From: Candidatus Cloacimonadota bacterium
GTDB lineage: Bacteria > Cloacimonadota > Cloacimonadia > JGIOTU-2
Direction: 5' to 3'
DNA length: 64,000 bases
Assembly: GCA_049903315.1 (NCBI GenBank)
Contig: JBNGBT010000003.1
Span: forward strand, 128,001 to 192,000
The notes under the pieces were generated by a model, which had not been told where the DNA came from, ran no database searches, and worked only from the letters and a program-made list of their open reading frames with translations. The translations under genes were made by a program, and so were the position numbers. The first letter of the stretch is position 1; each line of letters starts with the position of its first letter. This document shows positions 1-64,000 of the stretch, in pieces.

Positions 1-48
1 TCTGCGTTCTATTCGCAGTTGTTCTTATCTGAAGGATAATTTGAGGAA

Positions 49-507
49 TTACTCCAACCCGAGCAAGTACGCTATCTTATCCCAGGCTGCTTGACGTTTT
101 TCTTCATAGCGGGTAAGATAACTTTCTTCACCTGTTTCTATATAATCTATTGCTGCATCACCTTCATCAATAAGAATATCGAACGCATCGATTATTTCGG
201 TCACAAAGGTAATATCTTCACTGTTCATGATATTAGAATCGAGCAGTACATCGAGCTGGTATGATACTGCTTCGCACATACCCACGTATTCCAGGATCAT
301 ATCTACAGTTTCAGTGTCTGTGTAAGCTTCAAAGTACCACGCATCGAGCGTTGAACCTATAGAGCTATAGGTAAGATACAAACCTTGAGCCGCTAACGCC
401 CCAACGGACTCTAGTAATACCTGTGTGTCGTCATCATACGCGCTGAGCGAGGACGAAAAGGAAACAAGCAGTAGAACTGCTAATAAAGTGGTAAGAATTT
501 TTTTCAT
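49..507 (-). CDS. Secreted acidic helical hypothetical protein
   Basis: 152 aa ORF with N-terminal signal peptide (MKKILTTLLAVLLLVSFSSSLSA), GGGAG RBS upstream, and a TTGACA box at 613-618 (minus). Confidence 0.75.
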   Translation of the reverse strand: MKKILTTLLAVLLLVSFSSSLSAYDDDTQVLLESVGALAAQGLYLTYSSIGSTLDAWYFEAYTDTETVDMILEYVGMCEAVSYQLDVLLDSNIMNSEDITFVTEIIDAFDILIDEGDAAIDYIETGEESYLTRYEEKRQAAWDKIAYLLGLE

Positions 508-918
508 GGCTTCTCCCGTGTTATAATTACTATTTAAGTATCATCATTGATGGAGTTATTTTTATGAACTCCCTGAGGATAATACGTTATTTTGGAATAA
601 TAGTTTTTTACGTGTCAATGAAATAAAGCCTCAATAATCGGGGAATTTTAATAAACTTGATCACATGTAATTATACGGGTAATATTTTTATTGACATGTA
701 AGTGCGGGTGAAATTGAAAAAATAGTGTAGGATCACTCAAAAAGAAAAATATAAGTGAGCACTCATAATCCAAGTCCATTATTCTACATAATTCACAGGT
801 CAATCCTATTTAGGCAAAATGAAAGAACAGTAAATGGGCGATCGGTAATCCAAATGATTACGAATTCGATAGTTTCAGGAATTCGTGATAATCATTTATT
901 ATAAGAAGAGGTCAAAAC

Positions 919-2439
919 ATGATACTTCATTACGAGTTTATAAAAAAGGCAAAGAAGCTTGGCAAAAAGGTCGCAATAAAAGACAGAACCCTGAATAAAG
1001 AAGTTACCTATGAGAAAGCGCTGATCGGGTCATTGATCCTGGCTAAAAAGTTCAACCAGTATGATGACGGTGACATCGGGGTGATGATCCCGACTTCAGC
1101 AGGTTGCGCTCTTACAGTTATCGGTATTCTCATGGCAGGGAAAGTACCAGTCATGATCAACTATTCCACAGGTGCTGCACACAATTGCAAATATGCACAA
1201 AAAAAATGCGGTTTCAAGACGATCATTACTTCACGAGCGCTTCTCGACAAAATCAAATGCCCTATGGTTCCAGGCATGGTCTGCCTTGAAGACATTATGA
1301 AAGGGATTACGCTCAAAGAAAAACTTGGTTCTGCCCTCAGGTCAAAACTCCCTGCATCAGCCATCATTGCCCGGCTACCAAGGAAGTTGCCGGATGACAA
1401 TATCGTGATCCTCTTTACAAGCGGCAGTGAAAAAGACCCAAAAGCCGTACAGCTGACACATAAAAATCTTGGGGCTAATATCAAAGCTCTGCGAGAAGTT
1501 TTTTCTCTGACCGAAGAAGATGTTTTTATGTCAATCCTTCCTCTTTTTCATGTCTTTGGCTTCAATGCAAATCTCTGGATGCCTTTAATGGTCGGCTGTA
1601 AGTCTGTAACATATGCGAATCCATTGGACTACAAGAAAATTCCTGCTATGATAAAAGAAGAGCAAGCAACGCTCATCGCAGCAACTCCAATCTTTTTTGC
1701 GGGATATTTAAAGGAGTCAAAACCGGGTGATTTTTTTTCACTTCGGATAGTGCTTCCGGGTGCGGATAAGACACCGGACTGGCTGCGGCAGGAATACCGA
1801 AATAAACACAATATTGAACTATACGAAGCTTATGGAACTACCGAAACAAGTCCGGGCATCTCTGCTAATACACCTGATGAAAACCGTCCCGGCAGTATCG
1901 GTAAACCTCTTCCCGGTGTTCAGGTAAGGATCGTGGATCTGAATACAGGAAAAATCCTGCCCTTTGGAAAAGAGGGGAAAATCCTGGTCAAAGGGGATAT
2001 GGTTATGAAGGGATATCTCAACGATATAGAAGAAACATCCCTGCGCATTGAAGATGGGTGGTACGATACCGGTGATATGGGTATGATGGACGAAGACAGA
2101 TACCTGTGGCATATGGGTCGGCTCCGACGCTTTGTGAAGATCGGTGGCGAGATGATCTCCCTGGTCCGGACGGAAAAAGTAATGGAAACACTTCTTCCAG
2201 AAGGCGTGGACTGCTGTGTGGTAGATGTGCCCGATTCCAGAAAAGGTGCAAGGATCATTGCTGCTGTCACAGAGAAGGTCGGGGAGAGAGCACTCATTCG
2301 TGAAATGGGTAAAAAGCTCCCCAAAATTGCGATACCTAAAACATTTGTAGTAATACCGGAACTGCCCAAAATGGGAACAGGTAAGATCAACTTCAGGGCT
2401 ATCACAGAAATGGTGAGAAGTTACGAAATAGAAAAATAA
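919..2439 (+). CDS. AMP-binding acyl-ACP/acyl-CoA synthetase (stand-alone Aas C-terminal-like adenylation enzyme)
   Basis: Adenylation motifs LFTSGSEKDPK, EAYGTTE, WYDTGD, GRLRRFVKIGGEMI and A10 PKMGTGK; AAGAGG RBS. Confidence 0.9.
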   Translation: MILHYEFIKKAKKLGKKVAIKDRTLNKEVTYEKALIGSLILAKKFNQYDDGDIGVMIPTSAGCALTVIGILMAGKVPVMINYSTGAAHNCKYAQKKCGFKTIITSRALLDKIKCPMVPGMVCLEDIMKGITLKEKLGSALRSKLPASAIIARLPRKLPDDNIVILFTSGSEKDPKAVQLTHKNLGANIKALREVFSLTEEDVFMSILPLFHVFGFNANLWMPLMVGCKSVTYANPLDYKKIPAMIKEEQATLIAATPIFFAGYLKESKPGDFFSLRIVLPGADKTPDWLRQEYRNKHNIELYEAYGTTETSPGISANTPDENRPGSIGKPLPGVQVRIVDLNTGKILPFGKEGKILVKGDMVMKGYLNDIEETSLRIEDGWYDTGDMGMMDEDRYLWHMGRLRRFVKIGGEMISLVRTEKVMETLLPEGVDCCVVDVPDSRKGARIIAAVTEKVGERALIREMGKKLPKIAIPKTFVVIPELPKMGTGKINFRAITEMVRSYEIEK

Positions 2440-2516
2440 AAAATATAAAATTACAAATTAAAAATGGAAGATTCGATTGGCTTATCACCAGCTCATCTTA
2501 ACAATCCATCGCACTA

Positions 2517-2546
2517 AAGGAGCACGACCAACGTCATGCTCCCTTG
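2517..2546 (-). terminator. Intrinsic terminator between convergent genes
   Basis: Minus-strand hairpin GGAGCATGAC-GTTG-GTCGTGCTCC (one G-U pair) followed by TTT, just after the stop at 2572. Confidence 0.65.
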
Positions 2547-2571
2547 AATAGTTATTTATTTTACAGGTTTC

Positions 2572-5253
2572 TTATTTGGGTTCGTTAACAACCTTCTCCG
2601 CATAGAAGCTGTCTTCAACCTTCTTCATGGTGAATCCCCGTGATCTGAACATGTGCAGCATGATATGATTATCTGCAAGGATGTTTGCATATATTTTCTG
2701 AATTCCTCTAGACTTTGCCAAATCAATAATATAATCGGTGAACTTATTACCAAGTCCCATATTTTGCCATGGGTCGGCAATGACAATAGCAAACTCAGCC
2801 GTTTCGTTGTATTGATCAGCGATCAGTCTCACAACGCCTGCCATCTTCTTCTTGCCGTTTTCTGTAACTTCAGCGATGATAGCTATTTCTCGGTCATAAT
2901 CAATCTGAGTATATCTTACAAGTTGATCATGAGAGATATCTTTAATAAGCTGGAAGAATCTGAACCGCTGTGTTCTCTCTGAAAAATTGGAAAACATCTC
3001 TTTTTCCAGAAACTCATCTTCGGGCTTGATAGGTCGGAGAACTGCCTTCTCCCCATTTTTCATGGTGAACTCTGTAATATATTCCGAAGGATAAGGAGAT
3101 ATCACCAGGTGCTTGTTGGGATATTCTTCTGTGACCTTGATGGAATCATCCAATATAACTTTGGCATCGAGGACAACACCTCCGCGTTCATCCACTCCAA
3201 AGGGATTAATATCTACTTCTTTGATCTGAGGGAAATCCATGAGCATGTAGGCAAATTTATAGAGAAGGAATTGGATGGAGGTTATGTCCGCTCCTGGCAT
3301 TCCTCTGTAGCCTTTGATCAGTTTATAAATCTTCGTGTCTTCTATGATCCTCATAGCAAGTGCCATGTTGAGTGGTGGCAAACCAATGGTCGTATCTTTA
3401 AATACTTCAACTGCTACACCACCCATACCAAAGACAATGGTTGGACCGAAGATCGGATCTTTCTTGCAGCCGATGAGCAACTCATATTTTCTCTTGAGCA
3501 TCTGCTCGACGAAGACCCCTCGAATATCAGCATCGGGAACCTTTTCTTTCGATGATTTTAATATTTTATTATATGCTTTACGCGCTTCTTCTTTATTTAC
3601 AATATTGAGTATCACTCCACCGACATCGGTTTTGTGCAGAATATCCGGGGACGCAATTTTCATAACAAGTGGATACCCGATCTTCTCAGCTAATTTGATT
3701 GCTTCTTCTTCTGTGTGTGCAAGCCCATTCTTTATTACGGGAATGTAATAATAATCCAGTAGCTGCTTTGCTTCAAACTCAGTCATCACAGTTCGATGAT
3801 CTGCAAGCACCTGTTCGATCAGTTTTTTGCTTTCTGCTCTTCTCGGCTTGAACTCATGAGGTATTTGTGAAGGTGTTTCATGCAGTATATCCAGATTCCG
3901 GGAATAGTTATACATATACATAAAGCATTTTACTGCGTCTTCCGGTGTCTGATAAACTGGGACTTGATTGTTTTCCAGGATTTGCCGTCCTTTTTCAATA
4001 TCATCAGCGCCCATCCAGGATGCCAGAACGGTTTTTCGACATTTTTTTGCTATTGCTGCAACTTTCATTGCAACGCCTGTCGGATCTGTCATTTCCTGTG
4101 GAGTAAGAATTACCAAGACTCCATCGACATTTTTGTCATTTGAGCATAGCTCGACAGCTTTTTCATATTGCTCGGGTCCTGCATCTCCAAGAACGTCAAC
4201 CGGGTTTCCCTTGCTCCAATTTGGTGAGAGGTGCTGGTTGAGTTCATTTATGGTATCATCAGATAGTTGAGCGATCTTACCGCCTTTTTCAATGAGAGTA
4301 TCTGTCGCGATAACGCCGGGACCGCCTGCATTCGTTATAATTGCGAGTCTATTACCGGCAGGTTTGTTCTGCGTGGCTAAGGATTGTGCTATATGGAATA
4401 ATTCATCAATTGTATTGACCCTGACGACGCCTGCTCTTTTGAATGCGGCATCAAACACAAAATCATTTCCTGCAAGACTTCCGGTGTGTGACATTGCTGC
4501 CTGCGCACCCTCAGAGCTTTTCCCTGCCTTGAGGACAATGATCGGTTTGTTACGTGCAAATGCTCTTGCTGCACTCATAAAACTTCGGGCATCTGTGAGC
4601 GACTCCATATAAATGACAATACTTGTCGTGAGCGGATCGCTGCCGAAGTAGTCTATCAGGTCATGAAAACTTACATCGATCATCGAGCCGATAGAAACGA
4701 AATGGCTGAATCCGACATTCTGATTTACAGACCAGTCCAGAATTGCAGTACAAAGTGCACCACTCTGTGAAATGAATGCAATTTTGCCCGGCAAAGCCAT
4801 CTTATTTGCAAAGCTCGCATTGAGATGGATCGAGGGTTTGATAAAACCAAGACAGTTCGGACCGATCAATCTCATGCCGTATTTTCTTAAACATTCAGTA
4901 ATTTGTTTTGTGAGTACTTTACCTTGTTTGCCTATTTCTGTGAAACCTGCGGAGATCAGAACGATGCCGGAAACTCCTGCTTGCCCGCATGCTTCGACGA
5001 TTGCCGGAACTGTTTTTGCGGGAGTTGCAATAATGGCAAGATCAACCTTGTCCGGAACCTCATCTATGCTTGCGTATGCCTTTACCCCAATAACGTTCGT
5101 ACGCTTTGGATTTATTGGATACACGATGCCGTCAAATCCTGATCCGATAATGTTGTTCATCAGAGAATATCCAACAGTATGCTCACGGGCAGTTGCCCCG
5201 ATCACAGCGATTACTTTTGGATTAAAAAGTTTGTCTAATTTCTTTGTAATCAT
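2572..5253 (-). CDS. NDP-forming acetate-CoA ligase-like domains + ATP-grasp + C-terminal GNAT (Pat/PatZ-type protein lysine acetyltransferase)
   Basis: CoA-binding N-terminus, GPNCLG, SQSGA, SHTGSLAG, NPVDVLGDA, HKTDVGGV, C-terminal GNAT (AEFAIVIADPWQNMGLG). Start moved to MITKKL at 5253 (AAAAGGAA RBS, avoids overlap). Confidence 0.9.
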   Translation of the reverse strand: MITKKLDKLFNPKVIAVIGATAREHTVGYSLMNNIIGSGFDGIVYPINPKRTNVIGVKAYASIDEVPDKVDLAIIATPAKTVPAIVEACGQAGVSGIVLISAGFTEIGKQGKVLTKQITECLRKYGMRLIGPNCLGFIKPSIHLNASFANKMALPGKIAFISQSGALCTAILDWSVNQNVGFSHFVSIGSMIDVSFHDLIDYFGSDPLTTSIVIYMESLTDARSFMSAARAFARNKPIIVLKAGKSSEGAQAAMSHTGSLAGNDFVFDAAFKRAGVVRVNTIDELFHIAQSLATQNKPAGNRLAIITNAGGPGVIATDTLIEKGGKIAQLSDDTINELNQHLSPNWSKGNPVDVLGDAGPEQYEKAVELCSNDKNVDGVLVILTPQEMTDPTGVAMKVAAIAKKCRKTVLASWMGADDIEKGRQILENNQVPVYQTPEDAVKCFMYMYNYSRNLDILHETPSQIPHEFKPRRAESKKLIEQVLADHRTVMTEFEAKQLLDYYYIPVIKNGLAHTEEEAIKLAEKIGYPLVMKIASPDILHKTDVGGVILNIVNKEEARKAYNKILKSSKEKVPDADIRGVFVEQMLKRKYELLIGCKKDPIFGPTIVFGMGGVAVEVFKDTTIGLPPLNMALAMRIIEDTKIYKLIKGYRGMPGADITSIQFLLYKFAYMLMDFPQIKEVDINPFGVDERGGVVLDAKVILDDSIKVTEEYPNKHLVISPYPSEYITEFTMKNGEKAVLRPIKPEDEFLEKEMFSNFSERTQRFRFFQLIKDISHDQLVRYTQIDYDREIAIIAEVTENGKKKMAGVVRLIADQYNETAEFAIVIADPWQNMGLGNKFTDYIIDLAKSRGIQKIYANILADNHIMLHMFRSRGFTMKKVEDSFYAEKVVNEPK

Positions 5254-5267
5254 AACTATTTTCCTTT

Positions 5268-6227
5268 TTATATAGATTTCCAATATTTTGCAAGCGCCTG
5301 CAGCGCCAATGCTTTCCTGCCCTCATACTCATAGTAGGTTTGTATGGTTGAGTCGGTTTCCCGCTCCTGGAATCTCATCTCATCATGGTTTATGCCATCG
5401 AGAAAACTGAACAGGCATTTGGGGAACATCTCAATATTATAACCGCCCTCAAGCGTGGCAAATACATTCTCGAAGTTATCAGTAAGCAATCTGCCGATTT
5501 TATAATATGAATTCAATGAAAAGCGGAGGTCGAGAAGGAGGTCATACTGATGTGAGTCAAATCCTGCTGAGACAGCAACGATTTCGGGATTGAATTCTTT
5601 TGCAATCGGAAGGAAGCTCTCGACTGCGTCCATAAAAATTTCATCTCCACTACCTGGAGGAAGGGGAACATTTATTGTGTATCCTTCACCTTTCCCAACT
5701 CCGATTTCATGCGCATCTCCGCCGCCCGGAAATGCAGGATACTGATGAAGCGACCAATACATTACCTGGTCTGAAGTATTGAAGAATTTCACTGTGCCAT
5801 CTCCAAGGTGTCCATCAAAGTCAAAGATGAGTACTCGCTTGCTGTTGTTTGCATGATATTGAGCAGCAATTGCAATATTATTAAACAGGCAGAATCCGCT
5901 TGATCTGTCTATGTGCGCATGGTGACCCGGAGGGCGTGTTAAGGCAAAATCTCCTGTTTGGGATGCCATGATCGTCGCTCCCACTGCATATATGGCAGCT
6001 TTATAACTGCCCGGTGATACGATCGTGTCATTATCAATATGACCCCCGACCATGCATGCTTTTTTGATGCGCTGAATATATTGGTGAGTATGCACAAGCG
6101 TAAGATATTTCTCGCCATTCTCAACCTCTGTGATAGGCAGGTTGCCAAGCGAGGTGAGCCTTTTTTTATTTTCCGGATGCATACCCGTATCATGCTCCAA
6201 AAATACAGGATTATAGATTAATTGCAT
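5268..6227 (-). CDS. Zn-dependent histone deacetylase family (AcuC-like) lysine deacetylase
   Basis: HPEN, RPPGHHA, GFCLFNN, DFDGHLGDGT, SLHQ, SAGFD and LEGGY motifs; alternative start 6242. Confidence 0.93.
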   Translation of the reverse strand: MQLIYNPVFLEHDTGMHPENKKRLTSLGNLPITEVENGEKYLTLVHTHQYIQRIKKACMVGGHIDNDTIVSPGSYKAAIYAVGATIMASQTGDFALTRPPGHHAHIDRSSGFCLFNNIAIAAQYHANNSKRVLIFDFDGHLGDGTVKFFNTSDQVMYWSLHQYPAFPGGGDAHEIGVGKGEGYTINVPLPPGSGDEIFMDAVESFLPIAKEFNPEIVAVSAGFDSHQYDLLLDLRFSLNSYYKIGRLLTDNFENVFATLEGGYNIEMFPKCLFSFLDGINHDEMRFQERETDSTIQTYYEYEGRKALALQALAKYWKSI

Positions 6228-6465
6228 TTTGTAGCCTTTCATAAAGTTAAATAAATATGTATTTTAAGAATTTTTTTATAATATATCGACTTTAATGTGC
6301 TTCTTTGATACCCGGCAAAAGCTGTCAAGTAGAAAGCGAAATATTGTTTCAGATTGTGAACCCGAACCCGGATCTTTTCATTAGTGAAAAAAGTAAAGTA
6401 TACGAAGTTATATTTCAGGAAAAAATAACTTTCATTTCTAAAGAACTGTGGAGTGCCGGATAATT

Positions 6466-9400
6466 TTATTTGAACAATAACATCTTTTTAACTTTTGAGT
6501 AAGAGCCTGTGTCAATTTTATATAAATACACACCTGAAGGCATGTTTTTTGCATTCCAGGTGACTGAATAATTACCCTGTTCTTTTTCTTCATTCACAAG
6601 TGTTTGTACCAGCCGACCGGTTATATCAAATATTCTCAATGATATTTTAGCTTGTTGAGGTAACGTATAATGTATTGTTGTTATAGGATTGAAGGGATTG
6701 GGATAATTCTGGCTGAGCACGGAGAGATGTGGTTCATTAAATTGGTTGCCACCTGGTATACTATAACCTCCCTGAATCCCTTTGATATTGCTCCAATCAC
6801 TTTCCAGGCCAGTGCCATCGGATGCTATTACTCGATAATAGCTGTCATACTGGGATAATTCGTTAATATGAAAAGTAGTATCCTGGATTTCGCTGACGAT
6901 ATTTTGTTCCTCAAACCAGTGAGCAGGATAGATATCATCCACATAAAATCCGGAGCCGCTTATAACGAAATCGCTTTTATATCTGAACCGGATATAAACA
7001 GACTGACCTTCATATGCACTTAAGTTAATGGTTGTATGTGTCCAGGAATCGCTGATACCAGTATAGGTTTTCAAAACCGTATATTCTTCACCGTCTTCAG
7101 AAATTTCCACATATACATAGTCCCAATCTGGTTCCATAATGTGCCTTTTCCAAAAGCTGAGATCTTCATTTTCTTCAATTAAGATTGGGGCAATTGTCGT
7201 AATAGAAGTGATGAGGTCCGGACCTCCTCCTGAATTAAAGCAGTAGAGACTATTTGGTCCACCAGTAACAACCGAGAATCCTTTATTATCCCAATTCTCC
7301 AGATCAACACACTCTTCGGTGACTTTTAAAGGATTTCTCATCTCCTTGAGCGTATAAGATACTGATCCTCCACCGTAGTCCGAAGAAGGCGACCAGAATA
7401 TATCATAGCTGCCATCATTACATTGGATGTCATAAAGTTCAGGTTTCGTAGGTGGAATGTTTGCAACTGTTTGAGTTCGGAAATATAATCGGGTTTCTTG
7501 GGCATCTTGTGTGTCGAATCGTGTAAGATACCTGCAATCAGCATCCGGTTCAAATGGCAGCTCAAACGGAGGATTATAATCAACGATATCAATTAACTCT
7601 TGCACATTTCCACCTCCCAGCATTTTATAAAGACTCATGCCGACTGTCGGAGAATCAGTTTGACCCGAAATTGTGATGTTTGGTGAGTAATCCGAAGAGA
7701 AGAAATAGGTCGGTTCAGCAAATCCATAACCCTGCTGCGGGGGAGTTGGTGAAATATCCATGCTTACCTTTTCGTATGAATTCGAAGGTATTTGCGGAGG
7801 CATTGAAAAAGCCGGATCACCCAGAAAAACGTATTCATAGATCGTCAGATGATCTACTTCATTGTCTTCATCCAGATAAAGTACGTAATCCTCAATTGCT
7901 TTCTTTGAGATTTCCCCAAAACTCAAATATCCTTCAGAATATGCTTGTGCACAATTTATCAGAATTCCTGCTAGATAGGTAGAGCCGGCGATTATCATTT
8001 CTCCATCTTCATCAAACATATAATCATATCCGACAAATGCAGGTCTTACAGAACCCCAGAACACAATTGAGCCGGCATCCGAAAACAGGCATTTTTCCCC
8101 AAAACCATCATATTGGTTCCCGAGCAATTCGTTGTCGAACCTTCCATTATGACATGCGATCATGAGCAATACAGGGGGGTTCGTCGTCGGGATCATATTT
8201 GAGATATCATTTGATGAGATCGATGAAGTTGTCATAATAAATGATGTTCCACTTCCATGACCGCTGCAGAAAAGAATTCCAGTGTTATTATCACAGAAAT
8301 GCGGCAACAAATGAGATCGATTTTCTTTCCCGTTTGTATGAAAATTCTTCTCTATATTCATCCCGTAAAATGATTCCTTATTTACTGCATCTACCATGCC
8401 GATCTCACCCATAAGGTAGCGAGATCCGAAAGTTGCTCCACCAAAAAGCTGCACATTATCAAACCAGTCTTCATCCAGATTATTTTTCCACATTTCATAC
8501 TTGTCGACGATCCATTCCGCTTCCACAGCATCAGTTGCTGGCAAGCGCCCGATTTCGTAATTCATTATTAAATCGTAATCTGGGGATGCATAAAAAATAT
8601 CAGATACGATCCAATTATTAGAAGCGGTGTGATAGGGAATATAGAAATAGTAACTCGGAGGTACGATAAGGGCATCTCCAAAGAGTGTAATGCTCTTTAA
8701 GTTCGGATGAGCACTTTCATGTCTCAGATATGCAATTATCTTTTTCGCTAGCTCATAATCGTACTCATCCGAAACAGGACTTCCGGTCATATTGGCATAC
8801 CCAGCTTGAACTGGTCCTTCTACTGGTAAATAATTGTTGTCAATCCATTGTGTGGTGATCACCTCAGACTGCACTTTTTCAAGAGTTTCATGCAGCGTCT
8901 CAAGTTCCTGTGCATGGCTTAGAAAAGCTGTGCTTGTGATGATTATATTTTCAGCATCAGTTCGAGTACTCAGCTTTTGCATTTTTACAGAATTTTCTAA
9001 GTTATAATTTACTTCAAAAGTGGCAGAGGTTATCAGGTTTGTTTGTTTATTCACTGGATTGTATTGCACTGGATAGAATTGGACATATGTTACAGTATTA
9101 TCAGCATCTTTTCCTGAGATATAGGATACAATCTTTCCGGGGAAGAGTTCATTTTTACTATAAATATTTTCGTCTTTGCTCAAATTAAACTCACATACCC
9201 CATTGTTAAAAAGAGCCAACGGCTTTGGTCGTGGAGCAAGATTGATCTCATTCTGTATTTCAATATACTCACCATCGATAAGTCTGATGCCTGTAACAAT
9301 AGCATTTTTGGGTAAAAGCAATTTTTGGGATGTGATATAAGTGGTGGGTGTCCCTTCTTTTCCGGTTTGTTTTAAATCTTGAATGTGAAGTATATCAAAG

Positions 9401-9606
9401 CCCTTTTCCTTGCGGTACATTTTTGCTTGTGATACATCAACCGTCATTGTGATTTTTGTTGAGAATTGACCTGTTGAAAACGAAGTTGTTTTATCTTCAA
9501 TTCCCATATTGTTAATGTTTTTTAATTCGCCAATGTGTAATTCATTTGCATAAGCAAGGAGTGTAACGAGAGTGATCAATATGAGTAGTACTACTACATA
9601 TTTCAT
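6466..9606 (-). CDS. Peptidase C25 (gingipain-like) with propeptide, beta-sandwich/FN3-like modules and C-terminal sorting domain
   Basis: Signal peptide at MKYVVVLL (GGAGG RBS); LFGD, SDIFYA, IGRLP; catalytic pair in SGHGS and IACHNG; FLGDPA; C-terminal QNYPNPFNP...SGVYLY...KKMLLFK. Confidence 0.85.
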   Translation of the reverse strand: MKYVVVLLILITLVTLLAYANELHIGELKNINNMGIEDKTTSFSTGQFSTKITMTVDVSQAKMYRKEKGFDILHIQDLKQTGKEGTPTTYITSQKLLLPKNAIVTGIRLIDGEYIEIQNEINLAPRPKPLALFNNGVCEFNLSKDENIYSKNELFPGKIVSYISGKDADNTVTYVQFYPVQYNPVNKQTNLITSATFEVNYNLENSVKMQKLSTRTDAENIIITSTAFLSHAQELETLHETLEKVQSEVITTQWIDNNYLPVEGPVQAGYANMTGSPVSDEYDYELAKKIIAYLRHESAHPNLKSITLFGDALIVPPSYYFYIPYHTASNNWIVSDIFYASPDYDLIMNYEIGRLPATDAVEAEWIVDKYEMWKNNLDEDWFDNVQLFGGATFGSRYLMGEIGMVDAVNKESFYGMNIEKNFHTNGKENRSHLLPHFCDNNTGILFCSGHGSGTSFIMTTSSISSNDISNMIPTTNPPVLLMIACHNGRFDNELLGNQYDGFGEKCLFSDAGSIVFWGSVRPAFVGYDYMFDEDGEMIIAGSTYLAGILINCAQAYSEGYLSFGEISKKAIEDYVLYLDEDNEVDHLTIYEYVFLGDPAFSMPPQIPSNSYEKVSMDISPTPPQQGYGFAEPTYFFSSDYSPNITISGQTDSPTVGMSLYKMLGGGNVQELIDIVDYNPPFELPFEPDADCRYLTRFDTQDAQETRLYFRTQTVANIPPTKPELYDIQCNDGSYDIFWSPSSDYGGGSVSYTLKEMRNPLKVTEECVDLENWDNKGFSVVTGGPNSLYCFNSGGGPDLITSITTIAPILIEENEDLSFWKRHIMEPDWDYVYVEISEDGEEYTVLKTYTGISDSWTHTTINLSAYEGQSVYIRFRYKSDFVISGSGFYVDDIYPAHWFEEQNIVSEIQDTTFHINELSQYDSYYRVIASDGTGLESDWSNIKGIQGGYSIPGGNQFNEPHLSVLSQNYPNPFNPITTIHYTLPQQAKISLRIFDITGRLVQTLVNEEKEQGNYSVTWNAKNMPSGVYLYKIDTGSYSKVKKMLLFK

Positions 9607-9895
9607 TTGAAGACCTCCGGATCTTATATTGATAGCAATTGGAATTAGTTTTACCAATGTATGGTTAGAACCTGCGTAAAATATAGTATGTGCCACCCCT
9701 GAAACGTTATATTTTACTGCTTCACAAAATTGCTTACTTTTTATATGCAGATTCAATTTTTCCTGTCAATAAAATCATACAGATACTTTTCGTTTCACCG
9801 TGTTTGTATAGTACAATCGTCAGATAAATCTTGCCAGAAAACTTTGGAATATCCTCCTTGAGCTCATATAAAAAATGTAGTAATGGTTTGATAAT

Positions 9896-11554
9896 ATGGA
9901 ATACACTTTTCTTACGTTATGGCTGAAGCAAAATAAAAATCACCTGATCGGCCGGACGGTGCGGGAAGTGAATTGTCATAATTCGACCTATATTTTTGAT
10001 CTTTCTTCATCACATTTTGTCATTTCCATTAATGGGCAAAACCCGCTTTGTTTTATGTCTGAAAATCTGAAATTAAACGAGAATACTGATAATCCGCTTT
10101 CACTTATTCTTAAACAGCATCTTGCGAAGAGTGTGATCAATGATGCTTCGATAAGAGACAACGATAGGGTGCTTATTCTTACTTTTGAGAAAGAGTCCTT
10201 TTATGGAGAAACATCAACCTACAAGCTTTTCATCGAGTTAATGCCGAGATATGAGAATCTGATCCTTACGAGAGTGGAAAAAAAGAGTGATGTCATTTTG
10301 GACTGCCATCGTCGGATACATGTTTCTGACAGTAGGTTTCGGCAATTGTATCCGGGAATTTCTTATAATTTTCCGCCGGCAGTTGAAAAACCTTATATTT
10401 TTTCTGTGAACAGAGCACAATTCGAGGATTTATTTCCTGAAATAGTTCCCGATTCATGGAAAGAGTTTGTCACGCATTTCAGCAATGCACCGAAATTTTT
10501 AAAAGATTTTTTCAAACCCGGCATGAAAACCGAAGAAATGTGGGAATTCCTGAATATAATCCGCACAACCTGCGACAAGTGGTCGGATAAAAATTCTGTA
10601 TTTTACAATGCGAAGAAAAAGCATCTCAACCTTTTCCAGGTTGCAAACTGCCTTGAAATGAAGACTGTGAATGATGCTCTTGCGTATGTGTATGAGCATG
10701 AGATAACGCAAAATAGGTTCATACAAATAAAGGAAAATGCAATACGTTCTCACGCCCCTAAAAAGAAGAAATTGCTTCGAACCCTCACACAACAGAGAAA
10801 AGATCTCGATGAATTGAAAAATGCTGAACACTGGCATAAGATGGGTGAGCTCCTGAAAACAAATCTTCATAAAATTAAATTCGGAATGAACGCAATAGCG
10901 GTTACGGATTATTATGATGAAGAAAATCCTGAAATTGTGATCCCTCTAAAAACAGACTGCACTCCGCAGCAAAATATGGCGCATTATTTCAAAAAATATA
11001 AAAAAACACGTTCCGGTAAAGAGAAGCTAATTAAGAATATTGCAATTCATGAAAAGAAACTGGAAGAGCTCGAAAAACAAATTGCAGAAATCGAAGAGTG
11101 CCAGAGTATAGAAATTCTTGAGCATATGCTGAAGGATCAAAAATCAATTTCAAAAACTCGGAAGAATATGACCCCTTTCAGGAAATTTTCACTTTCGATA
11201 GAAGGCAGACAATGGGATATTTTTGTCGGGCGTTCCAGCAAAAAGAATGATGAACTCACCCTTCATTTCGCAAAACCCAATGACTGGTTTTTTCATACAA
11301 GAATTTATCACGGTTCTCATATAATTGTAAAGAATCCGACTAAACTCGAGCACCTCCCCGAGCAACTCAAAGAAGTTGCCGCAGGTATTGCTGCGTATTA
11401 CAGCAAAGCTAAGCATTCTACAAAAGTACCTGTGGACTATACACTCGTACGATATGTAACAAAGCCCAGGAAAAGTGCTCCCGGGCTTGTTGTATATAAA
11501 ATTCACAAAACAGTGTTCGTGGACCCGATCGATCCAAGAACTCTGAAGTTATGA
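9896..11554 (+). CDS. rqcH: NFACT/FbpA family ribosome quality-control protein RqcH
   Basis: DNDRVL and IELMPRYENLILT (NFACT-N), coiled coil with NMAHYFKKYKK, NFACT-R (VGRSSKKNDELT, WFFH..HGSHIIV, AAYYSK, VDYT..RYVTKP). Confidence 0.85.
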   Translation: MEYTFLTLWLKQNKNHLIGRTVREVNCHNSTYIFDLSSSHFVISINGQNPLCFMSENLKLNENTDNPLSLILKQHLAKSVINDASIRDNDRVLILTFEKESFYGETSTYKLFIELMPRYENLILTRVEKKSDVILDCHRRIHVSDSRFRQLYPGISYNFPPAVEKPYIFSVNRAQFEDLFPEIVPDSWKEFVTHFSNAPKFLKDFFKPGMKTEEMWEFLNIIRTTCDKWSDKNSVFYNAKKKHLNLFQVANCLEMKTVNDALAYVYEHEITQNRFIQIKENAIRSHAPKKKKLLRTLTQQRKDLDELKNAEHWHKMGELLKTNLHKIKFGMNAIAVTDYYDEENPEIVIPLKTDCTPQQNMAHYFKKYKKTRSGKEKLIKNIAIHEKKLEELEKQIAEIEECQSIEILEHMLKDQKSISKTRKNMTPFRKFSLSIEGRQWDIFVGRSSKKNDELTLHFAKPNDWFFHTRIYHGSHIIVKNPTKLEHLPEQLKEVAAGIAAYYSKAKHSTKVPVDYTLVRYVTKPRKSAPGLVVYKIHKTVFVDPIDPRTLKL

Positions 11555-11555
11555 C

Positions 11556-12449
11556 CTAATCTTCTCCATCGGCATCCTCAGAAATATCATGAAAAGTAAG
11601 GAGTGGCTGACCCGTGGAATAAAATAATTTTTTTGCAATATTTGGATGGAATAAATGTGAGAGCAAACCGCGCTTATGATGAAGCAGAGCAACCAATTCG
11701 ATCTCTTTTTCCGAAACGTATTCCTCGACTGCTTTGAGTACATCCTTATCCTGAACAACCTCAAAGAACATAATGCCTTTTTTAAACTCATCTTCAAAAT
11801 GTTCCTTTAGATAGTCCATGAGCATGTTGTCGATGAGATCCTTTTTTGAATGCTCGACATGGAGGCAATGAATCTTCACTTTGAAGGGATCGAGTATTTT
11901 AATAAGATTCTCAACAGCGGTTATATCGGATTCGTCAAAGTCTGTGATGTATAAAACATTGCGAATTTTCTGATATTCCGTATTCTCCGGTATTGTGAGT
12001 ACGGGAATTGGTGCATGTTCAAGGATTTTGAGTGCAATGCTTCCCAGGAGTCTGCCCGATTTATGCCCCTGTCCGGTTGAACTCATGATGACCATATCCG
12101 GGTGGTATGTGTCGCAGAGATCAATAATCTCATATTCTACCATACCGTTCGTTACTTTTGTCTTGAGTTGAATTGTCTTTATATCTTCATCATTAAGCTT
12201 TTTTTCGAGCTTATCTTTCAGGCGTTTCATTCCCGCTTTAGCAGCTCTTTCAATGCTATCCATAATTTCCGGAGTGACAAGTGTCGAACTGTCCACCACA
12301 TCATCTGTCATGTCTGCTGTGGCGATAGGGTACATATATGCGTGGAAAAGCATAATCTCCGCATCTTCTTTTTCTGCAAAATGAATTGCATAATTACATG
12401 CGCATTCTGTATTTTCAGAAAAATCTACAGGTACAAGTATTTTTTTCAT
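11556..12449 (-). CDS. Tandem universal stress protein (UspA family)
   Basis: KKILVPVDFSE start, LLGSIA...IPVL, second repeat VLYITDF. Confidence 0.9.
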   Translation of the reverse strand: MKKILVPVDFSENTECACNYAIHFAEKEDAEIMLFHAYMYPIATADMTDDVVDSSTLVTPEIMDSIERAAKAGMKRLKDKLEKKLNDEDIKTIQLKTKVTNGMVEYEIIDLCDTYHPDMVIMSSTGQGHKSGRLLGSIALKILEHAPIPVLTIPENTEYQKIRNVLYITDFDESDITAVENLIKILDPFKVKIHCLHVEHSKKDLIDNMLMDYLKEHFEDEFKKGIMFFEVVQDKDVLKAVEEYVSEKEIELVALLHHKRGLLSHLFHPNIAKKLFYSTGQPLLTFHDISEDADGED

Positions 12450-12467
12450 CAGAACCTCTTAGATTAT

Positions 12468-13010
12468 TTATTTCTTCAGGTTTTTAAAAGGCAAATATGT
12501 CATGAAATCAGCATGATGTATGATGAGCCCTTCTGTCGTTCGCGTAAAGGAGTCACCTTCTTTTGAATGAACTGCGATCACGTGGCATACTTCATCAGGC
12601 ATGTCACACGCCTGAGCAAGCGACACACCGGTAAAAGCGTGACGAAGAAGCTGCCCGGATTTGCTGAATTTTATCGTATCACCATCTTTTTCATATTCAA
12701 GGAGTTTGCCCACATCAGCGAGTATCGCACCTGCGACGACGACATCGAGATCGATGGGAAGTTCATCTCCAAAGAATTTCTGCATGATCTTTGCTGATTC
12801 ATAGGCGACATGCACGACTGCTCGCTTATGTGCCATGAAACTCACCTTGCAGTCTTCAACCAGAAGTGTAAATGGAATTCTCTGAAGATCTTCGGGAGTG
12901 AGGACACCTTTTTCAAATGCCAATTCCCATGTTGTAGCGGTTTTCTCGCGAAGGTCTTCATTTTTTATCCAGTCGAGTTCCGGCCATAGTTTTTTGATTT
13001 CTTTATTCAT
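12468..13010 (-). CDS. HD/HDIG-family phosphohydrolase-like protein
   Basis: AHKRAV, GAILADVGKLLEY, LRHAFTG, IAVHS, HHADF; the signature reads AD rather than HD. Confidence 0.75.
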   Translation of the reverse strand: MNKEIKKLWPELDWIKNEDLREKTATTWELAFEKGVLTPEDLQRIPFTLLVEDCKVSFMAHKRAVVHVAYESAKIMQKFFGDELPIDLDVVVAGAILADVGKLLEYEKDGDTIKFSKSGQLLRHAFTGVSLAQACDMPDEVCHVIAVHSKEGDSFTRTTEGLIIHHADFMTYLPFKNLKK

Positions 13011-13455
13011 TTTTCTTCACCTTTAACTTGGTGTCTATTAATGTTTTATGGGGTAAGCGGAGAAGGTTTGCGATCTTATGAGCAAGATAATCCTCATACG
13101 TGTCGAGTATCTCATCAGTATAAATGATCCTCCAAAGATTTTCGAGGATCTTCGCCTTATCTTCATCGGAGAAATGCTTGTTTATCAGATTCGTAAACTG
13201 CCACAGGTCAATGCTTTCATCGAGTGTATGCTCTGTTTTTTTTATCAGGTTTTGGACTTCATCTTCAGTAAGTGAGAACTCATTTTTTAGAATTTCAATA
13301 ATCGTTTGACGCTCCTCATCAGAAAAGTGTTCGTCACTGTTTGCAATTTCCAGAAAAAGTGCGCAGGTAGCGATTTGGATCATTTTTTCCGGAGATTCAT
13401 TATCAACCCGATCTTGGGTATCTGGAGTCTGAAAAAAATTCTTCACATTAAACAT
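13003..13455 (-). CDS. TerB-family protein
   Basis: ALFLEIANSDEHFSDEE, LWRIIYTDE.LD.YE..LAHKIANLL. Confidence 0.85.
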   Translation of the reverse strand: MFNVKNFFQTPDTQDRVDNESPEKMIQIATCALFLEIANSDEHFSDEERQTIIEILKNEFSLTEDEVQNLIKKTEHTLDESIDLWQFTNLINKHFSDEDKAKILENLWRIIYTDEILDTYEDYLAHKIANLLRLPHKTLIDTKLKVKKNE

Positions 13456-13456
13456 A

Positions 13457-15343
13457 TCACTTCTTTAAAGACGCCATTCGTTCTGTAAAGATTTTGTTTG
13501 TCGGATCGATCTTTCCTGCATTTCCATATGCCTGTCTCGCTCGTTCCAAATTATCCTGTGCTTTAAAGATATCACCAAGGAGAATATACTGGTCAAAACT
13601 GAAACCATTCAGATTGATCGCCTGATTTAATGCATCACCTGCTTCAGTATATCTCTGGAGATTATAAAGTGCTTTTGCCTTCAGATAATAGAAAAACCAG
13701 ATAGGATTGGATTCGAGTGCGTTATTCGTCTTCTCAAGCGCTTGTTCGTAATTCTCATCCTCAATAAGAAAATCAATGGTGTATTTCATAGGAGAGATAT
13801 AGGTCGGGGAAATTGCAAGTGCCCGATCAAAATAGATTTCCGCAGTGTATTTTTCATCCTTTTGATGATAAATACGTCCCAGATAGAATTGCGGCGGTGC
13901 ATAATTGCTTGCAAGCATGGATGCTTTGGTATATTGCTGTTCTGCTTCTGCGATATTACCCTCGTTCTCGAGCATCAGACCTTTATTGATCGCTTCTATG
14001 ACGATTCCGGTAACATTATTTTCTGTTGCGAGATAGGAGAGATATTGGAGTTCGAGAAGCCCCAGCAGGTTCTCGTCAGTACACTTGACGAAGGCATCTG
14101 AGATTTTCTGTGCAAAACCTTCGATAGATTTTGAGCCAAGCGCATTGAATGCTCCTATTATTTCATAATAGGGCTGCTTCTCGATCATAACCTGGTTTTC
14201 AAGATTGGTCATTGCACTATCATTGAGCACATAATGATCTCTTTCAATGATGATATTGATGAGATTGATCCCAGCAAGAAAATCGTCGAGCCATTCGAGG
14301 AGTGCAAGCCGATCTTTTTGTTCAGGAAAAAAATTCACAGTATTGGGATTTATCATATGAAGACTATCAACTGCATGTATGCTATCGGTAGAGCAGAGCA
14401 TTCTGCAGAGAAGATCGATATAAAATGCAAAACGGTTATCAGAGTAGTGCCCGTTGTTAAAAATGGAGAGTTTCTGAAGTTTGAATTCTTCGCTATATTT
14501 TTGCAGTAGACTATTTGATTCTGTCACAAGTTGAGAGAGTTTATCTTTCAGGGCGCTGCTTTCATTTGTTTGCACATAATCAAAATAAATCTGAAAACTG
14601 TCCTGCGCAGCAGTAGTTTCTTCACATATCACACTCAAGTTTTCGAGATTTTCTTGAGAAAGTGATCTTATAAATTCCAATTTCAGTAAATTGAAGGCAG
14701 ATTGGTTCGAATCGATCGTAATTTTAACATCGTTCTTTAGTAATTGCATTACCAGACGATAAAAGGAAAGTCCCTCAACTTCCGGTTTGTTGTTCAGAAA
14801 GCATTTTAGCACATCAAAGGATTCGAGGTACTTTTGCTGGTCCGCAAGTTCAGCACCCAGAGTATAGCATTGTCCGTATTTTTCATAATCAGGCCAGAAT
14901 TTTTCCGGGAGTGTAAGAGATTGAGAAATTCCGAGTTCATTTGAAAACGAAAAAGGCATCGCGAGTACTAATTCATTTCGTGGAAATGCTGCGATAATCT
15001 CCGTAAGTTTATTTTCGGTACTATATTTCGGGATGATGTTCAATGGCTGGATGATTTTTCCATTTTGTATGATATGGATAGCAGTAATATCATTATCGAG
15101 TTCCTTCTCTTTAAAATCCCATGTACCCATTGGCAGATAGCAGAAGTAAAGGGTATCGACATTTTGAAATTCTTCCACAGAGAGTGATTCCATTCCCTCA
15201 ATATCACAGAGATAAATTGAGATGATCTTTTCCTTGGAAGGCGGAAAAGTTTTTTTCTCTTTGTACAGGAGATTTGTCCCCTGAGCAAAAAGAGCACAGG
15301 TACAAAAAACGAAAATAAAAATCAAAGCTAATATTTTTTTCAT
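13457..15343 (-). CDS. Secreted tetratricopeptide-repeat protein
   Basis: Signal peptide MKKILALIFIFVFCTCALFA; C-terminal TPR-like repeats (YLGRIY...YFDRAL; LGDIF...AYGNA). Confidence 0.8.
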   Translation of the reverse strand: MKKILALIFIFVFCTCALFAQGTNLLYKEKKTFPPSKEKIISIYLCDIEGMESLSVEEFQNVDTLYFCYLPMGTWDFKEKELDNDITAIHIIQNGKIIQPLNIIPKYSTENKLTEIIAAFPRNELVLAMPFSFSNELGISQSLTLPEKFWPDYEKYGQCYTLGAELADQQKYLESFDVLKCFLNNKPEVEGLSFYRLVMQLLKNDVKITIDSNQSAFNLLKLEFIRSLSQENLENLSVICEETTAAQDSFQIYFDYVQTNESSALKDKLSQLVTESNSLLQKYSEEFKLQKLSIFNNGHYSDNRFAFYIDLLCRMLCSTDSIHAVDSLHMINPNTVNFFPEQKDRLALLEWLDDFLAGINLINIIIERDHYVLNDSAMTNLENQVMIEKQPYYEIIGAFNALGSKSIEGFAQKISDAFVKCTDENLLGLLELQYLSYLATENNVTGIVIEAINKGLMLENEGNIAEAEQQYTKASMLASNYAPPQFYLGRIYHQKDEKYTAEIYFDRALAISPTYISPMKYTIDFLIEDENYEQALEKTNNALESNPIWFFYYLKAKALYNLQRYTEAGDALNQAINLNGFSFDQYILLGDIFKAQDNLERARQAYGNAGKIDPTNKIFTERMASLKK

Positions 15344-15402
15344 AGAACCCCCATGGTTGGATGAATATGAAAGCTTTATTTTGTCCAATTAGATGTCAAT
15401 TT

Positions 15403-16509
15403 TTATTTTTCCTTATCGATTAATGTTTCCACATATTCTGCGATTGCCAGACAACTTGTAAGCCCGGGTGACTCGATGCCGACAAGGTTTACAAAATTTG
15501 GAAATCCTTTATCCGTTTCATTTATTATAACAAAATCTCTGAAGCCTTCACCTTTTTTTTGCAGCTTGGGACGTATGCCGGAATCATCCTGCCACATCTC
15601 ATCAAACTCGATATCAAGATATTCGGATACGGATTCGTGGAATTGTTTATGATATGTTTCATCCATACTGTAATCCAGCTTATCAATATAATATGCATTT
15701 GGACCGAATGAGAGCTCCCCATTCAGGTTTATACGAATATGTATTCCCAGCGACATTCCGGTCGGATCGGGAACAGGATATACGAGATGCTCAATATTTT
15801 TGTATTTTGTTGTTTTGTAATATTCTCCCTTGCAGAGATGGATGGTGTAGTTGTGTTTTTCTGCAGTAATGCCCACCATTTCTGCTACTTTATCAGCCCA
15901 TAGTCCCGCGGAATTGATCACAATTGGGGATTTGACCTTGAAGCCGTCATTAAAAGTGACAATATACCCGTCATCAGCTTTTTCGATACCCACAACTTCA
16001 GTATTGTATGATATCATCGCACCGTTATCCTCAGCGAGGAAATCGAGCTTTTTCATCACCGCATGTGTGTCCATGATACCTGTTGACGGAACCCAGAGTG
16101 CGCCCTTTGTTTTGAAGAGAGGTTCCAGTTCTTTTACTTTTTCTTCAGTAAGAATTTCTAATCCCTTCACGCCATTTCTTGTTCCGTTTTTTAGGAGTTC
16201 TTCGAGTACTGCGATTTCTTCCTCTTTGGTAGAAATAATAAGCTTACCGCAATTTTTATGATCTATCTCGTATTCGTTCAGAAATGCATACAGCATATCT
16301 AAACCTTTCACACAGAGTGTGGCTTTCAGGGAATTTTGCGGATAGTAAATTCCGGAATGCATAACTTCGCTGTTCCTGCTGGAAGTATGCCTTCCAAAGG
16401 ATTGTTCCTTTTCTGCCACAATTACACAATCATATTCTTGGGAGAGTCGCTGTGCAATTGCCAGTCCGACAATACCTGCTCCAATTATAAGTACTTCAAC
16501 TTCTTCCAT
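15403..16509 (-). CDS. FAD-dependent oxidoreductase, L-2-hydroxyglutarate oxidase (LhgO) family
   Basis: IIGAGIVG, TSSRNSEVMHSGIYY, KGEYY, LGIH, SGIRPK, GIESPGLTS; GGAG RBS. Confidence 0.88.
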   Translation of the reverse strand: MEEVEVLIIGAGIVGLAIAQRLSQEYDCVIVAEKEQSFGRHTSSRNSEVMHSGIYYPQNSLKATLCVKGLDMLYAFLNEYEIDHKNCGKLIISTKEEEIAVLEELLKNGTRNGVKGLEILTEEKVKELEPLFKTKGALWVPSTGIMDTHAVMKKLDFLAEDNGAMISYNTEVVGIEKADDGYIVTFNDGFKVKSPIVINSAGLWADKVAEMVGITAEKHNYTIHLCKGEYYKTTKYKNIEHLVYPVPDPTGMSLGIHIRINLNGELSFGPNAYYIDKLDYSMDETYHKQFHESVSEYLDIEFDEMWQDDSGIRPKLQKKGEGFRDFVIINETDKGFPNFVNLVGIESPGLTSCLAIAEYVETLIDKEK

Positions 16510-16517
16510 CGTGCTCC

Positions 16518-17834
16518 TCAAGGATGCTGAATTTGTTTTCCTTTTAGCGTCCAGCCGGTTGCGTCAATAATTTCAATATCAACAAAAGTACTAATAAGCT
16601 TTTTGTCACCAGGGAAAACTGCAATTTTGTTATCCCTGGTTCTACCCGAGAGTTCCTTATCGCTTTTTTTACTGGTCTGTTCAACGTACACCTGCACGTG
16701 TCTTCCTATTTGTTCCTGGTACTTTTCATAGGTGATGCGTTCCTGTTGATCAATAAGTTTTCGCAAACGTTCAAGACGAATTTCTTCGGGAATCTGATCC
16801 GGATATTCTGCTGCCGCAGTGCCCGTGCGTGGAGAATATTTGAACATGAAAGCATAGTCGAAATGTATTTCTTTCATGAGATTGTAGGTTTCGAGGAAAT
16901 CTTCTTCGGTTTCTCCCGGGAATCCAACCATGACGTCTGTCGTTACTGCTATTTTGGGCATTGCAGTTCGTAGTTTGCGGATAATGTTCCGATATTTATC
17001 TGATGTATAATTTCTGTTCATTTTTTCAAGAATTCTATCTGATCCTGACTGCATAGGCAGATGGAGATGCTCGCACAACTTGGGTTCTTCTGCCATAACT
17101 TTAATGACTTCATCTGAAATGTCCTTTGGATGAGAGGTGACAAAGCGAAGACGCTCTATTGAGTCAATATGAGCAGTGTCCTTTAAAAGCATATGGAAAA
17201 TATACTTTCCATCATTATATGAATTTACATTTTGTCCAAGTAGTGTTACATCCTTGAATCCACCATTTCCTGCTTTCTCAATTTCCAAAAGAATTTCTTT
17301 GTGGCTACGTGAACGTTCCCGTCCACGCACATAGGGAACGATACAGTATGAGCAGAAATTATTGCATCCGCGCATGATCGTGACAAAGGCATTCACTCCT
17401 TTATTTCTTACAGGATAGATATTCTCATAATTTTCAATATTGTTTTGCACATCTGCGAATAGGGATTCTTTCTTGTTTGCACATGCTGATATGATTTCGG
17501 GAAGATTACGATATTGGTCTGTTCCGACAACGAAATCCAGACTTCTTATCTCGTTGAGAAGTTCATTCCCTTTTCTCTGTGCCACACAGCCGATCAGCCC
17601 GATAAGCATATTCGGATTTTGTTCTTTTCTTGTTCCTTCAGCAGTGATCCTTCCAAGTACTCTATCCTCAGCATGCTGCCGTACAGTGCAGCTATTAAAA
17701 ATGAGAATATCTGCCGAGTCAATGCTCTCTGCTTTTTGATAACCTGCGCTGACGAGAATGCCAGCAACGAGTTCGCTGTCTGCCACATTCATCTGGCATC
17801 CATAGGTTTTGATGTAGAATGTATTATTTTTCAT
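16518..17834 (-). CDS. miaB: tRNA-2-methylthio-N6-dimethylallyladenosine synthase MiaB
   Basis: TYGCQMNVADSE, GCNNFCSYCIVPYVRGRERSR, LLGQNVNSY, TSHPKD, C-terminal TRAM domain. Confidence 0.96.
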   Translation of the reverse strand: MKNNTFYIKTYGCQMNVADSELVAGILVSAGYQKAESIDSADILIFNSCTVRQHAEDRVLGRITAEGTRKEQNPNMLIGLIGCVAQRKGNELLNEIRSLDFVVGTDQYRNLPEIISACANKKESLFADVQNNIENYENIYPVRNKGVNAFVTIMRGCNNFCSYCIVPYVRGRERSRSHKEILLEIEKAGNGGFKDVTLLGQNVNSYNDGKYIFHMLLKDTAHIDSIERLRFVTSHPKDISDEVIKVMAEEPKLCEHLHLPMQSGSDRILEKMNRNYTSDKYRNIIRKLRTAMPKIAVTTDVMVGFPGETEEDFLETYNLMKEIHFDYAFMFKYSPRTGTAAAEYPDQIPEEIRLERLRKLIDQQERITYEKYQEQIGRHVQVYVEQTSKKSDKELSGRTRDNKIAVFPGDKKLISTFVDIEIIDATGWTLKGKQIQHP

Positions 17835-17896
17835 ATTAGGGTAAAATTTATTTTTTGTTTATCAAAATTGAAACATATGTATCAGATTCGAGACAA

Positions 17897-19438
17897 TCAA
17901 TTGTCCTTATACTCTATCTTTTTCAAACCTATTCCCTTAAAATAGTGTTTTAAAATATCCTCATAGGTATAGCCCTGCTTTGCCATATTGATTGCTCCGA
18001 TCTGGCACATGCCCACTCCGTGTCCGCTTCCTCTGCCTATGATTCTGATGTATTGTGAATCCTTTATAATATAGAAAAGTGAGGAACGCAAGCCGCCAAG
18101 AGTCTGCCTTATAAGAAGTTCGTTATCGAGTAGCAAATCTCCCTGAGAACCCTTAAGCTTCATTTTAATAATGCGCCCGGATTCACCACGCTCAAGCACC
18201 TCATAGTCAACATAAGAACCAAAATTTGCTTTATCTTCCATCATACGGGTAAAACCATCCCGAGAAAATTTCTTTTCCCATGTATAGGTGTTCCTTACCC
18301 ATCCCTTTTCATCTTCAGTGTTACAAAAGACGGGCTGTGGATCTTTGATCCATTTTTCTGCATAATAATTCTCAGTCAGATCGGATGAATTTGAGCCCTT
18401 CCCATCATAGACGCTTGTGAGATAGGGAACTTCATTCCCACCCCAGGCATTTGAGCACGTTTCTGTTTTGCCTCCGCAACTTGTGGAATACACTGCATTG
18501 ATGATCTTCCCCTTATGTGCCCCAACGATGCCGCGTGTGTTTTCTACAGCGCTTTCTGTTACTGCGTTTATATCGGTAATGCCAGAGAAAACCTGACAAT
18601 GCACACTGGCGCACAGATCAAAACCATCATCTTTATGAACGCCGTTCAATACTTTAAAAAGCGCTTCTGAGCGTGCTGCGACTGCCTGTGCCTTCATTGC
18701 TTCCATTGGGGAATCTGTACCTATTTCATTTGGGATGACACCTGCAACATAGTTTTCAAAATCTGAATGTGCGATTAAATTCATTTTACCGATTTGATTG
18801 ATAATAACTCGCAGATCTGATTCGTATTCTCGTGTAACAAATTCATGAGGATTCCAAAAATTCGATCGCGGCACATTTTCCACAGTAATAGGAGTTGAGC
18901 TTTCAATCCGAATCGGAGCATGCAGGTAGTAGTCCTTCTGCTGCCCAACATCATAGATCAAAAGATCGCTGTAGGAATATTCGTATTCTTCTTCGATCCA
19001 GGAGTCGATCTCCGCATTGAGCTTTGCCTCTTCATATGATGAAAAAGTGTTATTCAAATACACGGCAAATTCCGTTTCTATTGAGAAGTTCTTCCCGTCA
19101 AAGGAAATTACAGGAATTTCCTGCACATAGCATTCCGGAAATGTGATAATAAATGCATCTGCTTTTTTCTGAGTTGTGAATTTCTTAATACCGATTCTCC
19201 AATAAGGAATAATCTCGATCCCATCGGGAATCTGTATTGATAGTGACGTGTTTGAGAATTCGAGCTGGAAAGGTGAGTCCTCCTCAGTAATAATAATTGT
19301 ACCTGCAGATGAAAGGTCTATCGTATGGGCATTCGGCACGATCTCGACATCAACATACAGCACATCATCTATGATCTCAGCAGCATTGAGAGAAGAAATG
19401 AAGAAAAAAATTATAACGATCAGCCGAATAAATTTCAC
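17897..19438 (-). CDS. SpoIID/LytB-domain lytic transglycosylase, secreted
   Basis: ENYVAGVIPNE, EAMKAQAVAARS, CQVFSG, GRGSGHGVGMCQIGA, ILKHYF; signal peptide. Confidence 0.9.
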   Translation of the reverse strand: MKFIRLIVIIFFFISSLNAAEIIDDVLYVDVEIVPNAHTIDLSSAGTIIITEEDSPFQLEFSNTSLSIQIPDGIEIIPYWRIGIKKFTTQKKADAFIITFPECYVQEIPVISFDGKNFSIETEFAVYLNNTFSSYEEAKLNAEIDSWIEEEYEYSYSDLLIYDVGQQKDYYLHAPIRIESSTPITVENVPRSNFWNPHEFVTREYESDLRVIINQIGKMNLIAHSDFENYVAGVIPNEIGTDSPMEAMKAQAVAARSEALFKVLNGVHKDDGFDLCASVHCQVFSGITDINAVTESAVENTRGIVGAHKGKIINAVYSTSCGGKTETCSNAWGGNEVPYLTSVYDGKGSNSSDLTENYYAEKWIKDPQPVFCNTEDEKGWVRNTYTWEKKFSRDGFTRMMEDKANFGSYVDYEVLERGESGRIIKMKLKGSQGDLLLDNELLIRQTLGGLRSSLFYIIKDSQYIRIIGRGSGHGVGMCQIGAINMAKQGYTYEDILKHYFKGIGLKKIEYKDN

Positions 19439-21453
19439 AGCACTTCACTTCCTTCAGGGACTTCTTTTTCGGGTATGACAACTGCGATACCTTCTTTAGA
19501 ATTTGCAGCAAGGATCATTCCGTTGGATTCCAGACCCATGAGCTTTCTCGGTTTCAGATTCATGAGCATGACGACATGTTTCCCGATCAGATCTTCCGGT
19601 TTATAATATTGAGATATACCTGCAATAATCTGTCTCTTTTCCCCTGCACATCCGACTTTGAGTTTGAGAAGTTTATTGGCTTTAGGGATTGCCTCTGCTG
19701 CAATCACCTTTACGACGCGCAGTTCGATCTTCGCAAAATCATCATATTCTATTTCGGGCTTATGCTCGAGTGCAGGAGCTGTGCCGGACTGCTTTTCAAG
19801 AAGCTCATTATGCAATTTCACCTCCTTGTCCGTGATCTTTCTGAAGAGGGGCTCAATTTCACCGAGTTGAGTTTTTTCAAGAGGATTATCGATCTCTTTC
19901 CATGCGAGTGGTCGATCAAGATTCATCATTTTTCTTAGTTTCCTCATGCTCTTAGGGAGAACAGGAGAGAGTATGATCGAGATGATGCGAAGCAATTCCC
20001 CACACACATAGAGAGTTTCTGCCGCATTTTCTTTATTTTCTTTCACCGCTTTCCACGGACTGGTCTCATCAAAATATTTGTTGCCCGAGCGTGCAATATC
20101 CATAATGAGTTTTACTGCTTTGCGCACTCTGTAATTCTCGTAACATTCTTTTATTTCCGAAACAAGTTTATGGGCATCCTGAAGAGTTTCCTGAGAGAGC
20201 GTTGTGAGGTGTTCTGGTTTTTCTATTTTTCCATCAAAATATTTATTTACAAAAGTAAAAACACGGTTTGCAAGATTGCCGAGGATATTCGCAAGCTCGT
20301 TATTGACCTTTGCCTGAAAATCTTCCCATGTGAAGTCACTGTCCTTATTTTCCGGGGCAATTGCAGCAAGGTAGTAACGCAGAAATTCCGGGTTGAAATA
20401 TTTCACAACATCCTTCACCCAAATTGCATAATTTTTGCTGGTTGATGATTTCTGCCCTTTGATATTGAGATATTCATTCGCCGGCACATCATAAGGAAGT
20501 ACAAAATTCTCTTCCTGCTCCATAAGCACTGAGGGGAAGATGATCGTGTGGAATGGTATGTTATCTTTGCCGATAAAATGGATGAGCTTTGTGTCCTGAT
20601 TAAGCCAGTAATCTTTCCAGCGGTCAGGTGTTCCAAGGTTCTTTGCCCATTCCACTGTGGAAGAAATGTAACCGATCGGTGCATCGAACCACACATAGAG
20701 CACTTTTCCTTCTGCGTTTTCCAGAGGTACTGGAATTCCCCAGTCCAGATCGCGGGTGATTGAGCGCTCGATAAGTCCTTCATTCAGCCAACTCAGGATG
20801 AAATTGAGTACATTCTCTTTCCAGTAGGTTTTTGTTTCTAACCATTTGCGGAGCGGTTCTTCAAATTTGGGCAGTTCAAGATACCAGTTTGTCGTTTCTT
20901 TGATGACTGGTGTGTTCCCGCAAATTTTACATTTAGGATCGATCAATTTTGTGGCATCGATCAGTTTTCCACAGGAATCACACTGATCGCCGCGAGCGCC
21001 TTCTGCACCGCAGTATGGACAGGTTCCTTCGATATATCTGTCTGCCAGAAAACGTTTGTCATGTTCGCAATAATGCTGTTGTGTGGTTTTCTGTATCACA
21101 TAACCTGCATTGAAAAGACTCAGGAAGAATTTTTGTGAGATCTCTGTATGAACAGGGCGCGCAGTCCCCGAGAAATTATCAAAATTTATGTCAAGATCCT
21201 GAAAACTTTTTACAATGCTATCATGATAATAATCAACGATTTCGCGTGGAGTTTTACCTTCAGCTTCCGCTTTGATGGAGATGGGAGCGCCGTTTTCATC
21301 CGAGCCGCATATATAGATCACATCATTGCCGAGCAGCTTCTGAAATCGAACAAAAATGTCTGCAGGAAGGTATGCTCCTGCAACGTGCCCGATATGGAGA
21401 TGTCCGTTTGCATAGGGAAGAGCACTGGTTACCAAGTATTTTTCTTTTTTCAT
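19435..21453 (-). CDS. metG: Methionyl-tRNA synthetase with C-terminal tRNA-binding domain
   Basis: TSALPYANGHLHIGH, Zn knuckles, YVWFDA, FIGKDNIPFH, C-terminal Trbp111-like domain. Confidence 0.97.
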   Translation of the reverse strand: MKKEKYLVTSALPYANGHLHIGHVAGAYLPADIFVRFQKLLGNDVIYICGSDENGAPISIKAEAEGKTPREIVDYYHDSIVKSFQDLDINFDNFSGTARPVHTEISQKFFLSLFNAGYVIQKTTQQHYCEHDKRFLADRYIEGTCPYCGAEGARGDQCDSCGKLIDATKLIDPKCKICGNTPVIKETTNWYLELPKFEEPLRKWLETKTYWKENVLNFILSWLNEGLIERSITRDLDWGIPVPLENAEGKVLYVWFDAPIGYISSTVEWAKNLGTPDRWKDYWLNQDTKLIHFIGKDNIPFHTIIFPSVLMEQEENFVLPYDVPANEYLNIKGQKSSTSKNYAIWVKDVVKYFNPEFLRYYLAAIAPENKDSDFTWEDFQAKVNNELANILGNLANRVFTFVNKYFDGKIEKPEHLTTLSQETLQDAHKLVSEIKECYENYRVRKAVKLIMDIARSGNKYFDETSPWKAVKENKENAAETLYVCGELLRIISIILSPVLPKSMRKLRKMMNLDRPLAWKEIDNPLEKTQLGEIEPLFRKITDKEVKLHNELLEKQSGTAPALEHKPEIEYDDFAKIELRVVKVIAAEAIPKANKLLKLKVGCAGEKRQIIAGISQYYKPEDLIGKHVVMLMNLKPRKLMGLESNGMILAANSKEGIAVVIPEKEVPEGSEVL

Positions 21454-22199
21454 TACTTTTTCCTGATTTGATTTTTTACAGAATCTATTGCCTGCTGCAC
21501 CTTTTCCTGGTCACCGAGATAATAGTGAGTCTGAGCTTTCAGCTCATTATCGAGTTCATAGATCAGCGGAATGCCTGTAGGAATATTGAGTCCAACTATC
21601 TCTTCATCGGAAATATTGTCCAAATATTTTACAAGCGCTCTCAAACTGTTTCCATGTGCTACGATGATAACTTTCTTATCCTGCCTTATCGCAGGAATTA
21701 TCGTATTTTTCCAATAGGGAAGAAATCTCGCAACTGTATCTTTCAGGCATTCGGTCAAAGGAAGGTCTTTTTTGGACACATTGGCGTACATCGGATTATT
21801 GCCCGGGTAACGAGGATCGTCCTCCGTGAGTGCAGGAGGACGTGTGTCATAACTTCTGCGCCAGATGAGTACTTGCTTCTCGCCATATTTATCAGCGGTC
21901 TCTTTTTTATTGAGTCCTTGCAGCGCGCCATAATGCCTTTCGTTCAGACGCCATGACCGCTCCACAGGAAGCCACATCATATCCATGTCATCCATCACGA
22001 TCCACAACGTTCTGATCGCGCGTTTGAGCACAGAAGTGAACACAATATCAAAGGTGAATCCTTCTTTCTGCAGCAGTTCTGCGGATTCATGTGCTTCCAG
22101 AATTCCTTTTTCAGAAAGATCGACATCTGTCCAGCCGGTGAACTTATTTTCCTTATTCCAGATGCTTTCGCCATGACGCAAGAGAACGAGTTTATGCAT
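21453..22199 (-). CDS. gpmA: 2,3-bisphosphoglycerate-dependent phosphoglycerate mutase
   Basis: [29 protein letters not shown]. True start MHKLVLLRH at 22199; the ORF-track extension overlaps the aldolase. Confidence 0.96.
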
Positions 22200-23103
22200 A
22201 CTGACTGCCTTTGTAAATACTGAGTGCATCTTCGGGTGTTCTCCCTTCCACTGTGATGGCAAAGATTGCTCTGCACAAACGGACAGCTTCGGGTAATGTT
22301 TTCTGATGGATGTTCCTGCCGGTTGCATTTCCTGCTGCACCTGCCTGTATCTGGTCATACATTCGAGTGAGAAATTCACCCACATCGACCGATGACCCAC
22401 CTGCGCATATCACGCCTGTTCTTCCGGCAGCTCTTATTGCTTCTTTAAAATCTTCCTTTGCCTGATACGTATCGGGATAGTTCACCTTCACGAAATCTGC
22501 ACCAAGGCATGCCGCAACACCAGTCGCACCTGCAATGAGGTGCGGATCTTTTTCATTGGCTACTGCTTTTCCGCGCGGGTATATCCAGAGTATTGCAATG
22601 AGTGCGTTTTCATGCGCATTGCGTATTACTTGCGCCGCAGTCTGAAGCATAATGTCCTCGAATTCACTGCCAAGGTATACTGTATAACCTACACCGAGGA
22701 TCTTCAAATCGCTGATATTCTTGAAATGGACTACCTGCTGAACAGTAGTGAGCAGTGGACTTAATGGGTCGCGCTGCGAGGTTTTGACCAGGTTGGTCTT
22801 GGAGTTGAGCTTCACCACATAGGGGATATTGCGATAACTGTCGCCATATCTGGAGATCAAACCAAGTTGCGTGGCAAATGCACCGATCGGAGATTGTGCA
22901 GCGATCTTGAAAAGATGCTCAGGATCGGAGTCCTCAGGAGCAATTCCTTCTCCATAGAAGTCATCGTTGAGGTGCTCGATTTTTTGATCTCCGGCAAAAA
23001 GCATCAACCGTCCGCTTTTGCGCGTGATCTCCTGATAATTAAAAATAAAGGTGCCCTTCACCTCATTAGGAATATCAACAGGTACGCATATTTTGTCTTG
23101 CAT
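22192..23103 (-). CDS. Class I (DhnA-type) fructose-bisphosphate aldolase family
   Basis: [33 protein letters not shown] (Schiff-base Lys), [10 protein letters not shown]. Confidence 0.88.
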
Positions 23104-23125
23104 ATGTCATCCAATATTTTTTGAT

Positions 23126-23164
23126 AAAAAGGAGTGCCCCTTCACAAGAAGAACACTCCTTTAT
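23126..23164 (-). terminator. Intrinsic terminator after SPFH gene
   Basis: AAAAGGAGTG...CACTCCTTTT inverted repeat just downstream of the stop at 23176. Confidence 0.7.
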
Positions 23165-23175
23165 AAAGTAATGTT

Positions 23176-23922
23176 TTATTTGCCTATTTTATCGAGAAAG
23201 CCCTGAATAAGGTCGATTGGGAGAGGAAATACGATGGTAGAATTCTTTTCTGCAGCGATCTCATTGAGCGTTTGCAGGTAACGGAGCTGGATGGAAGCGG
23301 GATTTTGAGCGAGTACTTTTGCTGCTTCTGCGAGCTGTTTGGAAGCTTGAAGTTCACCTTCGGCATGGATGATCTTGGCGCGGCGCTCACGCTCTGCTTC
23401 TGCCTGGCGTGCCATCGCCCTCTGCATTGTGGAAGGAAGCTCCACGTCTTTGACCTCGACCACGCTCACTTTAATACCCCACGGATCGGTCTGTTCGTCG
23501 ATCACTTTCTGGAGTTCTATGCTGATCTTATCTCTTTCGGAAAGGAGTTCATCGAGTTCTGATTTACCGAGAATATTCCTCAAAGTGGTTTGAGCGATCT
23601 GCGAAGTCGCCTGTACGTAGTTCTCAATTTTGACAACTGCATCTTCCGGGTTGATCACACGGAAATACACGACTGCATTGACTTTCACCGGTACATTATC
23701 GCGTGTGATAATATCCTGCGGCGGCACGTCCATGGTAACGGTACGAAGTTCGACCTTTACCATTCTGTCGATAAAGGGAATGAGCAGGAACAGTCCGGGA
23801 CCCTTTGCCCGAAGAAGTCTCCCAAGGCGGAACACAACACCGCGTTCATATTCACGAACGACGCGTATTGCCTTGAACAATATAATAAGCCCGAGCGCAA
23901 CTATTATAATAATTGTTTGCAT
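23176..23922 (-). CDS. SPFH/band-7 (stomatin/slipin) membrane protein
   Basis: N-terminal [42 protein letters not shown]. Confidence 0.95.
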
Positions 23923-24010
23923 ACGAACCTCCTATTTTAAGCTTTAAATGAAATACTTATTTGTAAAATGAGCTGTCAATTTATTTGGGAAATTTGTGAA
24001 AATAGAATAA

Positions 24011-24412
24011 TTATCTAAGCATTTTTTTCCATTTTGAATATATCTTCCTTGATAAGTTTATTGTGTGACATGATAAACCCAATGTTGTAATAAATATTGC
24101 AAAATACATTAGTTTTACAGCATTATAGTTTTTATAGGATTTTAGACCAATTGATATAAGACTATCTATAGCTTCTATTAAAATTTTTATAAAATCTGGT
24201 AAAAGTATGAGAGTTAAAATGGAGGTAGCTAACGCTAAAGGTAAAGCACGAGTATGATACACCGTCGATGCGGTCTTGATTGATTTTTTTCTGTCCTCTA
24301 AATGCTCTTCAGGTATTAAATCTATCGTTTTTTTGATTTCATTATACCAAGAACTATATAAAAGACCAATAACCGCTAAAAATAAACTTGAAGCAGATAA
24401 TAGATCATTCAT
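24011..24412 (-). CDS. Small membrane protein (about 3 TM), unknown function
   Basis: 133 aa with three hydrophobic segments; starts 1 nt after the upstream gene stop; AT-rich. Confidence 0.65.
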   Translation of the reverse strand: MNDLLSASSLFLAVIGLLYSSWYNEIKKTIDLIPEEHLEDRKKSIKTASTVYHTRALPLALATSILTLILLPDFIKILIEAIDSLISIGLKSYKNYNAVKLMYFAIFITTLGLSCHTINLSRKIYSKWKKMLR

Positions 24413-24413
24413 T

Positions 24414-24998
24414 TCATCCTTTCAATTTAGATTTCACTCCAAACTCCTTACATAATTCATTATATGATGACGGCTTAAATGTGTAGACGGATACGCTGCC
24501 TTGTTTTTTTCGAACAGGTGGAAGGCTTGAATTAATCTGAATAAGTCTTTTGTTGAACTCATCGACAAGATTTACATTATGAATACCTACTGATAATTCA
24601 TTCTTCTCATTATTAATTTTAACTGATTCAATCAACAACTTTAAAGTATTATTTATTTCGTCTTGTAATAAATACTGATACTTGGACATAACTGCACGAA
24701 TAAGAGATCTGCTATTAGTAGATGTCATTTGAAATAAACGACAAACTCTTTGTTCGTCTGGAATTAGTCCAGAACAAACATTTTTAACAAGTAAATAAAG
24801 TCTATATTCAAGAATGTCGGAACCTCGACTAAAGACTTTTTGACCTAAAAACATTGTAACAAATTCAGTTAAGGCAGTTTTAGAATATTGTTTTAATCTG
24901 TTCTCTAATTCAGATTCTTGACAACCAATTATTTTTGATAACTCTATAATGTCTACTCCATTTAGATTAAGTTTAGTTTCGATTGTTAATTCAGGCAT
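24414..24998 (-). CDS. Hypothetical cytoplasmic protein (possible HTH-like segment)
   Basis: 194 aa, GGAGGAG RBS; segment PDEQRVCRLFQMTSTNSRSLI resembles an HTH. Confidence 0.7.
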   Translation of the reverse strand: MPELTIETKLNLNGVDIIELSKIIGCQESELENRLKQYSKTALTEFVTMFLGQKVFSRGSDILEYRLYLLVKNVCSGLIPDEQRVCRLFQMTSTNSRSLIRAVMSKYQYLLQDEINNTLKLLIESVKINNEKNELSVGIHNVNLVDEFNKRLIQINSSLPPVRKKQGSVSVYTFKPSSYNELCKEFGVKSKLKG

Positions 24999-25009
24999 AT
25001 CTCCTCCAA

Positions 25010-25906
25010 TTATTTATTTTCTCTTTTTATTAAACCCTTAAAACTTAATAGAACAAATTGCGATAAAGTTAATGCTAAGTTCCTTAATAGTCTTGCTTGA
25101 TCACTTTTAGCCATATAAGGATGACCACCTGTATGACTAAGCAGACCATATAACTTTGCTATTGCTTCTTTTTCTTTGGTTTCAATTATTTTTTTTGCTT
25201 CAAGATAATCTCTTACTTTTTGCGGTTTTTCGAACAGAGTATTGGGTATTATTCCTTTTTCATTCTCATATATTACTTTTACAGTTTCTCTTAATACTGA
25301 TTCAAAAAATTTCCTCGAATTGGATATTGAATCATCCCACTTTTGATCAATAAAGTGTTGTTCAGATAAATCTAAATGATGAAAAGCAGTTTTTTGATTA
25401 CCTAGATTTAATTCTTCATATAAATTTTTTAATACTCCCTTAGCTTCTTTTATATCAATGGCATCAGATTCGGGTTTTTGTAATTTGCCATTCTGGAATA
25501 TATAACCATCCAATTCCAATGTTCTTTTCAAGCTATTAATTTGTTTATTATAAATAGTTTTTTCGGTTGAATTAAAAGTCGATATCTCTACTAAAGCATC
25601 TTCAGCAAGTTTTTCTAAATATTTAATGCCCAATAATTGTTTTTCTGATTCAGGATAATTTGGATACGCATCAGATATAGTCTCACCTGTGTGCAATCTC
25701 ATTACCCATTCTTGTATTGCCCTTTCACCATATAAATCTTTAATAGAGTTAAGAAACCACTCTTCGTAATCTGCCTTGTACAAAAAATCATAAAAATTCC
25801 CCTTATCAATTACTATTCTGTCATAATAAAAGCCGGTCGTATCTTTAGTGGTATATTTTTTCTCATAAAATTCAGCAATAGCAATGGCAGTTATTCTTGA
25901 TATCAT
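25010..25906 (-). CDS. Putative abortive-infection (Abi_C/AbiJ-like, HEPN-like helical) protein
   Basis: C-terminal HHLDLSEQHF...WDDSISNSRKFFESVLR...LYGLLSHTGGHP pattern resembles Abi_C-like domains; GGAG RBS. Confidence 0.55.
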   Translation of the reverse strand: MISRITAIAIAEFYEKKYTTKDTTGFYYDRIVIDKGNFYDFLYKADYEEWFLNSIKDLYGERAIQEWVMRLHTGETISDAYPNYPESEKQLLGIKYLEKLAEDALVEISTFNSTEKTIYNKQINSLKRTLELDGYIFQNGKLQKPESDAIDIKEAKGVLKNLYEELNLGNQKTAFHHLDLSEQHFIDQKWDDSISNSRKFFESVLRETVKVIYENEKGIIPNTLFEKPQKVRDYLEAKKIIETKEKEAIAKLYGLLSHTGGHPYMAKSDQARLLRNLALTLSQFVLLSFKGLIKRENK

Positions 25907-25961
25907 TTTAACTCCACGTTTTATTTTAACACATTCTATTAATTATGATATGTCACTAGAT

Positions 25962-26468
25962 TTATGATTCATTAAATAGTACACTTGGAACCTCTTCACA
26001 GAAAATTGGAAATAAAACATTAATAATTGTTTCAGCAGATAATGAACGAAGCTGAGGACTGAATCCCATTTCACCATAGTCAAGCCCCAACATAAATTTG
26101 CAAATTATAACAAATCTTTCTTGTAATTTCATCAACTCCCAACATATTTCTTCATTTGATGTGATTTCATCCAATATCATATTTGGAGTAATATATTTAT
26201 ATCTAATATTCAAACGTAATCTAGAAAATATTAAGGTAATCCAAAAATCATCATCTGATGTTTTAAACTTTTTTGAGATATCTTGCATCGTGTCGTACAT
26301 TGCAATGAGGAAACCTATATGATGGGATAATATTTTGATTATTATTCTTTTACTCATATCTTCAATTCCAAGTGTTTCACAAATTATTTTATCTTTATAA
26401 TATTTTGATGCAATTTTTCTTGGCAAAAAAACTGTACGCTTTAGATTGTTAAATAAACCTTTCATCAT
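25962..26468 (-). CDS. Hypothetical protein
   Basis: 168 aa ORF in AT-rich DNA, co-oriented with neighbours, downstream of repeat copy 1. Confidence 0.55.
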   Translation of the reverse strand: MMKGLFNNLKRTVFLPRKIASKYYKDKIICETLGIEDMSKRIIIKILSHHIGFLIAMYDTMQDISKKFKTSDDDFWITLIFSRLRLNIRYKYITPNMILDEITSNEEICWELMKLQERFVIICKFMLGLDYGEMGFSPQLRSLSAETIINVLFPIFCEEVPSVLFNES

Positions 26469-26535
26469 TCAGTCCTGTTTAAAAAATAAATCACTAATTG
26501 TTGCCGAAAAATTTATTTGAAATATTTCCATTTCT

Positions 26536-26610
26536 TTTTCACCTCAGTTTTTCCAATCATGGCATGTGTACGTTATGTAGAAAATTATATCACATGCGTC
26601 AAGAATTTTT
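26536..26610. repeat. Diverged direct repeat, copy 1 (contains minus-strand TTGACG)
   Basis: 26581-26610 AAAATTATATCACATGCGTCAAGAATTTTT matches 28664-28693 at 28/30; weaker similarity extends left (TTCCAATCAT.GCAT). Confidence 0.8.
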
Positions 26611-26779
26611 ATTGGTCATATTCTATGACATATATCCTATTCATAATAAGTGCTCTTCTTTTTTTAGTTTTTCATGAAAATATGTTTAGAAACAAAATCA
26701 TCCAGATTACGTAATGCTGTTCGATCAGAGATATTGCTAAGCCTTTGATATCTTGAGTTACATCAAATTTCCTAAAATA

Positions 26780-27901
26780 TTATAGAAATTCATAATGCAA
26801 TGGTTTATTATTTAAATCAATCTTAGAAAGCACCTCCTCTCTTTCACTATTCTCCATTTTATTAAAATTGTACAGCAGCTTATTTATAACATGATTTCTA
26901 CACTGTAGTTGACATTCATCATAATTACAACTTTTAATTATCTCCTTCCTAGCAGATGATGATAAGATTTCTTTCAAAGAGCTTTTATTTAGATTGCCAA
27001 TTAGAAAATTCTTATTGCCAATATGAGTACAACAGAAGTAAACATTAAAATCATGACCGATAGAAGCAGTAAAATTGCCACCTGGGCAACCAGTATATTG
27101 CTTATAAACTTTATTTAAATAATATTCATTAAATTTATTAATATTTGGAACAACATTAAAAGTAGAGTTACTATAACATCTTTTTAGATGTTCCAAAAAA
27201 GATTTTTGTTTTTGATAAAATGAATAGTTGGGTTTGAACGGTTCATTGGGTACATTATCAACTGGTCTTATTTGTAAAAAATCAATACCCAATTTTGAAA
27301 AGATCTTAACTGTATTTTCAATATCCTTCCTTGTTTGGTCGTACCATACAATGTGCAGTCCTATTAGTATTGATGATTTTTGTTGCTTTTTCATATCAAC
27401 TATTTTTTCAATGTTTCTTAGTATTTTAGGCAAATCTATTTTCCCAGGTTTTCTAATTTGTTTAAATACTTCAGGATTAACCGAATCAAGGCTTATCCTA
27501 CAAAATTTTGCATTATTAATAATAGCCCGGGTATTGTCTTCTGAAAAATTTGATCCATTAGTTAAGACACCAACAGACAACCCCTTTTTCTTAGCATGGG
27601 TAATTGCATAAGGTAGCCAAGGATTTAATAGTGGTTCACCTCCACCAGTAAAAGTTATTGCCATAGATATTTCAGCGATTTGATTTATCACAGAGGTTAT
27701 TTGAGCCCTACTCAGGCTGGCTTTACTCTGGAATGGCTTGCTACAACAATATACACAGTTTTGATTACAAAATCCCGTCAGGGATATTTCAAAAACAATA
27801 GGGTATACTAATTCATTATTCAAGAACTTTCTCAATCTATCAGTATGATAAAATATTTTTTCTTGAGAAAATTGATTTTTCGATAATCTAACTTCTTCCA
27901 T
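26780..27901 (-). CDS. Radical SAM protein with C-terminal SPASM/twitch domain
   Basis: CNQNCVYC, TGGGEP, LTNGS, RISLDS; C-terminal CPGG...VYFCC...IGNL...C...C...C. Confidence 0.9.
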   Translation of the reverse strand: MEEVRLSKNQFSQEKIFYHTDRLRKFLNNELVYPIVFEISLTGFCNQNCVYCCSKPFQSKASLSRAQITSVINQIAEISMAITFTGGGEPLLNPWLPYAITHAKKKGLSVGVLTNGSNFSEDNTRAIINNAKFCRISLDSVNPEVFKQIRKPGKIDLPKILRNIEKIVDMKKQQKSSILIGLHIVWYDQTRKDIENTVKIFSKLGIDFLQIRPVDNVPNEPFKPNYSFYQKQKSFLEHLKRCYSNSTFNVVPNINKFNEYYLNKVYKQYTGCPGGNFTASIGHDFNVYFCCTHIGNKNFLIGNLNKSSLKEILSSSARKEIIKSCNYDECQLQCRNHVINKLLYNFNKMENSEREEVLSKIDLNNKPLHYEFL

Positions 27902-28565
27902 TCGTCTCTATTTTCCAACTATTATCAATTGCTTTGTTTGCTTTCATATCATATTTTATAGTATAAAATCTATGTAGTAAAAGAATAATAATGGGCGGAA
28001 AAGATAATATATATATATATAAATCTTTAAAACTAATAGTATTTAATAAAAAATATGATAATATAATTAGTAAAACATATATATATAAAATGATAGTAAA
28101 TAATATAAAGAAGTTCAATATGGTACCCATTCCAACCTTTGTCGCTAATTTATTTGCATAAAAAAAATTTTCAATTTTATCAGTAGATACTTCATTTATT
28201 TCTAAGATAACACGCCGCAGAAAATTCATTCTGCTAATGTATAGCCTGTGAGTATAATTACCTCTTACATTATAAAAGTAAACACATGATGCAAATCCTA
28301 TTAAAAAAATAACCGTTATAAAAAAAATGGGGAAAATAATGTTATTTGTTTGAATTACATCTTTACTATTTAAAATATCTTCAATCTTACTAAATTGATT
28401 TGCTAAAAAAAATAGAGATGCAGATAATATTGCCGCTACTAAGGCTGTGTAAATCTGAACTATAAATTGTATCTTTTTATCTGTTGATTCTAATTTGGCT
28501 GATGTATCCTTGAAATCTTCAATTAAAAAATCTATAATACCTTGCCCAGTATCTGTTCTATTCAT
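27888..28565 (-). CDS. Four-TM membrane protein of unknown function
   Basis: Four hydrophobic segments, extremely AT-rich; GGAGG RBS before MNRTD; 14-nt overlap with the radical SAM gene. Confidence 0.7.
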   Translation of the reverse strand: MNRTDTGQGIIDFLIEDFKDTSAKLESTDKKIQFIVQIYTALVAAILSASLFFLANQFSKIEDILNSKDVIQTNNIIFPIFFITVIFLIGFASCVYFYNVRGNYTHRLYISRMNFLRRVILEINEVSTDKIENFFYANKLATKVGMGTILNFFILFTIILYIYVLLIILSYFLLNTISFKDLYIYILSFPPIIILLLHRFYTIKYDMKANKAIDNSWKIETNGRS

Positions 28566-28617
28566 TGTATCCTCCATTTTTTATCGCTATTGTACAATAA
28601 ATTTGAATGATAAAACA

Positions 28618-28735
28618 TTTTTCATCTTAATTATTCCAATCATTGCATATAGAGAGTTTTTATAAAATCATATCACATACGTCAAGAATTTTTTTAGCAA
28701 AGAGAAACTTGAAATTTGAAATTCGAAATTGGAAA
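28618..28735. repeat. Diverged direct repeat, copy 2, with GAAAyTn heptamer array
   Basis: Shares its left part with copy 1 and its right part (CGTCAAGAATTTTT...AAAGAGAAACTTGAAATTTGAAATTCGAAATTGGA) with copy 3. Confidence 0.8.
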
Positions 28736-28740
28736 TAAGT

Positions 28741-29547
28741 TCAGTTGTTGTCTTTACAATACTTTTCAGTATATTTTTTTGCTGTCTGTTCAACCCACTT
28801 TCGTGAAGGATCGCACACAATCATGAGAACAGGAAATAGCAATATCGAAAGCCCTGCGAGTATTTTGCTGAATGTGTTTGAAGCATAATCCGAGAACGGA
28901 TTGTAACCACGCGTATATAGGAAAAGGAAAATGAGGAAAAGCGAAACACCCAGCAGGATCCTCCTCATGTGAATTGTTCTGATGGGCGCCAGGACATAAA
29001 ATTTGATGATCACTTTTCGAAACAATGTGTAAAGGCAGAAGGTAACCATGATCGACCCGGGTATAAAAACCAGCCATGGTGAAATGTTCAAACCGTGTAC
29101 AAATCTCCCGATATCTCCCCACTTCGTGAACGTATCCAAAGGGATGTAACCGAAAATCGCCATCATGTTCAGCACACATGACCAGAACAAAATGCAAAGA
29201 ATCCACAATGAGCGCATTGCGAATCTTTTGGTAAAGAGAAATAATGACAGAAAGAACAGCACTGTGTTCACAGTAAAACCGCTGATGCCTATGAGTGCTG
29301 CCTGGATGCCGTGCCCGGCTTTGAGTATACTGTCGTATGGAACAGCTTCGTCGCAATTAAGGACCAACCAGCCGCCATAATGAATGTCGAAAGGACTGCT
29401 TTTATATCCTAATATCCAGGAAGTTAAGCCATGTCCCCATTCGTGGAAAAGGACAACAACGTAATACATAAGCGGCAAAGTGAGTGCCAAAGCAAGAAAA
29501 ACAATCAGGGGATTCCGTTCTTTTATTTCCAAAATTGAGTCTATCAT
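28741..29547 (-). CDS. Multi-pass membrane protein with HExxH motif (M50-like zinc metalloprotease candidate)
   Basis: FHEWGHG following a TM segment, later GDIGRF; several TM helices; alternative start 29553. Confidence 0.65.
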   Translation of the reverse strand: MIDSILEIKERNPLIVFLALALTLPLMYYVVVLFHEWGHGLTSWILGYKSSPFDIHYGGWLVLNCDEAVPYDSILKAGHGIQAALIGISGFTVNTVLFFLSLFLFTKRFAMRSLWILCILFWSCVLNMMAIFGYIPLDTFTKWGDIGRFVHGLNISPWLVFIPGSIMVTFCLYTLFRKVIIKFYVLAPIRTIHMRRILLGVSLFLIFLFLYTRGYNPFSDYASNTFSKILAGLSILLFPVLMIVCDPSRKWVEQTAKKYTEKYCKDNN

Positions 29548-29615
29548 GTGCACACCCGATTCATTTTTTTATTCATAACAATTAGCATTGCTGTTCTTCT
29601 TCAGAGTTGCTTCTT

Positions 29616-29669
29616 ATGCGTTAAGAATTTTTATAAAGAGAAATTTGAAACTTGAAATTCGAAACTGGA
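29616..29669. repeat. Diverged direct repeat, copy 3, with heptamer array
   Basis: ATGCGTTAAGAATTTTTATAAAGAGAAATTTGAAACTTGAAATTCGAAACTGGA aligns with 28677-28733. Confidence 0.8.
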
Positions 29670-29717
29670 GAGAGGATTGAAAGGAATCAGGTTATTCTAA
29701 AATTATGTCCCGATATG

Positions 29718-31166
29718 TTACATCAATCCAAGGGCTTTTGCAATGCCGTCACCGTAGGCGGTATCAGCTTTTCGGAAATGGACGACCATCTTTTGCTGGA
29801 TTTCTTTTGGAACTTTCTTCAGGGTACCGGTAATATTGTCAATCAGCTCCTTCTGCTGCTTTGGGGACATCAATCTGTAGAGATTGCCGGGCTGCTTGTA
29901 ATCATCATCCACACCACGCTTTTGCTCGTAGCGGTCAGCGTCACCGGAAATCTTCAGCGGCGGTTCGTTATATGCGTGGTCTTCTGTAGGACCGCCGAAG
30001 CTGTTCGGCTCGTAGTTCGGACCAGGTCCGCCATTGTCATCAAACCGCATGTGCCCATCCCGCTGGTAGGGATTCTCTACTTTTGTTGCATGGGGTGCGT
30101 TCACAGGCAGGCGTTCGTAGTTGACGCCCAAACGGTAGCGGTGAGCATCCGCATATGAGAAGATGCGCGCCTGCAGCATTTTGCATGGAGAGAAGGATAT
30201 TCCCGGCACTACATTCGCCGGTGAGAAGGCAGCTTGCTCGATTTCTGCAAAGTAGTTTTCGGGATTTCGGTTCATTTCCATTACGCCAACTTCGATAAGG
30301 GGATAGTCGCCATGGGGCCACACCTTGGTAAGATCAAAGGGATTCCATTTGTAATTTTTGGCTTCCTCTTCGGGCATGATCTGGACGTATAAGGTCCACT
30401 TCGGGTACTCGCCGCGCTCGATTGCATCGAACAATTGGATTGTGTGATAGTCCGGACTTTCTCCTGCAATTCTGCTGGCTTCTTTCGGTGGTAGGCACTG
30501 GATTCCCTGCTGGGTCTTAAAATGAAACTTAACCCAGAACCTCTCATTCTTGGCATTGATGAAGCTGAATGTATGGCTTCCGTAGCCGTTCATGTAGGGA
30601 ATGCCTTTTGGTATTCCTCGCTCTGAGAACAGAATGGTTACCTGGTGCAGTGATTCCGGAACTTGGGACCAGAAATCCCATTGCATTGTGTCGTTCTTGG
30701 CGTTTGTTTGAGGATCGCGTTTCTGGGTGTGGATGAAATCAGGAAATTTGATGGCATCCCGGATGAAAAATACCGGCGTGTTGTTTCCGACCAGATCCCA
30801 GTTCCCTTCTTCTGTGTAAAATTTCAGTGCAAAGCCGCGAACATCCCTCACTGTGTCTGCAGATCCTTTCTCACCTGCTACGGTAGAAAATCGTCCCAAA
30901 ACCTCAGTCTTCTTGCCGACTTCTGAGAAAATTTTTGCTTTCGTGTATTTGGTGATATCGTGAGTTACGGTGAAAGTTCCATGCGCCCCAGCCGCTTTAG
31001 CGTGTACGACGCGTTCGGGAATTCGCTCGCGGTTGAAGTGTGCCAGTTTTTCCAGCAGATAATGGTCCTGCAGGAGTGTGGGACCGCGTTTTCCGGCTGT
31101 CAGGGATGTCTGGTTGTCAGGAACGGGAATCCCGGCAGCAGTTGTGAGTATCTTTTTTTTACCCAT
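29718..31166 (-). CDS. katA: Monofunctional small-subunit heme catalase
   Basis: [57 protein letters not shown] before MGKKK. Confidence 0.96.
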
Positions 31167-31331
31167 GTGTTCTCCTTTTATTGGTTTTAACGTTTTCATC
31201 TTTATAAGCCTACAATATTTTTCTACTCTCAGTATATTTTAAGTCAATATATTTTTTGGAAAGAAGTAGGATGGTGTAGAGTGATACTCTTAATTTAATA
31301 TTTGAAATTTAAAATTGGTTGAAGGATTGTC

Positions 31332-31901
31332 TTACAGTTTTACTATCCACATCAACTCTATCTCGTTAGGAAATTCTTTGTAGGCAAATCTATTTATTTT
31401 TTCTAGCCGGCATCCCTGCTTTTGGTAAAATTTACATGCAGATACGTTAATATTTTGAGTTTCAATTTTAAGTTCTGTACACTTCCTGCCTTTTGACCAT
31501 TTAATTGCTGATTCGAATAACTTTTTACCAATCCCTTTTCTGCGGAAATCCGGGTGGACTCGCAAATCCCACAAAACAGCAATATCGTCCTGCCCTTCGA
31601 GCTTATGCACGCCATCAGTATTGTAGGCAAGTACACACCCGCCGATCCAGCGTTCGTCCATGTGTGCAACGAGCATTCCCCAGTTGGAAATATCCCATTG
31701 CTCAGCCCATCGAACAGGTTCCTCACCTTTTATCGCATCTTAATTTTTAATCCAAGGTTCAGCTACATGTTTCTCAATGAGTTTCGCAGTAGCAGGATCT
31801 TTTCCACAGACTTCGTACACACTTTTCACCTCGAAACGGATCGGAATTTTTCCGTATTCGGAGAGCATGCTCATAGGCTTTTCATCAATTTTGATATTCA
31901 T
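31332..31901 (-). pseudogene. GNAT acetyltransferase (streptothricin-acetyltransferase-like) interrupted by in-frame TAA at 31740-31742
   Basis: The frame of ORF 31332-31676 continues upstream: MNIKIDEKPMSML...EPWIKN*DAIKGEEPVRW...WGMLVAH; GNAT motif DLRVHPDFRRKGIG and ETQNINVSACKFY. Confidence 0.8.
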
Positions 31902-31924
31902 GTTGGTTTCTTATGCAGATTACA

Positions 31925-32122
31925 TCACTTCTTCCAGTGGTCTACCAGCAATATACCACCTGTTCCGATATTCTCCGGTGGATTTTCTTTTATCTGTACT
32001 ATGAAGGCTTCTCTTGGGATTTTCTCAAAAGTCTCGCACACTAAATCTGTCAGCTTCTTTACGAGTTCCCGCTTCACTTCGATATCTTTAATGACCGGTC
32101 CTTCAAATGTAATTATCGGCAT
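31925..32122 (-). CDS. 4-oxalocrotonate tautomerase family protein
   Basis: Catalytic Pro-1 (MPIITFEG), KRELVKKLT, ENPPENIGTGG; GGAG RBS. Confidence 0.9.
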   Translation of the reverse strand: MPIITFEGPVIKDIEVKRELVKKLTDLVCETFEKIPREAFIVQIKENPPENIGTGGILLVDHWKK

Positions 32123-32176
32123 ATTAATTTCTCCATTTTATTCCACTGTATTTATTTTCTGTTTATCTTATATCGA

Positions 32177-33127
32177 TTATTGAGATTCAAATTCCTTTGC
32201 ACTGACGTTTTTAATAAGAATATCGCGCTCGTTGATCGAAGGTATTGTATTTGGGGGCATCGGAAGCGTTGTTTCACTCACCACAAATTCTGTAAGTGTA
32301 ACTCTCTGCACCCAATTAGATTCGAGGTCTTTATAAATATCTCCCATGTAATGAGAGGTTCCAACGGTGACGATCTCGAAGTTAGGTGCCGGTTGGGATA
32401 TCATTTTGTAGGTACTCTCACCGGAATCGTACTCAAGAAGAGCGCAGGTTTTGCCGTTTACAATGCCAAGCCCTTTGAATTCCAAGGTAATTTCACCATT
32501 CTTGAAGTATGAGCCCTCGGCAATATTGCTGCCAAGATTTGTTGGAGGTTCTGAATTCGCTGCAGCATGAACAATCTTCTGCCCGATCTTCGTTAGCTTC
32601 TGGATGCCGTTGCCTTCGGGAGTTTTCTCTGCAAACACATTGCAAAAAGAATGAAAGTCGATAAATGCATTGTACACATGATAGGATTTATCTGGCGGGA
32701 TTGGATTTCCATTACTGTCTGTCAAATTATCAAATTTACTGTGATCGATCCCGAAAACCTGCCCATTTTCGTCAATATCATCATGGAAAATATATGACCA
32801 ATGTGCGAGTGCAGGTATCTGGATTTCTGGGGTATCTCCAAGCTGAATGGTAAATTGTGTACAGGTATATTTATAACCTTCATCAACATTATTAGAAGGG
32901 ATACATTTGAGATGCAAACGGAATGTGTCGGTGCCGGCACGTGTGCCATCCAGTGAATAATTGATGAGTTTTGATTCCATAATATAGTACTGAATTTCCT
33001 TTGTGCGTTCACCAGCAAGACCAAATTCTTTATCCATTATTGAATTGATTTGAGCTTCGGCAGTGTTTACAAAAACACACAAAGTTATGATGCTGAATAG
33101 TAGACATGGTAAGAACTTAATTTTCAT
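32177..33127 (-). CDS. Secreted hypothetical protein
   Basis: Signal peptide MKIKFLPCLLFSIITLCVFVNTAEA with GAGG RBS. Confidence 0.75.
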   Translation of the reverse strand: MKIKFLPCLLFSIITLCVFVNTAEAQINSIMDKEFGLAGERTKEIQYYIMESKLINYSLDGTRAGTDTFRLHLKCIPSNNVDEGYKYTCTQFTIQLGDTPEIQIPALAHWSYIFHDDIDENGQVFGIDHSKFDNLTDSNGNPIPPDKSYHVYNAFIDFHSFCNVFAEKTPEGNGIQKLTKIGQKIVHAAANSEPPTNLGSNIAEGSYFKNGEITLEFKGLGIVNGKTCALLEYDSGESTYKMISQPAPNFEIVTVGTSHYMGDIYKDLESNWVQRVTLTEFVVSETTLPMPPNTIPSINERDILIKNVSAKEFESQ

Positions 33128-33330
33128 TGTTTTGACCTCGAAATTATATTTTATTATATACCTAAGCTTACTAAGTTGCTTCATGTATTTTATTCTTCTT
33201 AATATCTCAAATTATTCGTCAATTATTTCATGGGACTGGAATTGGGGATTTCGAAAAAATATTCAATAAATCTTGCCTATAAAAATTCTTTTTTGTAATC
33301 ATTGTGAACAGATTTTTCCAAGAGGTATTC

Positions 33331-34080
33331 ATGAAGTATACGGTTTTAGGTTCGGGTTCCTGTGTTCCCGAAACGAAGAAAAATTCATCGGGCGGTTTGC
33401 TCGATGTGGGAGAAATCCTTATGCTGGTGGACTGCGGAACAGGTGTGCTTCATACTATTCCCAGGTCCGGTTATGATTACACACAGATTGACGCCGTATG
33501 CCTGACACACCTTCATCTTGACCATGTAAATGATTTCGGCGCACTTCTTTTTGCCATGAATCATGATCCTGAATGTCATAGAGAAAAAGAACTGTTTGTT
33601 ATCGCACCAATTGGATTCACGCAATTTTTTGAGAACCTCAAGCAGTTATATGGCGGCACACTTGACACACCTTATGATGTAGTGATCAGGGAAATGGGAA
33701 ATGAGGAGTTTGATTATGGTGACATACATATACAGACGCTGCAGACTTTTCATACTGAGAACAGCATTGGATATAGGTTTACTTATAATGGAAAAGTGGT
33801 TTGCATTTCCGGTGATACGAGCTATAACGAAAATATAGTTACACTTTGCAGAGATGCAGATCTCGCAGTACTGGAATGTTCATTTCCGCAAATGCAGGAA
33901 GAAGGTATTCATCTTAATCCTAAGCTTATCTCTAAGATCGTGACAGAAGCTCATGTAAAGGAAGTGCTGCTTACCCATCTTTACCCTCATACTGAGGACT
34001 ATCCAATAGTTGAGTATATAACCAGGGAATATGATGGAGATATTGCGATTGCTCAGGTGGGGAAAACCTATAAGATATAG
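33331..34080 (+). CDS. Metallo-beta-lactamase-fold hydrolase, RNase Z/BN-like
   Basis: VLGSG, VDCG, THLHLDH, SGDT, LECS, LTHLY; AGAGG RBS. Confidence 0.88.
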   Translation: MKYTVLGSGSCVPETKKNSSGGLLDVGEILMLVDCGTGVLHTIPRSGYDYTQIDAVCLTHLHLDHVNDFGALLFAMNHDPECHREKELFVIAPIGFTQFFENLKQLYGGTLDTPYDVVIREMGNEEFDYGDIHIQTLQTFHTENSIGYRFTYNGKVVCISGDTSYNENIVTLCRDADLAVLECSFPQMQEEGIHLNPKLISKIVTEAHVKEVLLTHLYPHTEDYPIVEYITREYDGDIAIAQVGKTYKI

Positions 34081-34114
34081 GATTTTAATTGTTACAGGAT
34101 GGGTAATTTAAATA

Positions 34115-34145
34115 AGGGACTCTTCGCTCTTTGCAAAGAATCCCT
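34115..34145 (-). terminator. Intrinsic terminator of partner-switching operon
   Basis: Minus-strand 13-bp stem AGGGATTCTTTGC-AAAGA-GCGAAGAGTCCCT (two G-U) followed by TATTT, between convergent genes. Confidence 0.7.
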
Positions 34146-34168
34146 AAAAATAACAAATATTTTTGAAC

Positions 34169-34504
34169 TTATTCCAAAATTTTGAGTGCGTCTTCCTTTG
34201 TATCAACAATTGTGAAGATTGGAGTAAATCCTGAGATTTCAAAGATCTCTTTGATGAAATCTTTCATGCTGCAGAGAATGATCTCTCCTTTATTGTTGCG
34301 TAATTTTTTTGCAGCAAGGAGAAGCAAACGCAGCCCGGCACTGCTGATATAGTCCAGAGCGGAAAAATCAAGAATGAGCTTTTTCTCTCCTCCGTCGATC
34401 ATGGGGATAAGGACACTTTCCAACTCTCCGGACGTGTTTGCATCAAGACGTCCAATCAGGTTGAGAATTGCAATTTCTCCATGTTTAACTTGCTTAATTT
34501 CCAT
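34169..34504 (-). CDS. STAS anti-sigma-factor antagonist (RsbV/SpoIIAA-like)
   Basis: GRLDA, LDFSALDYISSAGLR with phosphoacceptor Ser; GGAGG RBS. Confidence 0.93.
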   Translation of the reverse strand: MEIKQVKHGEIAILNLIGRLDANTSGELESVLIPMIDGGEKKLILDFSALDYISSAGLRLLLLAAKKLRNNKGEIILCSMKDFIKEIFEISGFTPIFTIVDTKEDALKILE

Positions 34505-34544
34505 GTAATCCTCCAATAATGGATAAGAAATTTTTCAATTTCCT

Positions 34545-34970
34545 TTAGTTCGAATTTTTCAAGAATTTTGTCAATGTTAAGATATTTTTATCTTCTACCC
34601 TTCGATATTTTATTATATCCATAAGCTTTTTTACAAGGTAAATGCCGAGTCCGCCTATGGGTCTTTCTTCGACAGAATGTTTCAGGTGAACCGGATCCTC
34701 TTTCAGTTCAGGATTGAATGCAATGCCATCATCTATAAAAACAAGCTTGAGCTCATGTTCCTTAAGATAAAATTGAACTTCTATGATATGTTTCGCATTA
34801 TCATCAAAACCGTAGGAGATAATATTGGTAATGAGTTCGTCAAGACAGAGAGAAATATCATAAATAATACGTTGCGACAAATCATTTTCTTCTGCAAAAA
34901 TTTCAAATTTCTCTATTACATGCGAAATCTCAGGGAGTGAATTCTTTATGTGTAGTATTAATGATTTCAT
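34545..34970 (-). CDS. Anti-sigma factor Ser kinase (RsbW/SpoIIAB-like)
   Basis: N-box DELITNIISYG, DDGIAFNP, GGLGIYLVKKLMD. Confidence 0.92.
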   Translation of the reverse strand: MKSLILHIKNSLPEISHVIEKFEIFAEENDLSQRIIYDISLCLDELITNIISYGFDDNAKHIIEVQFYLKEHELKLVFIDDGIAFNPELKEDPVHLKHSVEERPIGGLGIYLVKKLMDIIKYRRVEDKNILTLTKFLKNSN

Positions 34971-34977
34971 GTGAACC

Positions 34978-36324
34978 TCACATCCTGTAATGAAGGACGA
35001 GAATGGCTATATCGTCAAATTGCACCGCATCACCCTGGAAGTCATAGACATCTTCAATGACCTGCATGCTTGTCTCCTTCGGAGGGCAATTACTGCATTC
35101 GGACAAGAGATTTTCCAGGCGCTGAAGTGTAAATTGTTCATCTTTGATATTCGTTGCTTCATTCACCCCGTCAGTGAAGATGAACATTTGATCATTCTGT
35201 TTCATGTATACAGATTTTGTTTCAAACTCAAAATCATCAAGAACGCCAAGTGCAATTCCCTTTGTGTTAGGAATTTTTGTGACAGTGCCATCGTTATGGA
35301 TGATATAGGGAATATTATGCCCTGCATTTGAATAGACAACTTCTCCTGTTTCGATATCCAGGATACCTAGAAATACAGTGACGAACATACTCGATTCGTT
35401 TTCTTCGCAAAGCATGTTATTTACTTGAGAAAGAATATCGGCAGAGGACATGCCCGATTGTGCATGAGCTTTAATCAAGGTTTTGGTGACAGCCATAAAC
35501 AGTGAGGCAGGAACGCCTTTTCCAGATACATCTCCTTCGCAAAAACACATATGTGTATCATCGAGAAAGAAGAAATCATAAAGATCACCGCCCACTTCCT
35601 TTGCCGGCTCGATTATCGCAAAAAGGTCGAATTCCGGACGTTCGGGGAAGGGGGGGAATATCTTTGGTATGATACCCATCTGTATGTCATGTGCAATGCG
35701 CAGATCATGCTCGATCTTTGCTTTATCGGACTCTGTTCTGCGCTCCTTTACAAGGTTCCTGGCAATAAAGATGAATATTGCAATACCCACACCATTTGCG
35801 AGCACCATAGGAAACACTGCATTTCTAATGATTGCCCAGGTCTGAGTAACTGTTCCGGTATGAAGACTCCAGAAATATGCGAGTTCCATGTGAAAGATTT
35901 CGAGAAGAACCGCGAAGATGATCGCACCGGGTATGGTGATGATTTTTTTCTTTCTTACAAGATATATAATCCCGCCGAAGAGCCCGGCACAGAGTGTTGC
36001 TGCAGAACAGGGAACGCATGTGACACCTCCCTGAAAGAAGCGGTGGACAGCACCGATCAAACCTGCACCGACACCAACAAGCGGACCTGCGATCAGTCCT
36101 GCAATTGCCGGACCAAGATCCCTGATATTTGCAGTTGCATCAAATAACTTTATTCCACTCAGTGTTCCATAAATAGAGAACAACCCAAAAATAACAGAGA
36201 GAATTACCCCATTTTTCAGGGTTATTTTTTTCTCAATTATGACTTCGGAATACAGTTTTGTACGCGTAAGCACATAAGCAATCACGATGAGCACTGCCAT
36301 ATGATTGATAAGTGAAATGCCCAT
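34978..36324 (-). CDS. 5TM-5TMR_LYT (LytS/YhcK-type) sensor fused to SpoIIE/PP2C phosphatase
   Basis: FSIYGT, ANIRD, AGLIAGP, GAVHRF; C-terminal PAKEVGGDLYDF, GDVSGKG, NAGH, FTDGV, FDDI. Confidence 0.92.
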   Translation of the reverse strand: MGISLINHMAVLIVIAYVLTRTKLYSEVIIEKKITLKNGVILSVIFGLFSIYGTLSGIKLFDATANIRDLGPAIAGLIAGPLVGVGAGLIGAVHRFFQGGVTCVPCSAATLCAGLFGGIIYLVRKKKIITIPGAIIFAVLLEIFHMELAYFWSLHTGTVTQTWAIIRNAVFPMVLANGVGIAIFIFIARNLVKERRTESDKAKIEHDLRIAHDIQMGIIPKIFPPFPERPEFDLFAIIEPAKEVGGDLYDFFFLDDTHMCFCEGDVSGKGVPASLFMAVTKTLIKAHAQSGMSSADILSQVNNMLCEENESSMFVTVFLGILDIETGEVVYSNAGHNIPYIIHNDGTVTKIPNTKGIALGVLDDFEFETKSVYMKQNDQMFIFTDGVNEATNIKDEQFTLQRLENLLSECSNCPPKETSMQVIEDVYDFQGDAVQFDDIAILVLHYRM

Positions 36325-36325
36325 T

Positions 36326-36694
36326 CTAGTCCTTAGCCTTTACATTATGATGCAGTGCCAACCACACCGTCTTTTCATCAGGAACTGTCCATTCAACTCT
36401 ATGATATATGCCAGCTGGAATTGTAAGATGATCTCCGGGAATAAGGGCTTGTATGTGACCGTTGGACTTAAATTTTAATTTTGCGGCACCACTCAGGAGC
36501 AGCACCCATTCGTCTGTATCTTCACAAAGCCATGTTTCTTTTGGGGTGGTCTGTCCTATGGTTATTATTCTTTCAAGAAGGAAATCCTTATTCTTGAGAA
36601 TATTTTCAAAATATTCATTCTCAAGATTTTCAGGAATCTTTTCGAAGATGTTATTGATTACAGGGATGTCCACAGGGTGTTTCGCAATCTTCAT
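36326..36694 (-). CDS. Cupin-domain protein
   Basis: LLERIITIGQ, DEWVLLLSG, PGDHLTIPAGIYHRVEWT; start uncertain. Confidence 0.8.
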   Translation of the reverse strand: MKIAKHPVDIPVINNIFEKIPENLENEYFENILKNKDFLLERIITIGQTTPKETWLCEDTDEWVLLLSGAAKLKFKSNGHIQALIPGDHLTIPAGIYHRVEWTVPDEKTVWLALHHNVKAKD

Positions 36695-37442
36695 CTTTAG
36701 CTGGTTCAATTTTTCCAAACCATTTTTTATGAATGAAATCATAGGTGCCGTTATTCTTCAACTCGGTCATGCCCTTGTTTATGAATTCAAGAAGCTTAGT
36801 ATCGTTTTTGTCCACAGCAAGATACATATAACTTATCTCCAGAGGTTCTTCTGCTGAGGTAATTTCTCTATACTCATTTTTCTTTATGATATACATTGCA
36901 ACGCTTGTTGGTCCAACAAATGCATCTACTACATTGTTGTTTAATGCATATAATGCATCGTATTCGGACTCTGTAGGAATAAGGTATATCTCATCATTTT
37001 GGGAAAGCTGTTCTTCATAATAACTTCTCTTCTGCACGGCCACTCTTTTTCCGGAAAGTGCATCGATAGAGTTTAATGAGTTATCCTTGGAAAATATCCT
37101 AATCTCATCGATCAAATAGGGCTCATCGGAGAAGTCATATATTTCTTCTCTTTCGGGAGTTTTGTCCATCTGGGACATTAGATCGACCTTTACTCCTTTA
37201 CGCAATGAAACCAGTGCATCACTCCACTTAAATTCTGTTGGGGTAAATCCATAGATGGTTCCTTCAAACATCGGGGTGAGGATGTCTATGTCAAAACCTA
37301 CCGGCTCGCCGTTTTCAATAAAAGAAAAGGGTGCATGGGTTTTATCAAAAGCAAAGACAATACCTCGTTCTTTGGCTGATAAAGCAAAAGTGAGTGACAA
37401 TAGAATAGTGATTATTACTAACAGAATTGATGTCTTTTTCAT
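36651..37442 (-). CDS. Extracellular solute-binding protein family 3 (polar amino-acid type)
   Basis: Signal peptide, HAPFSF, GFDID, TPERE..YDFS, LSGKRVAV, NGTYDFI.KKWF. Confidence 0.88.
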   Translation of the reverse strand: MKKTSILLVIITILLSLTFALSAKERGIVFAFDKTHAPFSFIENGEPVGFDIDILTPMFEGTIYGFTPTEFKWSDALVSLRKGVKVDLMSQMDKTPEREEIYDFSDEPYLIDEIRIFSKDNSLNSIDALSGKRVAVQKRSYYEEQLSQNDEIYLIPTESEYDALYALNNNVVDAFVGPTSVAMYIIKKNEYREITSAEEPLEISYMYLAVDKNDTKLLEFINKGMTELKNNGTYDFIHKKWFGKIEPAKDEDCETPCGHPCNQ

Positions 37443-37457
37443 TATATTACTCCTAAA

Positions 37458-39377
37458 TTATTTTTCTCTTTTTAATAGAAGAATCGTGATATCGTCAAAC
37501 TGATTATCCTTCTGGAATCCTTCAAGGTCTTCTGTAACGACATCGAGAATTTCGACCAATGATTTATCGGCATTCTCGCTGAGTATTTTGAGAAATCTTT
37601 TTTCACCGTAAAGCTCTTGCCCTGGAGAAGTTGCCTCAATCACACCATCGGTGTACAGCACCATTTTTTGTCCGATCTCCAATTGTGCGTCGCCTTCGTG
37701 GTATGTATGGAATTCATTGATACCGAGTGCAATGTCTTTAAAGGTTTTCAATATCTTGTATGAGCCGTCTTCAGAGAGGATTATTGGTTCATCATGCCCG
37801 GCATTTGTCCATTTCATTTTTCCTGTTCTGATATTATAGATAGCAAGGAAAAGCGTGGTGAACATGCATGCGTCATTATCCTGGCAGAGTACAATATTTG
37901 CTTTTTCCATAGCTTCTGCTGGTGGAACGCCTTGCACGCACACGGTTTTCATAAGTGTTCTTGTCACAGCCATGAAAAGCCCTGCGGAAATACCTTTGCC
38001 CGAAACATCAGCAATTATTACTGCAATGTTATCTTCATCAAGCATAAAGAAGTCAAAGAAGTCACCGGCAACCTCTTTTGCAGGAATGTTCCGTGCATAG
38101 AGGTCGAATTCTTCAGTATCAGGGAAAGGCGGGAATATTCGCGGAAGAAGGGATTCCTGTATCTGCCTGGCAATACGAAGTTCACTTTCCACAGATTCTT
38201 TTGCTTTAGTCGCAACGGTCAGGTCAGAGATATAATGTTTCAGGTCATAGGTCATTTTATTGAATGCTTTTACGAGCTCATGAATTTCATCATGCCCCCG
38301 TATGCCAGTTATCTTTTCATCGAGATCGCCTTGGGATATCTTACTGGCAAAGCTGAGTAACCTTTTTATCGGATTAGTGATGCCAAATGCAGCCCACAGG
38401 ATAACAAGGAGGATTATAACGAGTCCTATGACCATAATAGTAATCTGCCGGATCACCATGGAATTAACAGTTTTCATAATCTCTTTATCTGGGATCACTG
38501 CTGCAAAACTCCAATCACAGTCCGGAATTGGCGAATAAACCAACCATTGTTTTTTACCTGTAACTACATTGCTGAATGTTGTAATGCCCTGTTCTCCAGC
38601 AATCATTTTTTTGCCGATCTCGCGCAATTCAGGTTGCTCATCTTCCTCAGCAAGACTGAAGATGCTTTCGTTCATCATGTATTCTTTTATTGGATGATAG
38701 ATGAACGTGCCTGTTCTCGTAATGATAAATGTATGCCCTGCCATAATGCGGATGTTGTTCATTTCTCTCTCGAGATCATCGAGGGAAATATCAGCAGTGG
38801 AAACGCCAATAAATTTCTCGTCTTTATACATCGGCTGAGAATAGGTTGCCATGAGAATATTTGTGCCACCCTCATCAAAGTACGGTTCTCCCCAGTAGGA
38901 TGTTCCAAGCAGTTTAGGTATCATGAACCAGTCTTGGAGCGTGTAATCATAACTTAGTGCAAGATCAACATCCCGGATCTCATCATCCGAGCGATACACA
39001 TACGGCGAGAAAAGTTTCATCTTAATATAAACTAATGGTTCAAATGCAGTTGCCATGCCGTAAATATCACTATTCTCACCTAATTTCTTTTTCATCAGAG
39101 CATACAACTCATTTTTCGTTGGCGTGGAGAATTCATCGATCGCATCCGCAATACCCATCGAAGCCTGGGAGACTTTTATAAATTTTCCATCAAGCATAGA
39201 GGCATGATGCGAGGTGAGTTCAAAGAGGTATTCCTTCATTTGTTTCAGCGCATTATCACCACTCCAGAAATATGTGAATAGTATAACAATAACATATACT
39301 AGCAAAAGCGGAAGACCGATCCAGAGAAGAAGCTTACGAACCAAAGGACGTTTGACTTTTACTTTTTCACTTTTCAT
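37458..39377 (-). CDS. dCache + HAMP + SpoIIE/PP2C membrane phosphatase
   Basis: Two TM; dCache (WGEPYFDEGG, ATYSQP); HAMP (PIKRL...DEIHEL); PP2C motifs (PAKEVAGDFFD, ADVSGKG, YTDGV, FDDIT). Confidence 0.92.
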   Translation of the reverse strand: MKSEKVKVKRPLVRKLLLWIGLPLLLVYVIVILFTYFWSGDNALKQMKEYLFELTSHHASMLDGKFIKVSQASMGIADAIDEFSTPTKNELYALMKKKLGENSDIYGMATAFEPLVYIKMKLFSPYVYRSDDEIRDVDLALSYDYTLQDWFMIPKLLGTSYWGEPYFDEGGTNILMATYSQPMYKDEKFIGVSTADISLDDLEREMNNIRIMAGHTFIITRTGTFIYHPIKEYMMNESIFSLAEEDEQPELREIGKKMIAGEQGITTFSNVVTGKKQWLVYSPIPDCDWSFAAVIPDKEIMKTVNSMVIRQITIMVIGLVIILLVILWAAFGITNPIKRLLSFASKISQGDLDEKITGIRGHDEIHELVKAFNKMTYDLKHYISDLTVATKAKESVESELRIARQIQESLLPRIFPPFPDTEEFDLYARNIPAKEVAGDFFDFFMLDEDNIAVIIADVSGKGISAGLFMAVTRTLMKTVCVQGVPPAEAMEKANIVLCQDNDACMFTTLFLAIYNIRTGKMKWTNAGHDEPIILSEDGSYKILKTFKDIALGINEFHTYHEGDAQLEIGQKMVLYTDGVIEATSPGQELYGEKRFLKILSENADKSLVEILDVVTEDLEGFQKDNQFDDITILLLKREK

Positions 39378-40350
39378 GGGCAACGTCCTTAAAAAAGTCC
39401 TTGTATAAAGGAATTTTCATGATAAGCTTTTGATGGAGTAGTTCTTCTCCGACAGTATAATAGTCGTCTTTTTGCAGAATCCCCCAATTATTTGGATCAT
39501 CACCAACCTTGTAGGTCATTGCAATCTCAATAGCATTGAGCATCCATCTCTGGTGTGAGCGGTTTGTCTGTATGTGATATTCTCTGCAATATTTCATGAC
39601 GATGTCGAGTGTTTCTTCTTTGTGCTGGATTGCATATGCCCAACCCTTTATCGTGGCATCAATAAAATTTTTGCACATTTCCGGATCATTTTGAAGTGTT
39701 TCTTCTCTGCAGTAAATGCCATCTTCCGGGAAGTTGAGGTCATAATCTGTGAAAAAGAAGCTCACAAGCTCATCTTCATCGATGCCCGCTTGAAGTATTT
39801 TATGATACTCATTATAATACATTGCAGAGGTCACATCGATTGCACCGACAAGGAATCCATCAATTCTGAATGACTGGGGGATCACCTCGGGTTGAATATT
39901 TTGTTTTTGAAAAAATGCAATGGGTTGGATCGAGAAATCTCCCCCCCAGTTGCTGACAATTTTATCTTTGAAGTCCTGTGCAGTTTCTATCCCGCTTTCT
40001 TTTTTTGCAACAAGCATCAATGATGATTTTTGGAGAAGCTGGCAAATATTCAGGATTGGTTTATTTTCCGAGCGTATCTTGATCGTTTGAGAAAGCCATC
40101 CGGTACAGAATTCGATTCGTTTGTCCAGCACTTCCTTGAGAGGACTATCTGTTCCATCAGAAAAAAGTATTGTAGCATCGATACCTGCTTCATTATAGAA
40201 ACCCTTTTCATATGCAACGATATAGCCAGCAAATTGGGCTTGAGGAAACCACTGCACCATAAGGGAGATACTCTTCTTGCTCTGGCCCAGCAAAACGTGA
40301 GTACAAAGAAGAATGATACAGAAGAATACTATAGATATTTTTCTTTTCAT
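39367..40350 (-). CDS. NMT1/THI5-like (class II) solute-binding protein
   Basis: QWFPQAQFAGYIVAYEKGFY, AMYYNE, KGWAYA; signal peptide, GGAG RBS. Confidence 0.88.
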   Translation of the reverse strand: MKRKISIVFFCIILLCTHVLLGQSKKSISLMVQWFPQAQFAGYIVAYEKGFYNEAGIDATILFSDGTDSPLKEVLDKRIEFCTGWLSQTIKIRSENKPILNICQLLQKSSLMLVAKKESGIETAQDFKDKIVSNWGGDFSIQPIAFFQKQNIQPEVIPQSFRIDGFLVGAIDVTSAMYYNEYHKILQAGIDEDELVSFFFTDYDLNFPEDGIYCREETLQNDPEMCKNFIDATIKGWAYAIQHKEETLDIVMKYCREYHIQTNRSHQRWMLNAIEIAMTYKVGDDPNNWGILQKDDYYTVGEELLHQKLIMKIPLYKDFFKDVAHEK

Positions 40351-40423
40351 ATACTCCATAACGTGATACATCAGAACCAAACTGGAAATATTAATCAATA
40401 ATTAAGCCATTAATTTCGAAATC

Positions 40424-40623
40424 CAAATTCCTAATGTCAAATAAAATGACAAAACCTCTGTCCCGCTAGATAAGAGCTTATATTATCGAATATGGGCATT
40501 CATATTCCATCTTTAATTTCTAAAAGGGCAAGAATGTCAAACATACTCAAGCAAAATCAACGAAGACTGATCATTTTATTTTGGTATTTGAGATTTTAAA
40601 TTTTATTTGAAATTAGATATTTG
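40424..40623. repeat. Imperfect ~35-bp inverted repeats flanking ~130 bp (MITE-like element)
   Basis: 40424-40458 CAAATTCCTAATGTCAAATAAAATGACAAAACCTC vs reverse complement of 40590-40623 CAAATATCTAATTTCAAATAAAATTTAAAATCTC. Confidence 0.55.
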
Positions 40624-40751
40624 TAGTTAGTCATTAAATCTATTTACAAAATAACTTTCAAGAATGATAATTCCTATTATCCGGATGCCAAAACTTACAG
40701 AAATTTATTGATAAGATTCTAATTTTTCGTTTATTAATTAACAAGTGTTAT

Positions 40752-41837
40752 TTATTTTTTGCCTGAATCGTCAGTAGTCGTATCTTCAGCAACTTCTTCC
40801 AGGCGGGATTTCTGGCGATGGGTATATTGCTTGAGTGCTTTGGAAATATCAAGGACATTGAATATCTCGGTCTGATTTGCAAGTTCCTGAAGCTCCTCTG
40901 AAAGTTTTGCAACTGCTTCGCGCTGGAAGCGAAGGGCTTTTGTGAATTCATCTTTACTTTCTACGCGCTTGTCATCACGGATCCGGAATTTGTGCACTTC
41001 GTCGATCGCTTCACGTTTGATGGTTAAATCGAGGAATTTCTGTGCATTTTCCATAAAAGGATCTATGCGATACATGTAGAACGACACATTCGCCTTCGTA
41101 CGCATCTCGTGAACGAGTTCGGGTCGGGGTCCGATTATCTCGCCTTTGAATTTCAACCACCAGTCATCGGTTTTTTCGTCAGTCAGCAGGATCACGGGTT
41201 TGTAGGTCGATTTAGCATGCTCAATAGTCTGATACCAGATGATAAGATCACGATATTTATTAATATCTCTTTTGTCATCTTTATTATGGAATCCGGGAGG
41301 AATTTCATCTTCGTATCGCTCATTACCCTCTTTATAGATCTCTTCAAGGCGTTCTTTCGAGAAGTCATTGCCGACTTTTCTTTCCAGAAGATTTGAAATC
41401 GCTTCCTGAAGCTTGTCGTTTTCAAAGAGGGAGAGATATTCCTCTTTTCTTTCGTGCAGCTTTAATTCGAGATCTTTAAAAATTTTTACAACTTTGTCTA
41501 TCAGTTGGTCTGCAAGAAAGGAGTGATCATCAGAAAGTAGTCTGTTTTTCAACTCATCCTGGATTTCTTTTAGGAATTTCTGCAGATCAAGATAGGAGTC
41601 TTCCTGGTGCTCGATAACCTGCAGTCGGCGCTGGTGATATTCCAGTGCTGCTTGATAGGGAATCCAGATGCGGTCTCCCATCTGATGGAAAGTGTTGAGA
41701 ATTTCTGTATTTGTTTCTGCTGAATAGCGGTATAAATTTAGCAGCACATTTGCATCGAGAACAAATACACTGTTTTCCCACATCCGTGTGAGTTCGGTTT
41801 CGGTGGGTTTATAATATCCAACAAATGCATTTCTCAT
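40752..41837 (-). CDS. PIN-like domain protein (PIN_8/DUF4935 type)
   Basis: FVLDANVLLNLYRYS, WIPYQAALEY, IPPGF, DLIIW, TDEKTDDWW, GPRPEL. Confidence 0.82.
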   Translation of the reverse strand: MRNAFVGYYKPTETELTRMWENSVFVLDANVLLNLYRYSAETNTEILNTFHQMGDRIWIPYQAALEYHQRRLQVIEHQEDSYLDLQKFLKEIQDELKNRLLSDDHSFLADQLIDKVVKIFKDLELKLHERKEEYLSLFENDKLQEAISNLLERKVGNDFSKERLEEIYKEGNERYEDEIPPGFHNKDDKRDINKYRDLIIWYQTIEHAKSTYKPVILLTDEKTDDWWLKFKGEIIGPRPELVHEMRTKANVSFYMYRIDPFMENAQKFLDLTIKREAIDEVHKFRIRDDKRVESKDEFTKALRFQREAVAKLSEELQELANQTEIFNVLDISKALKQYTHRQKSRLEEVAEDTTTDDSGKK

Positions 41838-41940
41838 GAATATGCTCCGGTATTATTTCGCATGCGTACAAATCTTAAGAAATCATATTTTCTCGTCAAT
41901 GTTATTCGTGCAGCATAAAAAAAGTTAAAAAACTGATACA

Positions 41941-42723
41941 TTATTCATGGTCAGTGCCTTGTATATCAAATCCTCTTTTTCGGAACTGCTCTAATAGCTC
42001 TTCCGGAGAAGGTTGCCATTGCCCTAATTTTCTGCTTATATGCTCGGTCCAGCTATACGTTTCAAAATTAAATGTTTCTTCTCTGTCTTCGGTAAGATCG
42101 ATTTTGGCATTATTCTTTCTGTAGTAGTCCTGAGCCAAGTAGCCATCGTCCATTTTTTTTTTTGCACGTTCAATGTCTTCTTCACTAAGCTCAGGATATT
42201 CGTTCTCGAATAGAGTTAAATCAAGAGGATATCGGGGTCGGGTAGGGGGATCTTCTGCAGGATAACCAACGGTCAAACCTACTAAGGGGAAGACTTTTTG
42301 AGGGAGTTTAAATTGTTCAGCAATTTTTTCTGCATAATAGGGAACAGCGCCTATGTAGCAGGTTCCAAGCCCGAGACTTTCTGCAGCGATGACCATATTT
42401 TGAGCCATATATGTTGCATCCTGCAATCCCCAGATCAGGCAGGAGAGATCATTCATCACGATCTTCCAATTTCTTGTTTCCATTATTTTGCTGATCTTAT
42501 AAACGTCCACACAAATGATAAAATAGAGGGGAGCATGAAAGGGATGTTTCTCTTTTTTTCTTGAGAGAAGCACACTATATGCCTGGTAGGCGAATGCTGC
42601 CTGCTGACCTGCACGTGTGATGATTTCAATAATATCATCAGGCACTTCTTTGTCTTCGTATTTACGGATTGATCTGTGCTGAAGGAGCACATCGATCACT
42701 GTATTATAATTTTTATCCTTCAT
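41941..42723 (-). CDS. Nitroreductase (NfsA-like) flavin reductase
   Basis: HRSIRKY, AQNMVIAAESLGLGTCYIG, GLTVGYP, RPRYP. Confidence 0.88.
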   Translation of the reverse strand: MKDKNYNTVIDVLLQHRSIRKYEDKEVPDDIIEIITRAGQQAAFAYQAYSVLLSRKKEKHPFHAPLYFIICVDVYKISKIMETRNWKIVMNDLSCLIWGLQDATYMAQNMVIAAESLGLGTCYIGAVPYYAEKIAEQFKLPQKVFPLVGLTVGYPAEDPPTRPRYPLDLTLFENEYPELSEEDIERAKKKMDDGYLAQDYYRKNNAKIDLTEDREETFNFETYSWTEHISRKLGQWQPSPEELLEQFRKRGFDIQGTDHE

Positions 42724-42753
42724 ATTTTCTCACATTTTCGATATTTTATCTGC

Positions 42754-43734
42754 TTATTCCTCCCACAACCCGCAGTTCTTGTAATACTGTTCAGCGCCGG
42801 GGTGGAGAGGAAATCCTGTTTCTTCAAACGCATTCTTTGCTTCTATCTGTTCGATTGCTTTTTCGTTGGTTGAAAGAGATTTTGTGTTTGAGAAGAGTGT
42901 TTTTGCAAGTGCAGTCACGACATCAGCAGAAAGGGAGTTGCGCACAAGAAGCACAGTATAATCACCAATTACATGAGTGTCATGGAAAAGGGATTTGTAG
43001 GTGTGTTTTTTCAGTTCATGAGTGGTTGTACCCAATTTGTGACGCATATTTTCACGAAGGTTTTTTGAGCACGGTAGTATGGATATCCGGATTTGATTTT
43101 CAAGATCATTCACAATATCGGCAGGTGATGAACCCATAAATATAAATACGTCAATAGCATTTTCCACAAGATGAATTGCGCCCGTTGTATAGTTGTCAAA
43201 TTCTACTTTACCTCCAAGTGAAGCAATGTCCTCATATGATGTTCCGAGTTGTAAAAGGATATTTTTTGTAATATATTCGCTCACAGTACCCTGCGTCAAT
43301 ACACCCAGTTTAACAGGCAATTTTTTTGTGAAGATATCGTCGAGTGCAAGCAGATCATTATTTTGAGCATACTCGGTGCGGACAATGCAATACAAATACT
43401 GCTTGTATAGATTGCCAATGCATGAGACATTGGTTTGGGCAGTTTCAAAAGGAGAGTATCCCTCAATTGCAGCTTTACCCAGAACCGCTGTGGAAAATCC
43501 AAGATCAATGTCATTATCATTCAGATCAATAACATTCTTCACGCCACCACCGGGGACGGATACTGTTTTTGTAAGTGTGTTTGAATATAATTGTTCGAGC
43601 AGTTTACCGAAGGTGAACCATGTTCCTCCGGAAGGACCAGAGCCAATAACAAGTTCTTCAGGAAATTCAACTTTTGTTTGAGTACAGCTTATTATGAGTG
43701 CAATGCCAACCAGAGTGAGAATAATTTTTTTCAT
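42754..43734 (-). CDS. TAXI-family TRAP solute receptor (lipoprotein)
   Basis: Lipobox-like IISC, IGSGPSGGTWF, GGGVKN, PLHPGAEQYY. Confidence 0.88.
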   Translation of the reverse strand: MKKIILTLVGIALIISCTQTKVEFPEELVIGSGPSGGTWFTFGKLLEQLYSNTLTKTVSVPGGGVKNVIDLNDNDIDLGFSTAVLGKAAIEGYSPFETAQTNVSCIGNLYKQYLYCIVRTEYAQNNDLLALDDIFTKKLPVKLGVLTQGTVSEYITKNILLQLGTSYEDIASLGGKVEFDNYTTGAIHLVENAIDVFIFMGSSPADIVNDLENQIRISILPCSKNLRENMRHKLGTTTHELKKHTYKSLFHDTHVIGDYTVLLVRNSLSADVVTALAKTLFSNTKSLSTNEKAIEQIEAKNAFEETGFPLHPGAEQYYKNCGLWEE

Positions 43735-43842
43735 GCAAAGTTCCTTCATTATTCATTTTTATTTTTTTTCATATTTTGTTAAGTAAAACAAATATTATAA
43801 AATACTGCTATGATCACTAGGAACCCTTGGGGGCATGAAATT

Positions 43843-47953
<4,111 letters not shown>

Positions 47954-47954
<1 letters not shown>

Positions 47955-49246
47955 TATTCACCTCCCTTAGTTCCAAGTGCCATTGAAACGATTTTTGTCA
48001 TATGTGTTTCCGGACCATACACTTCTGTCGGAATACCGATTCTTTTACCCATATCTTTCATGTTTTTAAGACCTTCTTTATAATTTGGTCCACCTCTTCT
48101 CACATAGATTTTTACATTGGTGTCTTTTAGTTTGTCTTTATATTCTTCGATTGCCTGGATAATTCCAGTAAATGTTTTTGCAATATCAGTAAAGTTAGCA
48201 ATGCCACCACCAATGATCAAAAACTTAGGACGTCCCTGAGGATCCTTTTTTCGAGTCATCAGATCAAGAACTGTTTTTGTGTATCCGTAAGTGAGTTCTG
48301 TGGATGGATTTCCACTATATTCTCCATAATTTGCAAGTTCATTTGTAAATCCGAGATCTACTACTGTATCAGCATAAATTACAGATGCTCCACCACCGGC
48401 CACCAGGTTCCAAATTCTTCCTTCAGGATTTAGAACTGTAAGTTTCAGCGATGCGCCTGTTCTTTCATCAAGTTCATCTACTTTCTCTTCTTCAGGAGAT
48501 TTTTCAAGGCCAAATGGGCTTGGGAATTTTAGATCTCCCCACATTTCTGCGCATTGGAATGATGCATAATCATCAATTTTTGCTACAGCATCCAGTGCTA
48601 CAGGTGTTCCGTTCACAAACGTGAAGGGATTCAATTCCAGATAAACAAAATGATACTCAACTACCATTTTATAAAGAGCTTTAATAAACTCAGCAATGAT
48701 ATCGGATTTTTTCCCAAGCTCTTTTGGTAAAAAATCTTTCACGTCAAGCTCATCAATTTCTGCAAATAATGGGACATCCATTGTTACTACAGAATCCCAA
48801 ACCTCTTCTATATTAACACCACCTTTTGTTGAGAAGTGAATTGTGTCACTCTCTCTTTTGGTGGTAATTGCTATGTAATATTCATCATCATGAGGGACGA
48901 ACTTTTCTACGAGAAAGTAATTTAATTCCCCTGTTGTTGTACCTGTTGTTTGAGTTATAGTAACAGTTTTATTCATACGTTCATTTATCCAGTCCTTTAC
49001 GTCAGACCAGGATTTATTCACAAATAAAAGATTGTTCAATCCTCTTTTTCCAAATAGCTGATCCGGCTTTACAACCAGTTTTTCGTCTTTTAGCCAGGAA
49101 TTTTCTTCCTCTAATTTTTTCAGATCAGTATTTGCTCCGATCAAAACCTGTTTCGTATCAAATTTGATCTTTCCATCAGAAAATTTTGGTAACGCCTGAG
49201 ACATCATTCTTTTAGCGTCATATTCTCGAATACCTTTTTGTGCCAT
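47954..49246 (-). CDS. aclB: ATP-citrate lyase, small subunit (ATP-grasp, CCS-beta)
   Basis: IREYDAK, VVKPDQLFGKRG, ELNP, VAGGGASV, ANYGEYSGNP, GGGIANFT, VRRGGPNY. Confidence 0.95.
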
Positions 49247-49273
49247 ATTATATCCTCTCTATAATTGCCTATT

Positions 49274-51235
49274 TTATTCTTTAATGTTAGTCTGCTTTTT
49301 TTTTATTAATGCAAGGGTTCCACCTGCAAGCAGAATTTCTTTTTGTCGATCAGACAGATCATACGTTGTTTCAAACTCTGTTCCTTTTGATACGTTCTTA
49401 ACAATTATGTTCTTACCTTCTCGTAATGTTTCTTTTATATTTGGAATTTCAAGTTCATCCGCTTGTTCTATTTCATTGTAATCATCTTCATTTTTGAAAT
49501 TTAACGGAAGTATGCCAAAATTGATGAGGTTTGCATTGTGAATTCTTTCCATAGACTTTGCAATAACAGCTTTCACTCCCATATACATCGGGCAAAGTGC
49601 GGCATGTTCACGGCTGCTTCCCTGACCATATGAAAGTCCTGCAACAATAATATTATCTTTTCCGTTTTCTTTGATTTCTTGTGCGCGATCATGAAATGTA
49701 GGATCAACTACTTCAAACAAAAATTCAGAATATTTTGGGATGTTTGATCGATACTTCATTTTCGACCCGGCAGGTATTATGTGATCTGTTGTGATCAGGT
49801 CTCCTACTTTCAAAGTTACAACACCGGATATTTTATCTTTAAGTGGTTCTGCTGCTGGAGGATCGCCAATATTTGGGCCACGATAAATCCCCATCTCTCC
49901 CTTAATTGATTCAGGGAAAATGAACATGGAGTCATCAATATAAAATTTGTCCGGCATTTTAATTCTAGGATATTCAATTTCTATTTTCTCAAGATCTCTC
50001 GGGTCTGTAAATTTGCCTGTAATTACAGCGGCTGCTGCAGTTTCAGGACTCACCAGATATACATCTGCAGATTTTGTTCCTGATCTTCCAAAGAAGTTTC
50101 TGTTACTTGTTCTAAGTGATACTGCGCCTGTTTTAGGAGATTGACTGTTACCAATACAGAAACCACACGCAGATTCTGCGATTCTTGCGCCTGCCGAAAC
50201 AATGCTTTCAAAACCACCATCATGTATGATATTTTCAATTACCTGTTTTGAACCGGGTGCTACTACAAAGCTTGTATCTTTACTTAGTTTTTGATCCTTT
50301 AAGATATTTGCTACAGTCATCATATCTTTGTAAGAAGAATTAGTACAACTTCCTATACAGACTTGATCAACATTAATCTCACCGATATCTTTTACAGTGC
50401 TGATATTTCCGGGACTATGTGGAGTTGCTGCCATTGGAACAAGCTCGGAAAGATCTATATCAACAACTTTATCATATTCTGCATCATCATCAGCGACTAG
50501 TTCCAGCCAGTCATCTTCACGGTCTTGGGCTTTTAAGAATTCTTTTGTGACTTCATCACTCGGGAAAATTGATGTTGTTACTCCGCATTCAGCCCCCATG
50601 TTTGTGATCGTCGCTCTTTCGGGAACGGATAGTGTGCTTACTCCAGGTCCACCATATTCAAATATACAACCCACATTTCCTTTAGTTGTAAATATTTCAA
50701 GAACTTTTAGTATTATATCTTTTGCTGCAATCCAAGGATTTAGTTTTCCCATTAAATTTATTTTTATAATCTTTGGATAAGTTATATAGAATGGACCGCC
50801 AGCCATTGCCACTGCCACATCAAGACCTCCGGCACCGATTGCCATCATTCCGATCCCACCTCCGGTCGGAGTATGCGAATCTGAACCAAGAAGAGTTTTG
50901 CCAGGTTTGCCAAATCTTTCAAGCTGAACCTGGTGGCAGATTCCGTTCCCAGCCCTGGAATAAACGATTCCATATTTTGCTGCAACAGATTGAAGGTATT
51001 TATGATCATCTGCATTTTCAAAACCGATTTGAACAGTGTTATGATCAACATAACTTACAGAAAGATCGGTTTTCACTTTTGGAACACCCATCGCTTCAAA
51101 TTGCAAATAAGCCATAGTACCGGTAGCATCTTGTGTAAGTGTTTGATCGATCCTGATACCTATTTCAGTACCTTTTTCTGGCTTTCCTTCGATAATGTGA
51201 TTTGATAAGATTTTTTCTACTATGTTTTTTCCCAT
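49274..51235 (-). CDS. acn: Aconitate hydratase (short ~650 aa type)
   Basis: TQDATG, DHN, GICHQ, GSDSHT, IGSCTN, ACGFCIG, TSNRNF, ITTDHI, YGQGSSREHA. Confidence 0.93.
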   Translation of the reverse strand: MGKNIVEKILSNHIIEGKPEKGTEIGIRIDQTLTQDATGTMAYLQFEAMGVPKVKTDLSVSYVDHNTVQIGFENADDHKYLQSVAAKYGIVYSRAGNGICHQVQLERFGKPGKTLLGSDSHTPTGGGIGMMAIGAGGLDVAVAMAGGPFYITYPKIIKINLMGKLNPWIAAKDIILKVLEIFTTKGNVGCIFEYGGPGVSTLSVPERATITNMGAECGVTTSIFPSDEVTKEFLKAQDREDDWLELVADDDAEYDKVVDIDLSELVPMAATPHSPGNISTVKDIGEINVDQVCIGSCTNSSYKDMMTVANILKDQKLSKDTSFVVAPGSKQVIENIIHDGGFESIVSAGARIAESACGFCIGNSQSPKTGAVSLRTSNRNFFGRSGTKSADVYLVSPETAAAAVITGKFTDPRDLEKIEIEYPRIKMPDKFYIDDSMFIFPESIKGEMGIYRGPNIGDPPAAEPLKDKISGVVTLKVGDLITTDHIIPAGSKMKYRSNIPKYSEFLFEVVDPTFHDRAQEIKENGKDNIIVAGLSYGQGSSREHAALCPMYMGVKAVIAKSMERIHNANLINFGILPLNFKNEDDYNEIEQADELEIPNIKETLREGKNIIVKNVSKGTEFETTYDLSDRQKEILLAGGTLALIKKKQTNIKE

Positions 51236-51275
51236 ACAAAAACCCCTTTGGGGAGTAAATTTTTAATTAGTTATT

Positions 51276-51431
51276 TTATAATTTCACTTTAATGTAATAG
51301 TTTGATTGAATGTAGTTTCGTTTAGCATCTATTATATTGCAGACCATAAAAAGTCTATGTGTATTATTTTCCATAGTTTTTCGGGCTGATGTTGAATCAA
51401 CCACTACAGTTAATAATTCTGTTTCTATCAT
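51276..51431 (-). CDS. Unannotated 51-aa ORF in the acn leader
   Basis: Hand translation MIETELLTVVVDSTSARKTMENNTHRLFMVCNIIDAKRNYIQSNYYIKVKL*; GCGGAG RBS; TTGACA at 51481-51486. Confidence 0.4.
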   Translation of the reverse strand: MIETELLTVVVDSTSARKTMENNTHRLFMVCNIIDAKRNYIQSNYYIKVKL

Positions 51432-51510
51432 TTATATCTCCGCAATAATAATAGCGCTAAAACTTGGTCACAAAATTTAGTGTCAATAATTTTATGTGTA
51501 CTTATCTAAT

Positions 51511-52182
51511 TTATTGTTTTTTATTAATTTTTACAACATTTCGTAAAATATACACAAATATAAAAATTCCGATTGCATTCCCGAGCACCATCGGCAGTAT
51601 GATCTCTTTCACAAGCGCAATAGAATTTGCATAAGGTTTTGAGAGGAGCAGTATGAGGATCATATGGAAAAGCTCAAGGCATACAACAACTGTTATTGCC
51701 ATCCAGTAGGACAGGGATTTTTTAAAGGATTTAGAAACAAACCCCGCGATAACTCCTGCGAGAAGAGTTGCAAGAGAGCAGGGAAGTTGAGTAAAACCCC
51801 CTAAAAGAAAACGGTGCAATCCAGCCAGGAATCCTGTGATAATGCCAATGATAGGTCCACCGATAAAGCCCGCAATAAAGGGAGCTGTATCGCGGATATT
51901 CGATATTGCTCCAACAACCGGAATCCCTAGAGTCGTGCCATAGATGCCAATAATTACAAAGAGGATTATTGTTCTTGCCGAATCCCAGGCAGTTGCTTTT
52001 TCTAAAAATACATTTTTAAAGGTTTCACTTTTACTGAAGAGGAAGAATATAAACATTACAAGCAGACTTTCCTGTAGTAGACTATACACAGATTTCAGGA
52101 TCGCTACGCTTTTTACTGGCGCAGCATTGAGCGTCGTCGCGCACATAATGAGCAAGAATAAAACAAAGATTAGTTTTCTCAT
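51511..52182 (-). CDS. Stand-alone 5TM-5TMR_LYT membrane sensor domain
   Basis: GIYGT, SNIRD, AGFIGGP, AGLHRF, ELFHM, PMVLGN parallel the N-terminus of 34978-36324; no output domain. Confidence 0.85.
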   Translation of the reverse strand: MRKLIFVLFLLIMCATTLNAAPVKSVAILKSVYSLLQESLLVMFIFFLFSKSETFKNVFLEKATAWDSARTIILFVIIGIYGTTLGIPVVGAISNIRDTAPFIAGFIGGPIIGIITGFLAGLHRFLLGGFTQLPCSLATLLAGVIAGFVSKSFKKSLSYWMAITVVVCLELFHMILILLLSKPYANSIALVKEIILPMVLGNAIGIFIFVYILRNVVKINKKQ

Positions 52183-52193
52183 TTCGGACCTTT

Positions 52194-53402
52194 CTATTTG
52201 CTGTTTATTGAATGATTTTCTTCATAGAATGTTAGATTTGATGTCCACTCATAAGACCCATCCATTTCTTCTATTTTCCAGAAATCGTAGTTGCCGAATT
52301 TTCTATCTCCGGCTTTGTTCAGCGCAGTCCAGCCGGTGCATCCATAATATGAATTTGCAGTGTGTATAAAGGCATTTGCGAGTTCTTTAGGCTTACCTTC
52401 TTTTGCTACAATATTGGATAATGCAGCCAGCCAGCATGCATCATAAGCTGCTAACACATAGGATGAGGGTGTTTCATTATATTTGTTTGTGATTTGCAGA
52501 TCAATAAAATGCGCTTTCTCAGTCTTATCAGGACTATACATCGGGCAGAGAAAATCTACAGCGATAGTTGCCTGAACTGCGATTGGGTTTTTTACAATCA
52601 AATCGTTTATGGCTGTTCCATCGCTTCCAAACCATCGCACACTCATAAGATTTGGATAATATGAAAGTGCTGTAAAAACAGGAACTGCTTCATCAAAAGC
52701 AAGGAAATATATACATAGTTCATTTGGCGAGTATGTTTTTAATGAATTTTTGACCAGATCGTCCAGCCGGCTTAAGTATTTATCAAAATTTACAGAAAGA
52801 GGATCAAAAGCAATACCTTCCACAAACTGAATCGGAGAAGTGCCGAGATATTCATCCATTGCATTAATGAGTCCCCTACCCCATGCATCATCCCGCCAAA
52901 ATGGGAGCACTGCCTTATACTCCATGTTCTTCATATATGTTGCTATTGCAATTGCCTGGTGATTATCATCAGGAATCAAGCGGAAGATAAAATCATTTTC
53001 AACTGCAAGGTCTGGAGCTGTGCTCTCTGTACTGATGACGATCATATCGTTCTCGTCCACAAAGGGTTTGATGGCGGAGAGTTCCGAACTTGCCTGAACA
53101 CCGATTATTGTTTTTATCCCTTTTGAATGCATCAACTTTGCCTTGCGCAATGCAACTATTGGATCTGTTTGAGTATCTTGAAATTCAATATGAAAGGAAT
53201 AGGATTTTCCTATGCAAGTTAGATAAGAGTTGATGTCCTTTTCGGCAATTTCGCATCCTACCTGTGCCGATTTTCCGAAGGAAGCAAGGTCTCCCGAGAG
53301 TGACAGAAACGCTGCGATAGTAATATCTTTTTCAGTAGAACATCCTGCAATAATAAGCAGGACTAAAATAAAGCTTAACGCAAAAAAAGTAATTTTTTTC
53401 AT
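52194..53402 (-). CDS. Branched-chain amino-acid-type (class I) periplasmic binding lipoprotein
   Basis: Lipobox IAGC, LSLSGDLASFG, STAPDL, FRLIPDD, AYDA. Confidence 0.88.
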   Translation of the reverse strand: MKKITFFALSFILVLLIIAGCSTEKDITIAAFLSLSGDLASFGKSAQVGCEIAEKDINSYLTCIGKSYSFHIEFQDTQTDPIVALRKAKLMHSKGIKTIIGVQASSELSAIKPFVDENDMIVISTESTAPDLAVENDFIFRLIPDDNHQAIAIATYMKNMEYKAVLPFWRDDAWGRGLINAMDEYLGTSPIQFVEGIAFDPLSVNFDKYLSRLDDLVKNSLKTYSPNELCIYFLAFDEAVPVFTALSYYPNLMSVRWFGSDGTAINDLIVKNPIAVQATIAVDFLCPMYSPDKTEKAHFIDLQITNKYNETPSSYVLAAYDACWLAALSNIVAKEGKPKELANAFIHTANSYYGCTGWTALNKAGDRKFGNYDFWKIEEMDGSYEWTSNLTFYEENHSINSK

Positions 53403-53424
53403 ATTAGTCCTTTCAATGATTTGA

Positions 53425-53757
53425 TTATTTTAGTTCCTCAATCGCCTCATCGATTGTATTAAAGATCGGAAAATCAGAATGGAAGTCAACAAGTTCAAGT
53501 ATATGAAGAATATCATCATTCACTCTGCAGAGCGCGATTACACCATTGCTGTTCAGTTCGCGAAGAGCATAGTAAAAGGCACGGATACCCGAACTGCTTA
53601 TATACTCAAGTTTTGAGCAATCAACAAGGATAGTATACTCTCCGTTAAGTATGTGTTTTATCAGAGTGTCTTGAAAATCCTTTGATGTGAATGAATCGAT
53701 TTTTCCGTCAACACTGATGATGCGTATATTCTTTTCCTTATTTGTCGTGATATGCAT
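53425..53757 (-). CDS. STAS anti-sigma-factor antagonist
   Basis: GKIDS, VDCSKLEYISSSGIR; start MHITT with GAGGAG RBS. Confidence 0.9.
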   Translation of the reverse strand: MHITTNKEKNIRIISVDGKIDSFTSKDFQDTLIKHILNGEYTILVDCSKLEYISSSGIRAFYYALRELNSNGVIALCRVNDDILHILELVDFHSDFPIFNTIDEAIEELK

Positions 53758-53761
53758 AAAA

Positions 53762-55834
53762 TTACTCCTCTCTATTATTGGCGAAATACTGGATAGCAAG
53801 CATTGTGATATCATCGGACTGTGGTGTCCCTTCGGCAAATTTATGAACCTCTTTTATTATCATTTTTAGAATTTCATTGGGTGCTGCATGAGATTGTGTT
53901 CGTAAAGTTTTTTCTAATTTATTTTCCCCAAACAGTTCATCCTTTGTATTTGCTGCTTCGGTAATGCCGTCTGTGTACAGGAATATACTTTGATGGTCTG
54001 ACAATGTCAGGTTTTCTGAAGTATATTCAACCTTTCTCCTTAGTCCAAGTGGTGTTTTATGAGGAAGTTCAATCAATTCTATTTGATCTTCTTTGAGCAA
54101 ATATGGAAGATTGTGTCCTGCACTCGTGAGTGAAATATGGCCATTTTTCACGTTAAGAATCCCAAGTAGAAGCGTGACAAACATGCAATGCTCATTATCC
54201 CTGTAGAGTTCTGTGTTCACTTCAGATATTATTTCAGAAGGAGACGGGATGCCGGATTGTTCCCTTTTGAGCAACATGCTGGTGGCACGTATCAGACTTT
54301 TACTTCGAGCCATGAAAAGAGCTGCAGGCACTCCTTTGTCTGATACATCTCCTATCAAAAAGCATAAGTGATCATCGTCGATAAAGAAGAAATCATAGAG
54401 ATCACCACCAACTTCTTTTGCAGGTTCGAGTAGTGCGTAAATATCAATCTCATTTCTGTCCGGAAAAGCGGGAAAGGCCTGAGGTAGCATGCTCATCTGA
54501 ATTTCATGAGCTATGCGGAGTTCGCTTCGGATTTTCTCGTTAGCCGCAGTGGTGAGTTTGAGATCGGTAATATATTGCTGCAGAGTTCTTTCCATGTTGA
54601 TAAAAGTTCCTGCAAGATGTCCCATTTCATCATGGGAGCTTCTCGTGAGATGAGTTAACTCGGCGGAATCAGTTATACCAAAATTGTTTTCCGTAAGTTG
54701 CCGTGCGTGTGCAGTAAGGGTTTTCACCGGTTTTGTGAAACGGTGAACTATAAAGAAAGTAACCATACTTGCTATAAGTAAAGCGGCTAATGTAATAAGG
54801 AGTTCTCTGTGAAAGATACGTCGCGAAGGCTCCTTCATTTCATCGATATAGAATGCAGATGCGATATACCAATAAAGTGGTTCAAAATAATCTACATATG
54901 CGATTTTTTTGAATTTTTCAGTTCCTTCGTACCCGGGTTTATTCCACAAATATATGTAGGGTTTATCCGGATTTTTTGATGCTTTAACAAGATGTTCCCA
55001 GTGGTCAATTCCCATTCCTGGCTCATCCACATCTGCAAAATCAACCCCTTCCATTGTAGGATGGACAAGAACGATATGGTTCTTATTAAAAATGAAAAAA
55101 TAACCATTCTCACCGATACGGATCTTTGAAAAGGTTTTTCGAAATTCGCTCAGAATTTCTTCAAGTTTGTTTTCAATATCCCTGTCAATATCATCGATAT
55201 AAACTCCCGTTCCGACTATCCAATTCCATGGCTTGAAATAGGAATTGTAGGATAGTTTTTCAACTGGTTTTGTTTCATCGAGACGGATATACCAAAAAGA
55301 CTCAAAACAACTCCCTGTTTTATACACATTATCCTTGATCATCTTAAGCGGATAGTTACCTTTCATATCCTGGTATTCTGTCATATTAGTGCCTTTAATA
55401 TTTGGATCGGGATGTGAAATTGCGACAAGATCTGTATTATAAATGTAAAAATAATCATTATTCCCATAGCGGAAATTTTCAACACTTCCCAAAGCAAATG
55501 CCTTTGCATCCTGCTCAGAAAGTATCCCCTTTTTATAAAGATTGTGGTAATATTCTATGTCTGAAATAACAAGCCCGGTGACGTTCTTGAGTTGCTCTTT
55601 GTATCGGTTTAAGGCATACTCTTTATGAAAAAGCAAGCTGCGATATTCATTTTCAACATACAATTTGATGAGCTTCCGCATATCATGAACTGAACCAGTA
55701 ATAGTATTCCACATGATTTTCTCGACTTCATACTGAGTGAGAAGCATAAATGCAACTGTTGTGCAAACAAGTATGACAAGAATGAGAAGGAGCATCTTTG
55801 TGGTAAAAGAAAGGGAGTGCAATGATATTTTCAT
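53762..55834 (-). CDS. Cache + HAMP + SpoIIE/PP2C membrane phosphatase
   Basis: Cache (RYGNNDYFYIY, WIVGTGVYIDD, GENGYFF), HAMP, EPAKEVGGDLYDFF, GDVSDKG, YTDG, SDDIT. Confidence 0.92.
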   Translation of the reverse strand: MKISLHSLSFTTKMLLLILVILVCTTVAFMLLTQYEVEKIMWNTITGSVHDMRKLIKLYVENEYRSLLFHKEYALNRYKEQLKNVTGLVISDIEYYHNLYKKGILSEQDAKAFALGSVENFRYGNNDYFYIYNTDLVAISHPDPNIKGTNMTEYQDMKGNYPLKMIKDNVYKTGSCFESFWYIRLDETKPVEKLSYNSYFKPWNWIVGTGVYIDDIDRDIENKLEEILSEFRKTFSKIRIGENGYFFIFNKNHIVLVHPTMEGVDFADVDEPGMGIDHWEHLVKASKNPDKPYIYLWNKPGYEGTEKFKKIAYVDYFEPLYWYIASAFYIDEMKEPSRRIFHRELLITLAALLIASMVTFFIVHRFTKPVKTLTAHARQLTENNFGITDSAELTHLTRSSHDEMGHLAGTFINMERTLQQYITDLKLTTAANEKIRSELRIAHEIQMSMLPQAFPAFPDRNEIDIYALLEPAKEVGGDLYDFFFIDDDHLCFLIGDVSDKGVPAALFMARSKSLIRATSMLLKREQSGIPSPSEIISEVNTELYRDNEHCMFVTLLLGILNVKNGHISLTSAGHNLPYLLKEDQIELIELPHKTPLGLRRKVEYTSENLTLSDHQSIFLYTDGITEAANTKDELFGENKLEKTLRTQSHAAPNEILKMIIKEVHKFAEGTPQSDDITMLAIQYFANNREE

Positions 55835-55908
55835 TCTATCTTACAATCCTTATGCCGTTGTTCGATTGATTTCATTCATTAAGCTTTCCTGCTATAAGAA
55901 TGTTGTAG

Positions 55909-55931
55909 TGTCAAGAATAATTTAATTGACA
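55909..55931. promoter_or_regulatory. Back-to-back -35-like boxes of divergent promoters
   Basis: TGTCAA-N11-TTGACA between divergent genes starting at 55834 (-) and 55970 (+). Confidence 0.5.
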
Positions 55932-55969
55932 GAAATTATTTATTTGTGCAATGCCATGTTAAGGTAACA

Positions 55970-56143
55970 ATGGGCAAAGAAAGAGATGAGCTTATAAGAA
56001 GACTTGGCGGAAAACCAATCAGTGAATTGAATCTTACCGATGAAGACATCGAACGTCTGGCACGAGAGAGCTATAAAAAAAGAGGGGAGATCCCACCCGA
56101 TATACGCCAATTGATAGAAGAATGGATAAAATGGAAGGATTGA
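55970..56143 (+). CDS. Small charged helical hypothetical protein (57 aa)
   Basis: AAGG RBS, upstream TTGACA; fills the gap between oppositely oriented genes. Confidence 0.6.
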   Translation: MGKERDELIRRLGGKPISELNLTDEDIERLARESYKKRGEIPPDIRQLIEEWIKWKD

Positions 56144-56155
56144 ACGGAGCTTATT

Positions 56156-57661
56156 TCACTTTATGAGCACGCACTTTCCTGTATCAGTCGCTACGTTATT
56201 AACCTTCAAATTATAGAAATAAATTCCACTCGGAACTTGTTGATCAGCATCATTTTTTCCGTCCCAGATCATTGAATGTGAACCTGTATCAAAATATGAG
56301 GGTAGCATGCTTCTAATCTTTTGCCCTTTGAGATTGAAAATATCTATCAGCACCTGTGCTTGTGTTGCAAGAGAGAAGGAAATCATCGTGGAGTTAGTGA
56401 AAGGATTGGGAACGTTCCCAATAAGATCACAGACAGCTTCTTCAATTTGCGGGTCTTGCGCAACACCGATATATATAGGATCAAAATCAACAATCCCGTA
56501 TGATGGATTATCATTCCCATCGATAATAGTTTCTGCAATCTCGGTATAATTGTCACTATCCCACGAATTATTTTCTGCTTTCATATCTAAAGGGGATCCA
56601 TTATACACACTAAAAGTTGTTCCCGTTCCATCAATATTGTCGTGTATATTATTCTCACCATCGTCATTCGTACTCAAGTTGCCAAGATCTCCAAGATTAG
56701 AAGTTGCATTATTGATGCAGTAGAAGCCACAAAAATTGAAAGCAACTTCATTTTGTACGAAAGTGCCATTCGTGCCTGATCCATAGAGCATGACCCCCGC
56801 ACCCGAGTTCGGGTCACCGGCAATAAAATTATTACAAATCTCATTATTCTTATAATAGCCTTGTCCATTATAGAGATATATTCCCGTGAGATTGAATTCT
56901 ATGATATTATTTTCGACGTGAGGTGCTACTTCACCATAATTATAAAGATTTGCAAGTGTGATGCCTTGCTTGTCATTATGGTGAATGTGGTTGTTGGTAA
57001 TCGTTGGATTGCATTCGCCAGTTGAAGTCTGTATGGCGAGTTGAATTGCAGGCCAATAGGAAGTTCCCTGCCCGCACGCTTTTATGTCACAGTTATCTAC
57101 AAGAGCATTTGAATTTTCTGTGATGAGGATTCCGCACTGCTCACACGTGGTTATGAAGGAATGAGAGATTTCCATATAAGAGGGATTTTCATCACTCATT
57201 GCAGAAAAATGTATTGCTTTTCTGTGATTATCGAAGAAACAGTTTTGAATGATAACTTGAGCATTTACCGAGTGAATTCCATACCCGTTTGTGCCGGCAG
57301 TATTTGAAATTCTGCAATAACTAAATGTGCTCTGATTGAGCTCATCCTCAAGACGAATGCCTTCCCAGGTTGTCGTACCTTGTCCATAAAATTTGATTGA
57401 ATCAGTTTCGGTTCCCTGTACTGTTATAAATCCTTCAGCAGTAATTCTAAAATTTCCCTGTACTTCGACAAGTACGCCCGGTTCTATAATGAGAGAGTTT
57501 CCGGCAGGAATAGTTATTGCACCAATGACGTAATATGGACTACCTGCCAATGTCCAGGTTCCGGATTGATTGCCTGATACATTTGTATTACACATGCCGG
57601 TACATGGGATGAGTAAAATTGCTAAGATGCTTATAATAATAATCAGTATTTTTTGTTTCAT
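56156..57661 (-). CDS. Secreted right-handed beta-helix protein with FlgD-like/C-terminal sorting domain
   Basis: Signal peptide (MKQKIL..., GGAG RBS), GTWTLAGSPY, Asn-rich parallel beta-helix repeats, GNVPNPF...FNLKGQKI...WDGKND...SGIYFY. Confidence 0.85.
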   Translation of the reverse strand: MKQKILIIIISILAILLIPCTGMCNTNVSGNQSGTWTLAGSPYYVIGAITIPAGNSLIIEPGVLVEVQGNFRITAEGFITVQGTETDSIKFYGQGTTTWEGIRLEDELNQSTFSYCRISNTAGTNGYGIHSVNAQVIIQNCFFDNHRKAIHFSAMSDENPSYMEISHSFITTCEQCGILITENSNALVDNCDIKACGQGTSYWPAIQLAIQTSTGECNPTITNNHIHHNDKQGITLANLYNYGEVAPHVENNIIEFNLTGIYLYNGQGYYKNNEICNNFIAGDPNSGAGVMLYGSGTNGTFVQNEVAFNFCGFYCINNATSNLGDLGNLSTNDDGENNIHDNIDGTGTTFSVYNGSPLDMKAENNSWDSDNYTEIAETIIDGNDNPSYGIVDFDPIYIGVAQDPQIEEAVCDLIGNVPNPFTNSTMISFSLATQAQVLIDIFNLKGQKIRSMLPSYFDTGSHSMIWDGKNDADQQVPSGIYFYNLKVNNVATDTGKCVLIK

Positions 57662-57820
57662 ATTGCTCCTGCCTGTATAGTTGTTTGCGAGGTTTGTAAT
57701 TCTCTTAAAAAAATATGTCAAGGTAAAACTTATATCAGAAAATAACTCCAATTCGAGATTGTATTGGCTTGGAAATTATCGCGATACGAAGAATGAAATC
57801 AAAAAAGCTGAGAGGATATA

Positions 57821-60454
57821 TTACGTATCTTCCTCTTTTGGGATCGGCAAATTCTCAGTTTCACAAATCTCTTTTAGTCTGGAAAACGACCATTCAGCCT
57901 GATAATTGAAGAAATAGCCATATGGTTTTTGGAGTATATCAATCAAATCCCGGGTATTAGTATCAGTATTTTTCTGGCTGTATGATTTAATTTTTTTTAA
58001 ATCCTTGTCGGAAAGTTTCAGCGTGATAAAAGTCAAAACATTACCCAGTTTTAGTTTGATATGTCCTAAACCGTCTTCGAGGATTTTTTTTCGAGCCCTG
58101 TTCACCTCTCTTTCGCCCACCTTATTTAAGACATTTGTATATTTTTCAAAAAGAATGTATTCATTCAGCATCTCTAAAATCAAATCATCGGAGAACGCGT
58201 TCCAGAATGCAACAGAGTGCTGCTGGCAGAGGAATCTGCCCAGCATGAATGAACCTGCCGTGTAACCCTGTAAATTTTTCTTTCTGCAAACTGGAATGAT
58301 CAACTTGAAAAGTGTGACCTTTCTATCCAAAGATAGAAGTTGATAGAGTTTGTGTTGATCTTGATGGCTTCCTAGTTCGCTTTGTAAGAGTTCCTCAATG
58401 TAAAAATCTGTATTGGAATCAAACCAGGAGTTCATGAGTTTTTTTGCTTTTTGGGGATCTTTCTGCAGGTTGTTTCTTACCAATTTTATCAATTCATCAA
58501 GTTTTACAATATGATCTACCTGCATATTTTCTATGAGTTGATCGTACACCTTGAATGCTTTCGCCATATTCTCGAATACTGTTCTTTCCTTCTTCTCCAT
58601 TTCCAGTTTTTCGCCGTTCAAATATCTTTGGAATCGAGCCGGCTTATAATCTGCTTGTCCACAAAAAATGGTCTGTCTTTTACTGGAAATCGTAATTTGA
58701 TCTCCCTCTGAGATTGTCATACCGTTTTCATTTACAAGATGATTTCCTTTTAGGGTAACACCAAATTTTTCCAGATTTAGAAAAGCGGGAACTCCATAAC
58801 TCCGGCAGGCAGTGACGACATGGATTGCAGCAGGGGTCAGGCTTACTATTGCATCAACCTCTGCCATAACCAGAGTGTCAGACGGAACGAAGCTTTCTCT
58901 GCATATGCAGACTTTTTCTCCTCGCTTTTTTGCTTCCATGGCAGCGGCTGCTGAAAAATATGCTTTTGCAGAAACTGCTGTTCTGGGCAAAATTGATACA
59001 CCTTTGCAGAAAAATTTCAATGTTTTGAATGATCTGTCATCGATTCTGTCTGAAAATATTTGTGTAAGATGATAGGGCTTGATCAACTCTATTACACGCT
59101 CGGCATCAATGACCTTTTTTTGGTAGAGATCAATTGCAGAAAGAAGAGTCGCTCTTCCAGTCAACTCGGAAGTGTTTAGCTGTAATACTGCAAAAAGATA
59201 TGCATCATCATAAGATTCCGCAGCAAATTCTACTGTCACCGGGGACTTTAATTTTTTCTCCAATTCCCGGAGTAGTGGCTCAAAATGATACACTGCCGGA
59301 TACATATTTTTAATAGATTCGCGATTAAAAAACTCATGATCATTCGTTTCGATGAGTCCGGTCATGATCTCTTCACCAAAAATATTCGGTAGACTCTCTA
59401 CTTGAATACCTAAACCAGTTCGGGCGTGACGGCTGTATAAAACGCCAGGATAAGATTCGTCTCCCCGTACAGTCCATACCATTTTTTGCAAAATAATTGA
59501 TGGGAATTTCTCACCTTTTCTTACAAATGTATGAAGTAAATCCTGATTTTTCTCAAAGTATTCATAAGCCCTTCGCAAGAAAAAACAGACCTGATAAAAG
59601 GCATCATGTAAAAGCCGTTCGTCTTGAACAGAAATGCGCTTGTAGTGATAGTCGATCTCCTCATCGATACGATCCACTTCGATATTTTGCTCTGTCTCAT
59701 ATCCTCCAAAGAGGTTCAGTTCGAGGGTTCGCAGATTACTCAGATATATTTTTTTTGCAACAGTTTTTCCTAAAATTTTACTGAGAACCGGAAAATTTTT
59801 GCTGGTCACACCCACATTTAAAAAGGTGGGCATCAAGCCGGGGATATACGAGGGCATCGCAGAGCGCATTGCAATGATAAGAGGTTTGTCTTCCGAACCA
59901 AACTTCTGGGCAGACATCTGCTCCAGATTTTTTATAGCTTTATAAATATTTGCCTTTCTTTCTTCCTGTGATAGAAAGTAATTGTTGGAAGTAAGTATGC
60001 AAAAATCCGGTACAGGATAACCCTCTTGAATAATATCCAGTAACTTAGTGCCCTTATGACTTATCAAATCTACATCAAACATATTTTGCGTGCAAGAAGG
60101 CACTATTGATTCATTTTCCACAAAATTTAAATTTTGAAATTCTCTTTGTCTCTCTGCGATAAAATCATGAATTTGGTTTGTTAACCTTTTGGCAGCTTCC
60201 ACATCCTGACGCGAGGAAAGAATATTTTCAAGAATATCATGTCTTGCAGGAGCTGGATTCATGCAAAGATACACGCTTTCGCAATCAGTCAGGACGAGTG
60301 AGCCCGATTCGCCTCCCATAAGTTGATAATCCATTTCCACTGGCAAATAACCAGGGAGATAGCATTTATCCTTATCAATATCTCCATTTAAGAATTGTTG
60401 TACCACATTGAAATTAAGATAATTTCCTCTAAATTTGAATGCCTTTAACACCAT
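57821..60454 (-). CDS. Pyruvate-phosphate-dikinase-like protein: ATP-grasp + phospho-His swivel domain, without the pyruvate barrel
   Basis: HKGTKL..GYPVP, AMRS..PGLM.TFLNVG, LQKMV, GEEIMTG, VEF, LQL, AIHVVTACRSYG, EGDQIT; no PEP-utiliser C-terminal motifs; GAGGAG RBS. Confidence 0.8.
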   Translation of the reverse strand: MVLKAFKFRGNYLNFNVVQQFLNGDIDKDKCYLPGYLPVEMDYQLMGGESGSLVLTDCESVYLCMNPAPARHDILENILSSRQDVEAAKRLTNQIHDFIAERQREFQNLNFVENESIVPSCTQNMFDVDLISHKGTKLLDIIQEGYPVPDFCILTSNNYFLSQEERKANIYKAIKNLEQMSAQKFGSEDKPLIIAMRSAMPSYIPGLMPTFLNVGVTSKNFPVLSKILGKTVAKKIYLSNLRTLELNLFGGYETEQNIEVDRIDEEIDYHYKRISVQDERLLHDAFYQVCFFLRRAYEYFEKNQDLLHTFVRKGEKFPSIILQKMVWTVRGDESYPGVLYSRHARTGLGIQVESLPNIFGEEIMTGLIETNDHEFFNRESIKNMYPAVYHFEPLLRELEKKLKSPVTVEFAAESYDDAYLFAVLQLNTSELTGRATLLSAIDLYQKKVIDAERVIELIKPYHLTQIFSDRIDDRSFKTLKFFCKGVSILPRTAVSAKAYFSAAAAMEAKKRGEKVCICRESFVPSDTLVMAEVDAIVSLTPAAIHVVTACRSYGVPAFLNLEKFGVTLKGNHLVNENGMTISEGDQITISSKRQTIFCGQADYKPARFQRYLNGEKLEMEKKERTVFENMAKAFKVYDQLIENMQVDHIVKLDELIKLVRNNLQKDPQKAKKLMNSWFDSNTDFYIEELLQSELGSHQDQHKLYQLLSLDRKVTLFKLIIPVCRKKNLQGYTAGSFMLGRFLCQQHSVAFWNAFSDDLILEMLNEYILFEKYTNVLNKVGEREVNRARKKILEDGLGHIKLKLGNVLTFITLKLSDKDLKKIKSYSQKNTDTNTRDLIDILQKPYGYFFNYQAEWSFSRLKEICETENLPIPKEEDT

Positions 60455-60596
60455 ACTCCTCTTTGAACTATTACACTAAATATTGTGCAAGATTATCATC
60501 TATAAAATTTATTTCATGCAAAGACCGGTGTTGGATGGATGAACGGATTAATGAAATTTCATCAGTATATTGAGGGTAGGTCTTGTTCACGATTTA

Positions 60597-63236
60597 TTAG
60601 AAAATGATCGTATATGATGTTCCATTTTTCTGATTTAATTTTAATGTTCCATTCAGCTGGGAAATAAGATCCTGAATAAGCTGGAGCCCGAGTGAAGATT
60701 GACCGGCATTCTTAAGATCTTCAGTAAATCCTACTCCATCATCTCTAATTATGAGCTTATTTTTTCCTGCCTTGGTTTTTTTCATAGAGATGTACACTGT
60801 TCCTGTTTTGTCATCTGGAAATGCGTGTTTGAAAATATTGGTAAGTATTTCATTGCAGAGGAGTCCGCACGGAACCGCCTGGTTGAGATCGAGAGTAATA
60901 GGCTCTGCATCAATCTCAAAATTGATCTTGCTTTGCGGCATTCCCGTTGAACTAAACAGCGTATTGAATAATTCTTTTATATAATCTGCGAAATTGATAT
61001 CGATGAAATTCTCCGACTCATACAGCTTTTCATGTATGATTGCCATTGAACGTATCCTGTTCTCCACAATTTTAAACTTATCCACTATTGCTTCATCTTC
61101 GATATAAAGTGATTGTAAATGCAAGAGGCTGATGATGATCTGCATATTGTTTTTTACACGGTGATGGATCTCTTGCAGCATAACAACTTTTTCTTTCAAA
61201 GAATTTTCGACTTCGCGTTGGGAATTTTTTATGTCCGAAATATCCGCAAAAACCCCAAATGAGCCTACGTATTCATCATTTTCAAAAAGCGGTGTCGCAT
61301 TGATAAGCAAGGATTTTATTTCCTCATTATAGGTCTGGCATCGAATTTCGAATCTGTCCTGTTTGCCCTCCTTTCTTCTCTGGGTCTGAAACAGGAGTTG
61401 CTCCAAATCCTCTTTCAATATGACATTTTTTAGATTTGTACCTTTAAGGTCTTCGAAAGGTATGTCAAAAATAACTCCTGCTGCTTGATTTGCAAAAACG
61501 ATATTCTCATCTTCATCCACAAGCATAATACCTTCTTGCATTGTCTCGATGAGGTTTCTGTATTTTTCTTCGCTTTTCTGGAGCGCATTGAATATCTCTT
61601 TCTGTTCAGTACTATCTCGCTTGATCGCAACATAAAAGATGACGTTCCTGTCATGGTCCATAATTGGGAATGCTGAAATATCTATATAGAGATCTCGTCC
61701 GGCAGAGGTTTTCATATACGTCTCTGCACGGTAGAATTCATATTCGAGAAGCGCATCTCTCATTTCATTAAAATTTTCTTCACCCATATATACTGCAGGA
61801 GTTTCATCTTTAAGAGCTTCATTTGAATAGCCGAACAATTTTCTGTGAGAGGGGTTCTGTTCATAGAACGTAAAATCGGGTTTGATTATTTCGATGCTGT
61901 CAGTCGAGTAGTAAAAAACTTCTTTGAATAGTTGCAGGTTTTCTTCTGCTTTTGTTCTTTCATCGATGAGTTTATTGGCAGATTCTGCGATCGCCTGAAA
62001 TTCGGAAAAATGTACAGTGTCGGGCTGTATTTGTACATTTTCATTTTCTGCTTTTTGAAAGAATGCTACAAATGTTTTGAAATTATTCTTTAATTTTGCG
62101 GAGATATAAATAGAGGTATTTGCGATAATGACAACGATAAGAGCGAGAAGACCTATCACTTTTAGTATATGATTATTAATGCGTTCCCTTAATACGGTTT
62201 TTTCTTGAGCGATCAAGAATTCAATATCATCAAGATATACTCCTGCACCGATGATCCATTTCCATTCCGGCAAACCTTCAATGTATGAAATTTTAGGATG
62301 AGATTCATTGTCGTCGATTTTATTCCAACTATACTCTATAAAACCACTTCCCTGTTCCTCAACAATTTTCCGTTCATCCTGGATAATTTTCATACCCTCA
62401 CTATCGGTCAGGTTCCAGATATTCTCAGTTCCAAGTGTGATCGTGCCATTTGAAAAAAGAGGATCACCGTCGTAGGTAACTCCAAATATGTACCCATTTT
62501 CGCCAAACCGGACATTTGCCAGGCGTTCTATTGTAGAATATTTCAATTCTTCAATATAGCTTTCATAATAATCACCAAGTGCGATTATCCAGTCATAAGG
62601 TTCAAAATATTTGACGTATGTCAGTTTAAGATAAGGTTTTTTTGAAGGATCATTTGGGATTGGACGATAATACTCTATAAATCCTTCTCCCTGACTTTTT
62701 GCTTTTTTAATGTATTCGCGAACAAAATAAAAACCATTCACATCCCTTTGCTCCAATCGGTTATTGCCCTCTTCGGATTCAATAGGATTGTTGTTTTTAT
62801 CAGATTGAAGGAGAAGTGCAGTTCCATCACCAGCTGTCACCGAATAATATCCTCGACCATAATTTTGTTTAAGAGGACGCAATACCGAGAGTATAAGTTT
62901 TTTAAGCTCCTGCTCCGGCATGGAATATCTGTTTTCATAATAGAGGTGTTCTACGATATCATAACCCTGATAAAGCTGGGATCGTACCCGATTTCTTAAA
63001 TCTTCACTGGCTTTATTGATACTTAACGTAATAAATTCAATTGAGTTTTGGACCTCATATTTTATAATTTGTTTGTTCTTTTCAATAAATTGTTCGCGGA
63101 TATCATGTGTTGATTGATTGAACTGTATGTATTCCTGGGAAATAAGGAAATATCCAAGCATTGCTATAGAAATGGTCGTAACCAGCAGCATGCTTATAAT
63201 AAATAGTCTGGATACACTTCGAGCTTTTTTCTTCAT
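60597..63236 (-). CDS. Membrane sensor histidine kinase: 2x Cache, 2x PAS, HisKA_2 + HATPase
   Basis: EIHHRVKNNMQ H-box, NEILTNIFKHAF, DDGVG, SLGLQL; Cache motifs (GENGYIF, WIIGAGVYLDD). Confidence 0.92.
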   Translation of the reverse strand: MKKKARSVSRLFIISMLLVTTISIAMLGYFLISQEYIQFNQSTHDIREQFIEKNKQIIKYEVQNSIEFITLSINKASEDLRNRVRSQLYQGYDIVEHLYYENRYSMPEQELKKLILSVLRPLKQNYGRGYYSVTAGDGTALLLQSDKNNNPIESEEGNNRLEQRDVNGFYFVREYIKKAKSQGEGFIEYYRPIPNDPSKKPYLKLTYVKYFEPYDWIIALGDYYESYIEELKYSTIERLANVRFGENGYIFGVTYDGDPLFSNGTITLGTENIWNLTDSEGMKIIQDERKIVEEQGSGFIEYSWNKIDDNESHPKISYIEGLPEWKWIIGAGVYLDDIEFLIAQEKTVLRERINNHILKVIGLLALIVVIIANTSIYISAKLKNNFKTFVAFFQKAENENVQIQPDTVHFSEFQAIAESANKLIDERTKAEENLQLFKEVFYYSTDSIEIIKPDFTFYEQNPSHRKLFGYSNEALKDETPAVYMGEENFNEMRDALLEYEFYRAETYMKTSAGRDLYIDISAFPIMDHDRNVIFYVAIKRDSTEQKEIFNALQKSEEKYRNLIETMQEGIMLVDEDENIVFANQAAGVIFDIPFEDLKGTNLKNVILKEDLEQLLFQTQRRKEGKQDRFEIRCQTYNEEIKSLLINATPLFENDEYVGSFGVFADISDIKNSQREVENSLKEKVVMLQEIHHRVKNNMQIIISLLHLQSLYIEDEAIVDKFKIVENRIRSMAIIHEKLYESENFIDINFADYIKELFNTLFSSTGMPQSKINFEIDAEPITLDLNQAVPCGLLCNEILTNIFKHAFPDDKTGTVYISMKKTKAGKNKLIIRDDGVGFTEDLKNAGQSSLGLQLIQDLISQLNGTLKLNQKNGTSYTIIF

Positions 63237-63248
63237 ATTCAATATATT

Positions 63249-64000
63249 TTAGTGTTCAAAATGAATAGTGAGAACAATCTTGTTTTTCTCTTTTTTGGAA
63301 GAGGTAGCATCAGCATCTTTTTTGATAAGGTAGCCGGCAAGTTCAGTAGCAGCGCTATCCTCTGTCATCAAACTTTCTTTTGAAGGTTTCCTTTCTGGGA
63401 AGACTAAAATCTTGCCCTGATATTCTATAGTAATGTCCAGGTTAAACTCATCAAAACTCACCTGCATACTAATTTCCTTTGAGGTTAATCCAAGATTTGG
63501 TGTACTCTCCATAAACTCATTCATTACGGTTATTGCTTTATAAATGATACTTGGACGCGCACCCCATGAACCCCCAGCTTTTTGCATAAATTTATAAATC
63601 TTGTCAGATGATTCCTGTCCAGCGGCAAGCATGAGTGTTAATTTCTTCTTTACGCCAATTCTCATGAGGAGATTGAGCACAACTGCGGTCACAGCTCCTA
63701 AAGATAAAGAGGATTGAAAAATAGGTTTGAGCCATGAATGAATGTTTACATAAGCAATAGGGATCATGTCAGCGCTGAGCCCGAAAATGAGAGCGATACC
63801 AACCACAAAGATCTTTCGGGAATCAAGCATTCTACTCATGATTATTTGAAAACCTGAGATTATCATGAAGCTTATTGCATAGATAAGTGTTGCACCCATA
63901 ACGGGTTTGGGCATTATGATAAATATGTTCGCAAGTTTTGGAAAGAATCCGAGAAATATAAGAATGCCGCCTGCGCTGTATGCAATTGTTCTACTCGTTG
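63249..64000 (-). CDS. NCS2 (xanthine/uracil permease) family transporter with C-terminal RsbW-like domain; 5' end outside the window
   Basis: Frame open to the window edge: TSRTIAYSAGGILIFLGFFPKLA...MPKPVMG, typical of NCS2; about 130 aa soluble C-terminal extension. Confidence 0.85.
   Translation of the reverse strand, partial: TSRTIAYSAGGILIFLGFFPKLANIFIIMPKPVMGATLIYAISFMIISGFQIIMSRMLDSRKIFVVGIALIFGLSADMIPIAYVNIHSWLKPIFQSSLSLGAVTAVVLNLLMRIGVKKKLTLMLAAGQESSDKIYKFMQKAGGSWGARPSIIYKAITVMNEFMESTPNLGLTSKEISMQVSFDEFNLDITIEYQGKILVFPERKPSKESLMTEDSAATELAGYLIKKDADATSSKKEKNKIVLTIHFEH

Follow-up and report, generated by a model that had tools for sequence, protein, structure and literature searches.

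PPDK (EC 2.7.9.1; C. symbiosum 1dik/1kbl) joins an ATP-grasp domain, a linker and a phospho-His swivel domain to a pyruvate/PEP barrel, and its head recurs in proteins without that barrel. RPH and HpeHI use the ATP-grasp and swivel module to phosphorylate other acceptors (PMC4844700, PMC12167813), and the barrel-less VadK autophosphorylates its swivel His, which needs ATP and Mg (PMC13400623). P0001, encoded in the 64,000-nucleotide stretch of DNA analysed here (the window), has the ATP-grasp domain, linker and swivel in the same order as PPDK, about 23% identity to it over residues 128–609, and equivalents of K22, R92, E323, Q335 and H455. Unlike PPDK, it is without the barrel and the G-G loop, has Asn or Asp in place of R337 and Ala in place of T453, and carries an extra N-terminal domain of 125 aa (Table 1). 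From sequence and structure models, we conclude that P0001 is a conserved, unnamed PPDK relative whose ATP-binding and phospho-His parts are kept and whose barrel is replaced by a predicted helical domain.

Table 1. Position of the P0001 gene and its features in the window
Feature	Position	Strand	Basis
Gene for candidate PPDK-derived phosphotransferase P0001	57821..60454	(-)	877-aa ORF
N-terminal domain, residues 1-125, predicted alpha/beta	60080..60454	(-)	AlphaFold2 model
PPDK-type ATP-grasp domain and linker, residues 126-468	59051..60079	(-)	Sequence and structure alignment, conservation
Q425-L-N427, altered dikinase Q-x-R motif (Q-x-N/D)	59174..59182	(-)	Alignment
Swivel phospho-His domain, residues 469-610	58625..59050	(-)	2fm4 match
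H545 codon (= PPDK H455)	58820-58822	(-)	
Predicted all-helical C-terminal domain, residues 611-877, in place of pyruvate barrel	57824..58624	(-)	AlphaFold2, conservation
H697 codon (G695-x-H697), first residue of predicted helix	58364-58366	(-)	Alignment and model

A conserved family on a PPDK chassis

The likeness to PPDK is restricted to about residues 128–609 (edges 128/129 to 606/613). It is significant against 1dik by phmmer (E 1.1e-23) and against 30 canonical PPDKs by hhalign (probability 99.6). TIGR01828 matches residues 129–613 at 135.2 bits, below its curated cut-off of 843, and NF004531, a 534-position model that we infer to stand in for VadK-type proteins, scores 105.5 bits, below its cut-off of 456. 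The gene is single-copy, and the product is soluble by hydropathy (top 19-residue value 1.56). A canonical intact PPDK, pyruvate kinase, enzyme I, HPr and PDRP are also present in the genome, so P0001 would add a further function.

The family alignment (A3) holds 150 rows and reaches down to about 24% identity, with named relatives in Cloacimonadota, Bacteroidota, Acidobacteriota, Spirochaetota and Margulis-/Saganbacteria. In a quick tree, the family is a deep separate clade on a long branch from PPDK (support 100). Databases leave its members unnamed or call them PPDK or PEP synthase, labels that can distort metabolic reconstructions of largely uncultured lineages. One member (P0233) is tandem-duplicated and keeps both His in each copy. 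No long fusion (1648–4705 aa) appeared among 3586 candidates, which is weak evidence; on viral contigs none of 46 pattern matches was confirmed, and none of 28 plasmid records covered 80%.

The patchy occurrence of the gene, credible in 22 of the phylum's 232 genomes (one of the initial 23, G155, was removed for a match at E 7e-4 with six stops), and an in-frame TAG in 3/67 loci, at two different places within one distant lineage, could suggest a decaying PPDK paralogue. This reading has a negligible probability and is refuted by the data on selection and conservation: in 6/6 pairs the ATP-grasp and swivel domains gave dN/dS of 0.03–0.07 and the C-terminal domain 0.06–0.11, the clade is deep and separate, and the ORF is full-length in 52/67 loci; leaving aside the three with a TAG, most of the others are apparently cut by contig ends.

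The N-terminal domain is the least conserved part of P0001 (4/125 columns conserved at 95% or more; dN/dS 0.15–0.31) and is likely accessory. Pfam and PDB sequence searches with residues 1–125 gave no significant match, in line with the first-pass annotation, which had described about 125 N-terminal residues without known relatives.

The ATP site and the swivel histidine

The ATP-grasp domain matches 5hv6_B (Z 16.1, rmsd 3.1, 222 aligned) and 9goj_A (Z 15.4), and the PPDK equivalents K134 (=K22), R197 (=R92) and Q425 (=Q335) are invariant in the rows of A3 that cover them (133/133, 133/133 and 137/137), with E409 (=E323) kept in 136/137 and the linker residue H462 in 142/142. The swivel model superposes on 2fm4 with Z 17.2 (rmsd 2.0, 125 aligned), and its H545, aligned with PPDK H455, is found in 149/149 covering rows. 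The first-pass annotation had proposed that the PPDK ATP-grasp motifs and the swivel His are kept, that the regulatory Thr is lost and that LQTR has become LQLN, and had asked for the conservation of the His and the ATP-site residues across homologs; the alignments bear it out on each point.

The change at the ATP site is fixed. LQLN (Q425-L-N427) aligns with LQTR (Q335-T-R337 of 1dik, numbering counted from the phmmer alignment), and across 137 covering rows position 427 is Asn in 129, Asp in 8 and Arg in none; LQTR is present in 30/30 canonical PPDKs, and the Arg also in three other PPDK_N proteins checked. The VIA structure alignment to carbamoyl-phosphate synthetase (CPS) stops at model residue 430, equal to CPS 304, and CPS reads E299-M-N301 at the candidate site. 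N427 is thus likely to equal Asn301 of the CPS E-x-N site, an equivalence taken from the ends of the alignment range, provided that its six final residues align without a gap, and not from a residue-level superposition. By analogy, an Asn at this position hints at gamma-phosphate (ADP-forming) chemistry. If the Arg-to-Asn change does make an ADP-forming kinase, the choice between beta- and gamma-phosphate in ATP-grasp enzymes becomes directly testable. The R337A substitution cripples the first half-reaction of PPDK, so the change could also mean a slow or dead enzyme. Our literature search, mostly of freely accessible articles, returned nothing on PPDK Arg337 or on the P0001 family.

The loop ahead of the swivel His has also diverged. 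AAIH545 aligns with MTSH455, which puts A543 (146/150 rows) at the position of the regulatory Thr453; with no Thr at H-2, P0001 would escape the PPDK regulatory protein encoded in the same genome. The G-G loop is missing, with a one-residue deletion, and the GG-x-T-S-H loop of PPDK is replaced in the family by S-x-x-P-x-A-I-H; the model is uncertain at residues 543–545 (AlphaFold2 pLDDT < 50). A G-rich loop, T/SXXGGXXXH, orients the His according to PMC12167813.

These two changes bear on the dikinase label considered in the first-pass annotation, and on whether P0001 is a true dikinase of the RPH, glucan-water dikinase or HpeHI kind. His545 would then take the beta-phosphate, with AMP and Pi or PPi as products, and the helical domain would be a new small-molecule acceptor domain. 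PPDK is the nearest match in structure and sequence, with the same domain order, and the equivalents of K22, R92, E323 and Q335 are present; RPH is described as transferring the beta-phosphate and HpeHI as releasing mainly AMP (PMC4844700, PMC12167813). However, the Arg of Q-x-R is missing in 137/137 rows, with a fixed Asn or Asp instead, and the G-G loop is gone too. The dikinase label is therefore uncertain, and we regard a true dikinase as unlikely.

A predicted helical C-terminal domain with a second invariant histidine

Beyond the swivel, residues 607–866 are predicted by AlphaFold2 as helix only (mean pLDDT 84.2; 83.2 for the domain folded alone), with no TIM barrel. Three PPDK barrel motif patterns occur in 0/150 family rows, and hhalign of the C-terminal profile against PPDK gave no alignment (probability 0.2). 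The absence of barrel motifs and the helical character of this region, both noted in the first-pass annotation, thus hold in the family, and its suggestion of an undescribed phosphotransferase on a PPDK chassis gains support from sequence and models. Foldseek of the model against PDB and BFVD yielded 0 matches at E <= 0.001; VIA against 48,161 chains yielded none at Z >= 8 (best 7.3), the weak matches (Z <= 7.3) were mostly to helical-repeat scaffolds, and no RPH chain or rifampin-binding-type fold was among the best 50. The best E of the sequence profile against PDB was 0.28, Pfam matches were weak and reached at most 12/52 members, and an HPt or receiver domain was found in P0001 neither by Pfam nor among the fold matches listed. 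On the model, this domain could represent a fold new among phospho-His acceptors.

G695, H697 and Y772 are each invariant (150/150 rows), as is G739, and E623, Y637, R740, E765, K771, E781 and K813 are near-invariant, R740 (143/150) and K771 (142/150) varying in distant members. The second invariant His, H697, is missing from the first-pass annotation. The C-terminal profile matched 113 proteins among 1.84 billion representatives (P0262 and P0284, with 8 repeated short stretches each, were counted as spurious). All 23 aligned matches of at least 807 aa have ATP-grasp and swivel motifs upstream, and the C-terminal domain therefore travels with the module. Short homologues of the domain account for 59 matches, and the 12 inspected look like fragments. 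Atlas matches at 0.80–0.82 to proteins of 315–341 aa are leads only. Docking of the swivel (470–606) on the C-terminal domain (620–872) scored 0.00 in two runs, uninformative either way, and mutual-information contacts from 150 rows, dominated by few columns, were equally uninformative.

A catalytically silent nucleotide-binding protein (pseudokinase) with a structural or sensing role would accommodate the loss of both the Arg337 equivalent and the G-G loop, and synapsin is described in PMC3249071 as a non-enzymatic ATP-grasp protein. Such a role is improbable: a protein without chemistry would hardly keep H545 in 149/149 and H697 in 150/150 rows at identities as low as about 24%.

The reading that we favour, tentatively and at a little less than an even chance, is that P0001 is a stand-alone PPDK descendant acting as an ATP-dependent phosphotransferase, from His545 to the helical domain, where His697 would mark a second active site. 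Mg-ATP would be held by the ATP-grasp domain through K134, R197, E409 and Q425. Since Asn427 sits at the position of the dikinase Arg and of the ligase E-x-N Asn, His545 would likely take the gamma-phosphate with release of ADP, making P0001 a kinase and not a dikinase. The swivel domain would turn towards the C-terminal domain, as in PPDK and RPH, and His697, at a helix start like other phospho-His carriers, would either take the phosphate or activate the acceptor. E623, Y637, R740, E765, K771 and Y772 may together line a candidate acceptor pocket; a soluble anionic metabolite is the most likely acceptor, and the reaction could run in either direction. A more daring version, which we consider unlikely, holds that the PPDK chassis was rewired from AMP- to ADP-forming by a regained E-x-N-type Asn. 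Phosphate would then pass within the molecule from His545 to His697 of a helical domain with a new fold, much as from enzyme I to HPr but in a single chain and driven by ATP, in a family spread over several bacterial phyla and known mostly from metagenomes.

Alternatively, P0001 could be a regulatory His kinase of the VadK kind, an autophosphorylating ATP sensor passing phosphate from His545 to His697 to a protein, with the helical domain binding target enzymes, possibly of citrate metabolism. The precedent is VadK itself (PMC13400623); the gene stands alone, without substrate-pathway neighbours, and helical-repeat scaffolds prevail among the weak fold matches. The family is also carried by 10/16 genomes with an ATP-citrate-lyase-like subunit vs 12/46 without. 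However, this association (p 0.014) weakens to p 0.15 once the genus of the window is left out, and was rejected; related genomes are not independent, and 12/22 family-positive genomes have no such match. Several near-invariant polar residues, moreover, resemble an active site more than a binding surface, and we judge this alternative quite unlikely.

Gene neighbourhood and relation to known phosphotransferases

A Cache-PAS-HisKA_2 kinase gene lies upstream on the same strand, 142 bases from the P0001 gene in the window, and promoter and terminator signals in the region occur at chance level, without excess. P0001 could be a His-phosphocarrier for this kinase, a link that the first-pass annotation had suggested. 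Yet the kinase is directly upstream in only 8/49 loci with an upstream ORF, all from relatives of at least 85% identity; in 3 of these 8 it is split in two pieces, and a relative at 83% identity lacks it. P0001 has its own, sequence-predicted ATP site, and the genome holds 9 tblastn matches to the catalytic part of the kinase. Gene order largely refutes this reading, which we consider highly improbable. Nor is the kinase clearly an orphan, as it had been called, with a receiver-PAS gene two genes beyond it on the upstream side.

No conserved neighbour pointing to an acceptor metabolite was found in the loci scanned. When 66 loci, apparently of nearer clades only (at least 47% identity), were searched by tblastn with the enzymes encoded in this genome, one PGK and 0 enolase, 0 GAPDH, 0 pyruvate kinase and 0 enzyme I were found. 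In one locus (L072) the gpmA gene abuts the family gene, and in a syntenic one (L093) it is two genes upstream. A link to dPGM was rejected, co-occurrence across 62 genomes being 7/14 vs 15/48 (p 0.22).

Among systems other than PPDK, the ADP-forming ATP-grasp enzymes (CPS and D-Ala-D-Ala ligase, Ddl; for phospho-His, succinyl-CoA synthetase and ATP-citrate lyase) share the fold with P0001 at Z 7–9. Q425-x-N427 resembles E299-x-N301 of CPS and the E-x-N of Ddl, a likeness of one motif only; these enzymes are far more distant from P0001 than PPDK is and have no swivel domain. VadK (Rv1127c, mycobacteria) is similar in having the PPDK ATP-binding and His domains and no barrel. According to its description (PMC13400623), by which, and not by sequence, we set it apart, VadK is truncated, nothing replaces the barrel, and its gene is next to those of the methylcitrate cycle. 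P0001 instead has a predicted helical domain of 267 aa that carries the second invariant His, and methylcitrate-cycle genes are absent from the neighbours scanned. RPH and HpeHI/CreHI/PpsAB (PMC4844700, PMC12167813), and glucan-water dikinase, likewise reuse the ATP-grasp domain and swivel His with a non-barrel acceptor domain. The swivel of the RPH/HpeHI type is C-terminal with T/SXXGGXXXH (PMC12167813), whereas that of P0001 is central (469–610) and without the G-G. Together with VadK, RPH and HpeHI, P0001 presents the PPDK head as a reusable phosphate-delivery module; by analogy, it appears to work like RPH, HpeHI or VadK, yet it belongs to none of them.

Domain architecture

P0001, the 877-aa family protein, resembles pyruvate phosphate dikinase (PPDK) over its middle part. 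Pfam matches were weak and below cut-off (PPDK_N at 167–370, 22 bits; PEP-utilizers at 515–589, 14 bits), and TIGR01828, whose cut-off is 843 bits, scored 135 across residues 129–613. Among solved structures the closest is C. symbiosum PPDK, aligned at 129–606 (E 1.1e-23); counting in that alignment equates K134 with K22, R197 with R92, E409 with E323, Q425 with Q335, N427 with R337, A543 with T453 and H545 with H455. When the family profile was compared with that of 30 canonical PPDKs from the phylum, residues 128–609 aligned (probability 99.6) and nothing past 609; the C-terminal-domain profile alone scored 0.2 against the same 30. The first-pass annotation had thus correctly read an unknown N-terminus followed by PPDK ATP-grasp motifs (likeness starting at 128/129), a swivel histidine kept with the regulatory threonine lost, and LQTR turned into LQLN.

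The AlphaFold2 model (111 sequences; pLDDT 84.2, pTM 0.72) comprises an alpha/beta N-terminal domain, ATP-grasp, swivel and then exclusively helices at 607–866. Together with the profile score, this prediction bears out the proposed replacement of the pyruvate-binding barrel by a helical stretch; where a TIM barrel was to be looked for, only helices are predicted. Folded alone, the C-terminal domain gave pLDDT 83.2 and pTM 0.77. Foldseek against PDB and BFVD returned nothing at E 0.001, and the best VIA Z was 7.3, inside the tool's range for common helical arrangements; we therefore found no solved relative of this domain, and a new fold is possible.

Distribution and genomic setting

A first homologue search gave 977 matches among 7999 scored candidates, ordinary PPDKs forming some share. 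Of the query together with the 120 listed matches, 117 were at least 840 aa long and about 48–100% identical; where a source was named, it was Cloacimonadota or Bacteroidota, the closest named genome records being Cloacimonadota. The C-terminal-domain profile found 113 matches among 1.84 billion representatives, fragments being numerous, and ATP-grasp and swivel motifs precede the domain in the 22 that measure 807–921 aa and in a 1550-aa protein. This last, P0233 from Spirochaetota, carries the whole ATP-grasp/swivel/helical module tandemly doubled without the N-terminal domain, both histidines being present in each copy. Source names of members add Terriglobales, Margulisbacteria and Saganbacteria/WOR-1; a lead comes from Atlas, where look-alike clusters of 877–883 aa occur most often in Acidobacteriota, Elusimicrobiota and Aminicenantota. 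The rank-4 ESM Atlas cluster (759 aa), which has PPDK_N and PEP-utilizers but not the barrel family and is most frequent in phages (Uroviricota), is a candidate look-alike only.

A quick tree built from 41 rows of the shared region placed six PPDKs and 35 family rows on opposite sides of a long branch (support 100). Pairwise dN/dS between P0001 and six close relatives was 0.03–0.07 for ATP-grasp plus swivel, 0.06–0.11 for the C-terminal domain and 0.15–0.31 for the N-terminus: the protein is under purifying selection. The family is real, conserved and unnamed. Three loci carry one in-frame TAG in the family gene, at two distinct positions (table); these copies are ~90% identical to intact ones, compared neighbour genes lack a TAG stop, and either independent nonsense mutations or amber read-through would account for them.

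Family matches occur in 23 of 232 genomes of the phylum, 22 being credible. Besides the family gene, the source genome carries a full-length PPDK, barrel and TSH motif included; enolase, PGK, GAPDH, pyruvate kinase, enzyme I, HPr and the regulatory protein of PPDK are encoded as well. A PPDK above cut-off is listed for 15 of 16 family-positive genomes of at least 85% completeness. P0001 is an additional enzyme, not a PPDK substitute.

We compared 67 loci (the window, 3 genome and 63 metagenome loci). No neighbour cluster is common to more than 10, the larger ones being restricted to close kin, and the 84 of 118 flanking cluster representatives scanned with Pfam have unrelated functions; the family gene is independent of its neighbours. 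The suggestion of a His-phosphocarrier linked to the upstream kinase was not borne out: this Cache-PAS-HisKA_2 kinase, itself preceded by a permease and a receiver-type gene, precedes the family gene in 8 of the 49 loci where some ORF lies upstream; in 3 of these 8 it is split, and L003 and L038 lack it. Neither enolase nor GAPDH was found at 66 family loci. Links to dPGM and ATP-citrate lyase failed a kinship check.

Features of the window and of other loci
Feature	Location	Coordinates	Strand
Family gene, intact 877-aa ORF	window	57821-60454	minus
Cache-PAS-HisKA_2 kinase	window	60597-63242	minus
Same kinase, cut to 255-aa and 152-aa pieces	related L002, L034, L035	6671-7859	
Beta-helix protein, FlgD-Ig and C-terminal secretion-sorting tail, directly downstream of family gene	window	56156-57751	minus
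SpoIIE-type phosphatase with Cache sensors, STAS anti-anti-sigma protein, periplasmic binding protein, lone 5TM-LYT protein; partner-switch genes common to close kin only	window	51511-55834	minus
Monomeric NADP isocitrate dehydrogenase, two ATP-citrate-lyase-like subunits (615, 430 aa; label our own reading, NCBIfam giving sub-cut-off succinyl-CoA ligase matches only; 430-aa subunit with close matches in 16/62 genomes tested), aconitase	window	43843-51235	minus
Low-GC segment (0.29 vs ~0.39 nearby), possibly acquired	window	24001-28000	
In-frame TAG in family gene	L060/L061	8421-8423	
In-frame TAG in family gene	L083	6264-6266	
gpmA (dPGM) overlapping family-gene start by 4 bases; convergent downstream 990-aa receiver + PPDK_N protein (Q-x-R, no TSH motif)	L072	7234-10646	
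gpmA two genes upstream of family gene; same convergent protein	L093	6398-10646	
Stand-alone 138-aa PEP-utilising gene near 835-aa PPDK-annotated gene	L130, Rhodococcus plasmid	342-5460	

Conserved residues and phosphate choice

Conservation was counted over the rows covering each column of a 150-row alignment (24–86% identity to the query, mostly close kin). The ATP-site residues and swivel histidine, whose loss would have indicated decay, are kept (K134 133/133, R197 133/133, E409 136/137, Q425 137/137; H545 149/149), as are H697, G695, G739 and Y772 (each 150/150), E765 (149/150), R740 (143/150) and K771 (142/150) in the C-terminal domain. A third invariant histidine, H462 (142/142), is missing from one P0233 copy. 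The same residues recur in a 29-row alignment down to 23% identity. Domain order, invariant ATP-site residues and two invariant histidines in separate domains are established, and P0001 is very probably an active His-phosphotransferase of some kind. By analogy with PPDK, rifampin phosphotransferase (RPH) and VadK, H545 would autophosphorylate; it is predicted to carry phosphate to the helical domain, where H697 may form a second site. In the model H697 is the first residue of a predicted helix (697–706); HPr, enzyme I and PPDK carry their phospho-histidines at helix starts.

Position 427 is N in 129 of 137 rows, D in 8 and R in none; LQTR occurs in 30/30 canonical PPDKs and Q-x-R in three other PPDK_N proteins. 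In the VIA alignment of the modelled ATP-grasp domain with carbamoyl-phosphate synthetase, which reads E299-M300-N301 there, the range ends at 430 = 304; assuming the last six residues are gap-free, Q425 equals E299 and N427 equals N301. E-x-N is likewise present in D-Ala-D-Ala ligases, and its residues bind magnesium ions in ligases using the gamma-phosphate; Arg337 acts in the beta-phosphate step of PPDK. None of the papers listed by our literature searches treats Arg337, and the title of PDB entry 2dik (R337A mutant) indicates only that it was studied. We infer ADP-forming chemistry from this single motif: the gamma-phosphate of ATP would be used, and an ADP-forming two-site enzyme is a tentative prediction, somewhat short of an even chance. 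A dikinase that transfers the beta-phosphate to a new acceptor would share the PPDK-like head; with arginine found in no row at 427, we consider it unlikely.

Comparison with known systems

A literature search covering mainly open-access main texts listed no paper on this family. The swivel-loop motif T/SXXGGXXXH is described in PMC12167813; its G-G pair is missing from the family loop, where AlphaFold2 confidence is low. A protein regulator like VadK, also a barrel-less PPDK derivative, appears improbable. In mode of action the family would resemble PPDK, RPH (PMC4844700), HpeHI (PMC12167813) and VadK (PMC13400623), yet each of the four has defining tests that it fails. We read it as a further form of the phosphotransferases built on a PPDK head, marked by a chemical oddity open to direct test.
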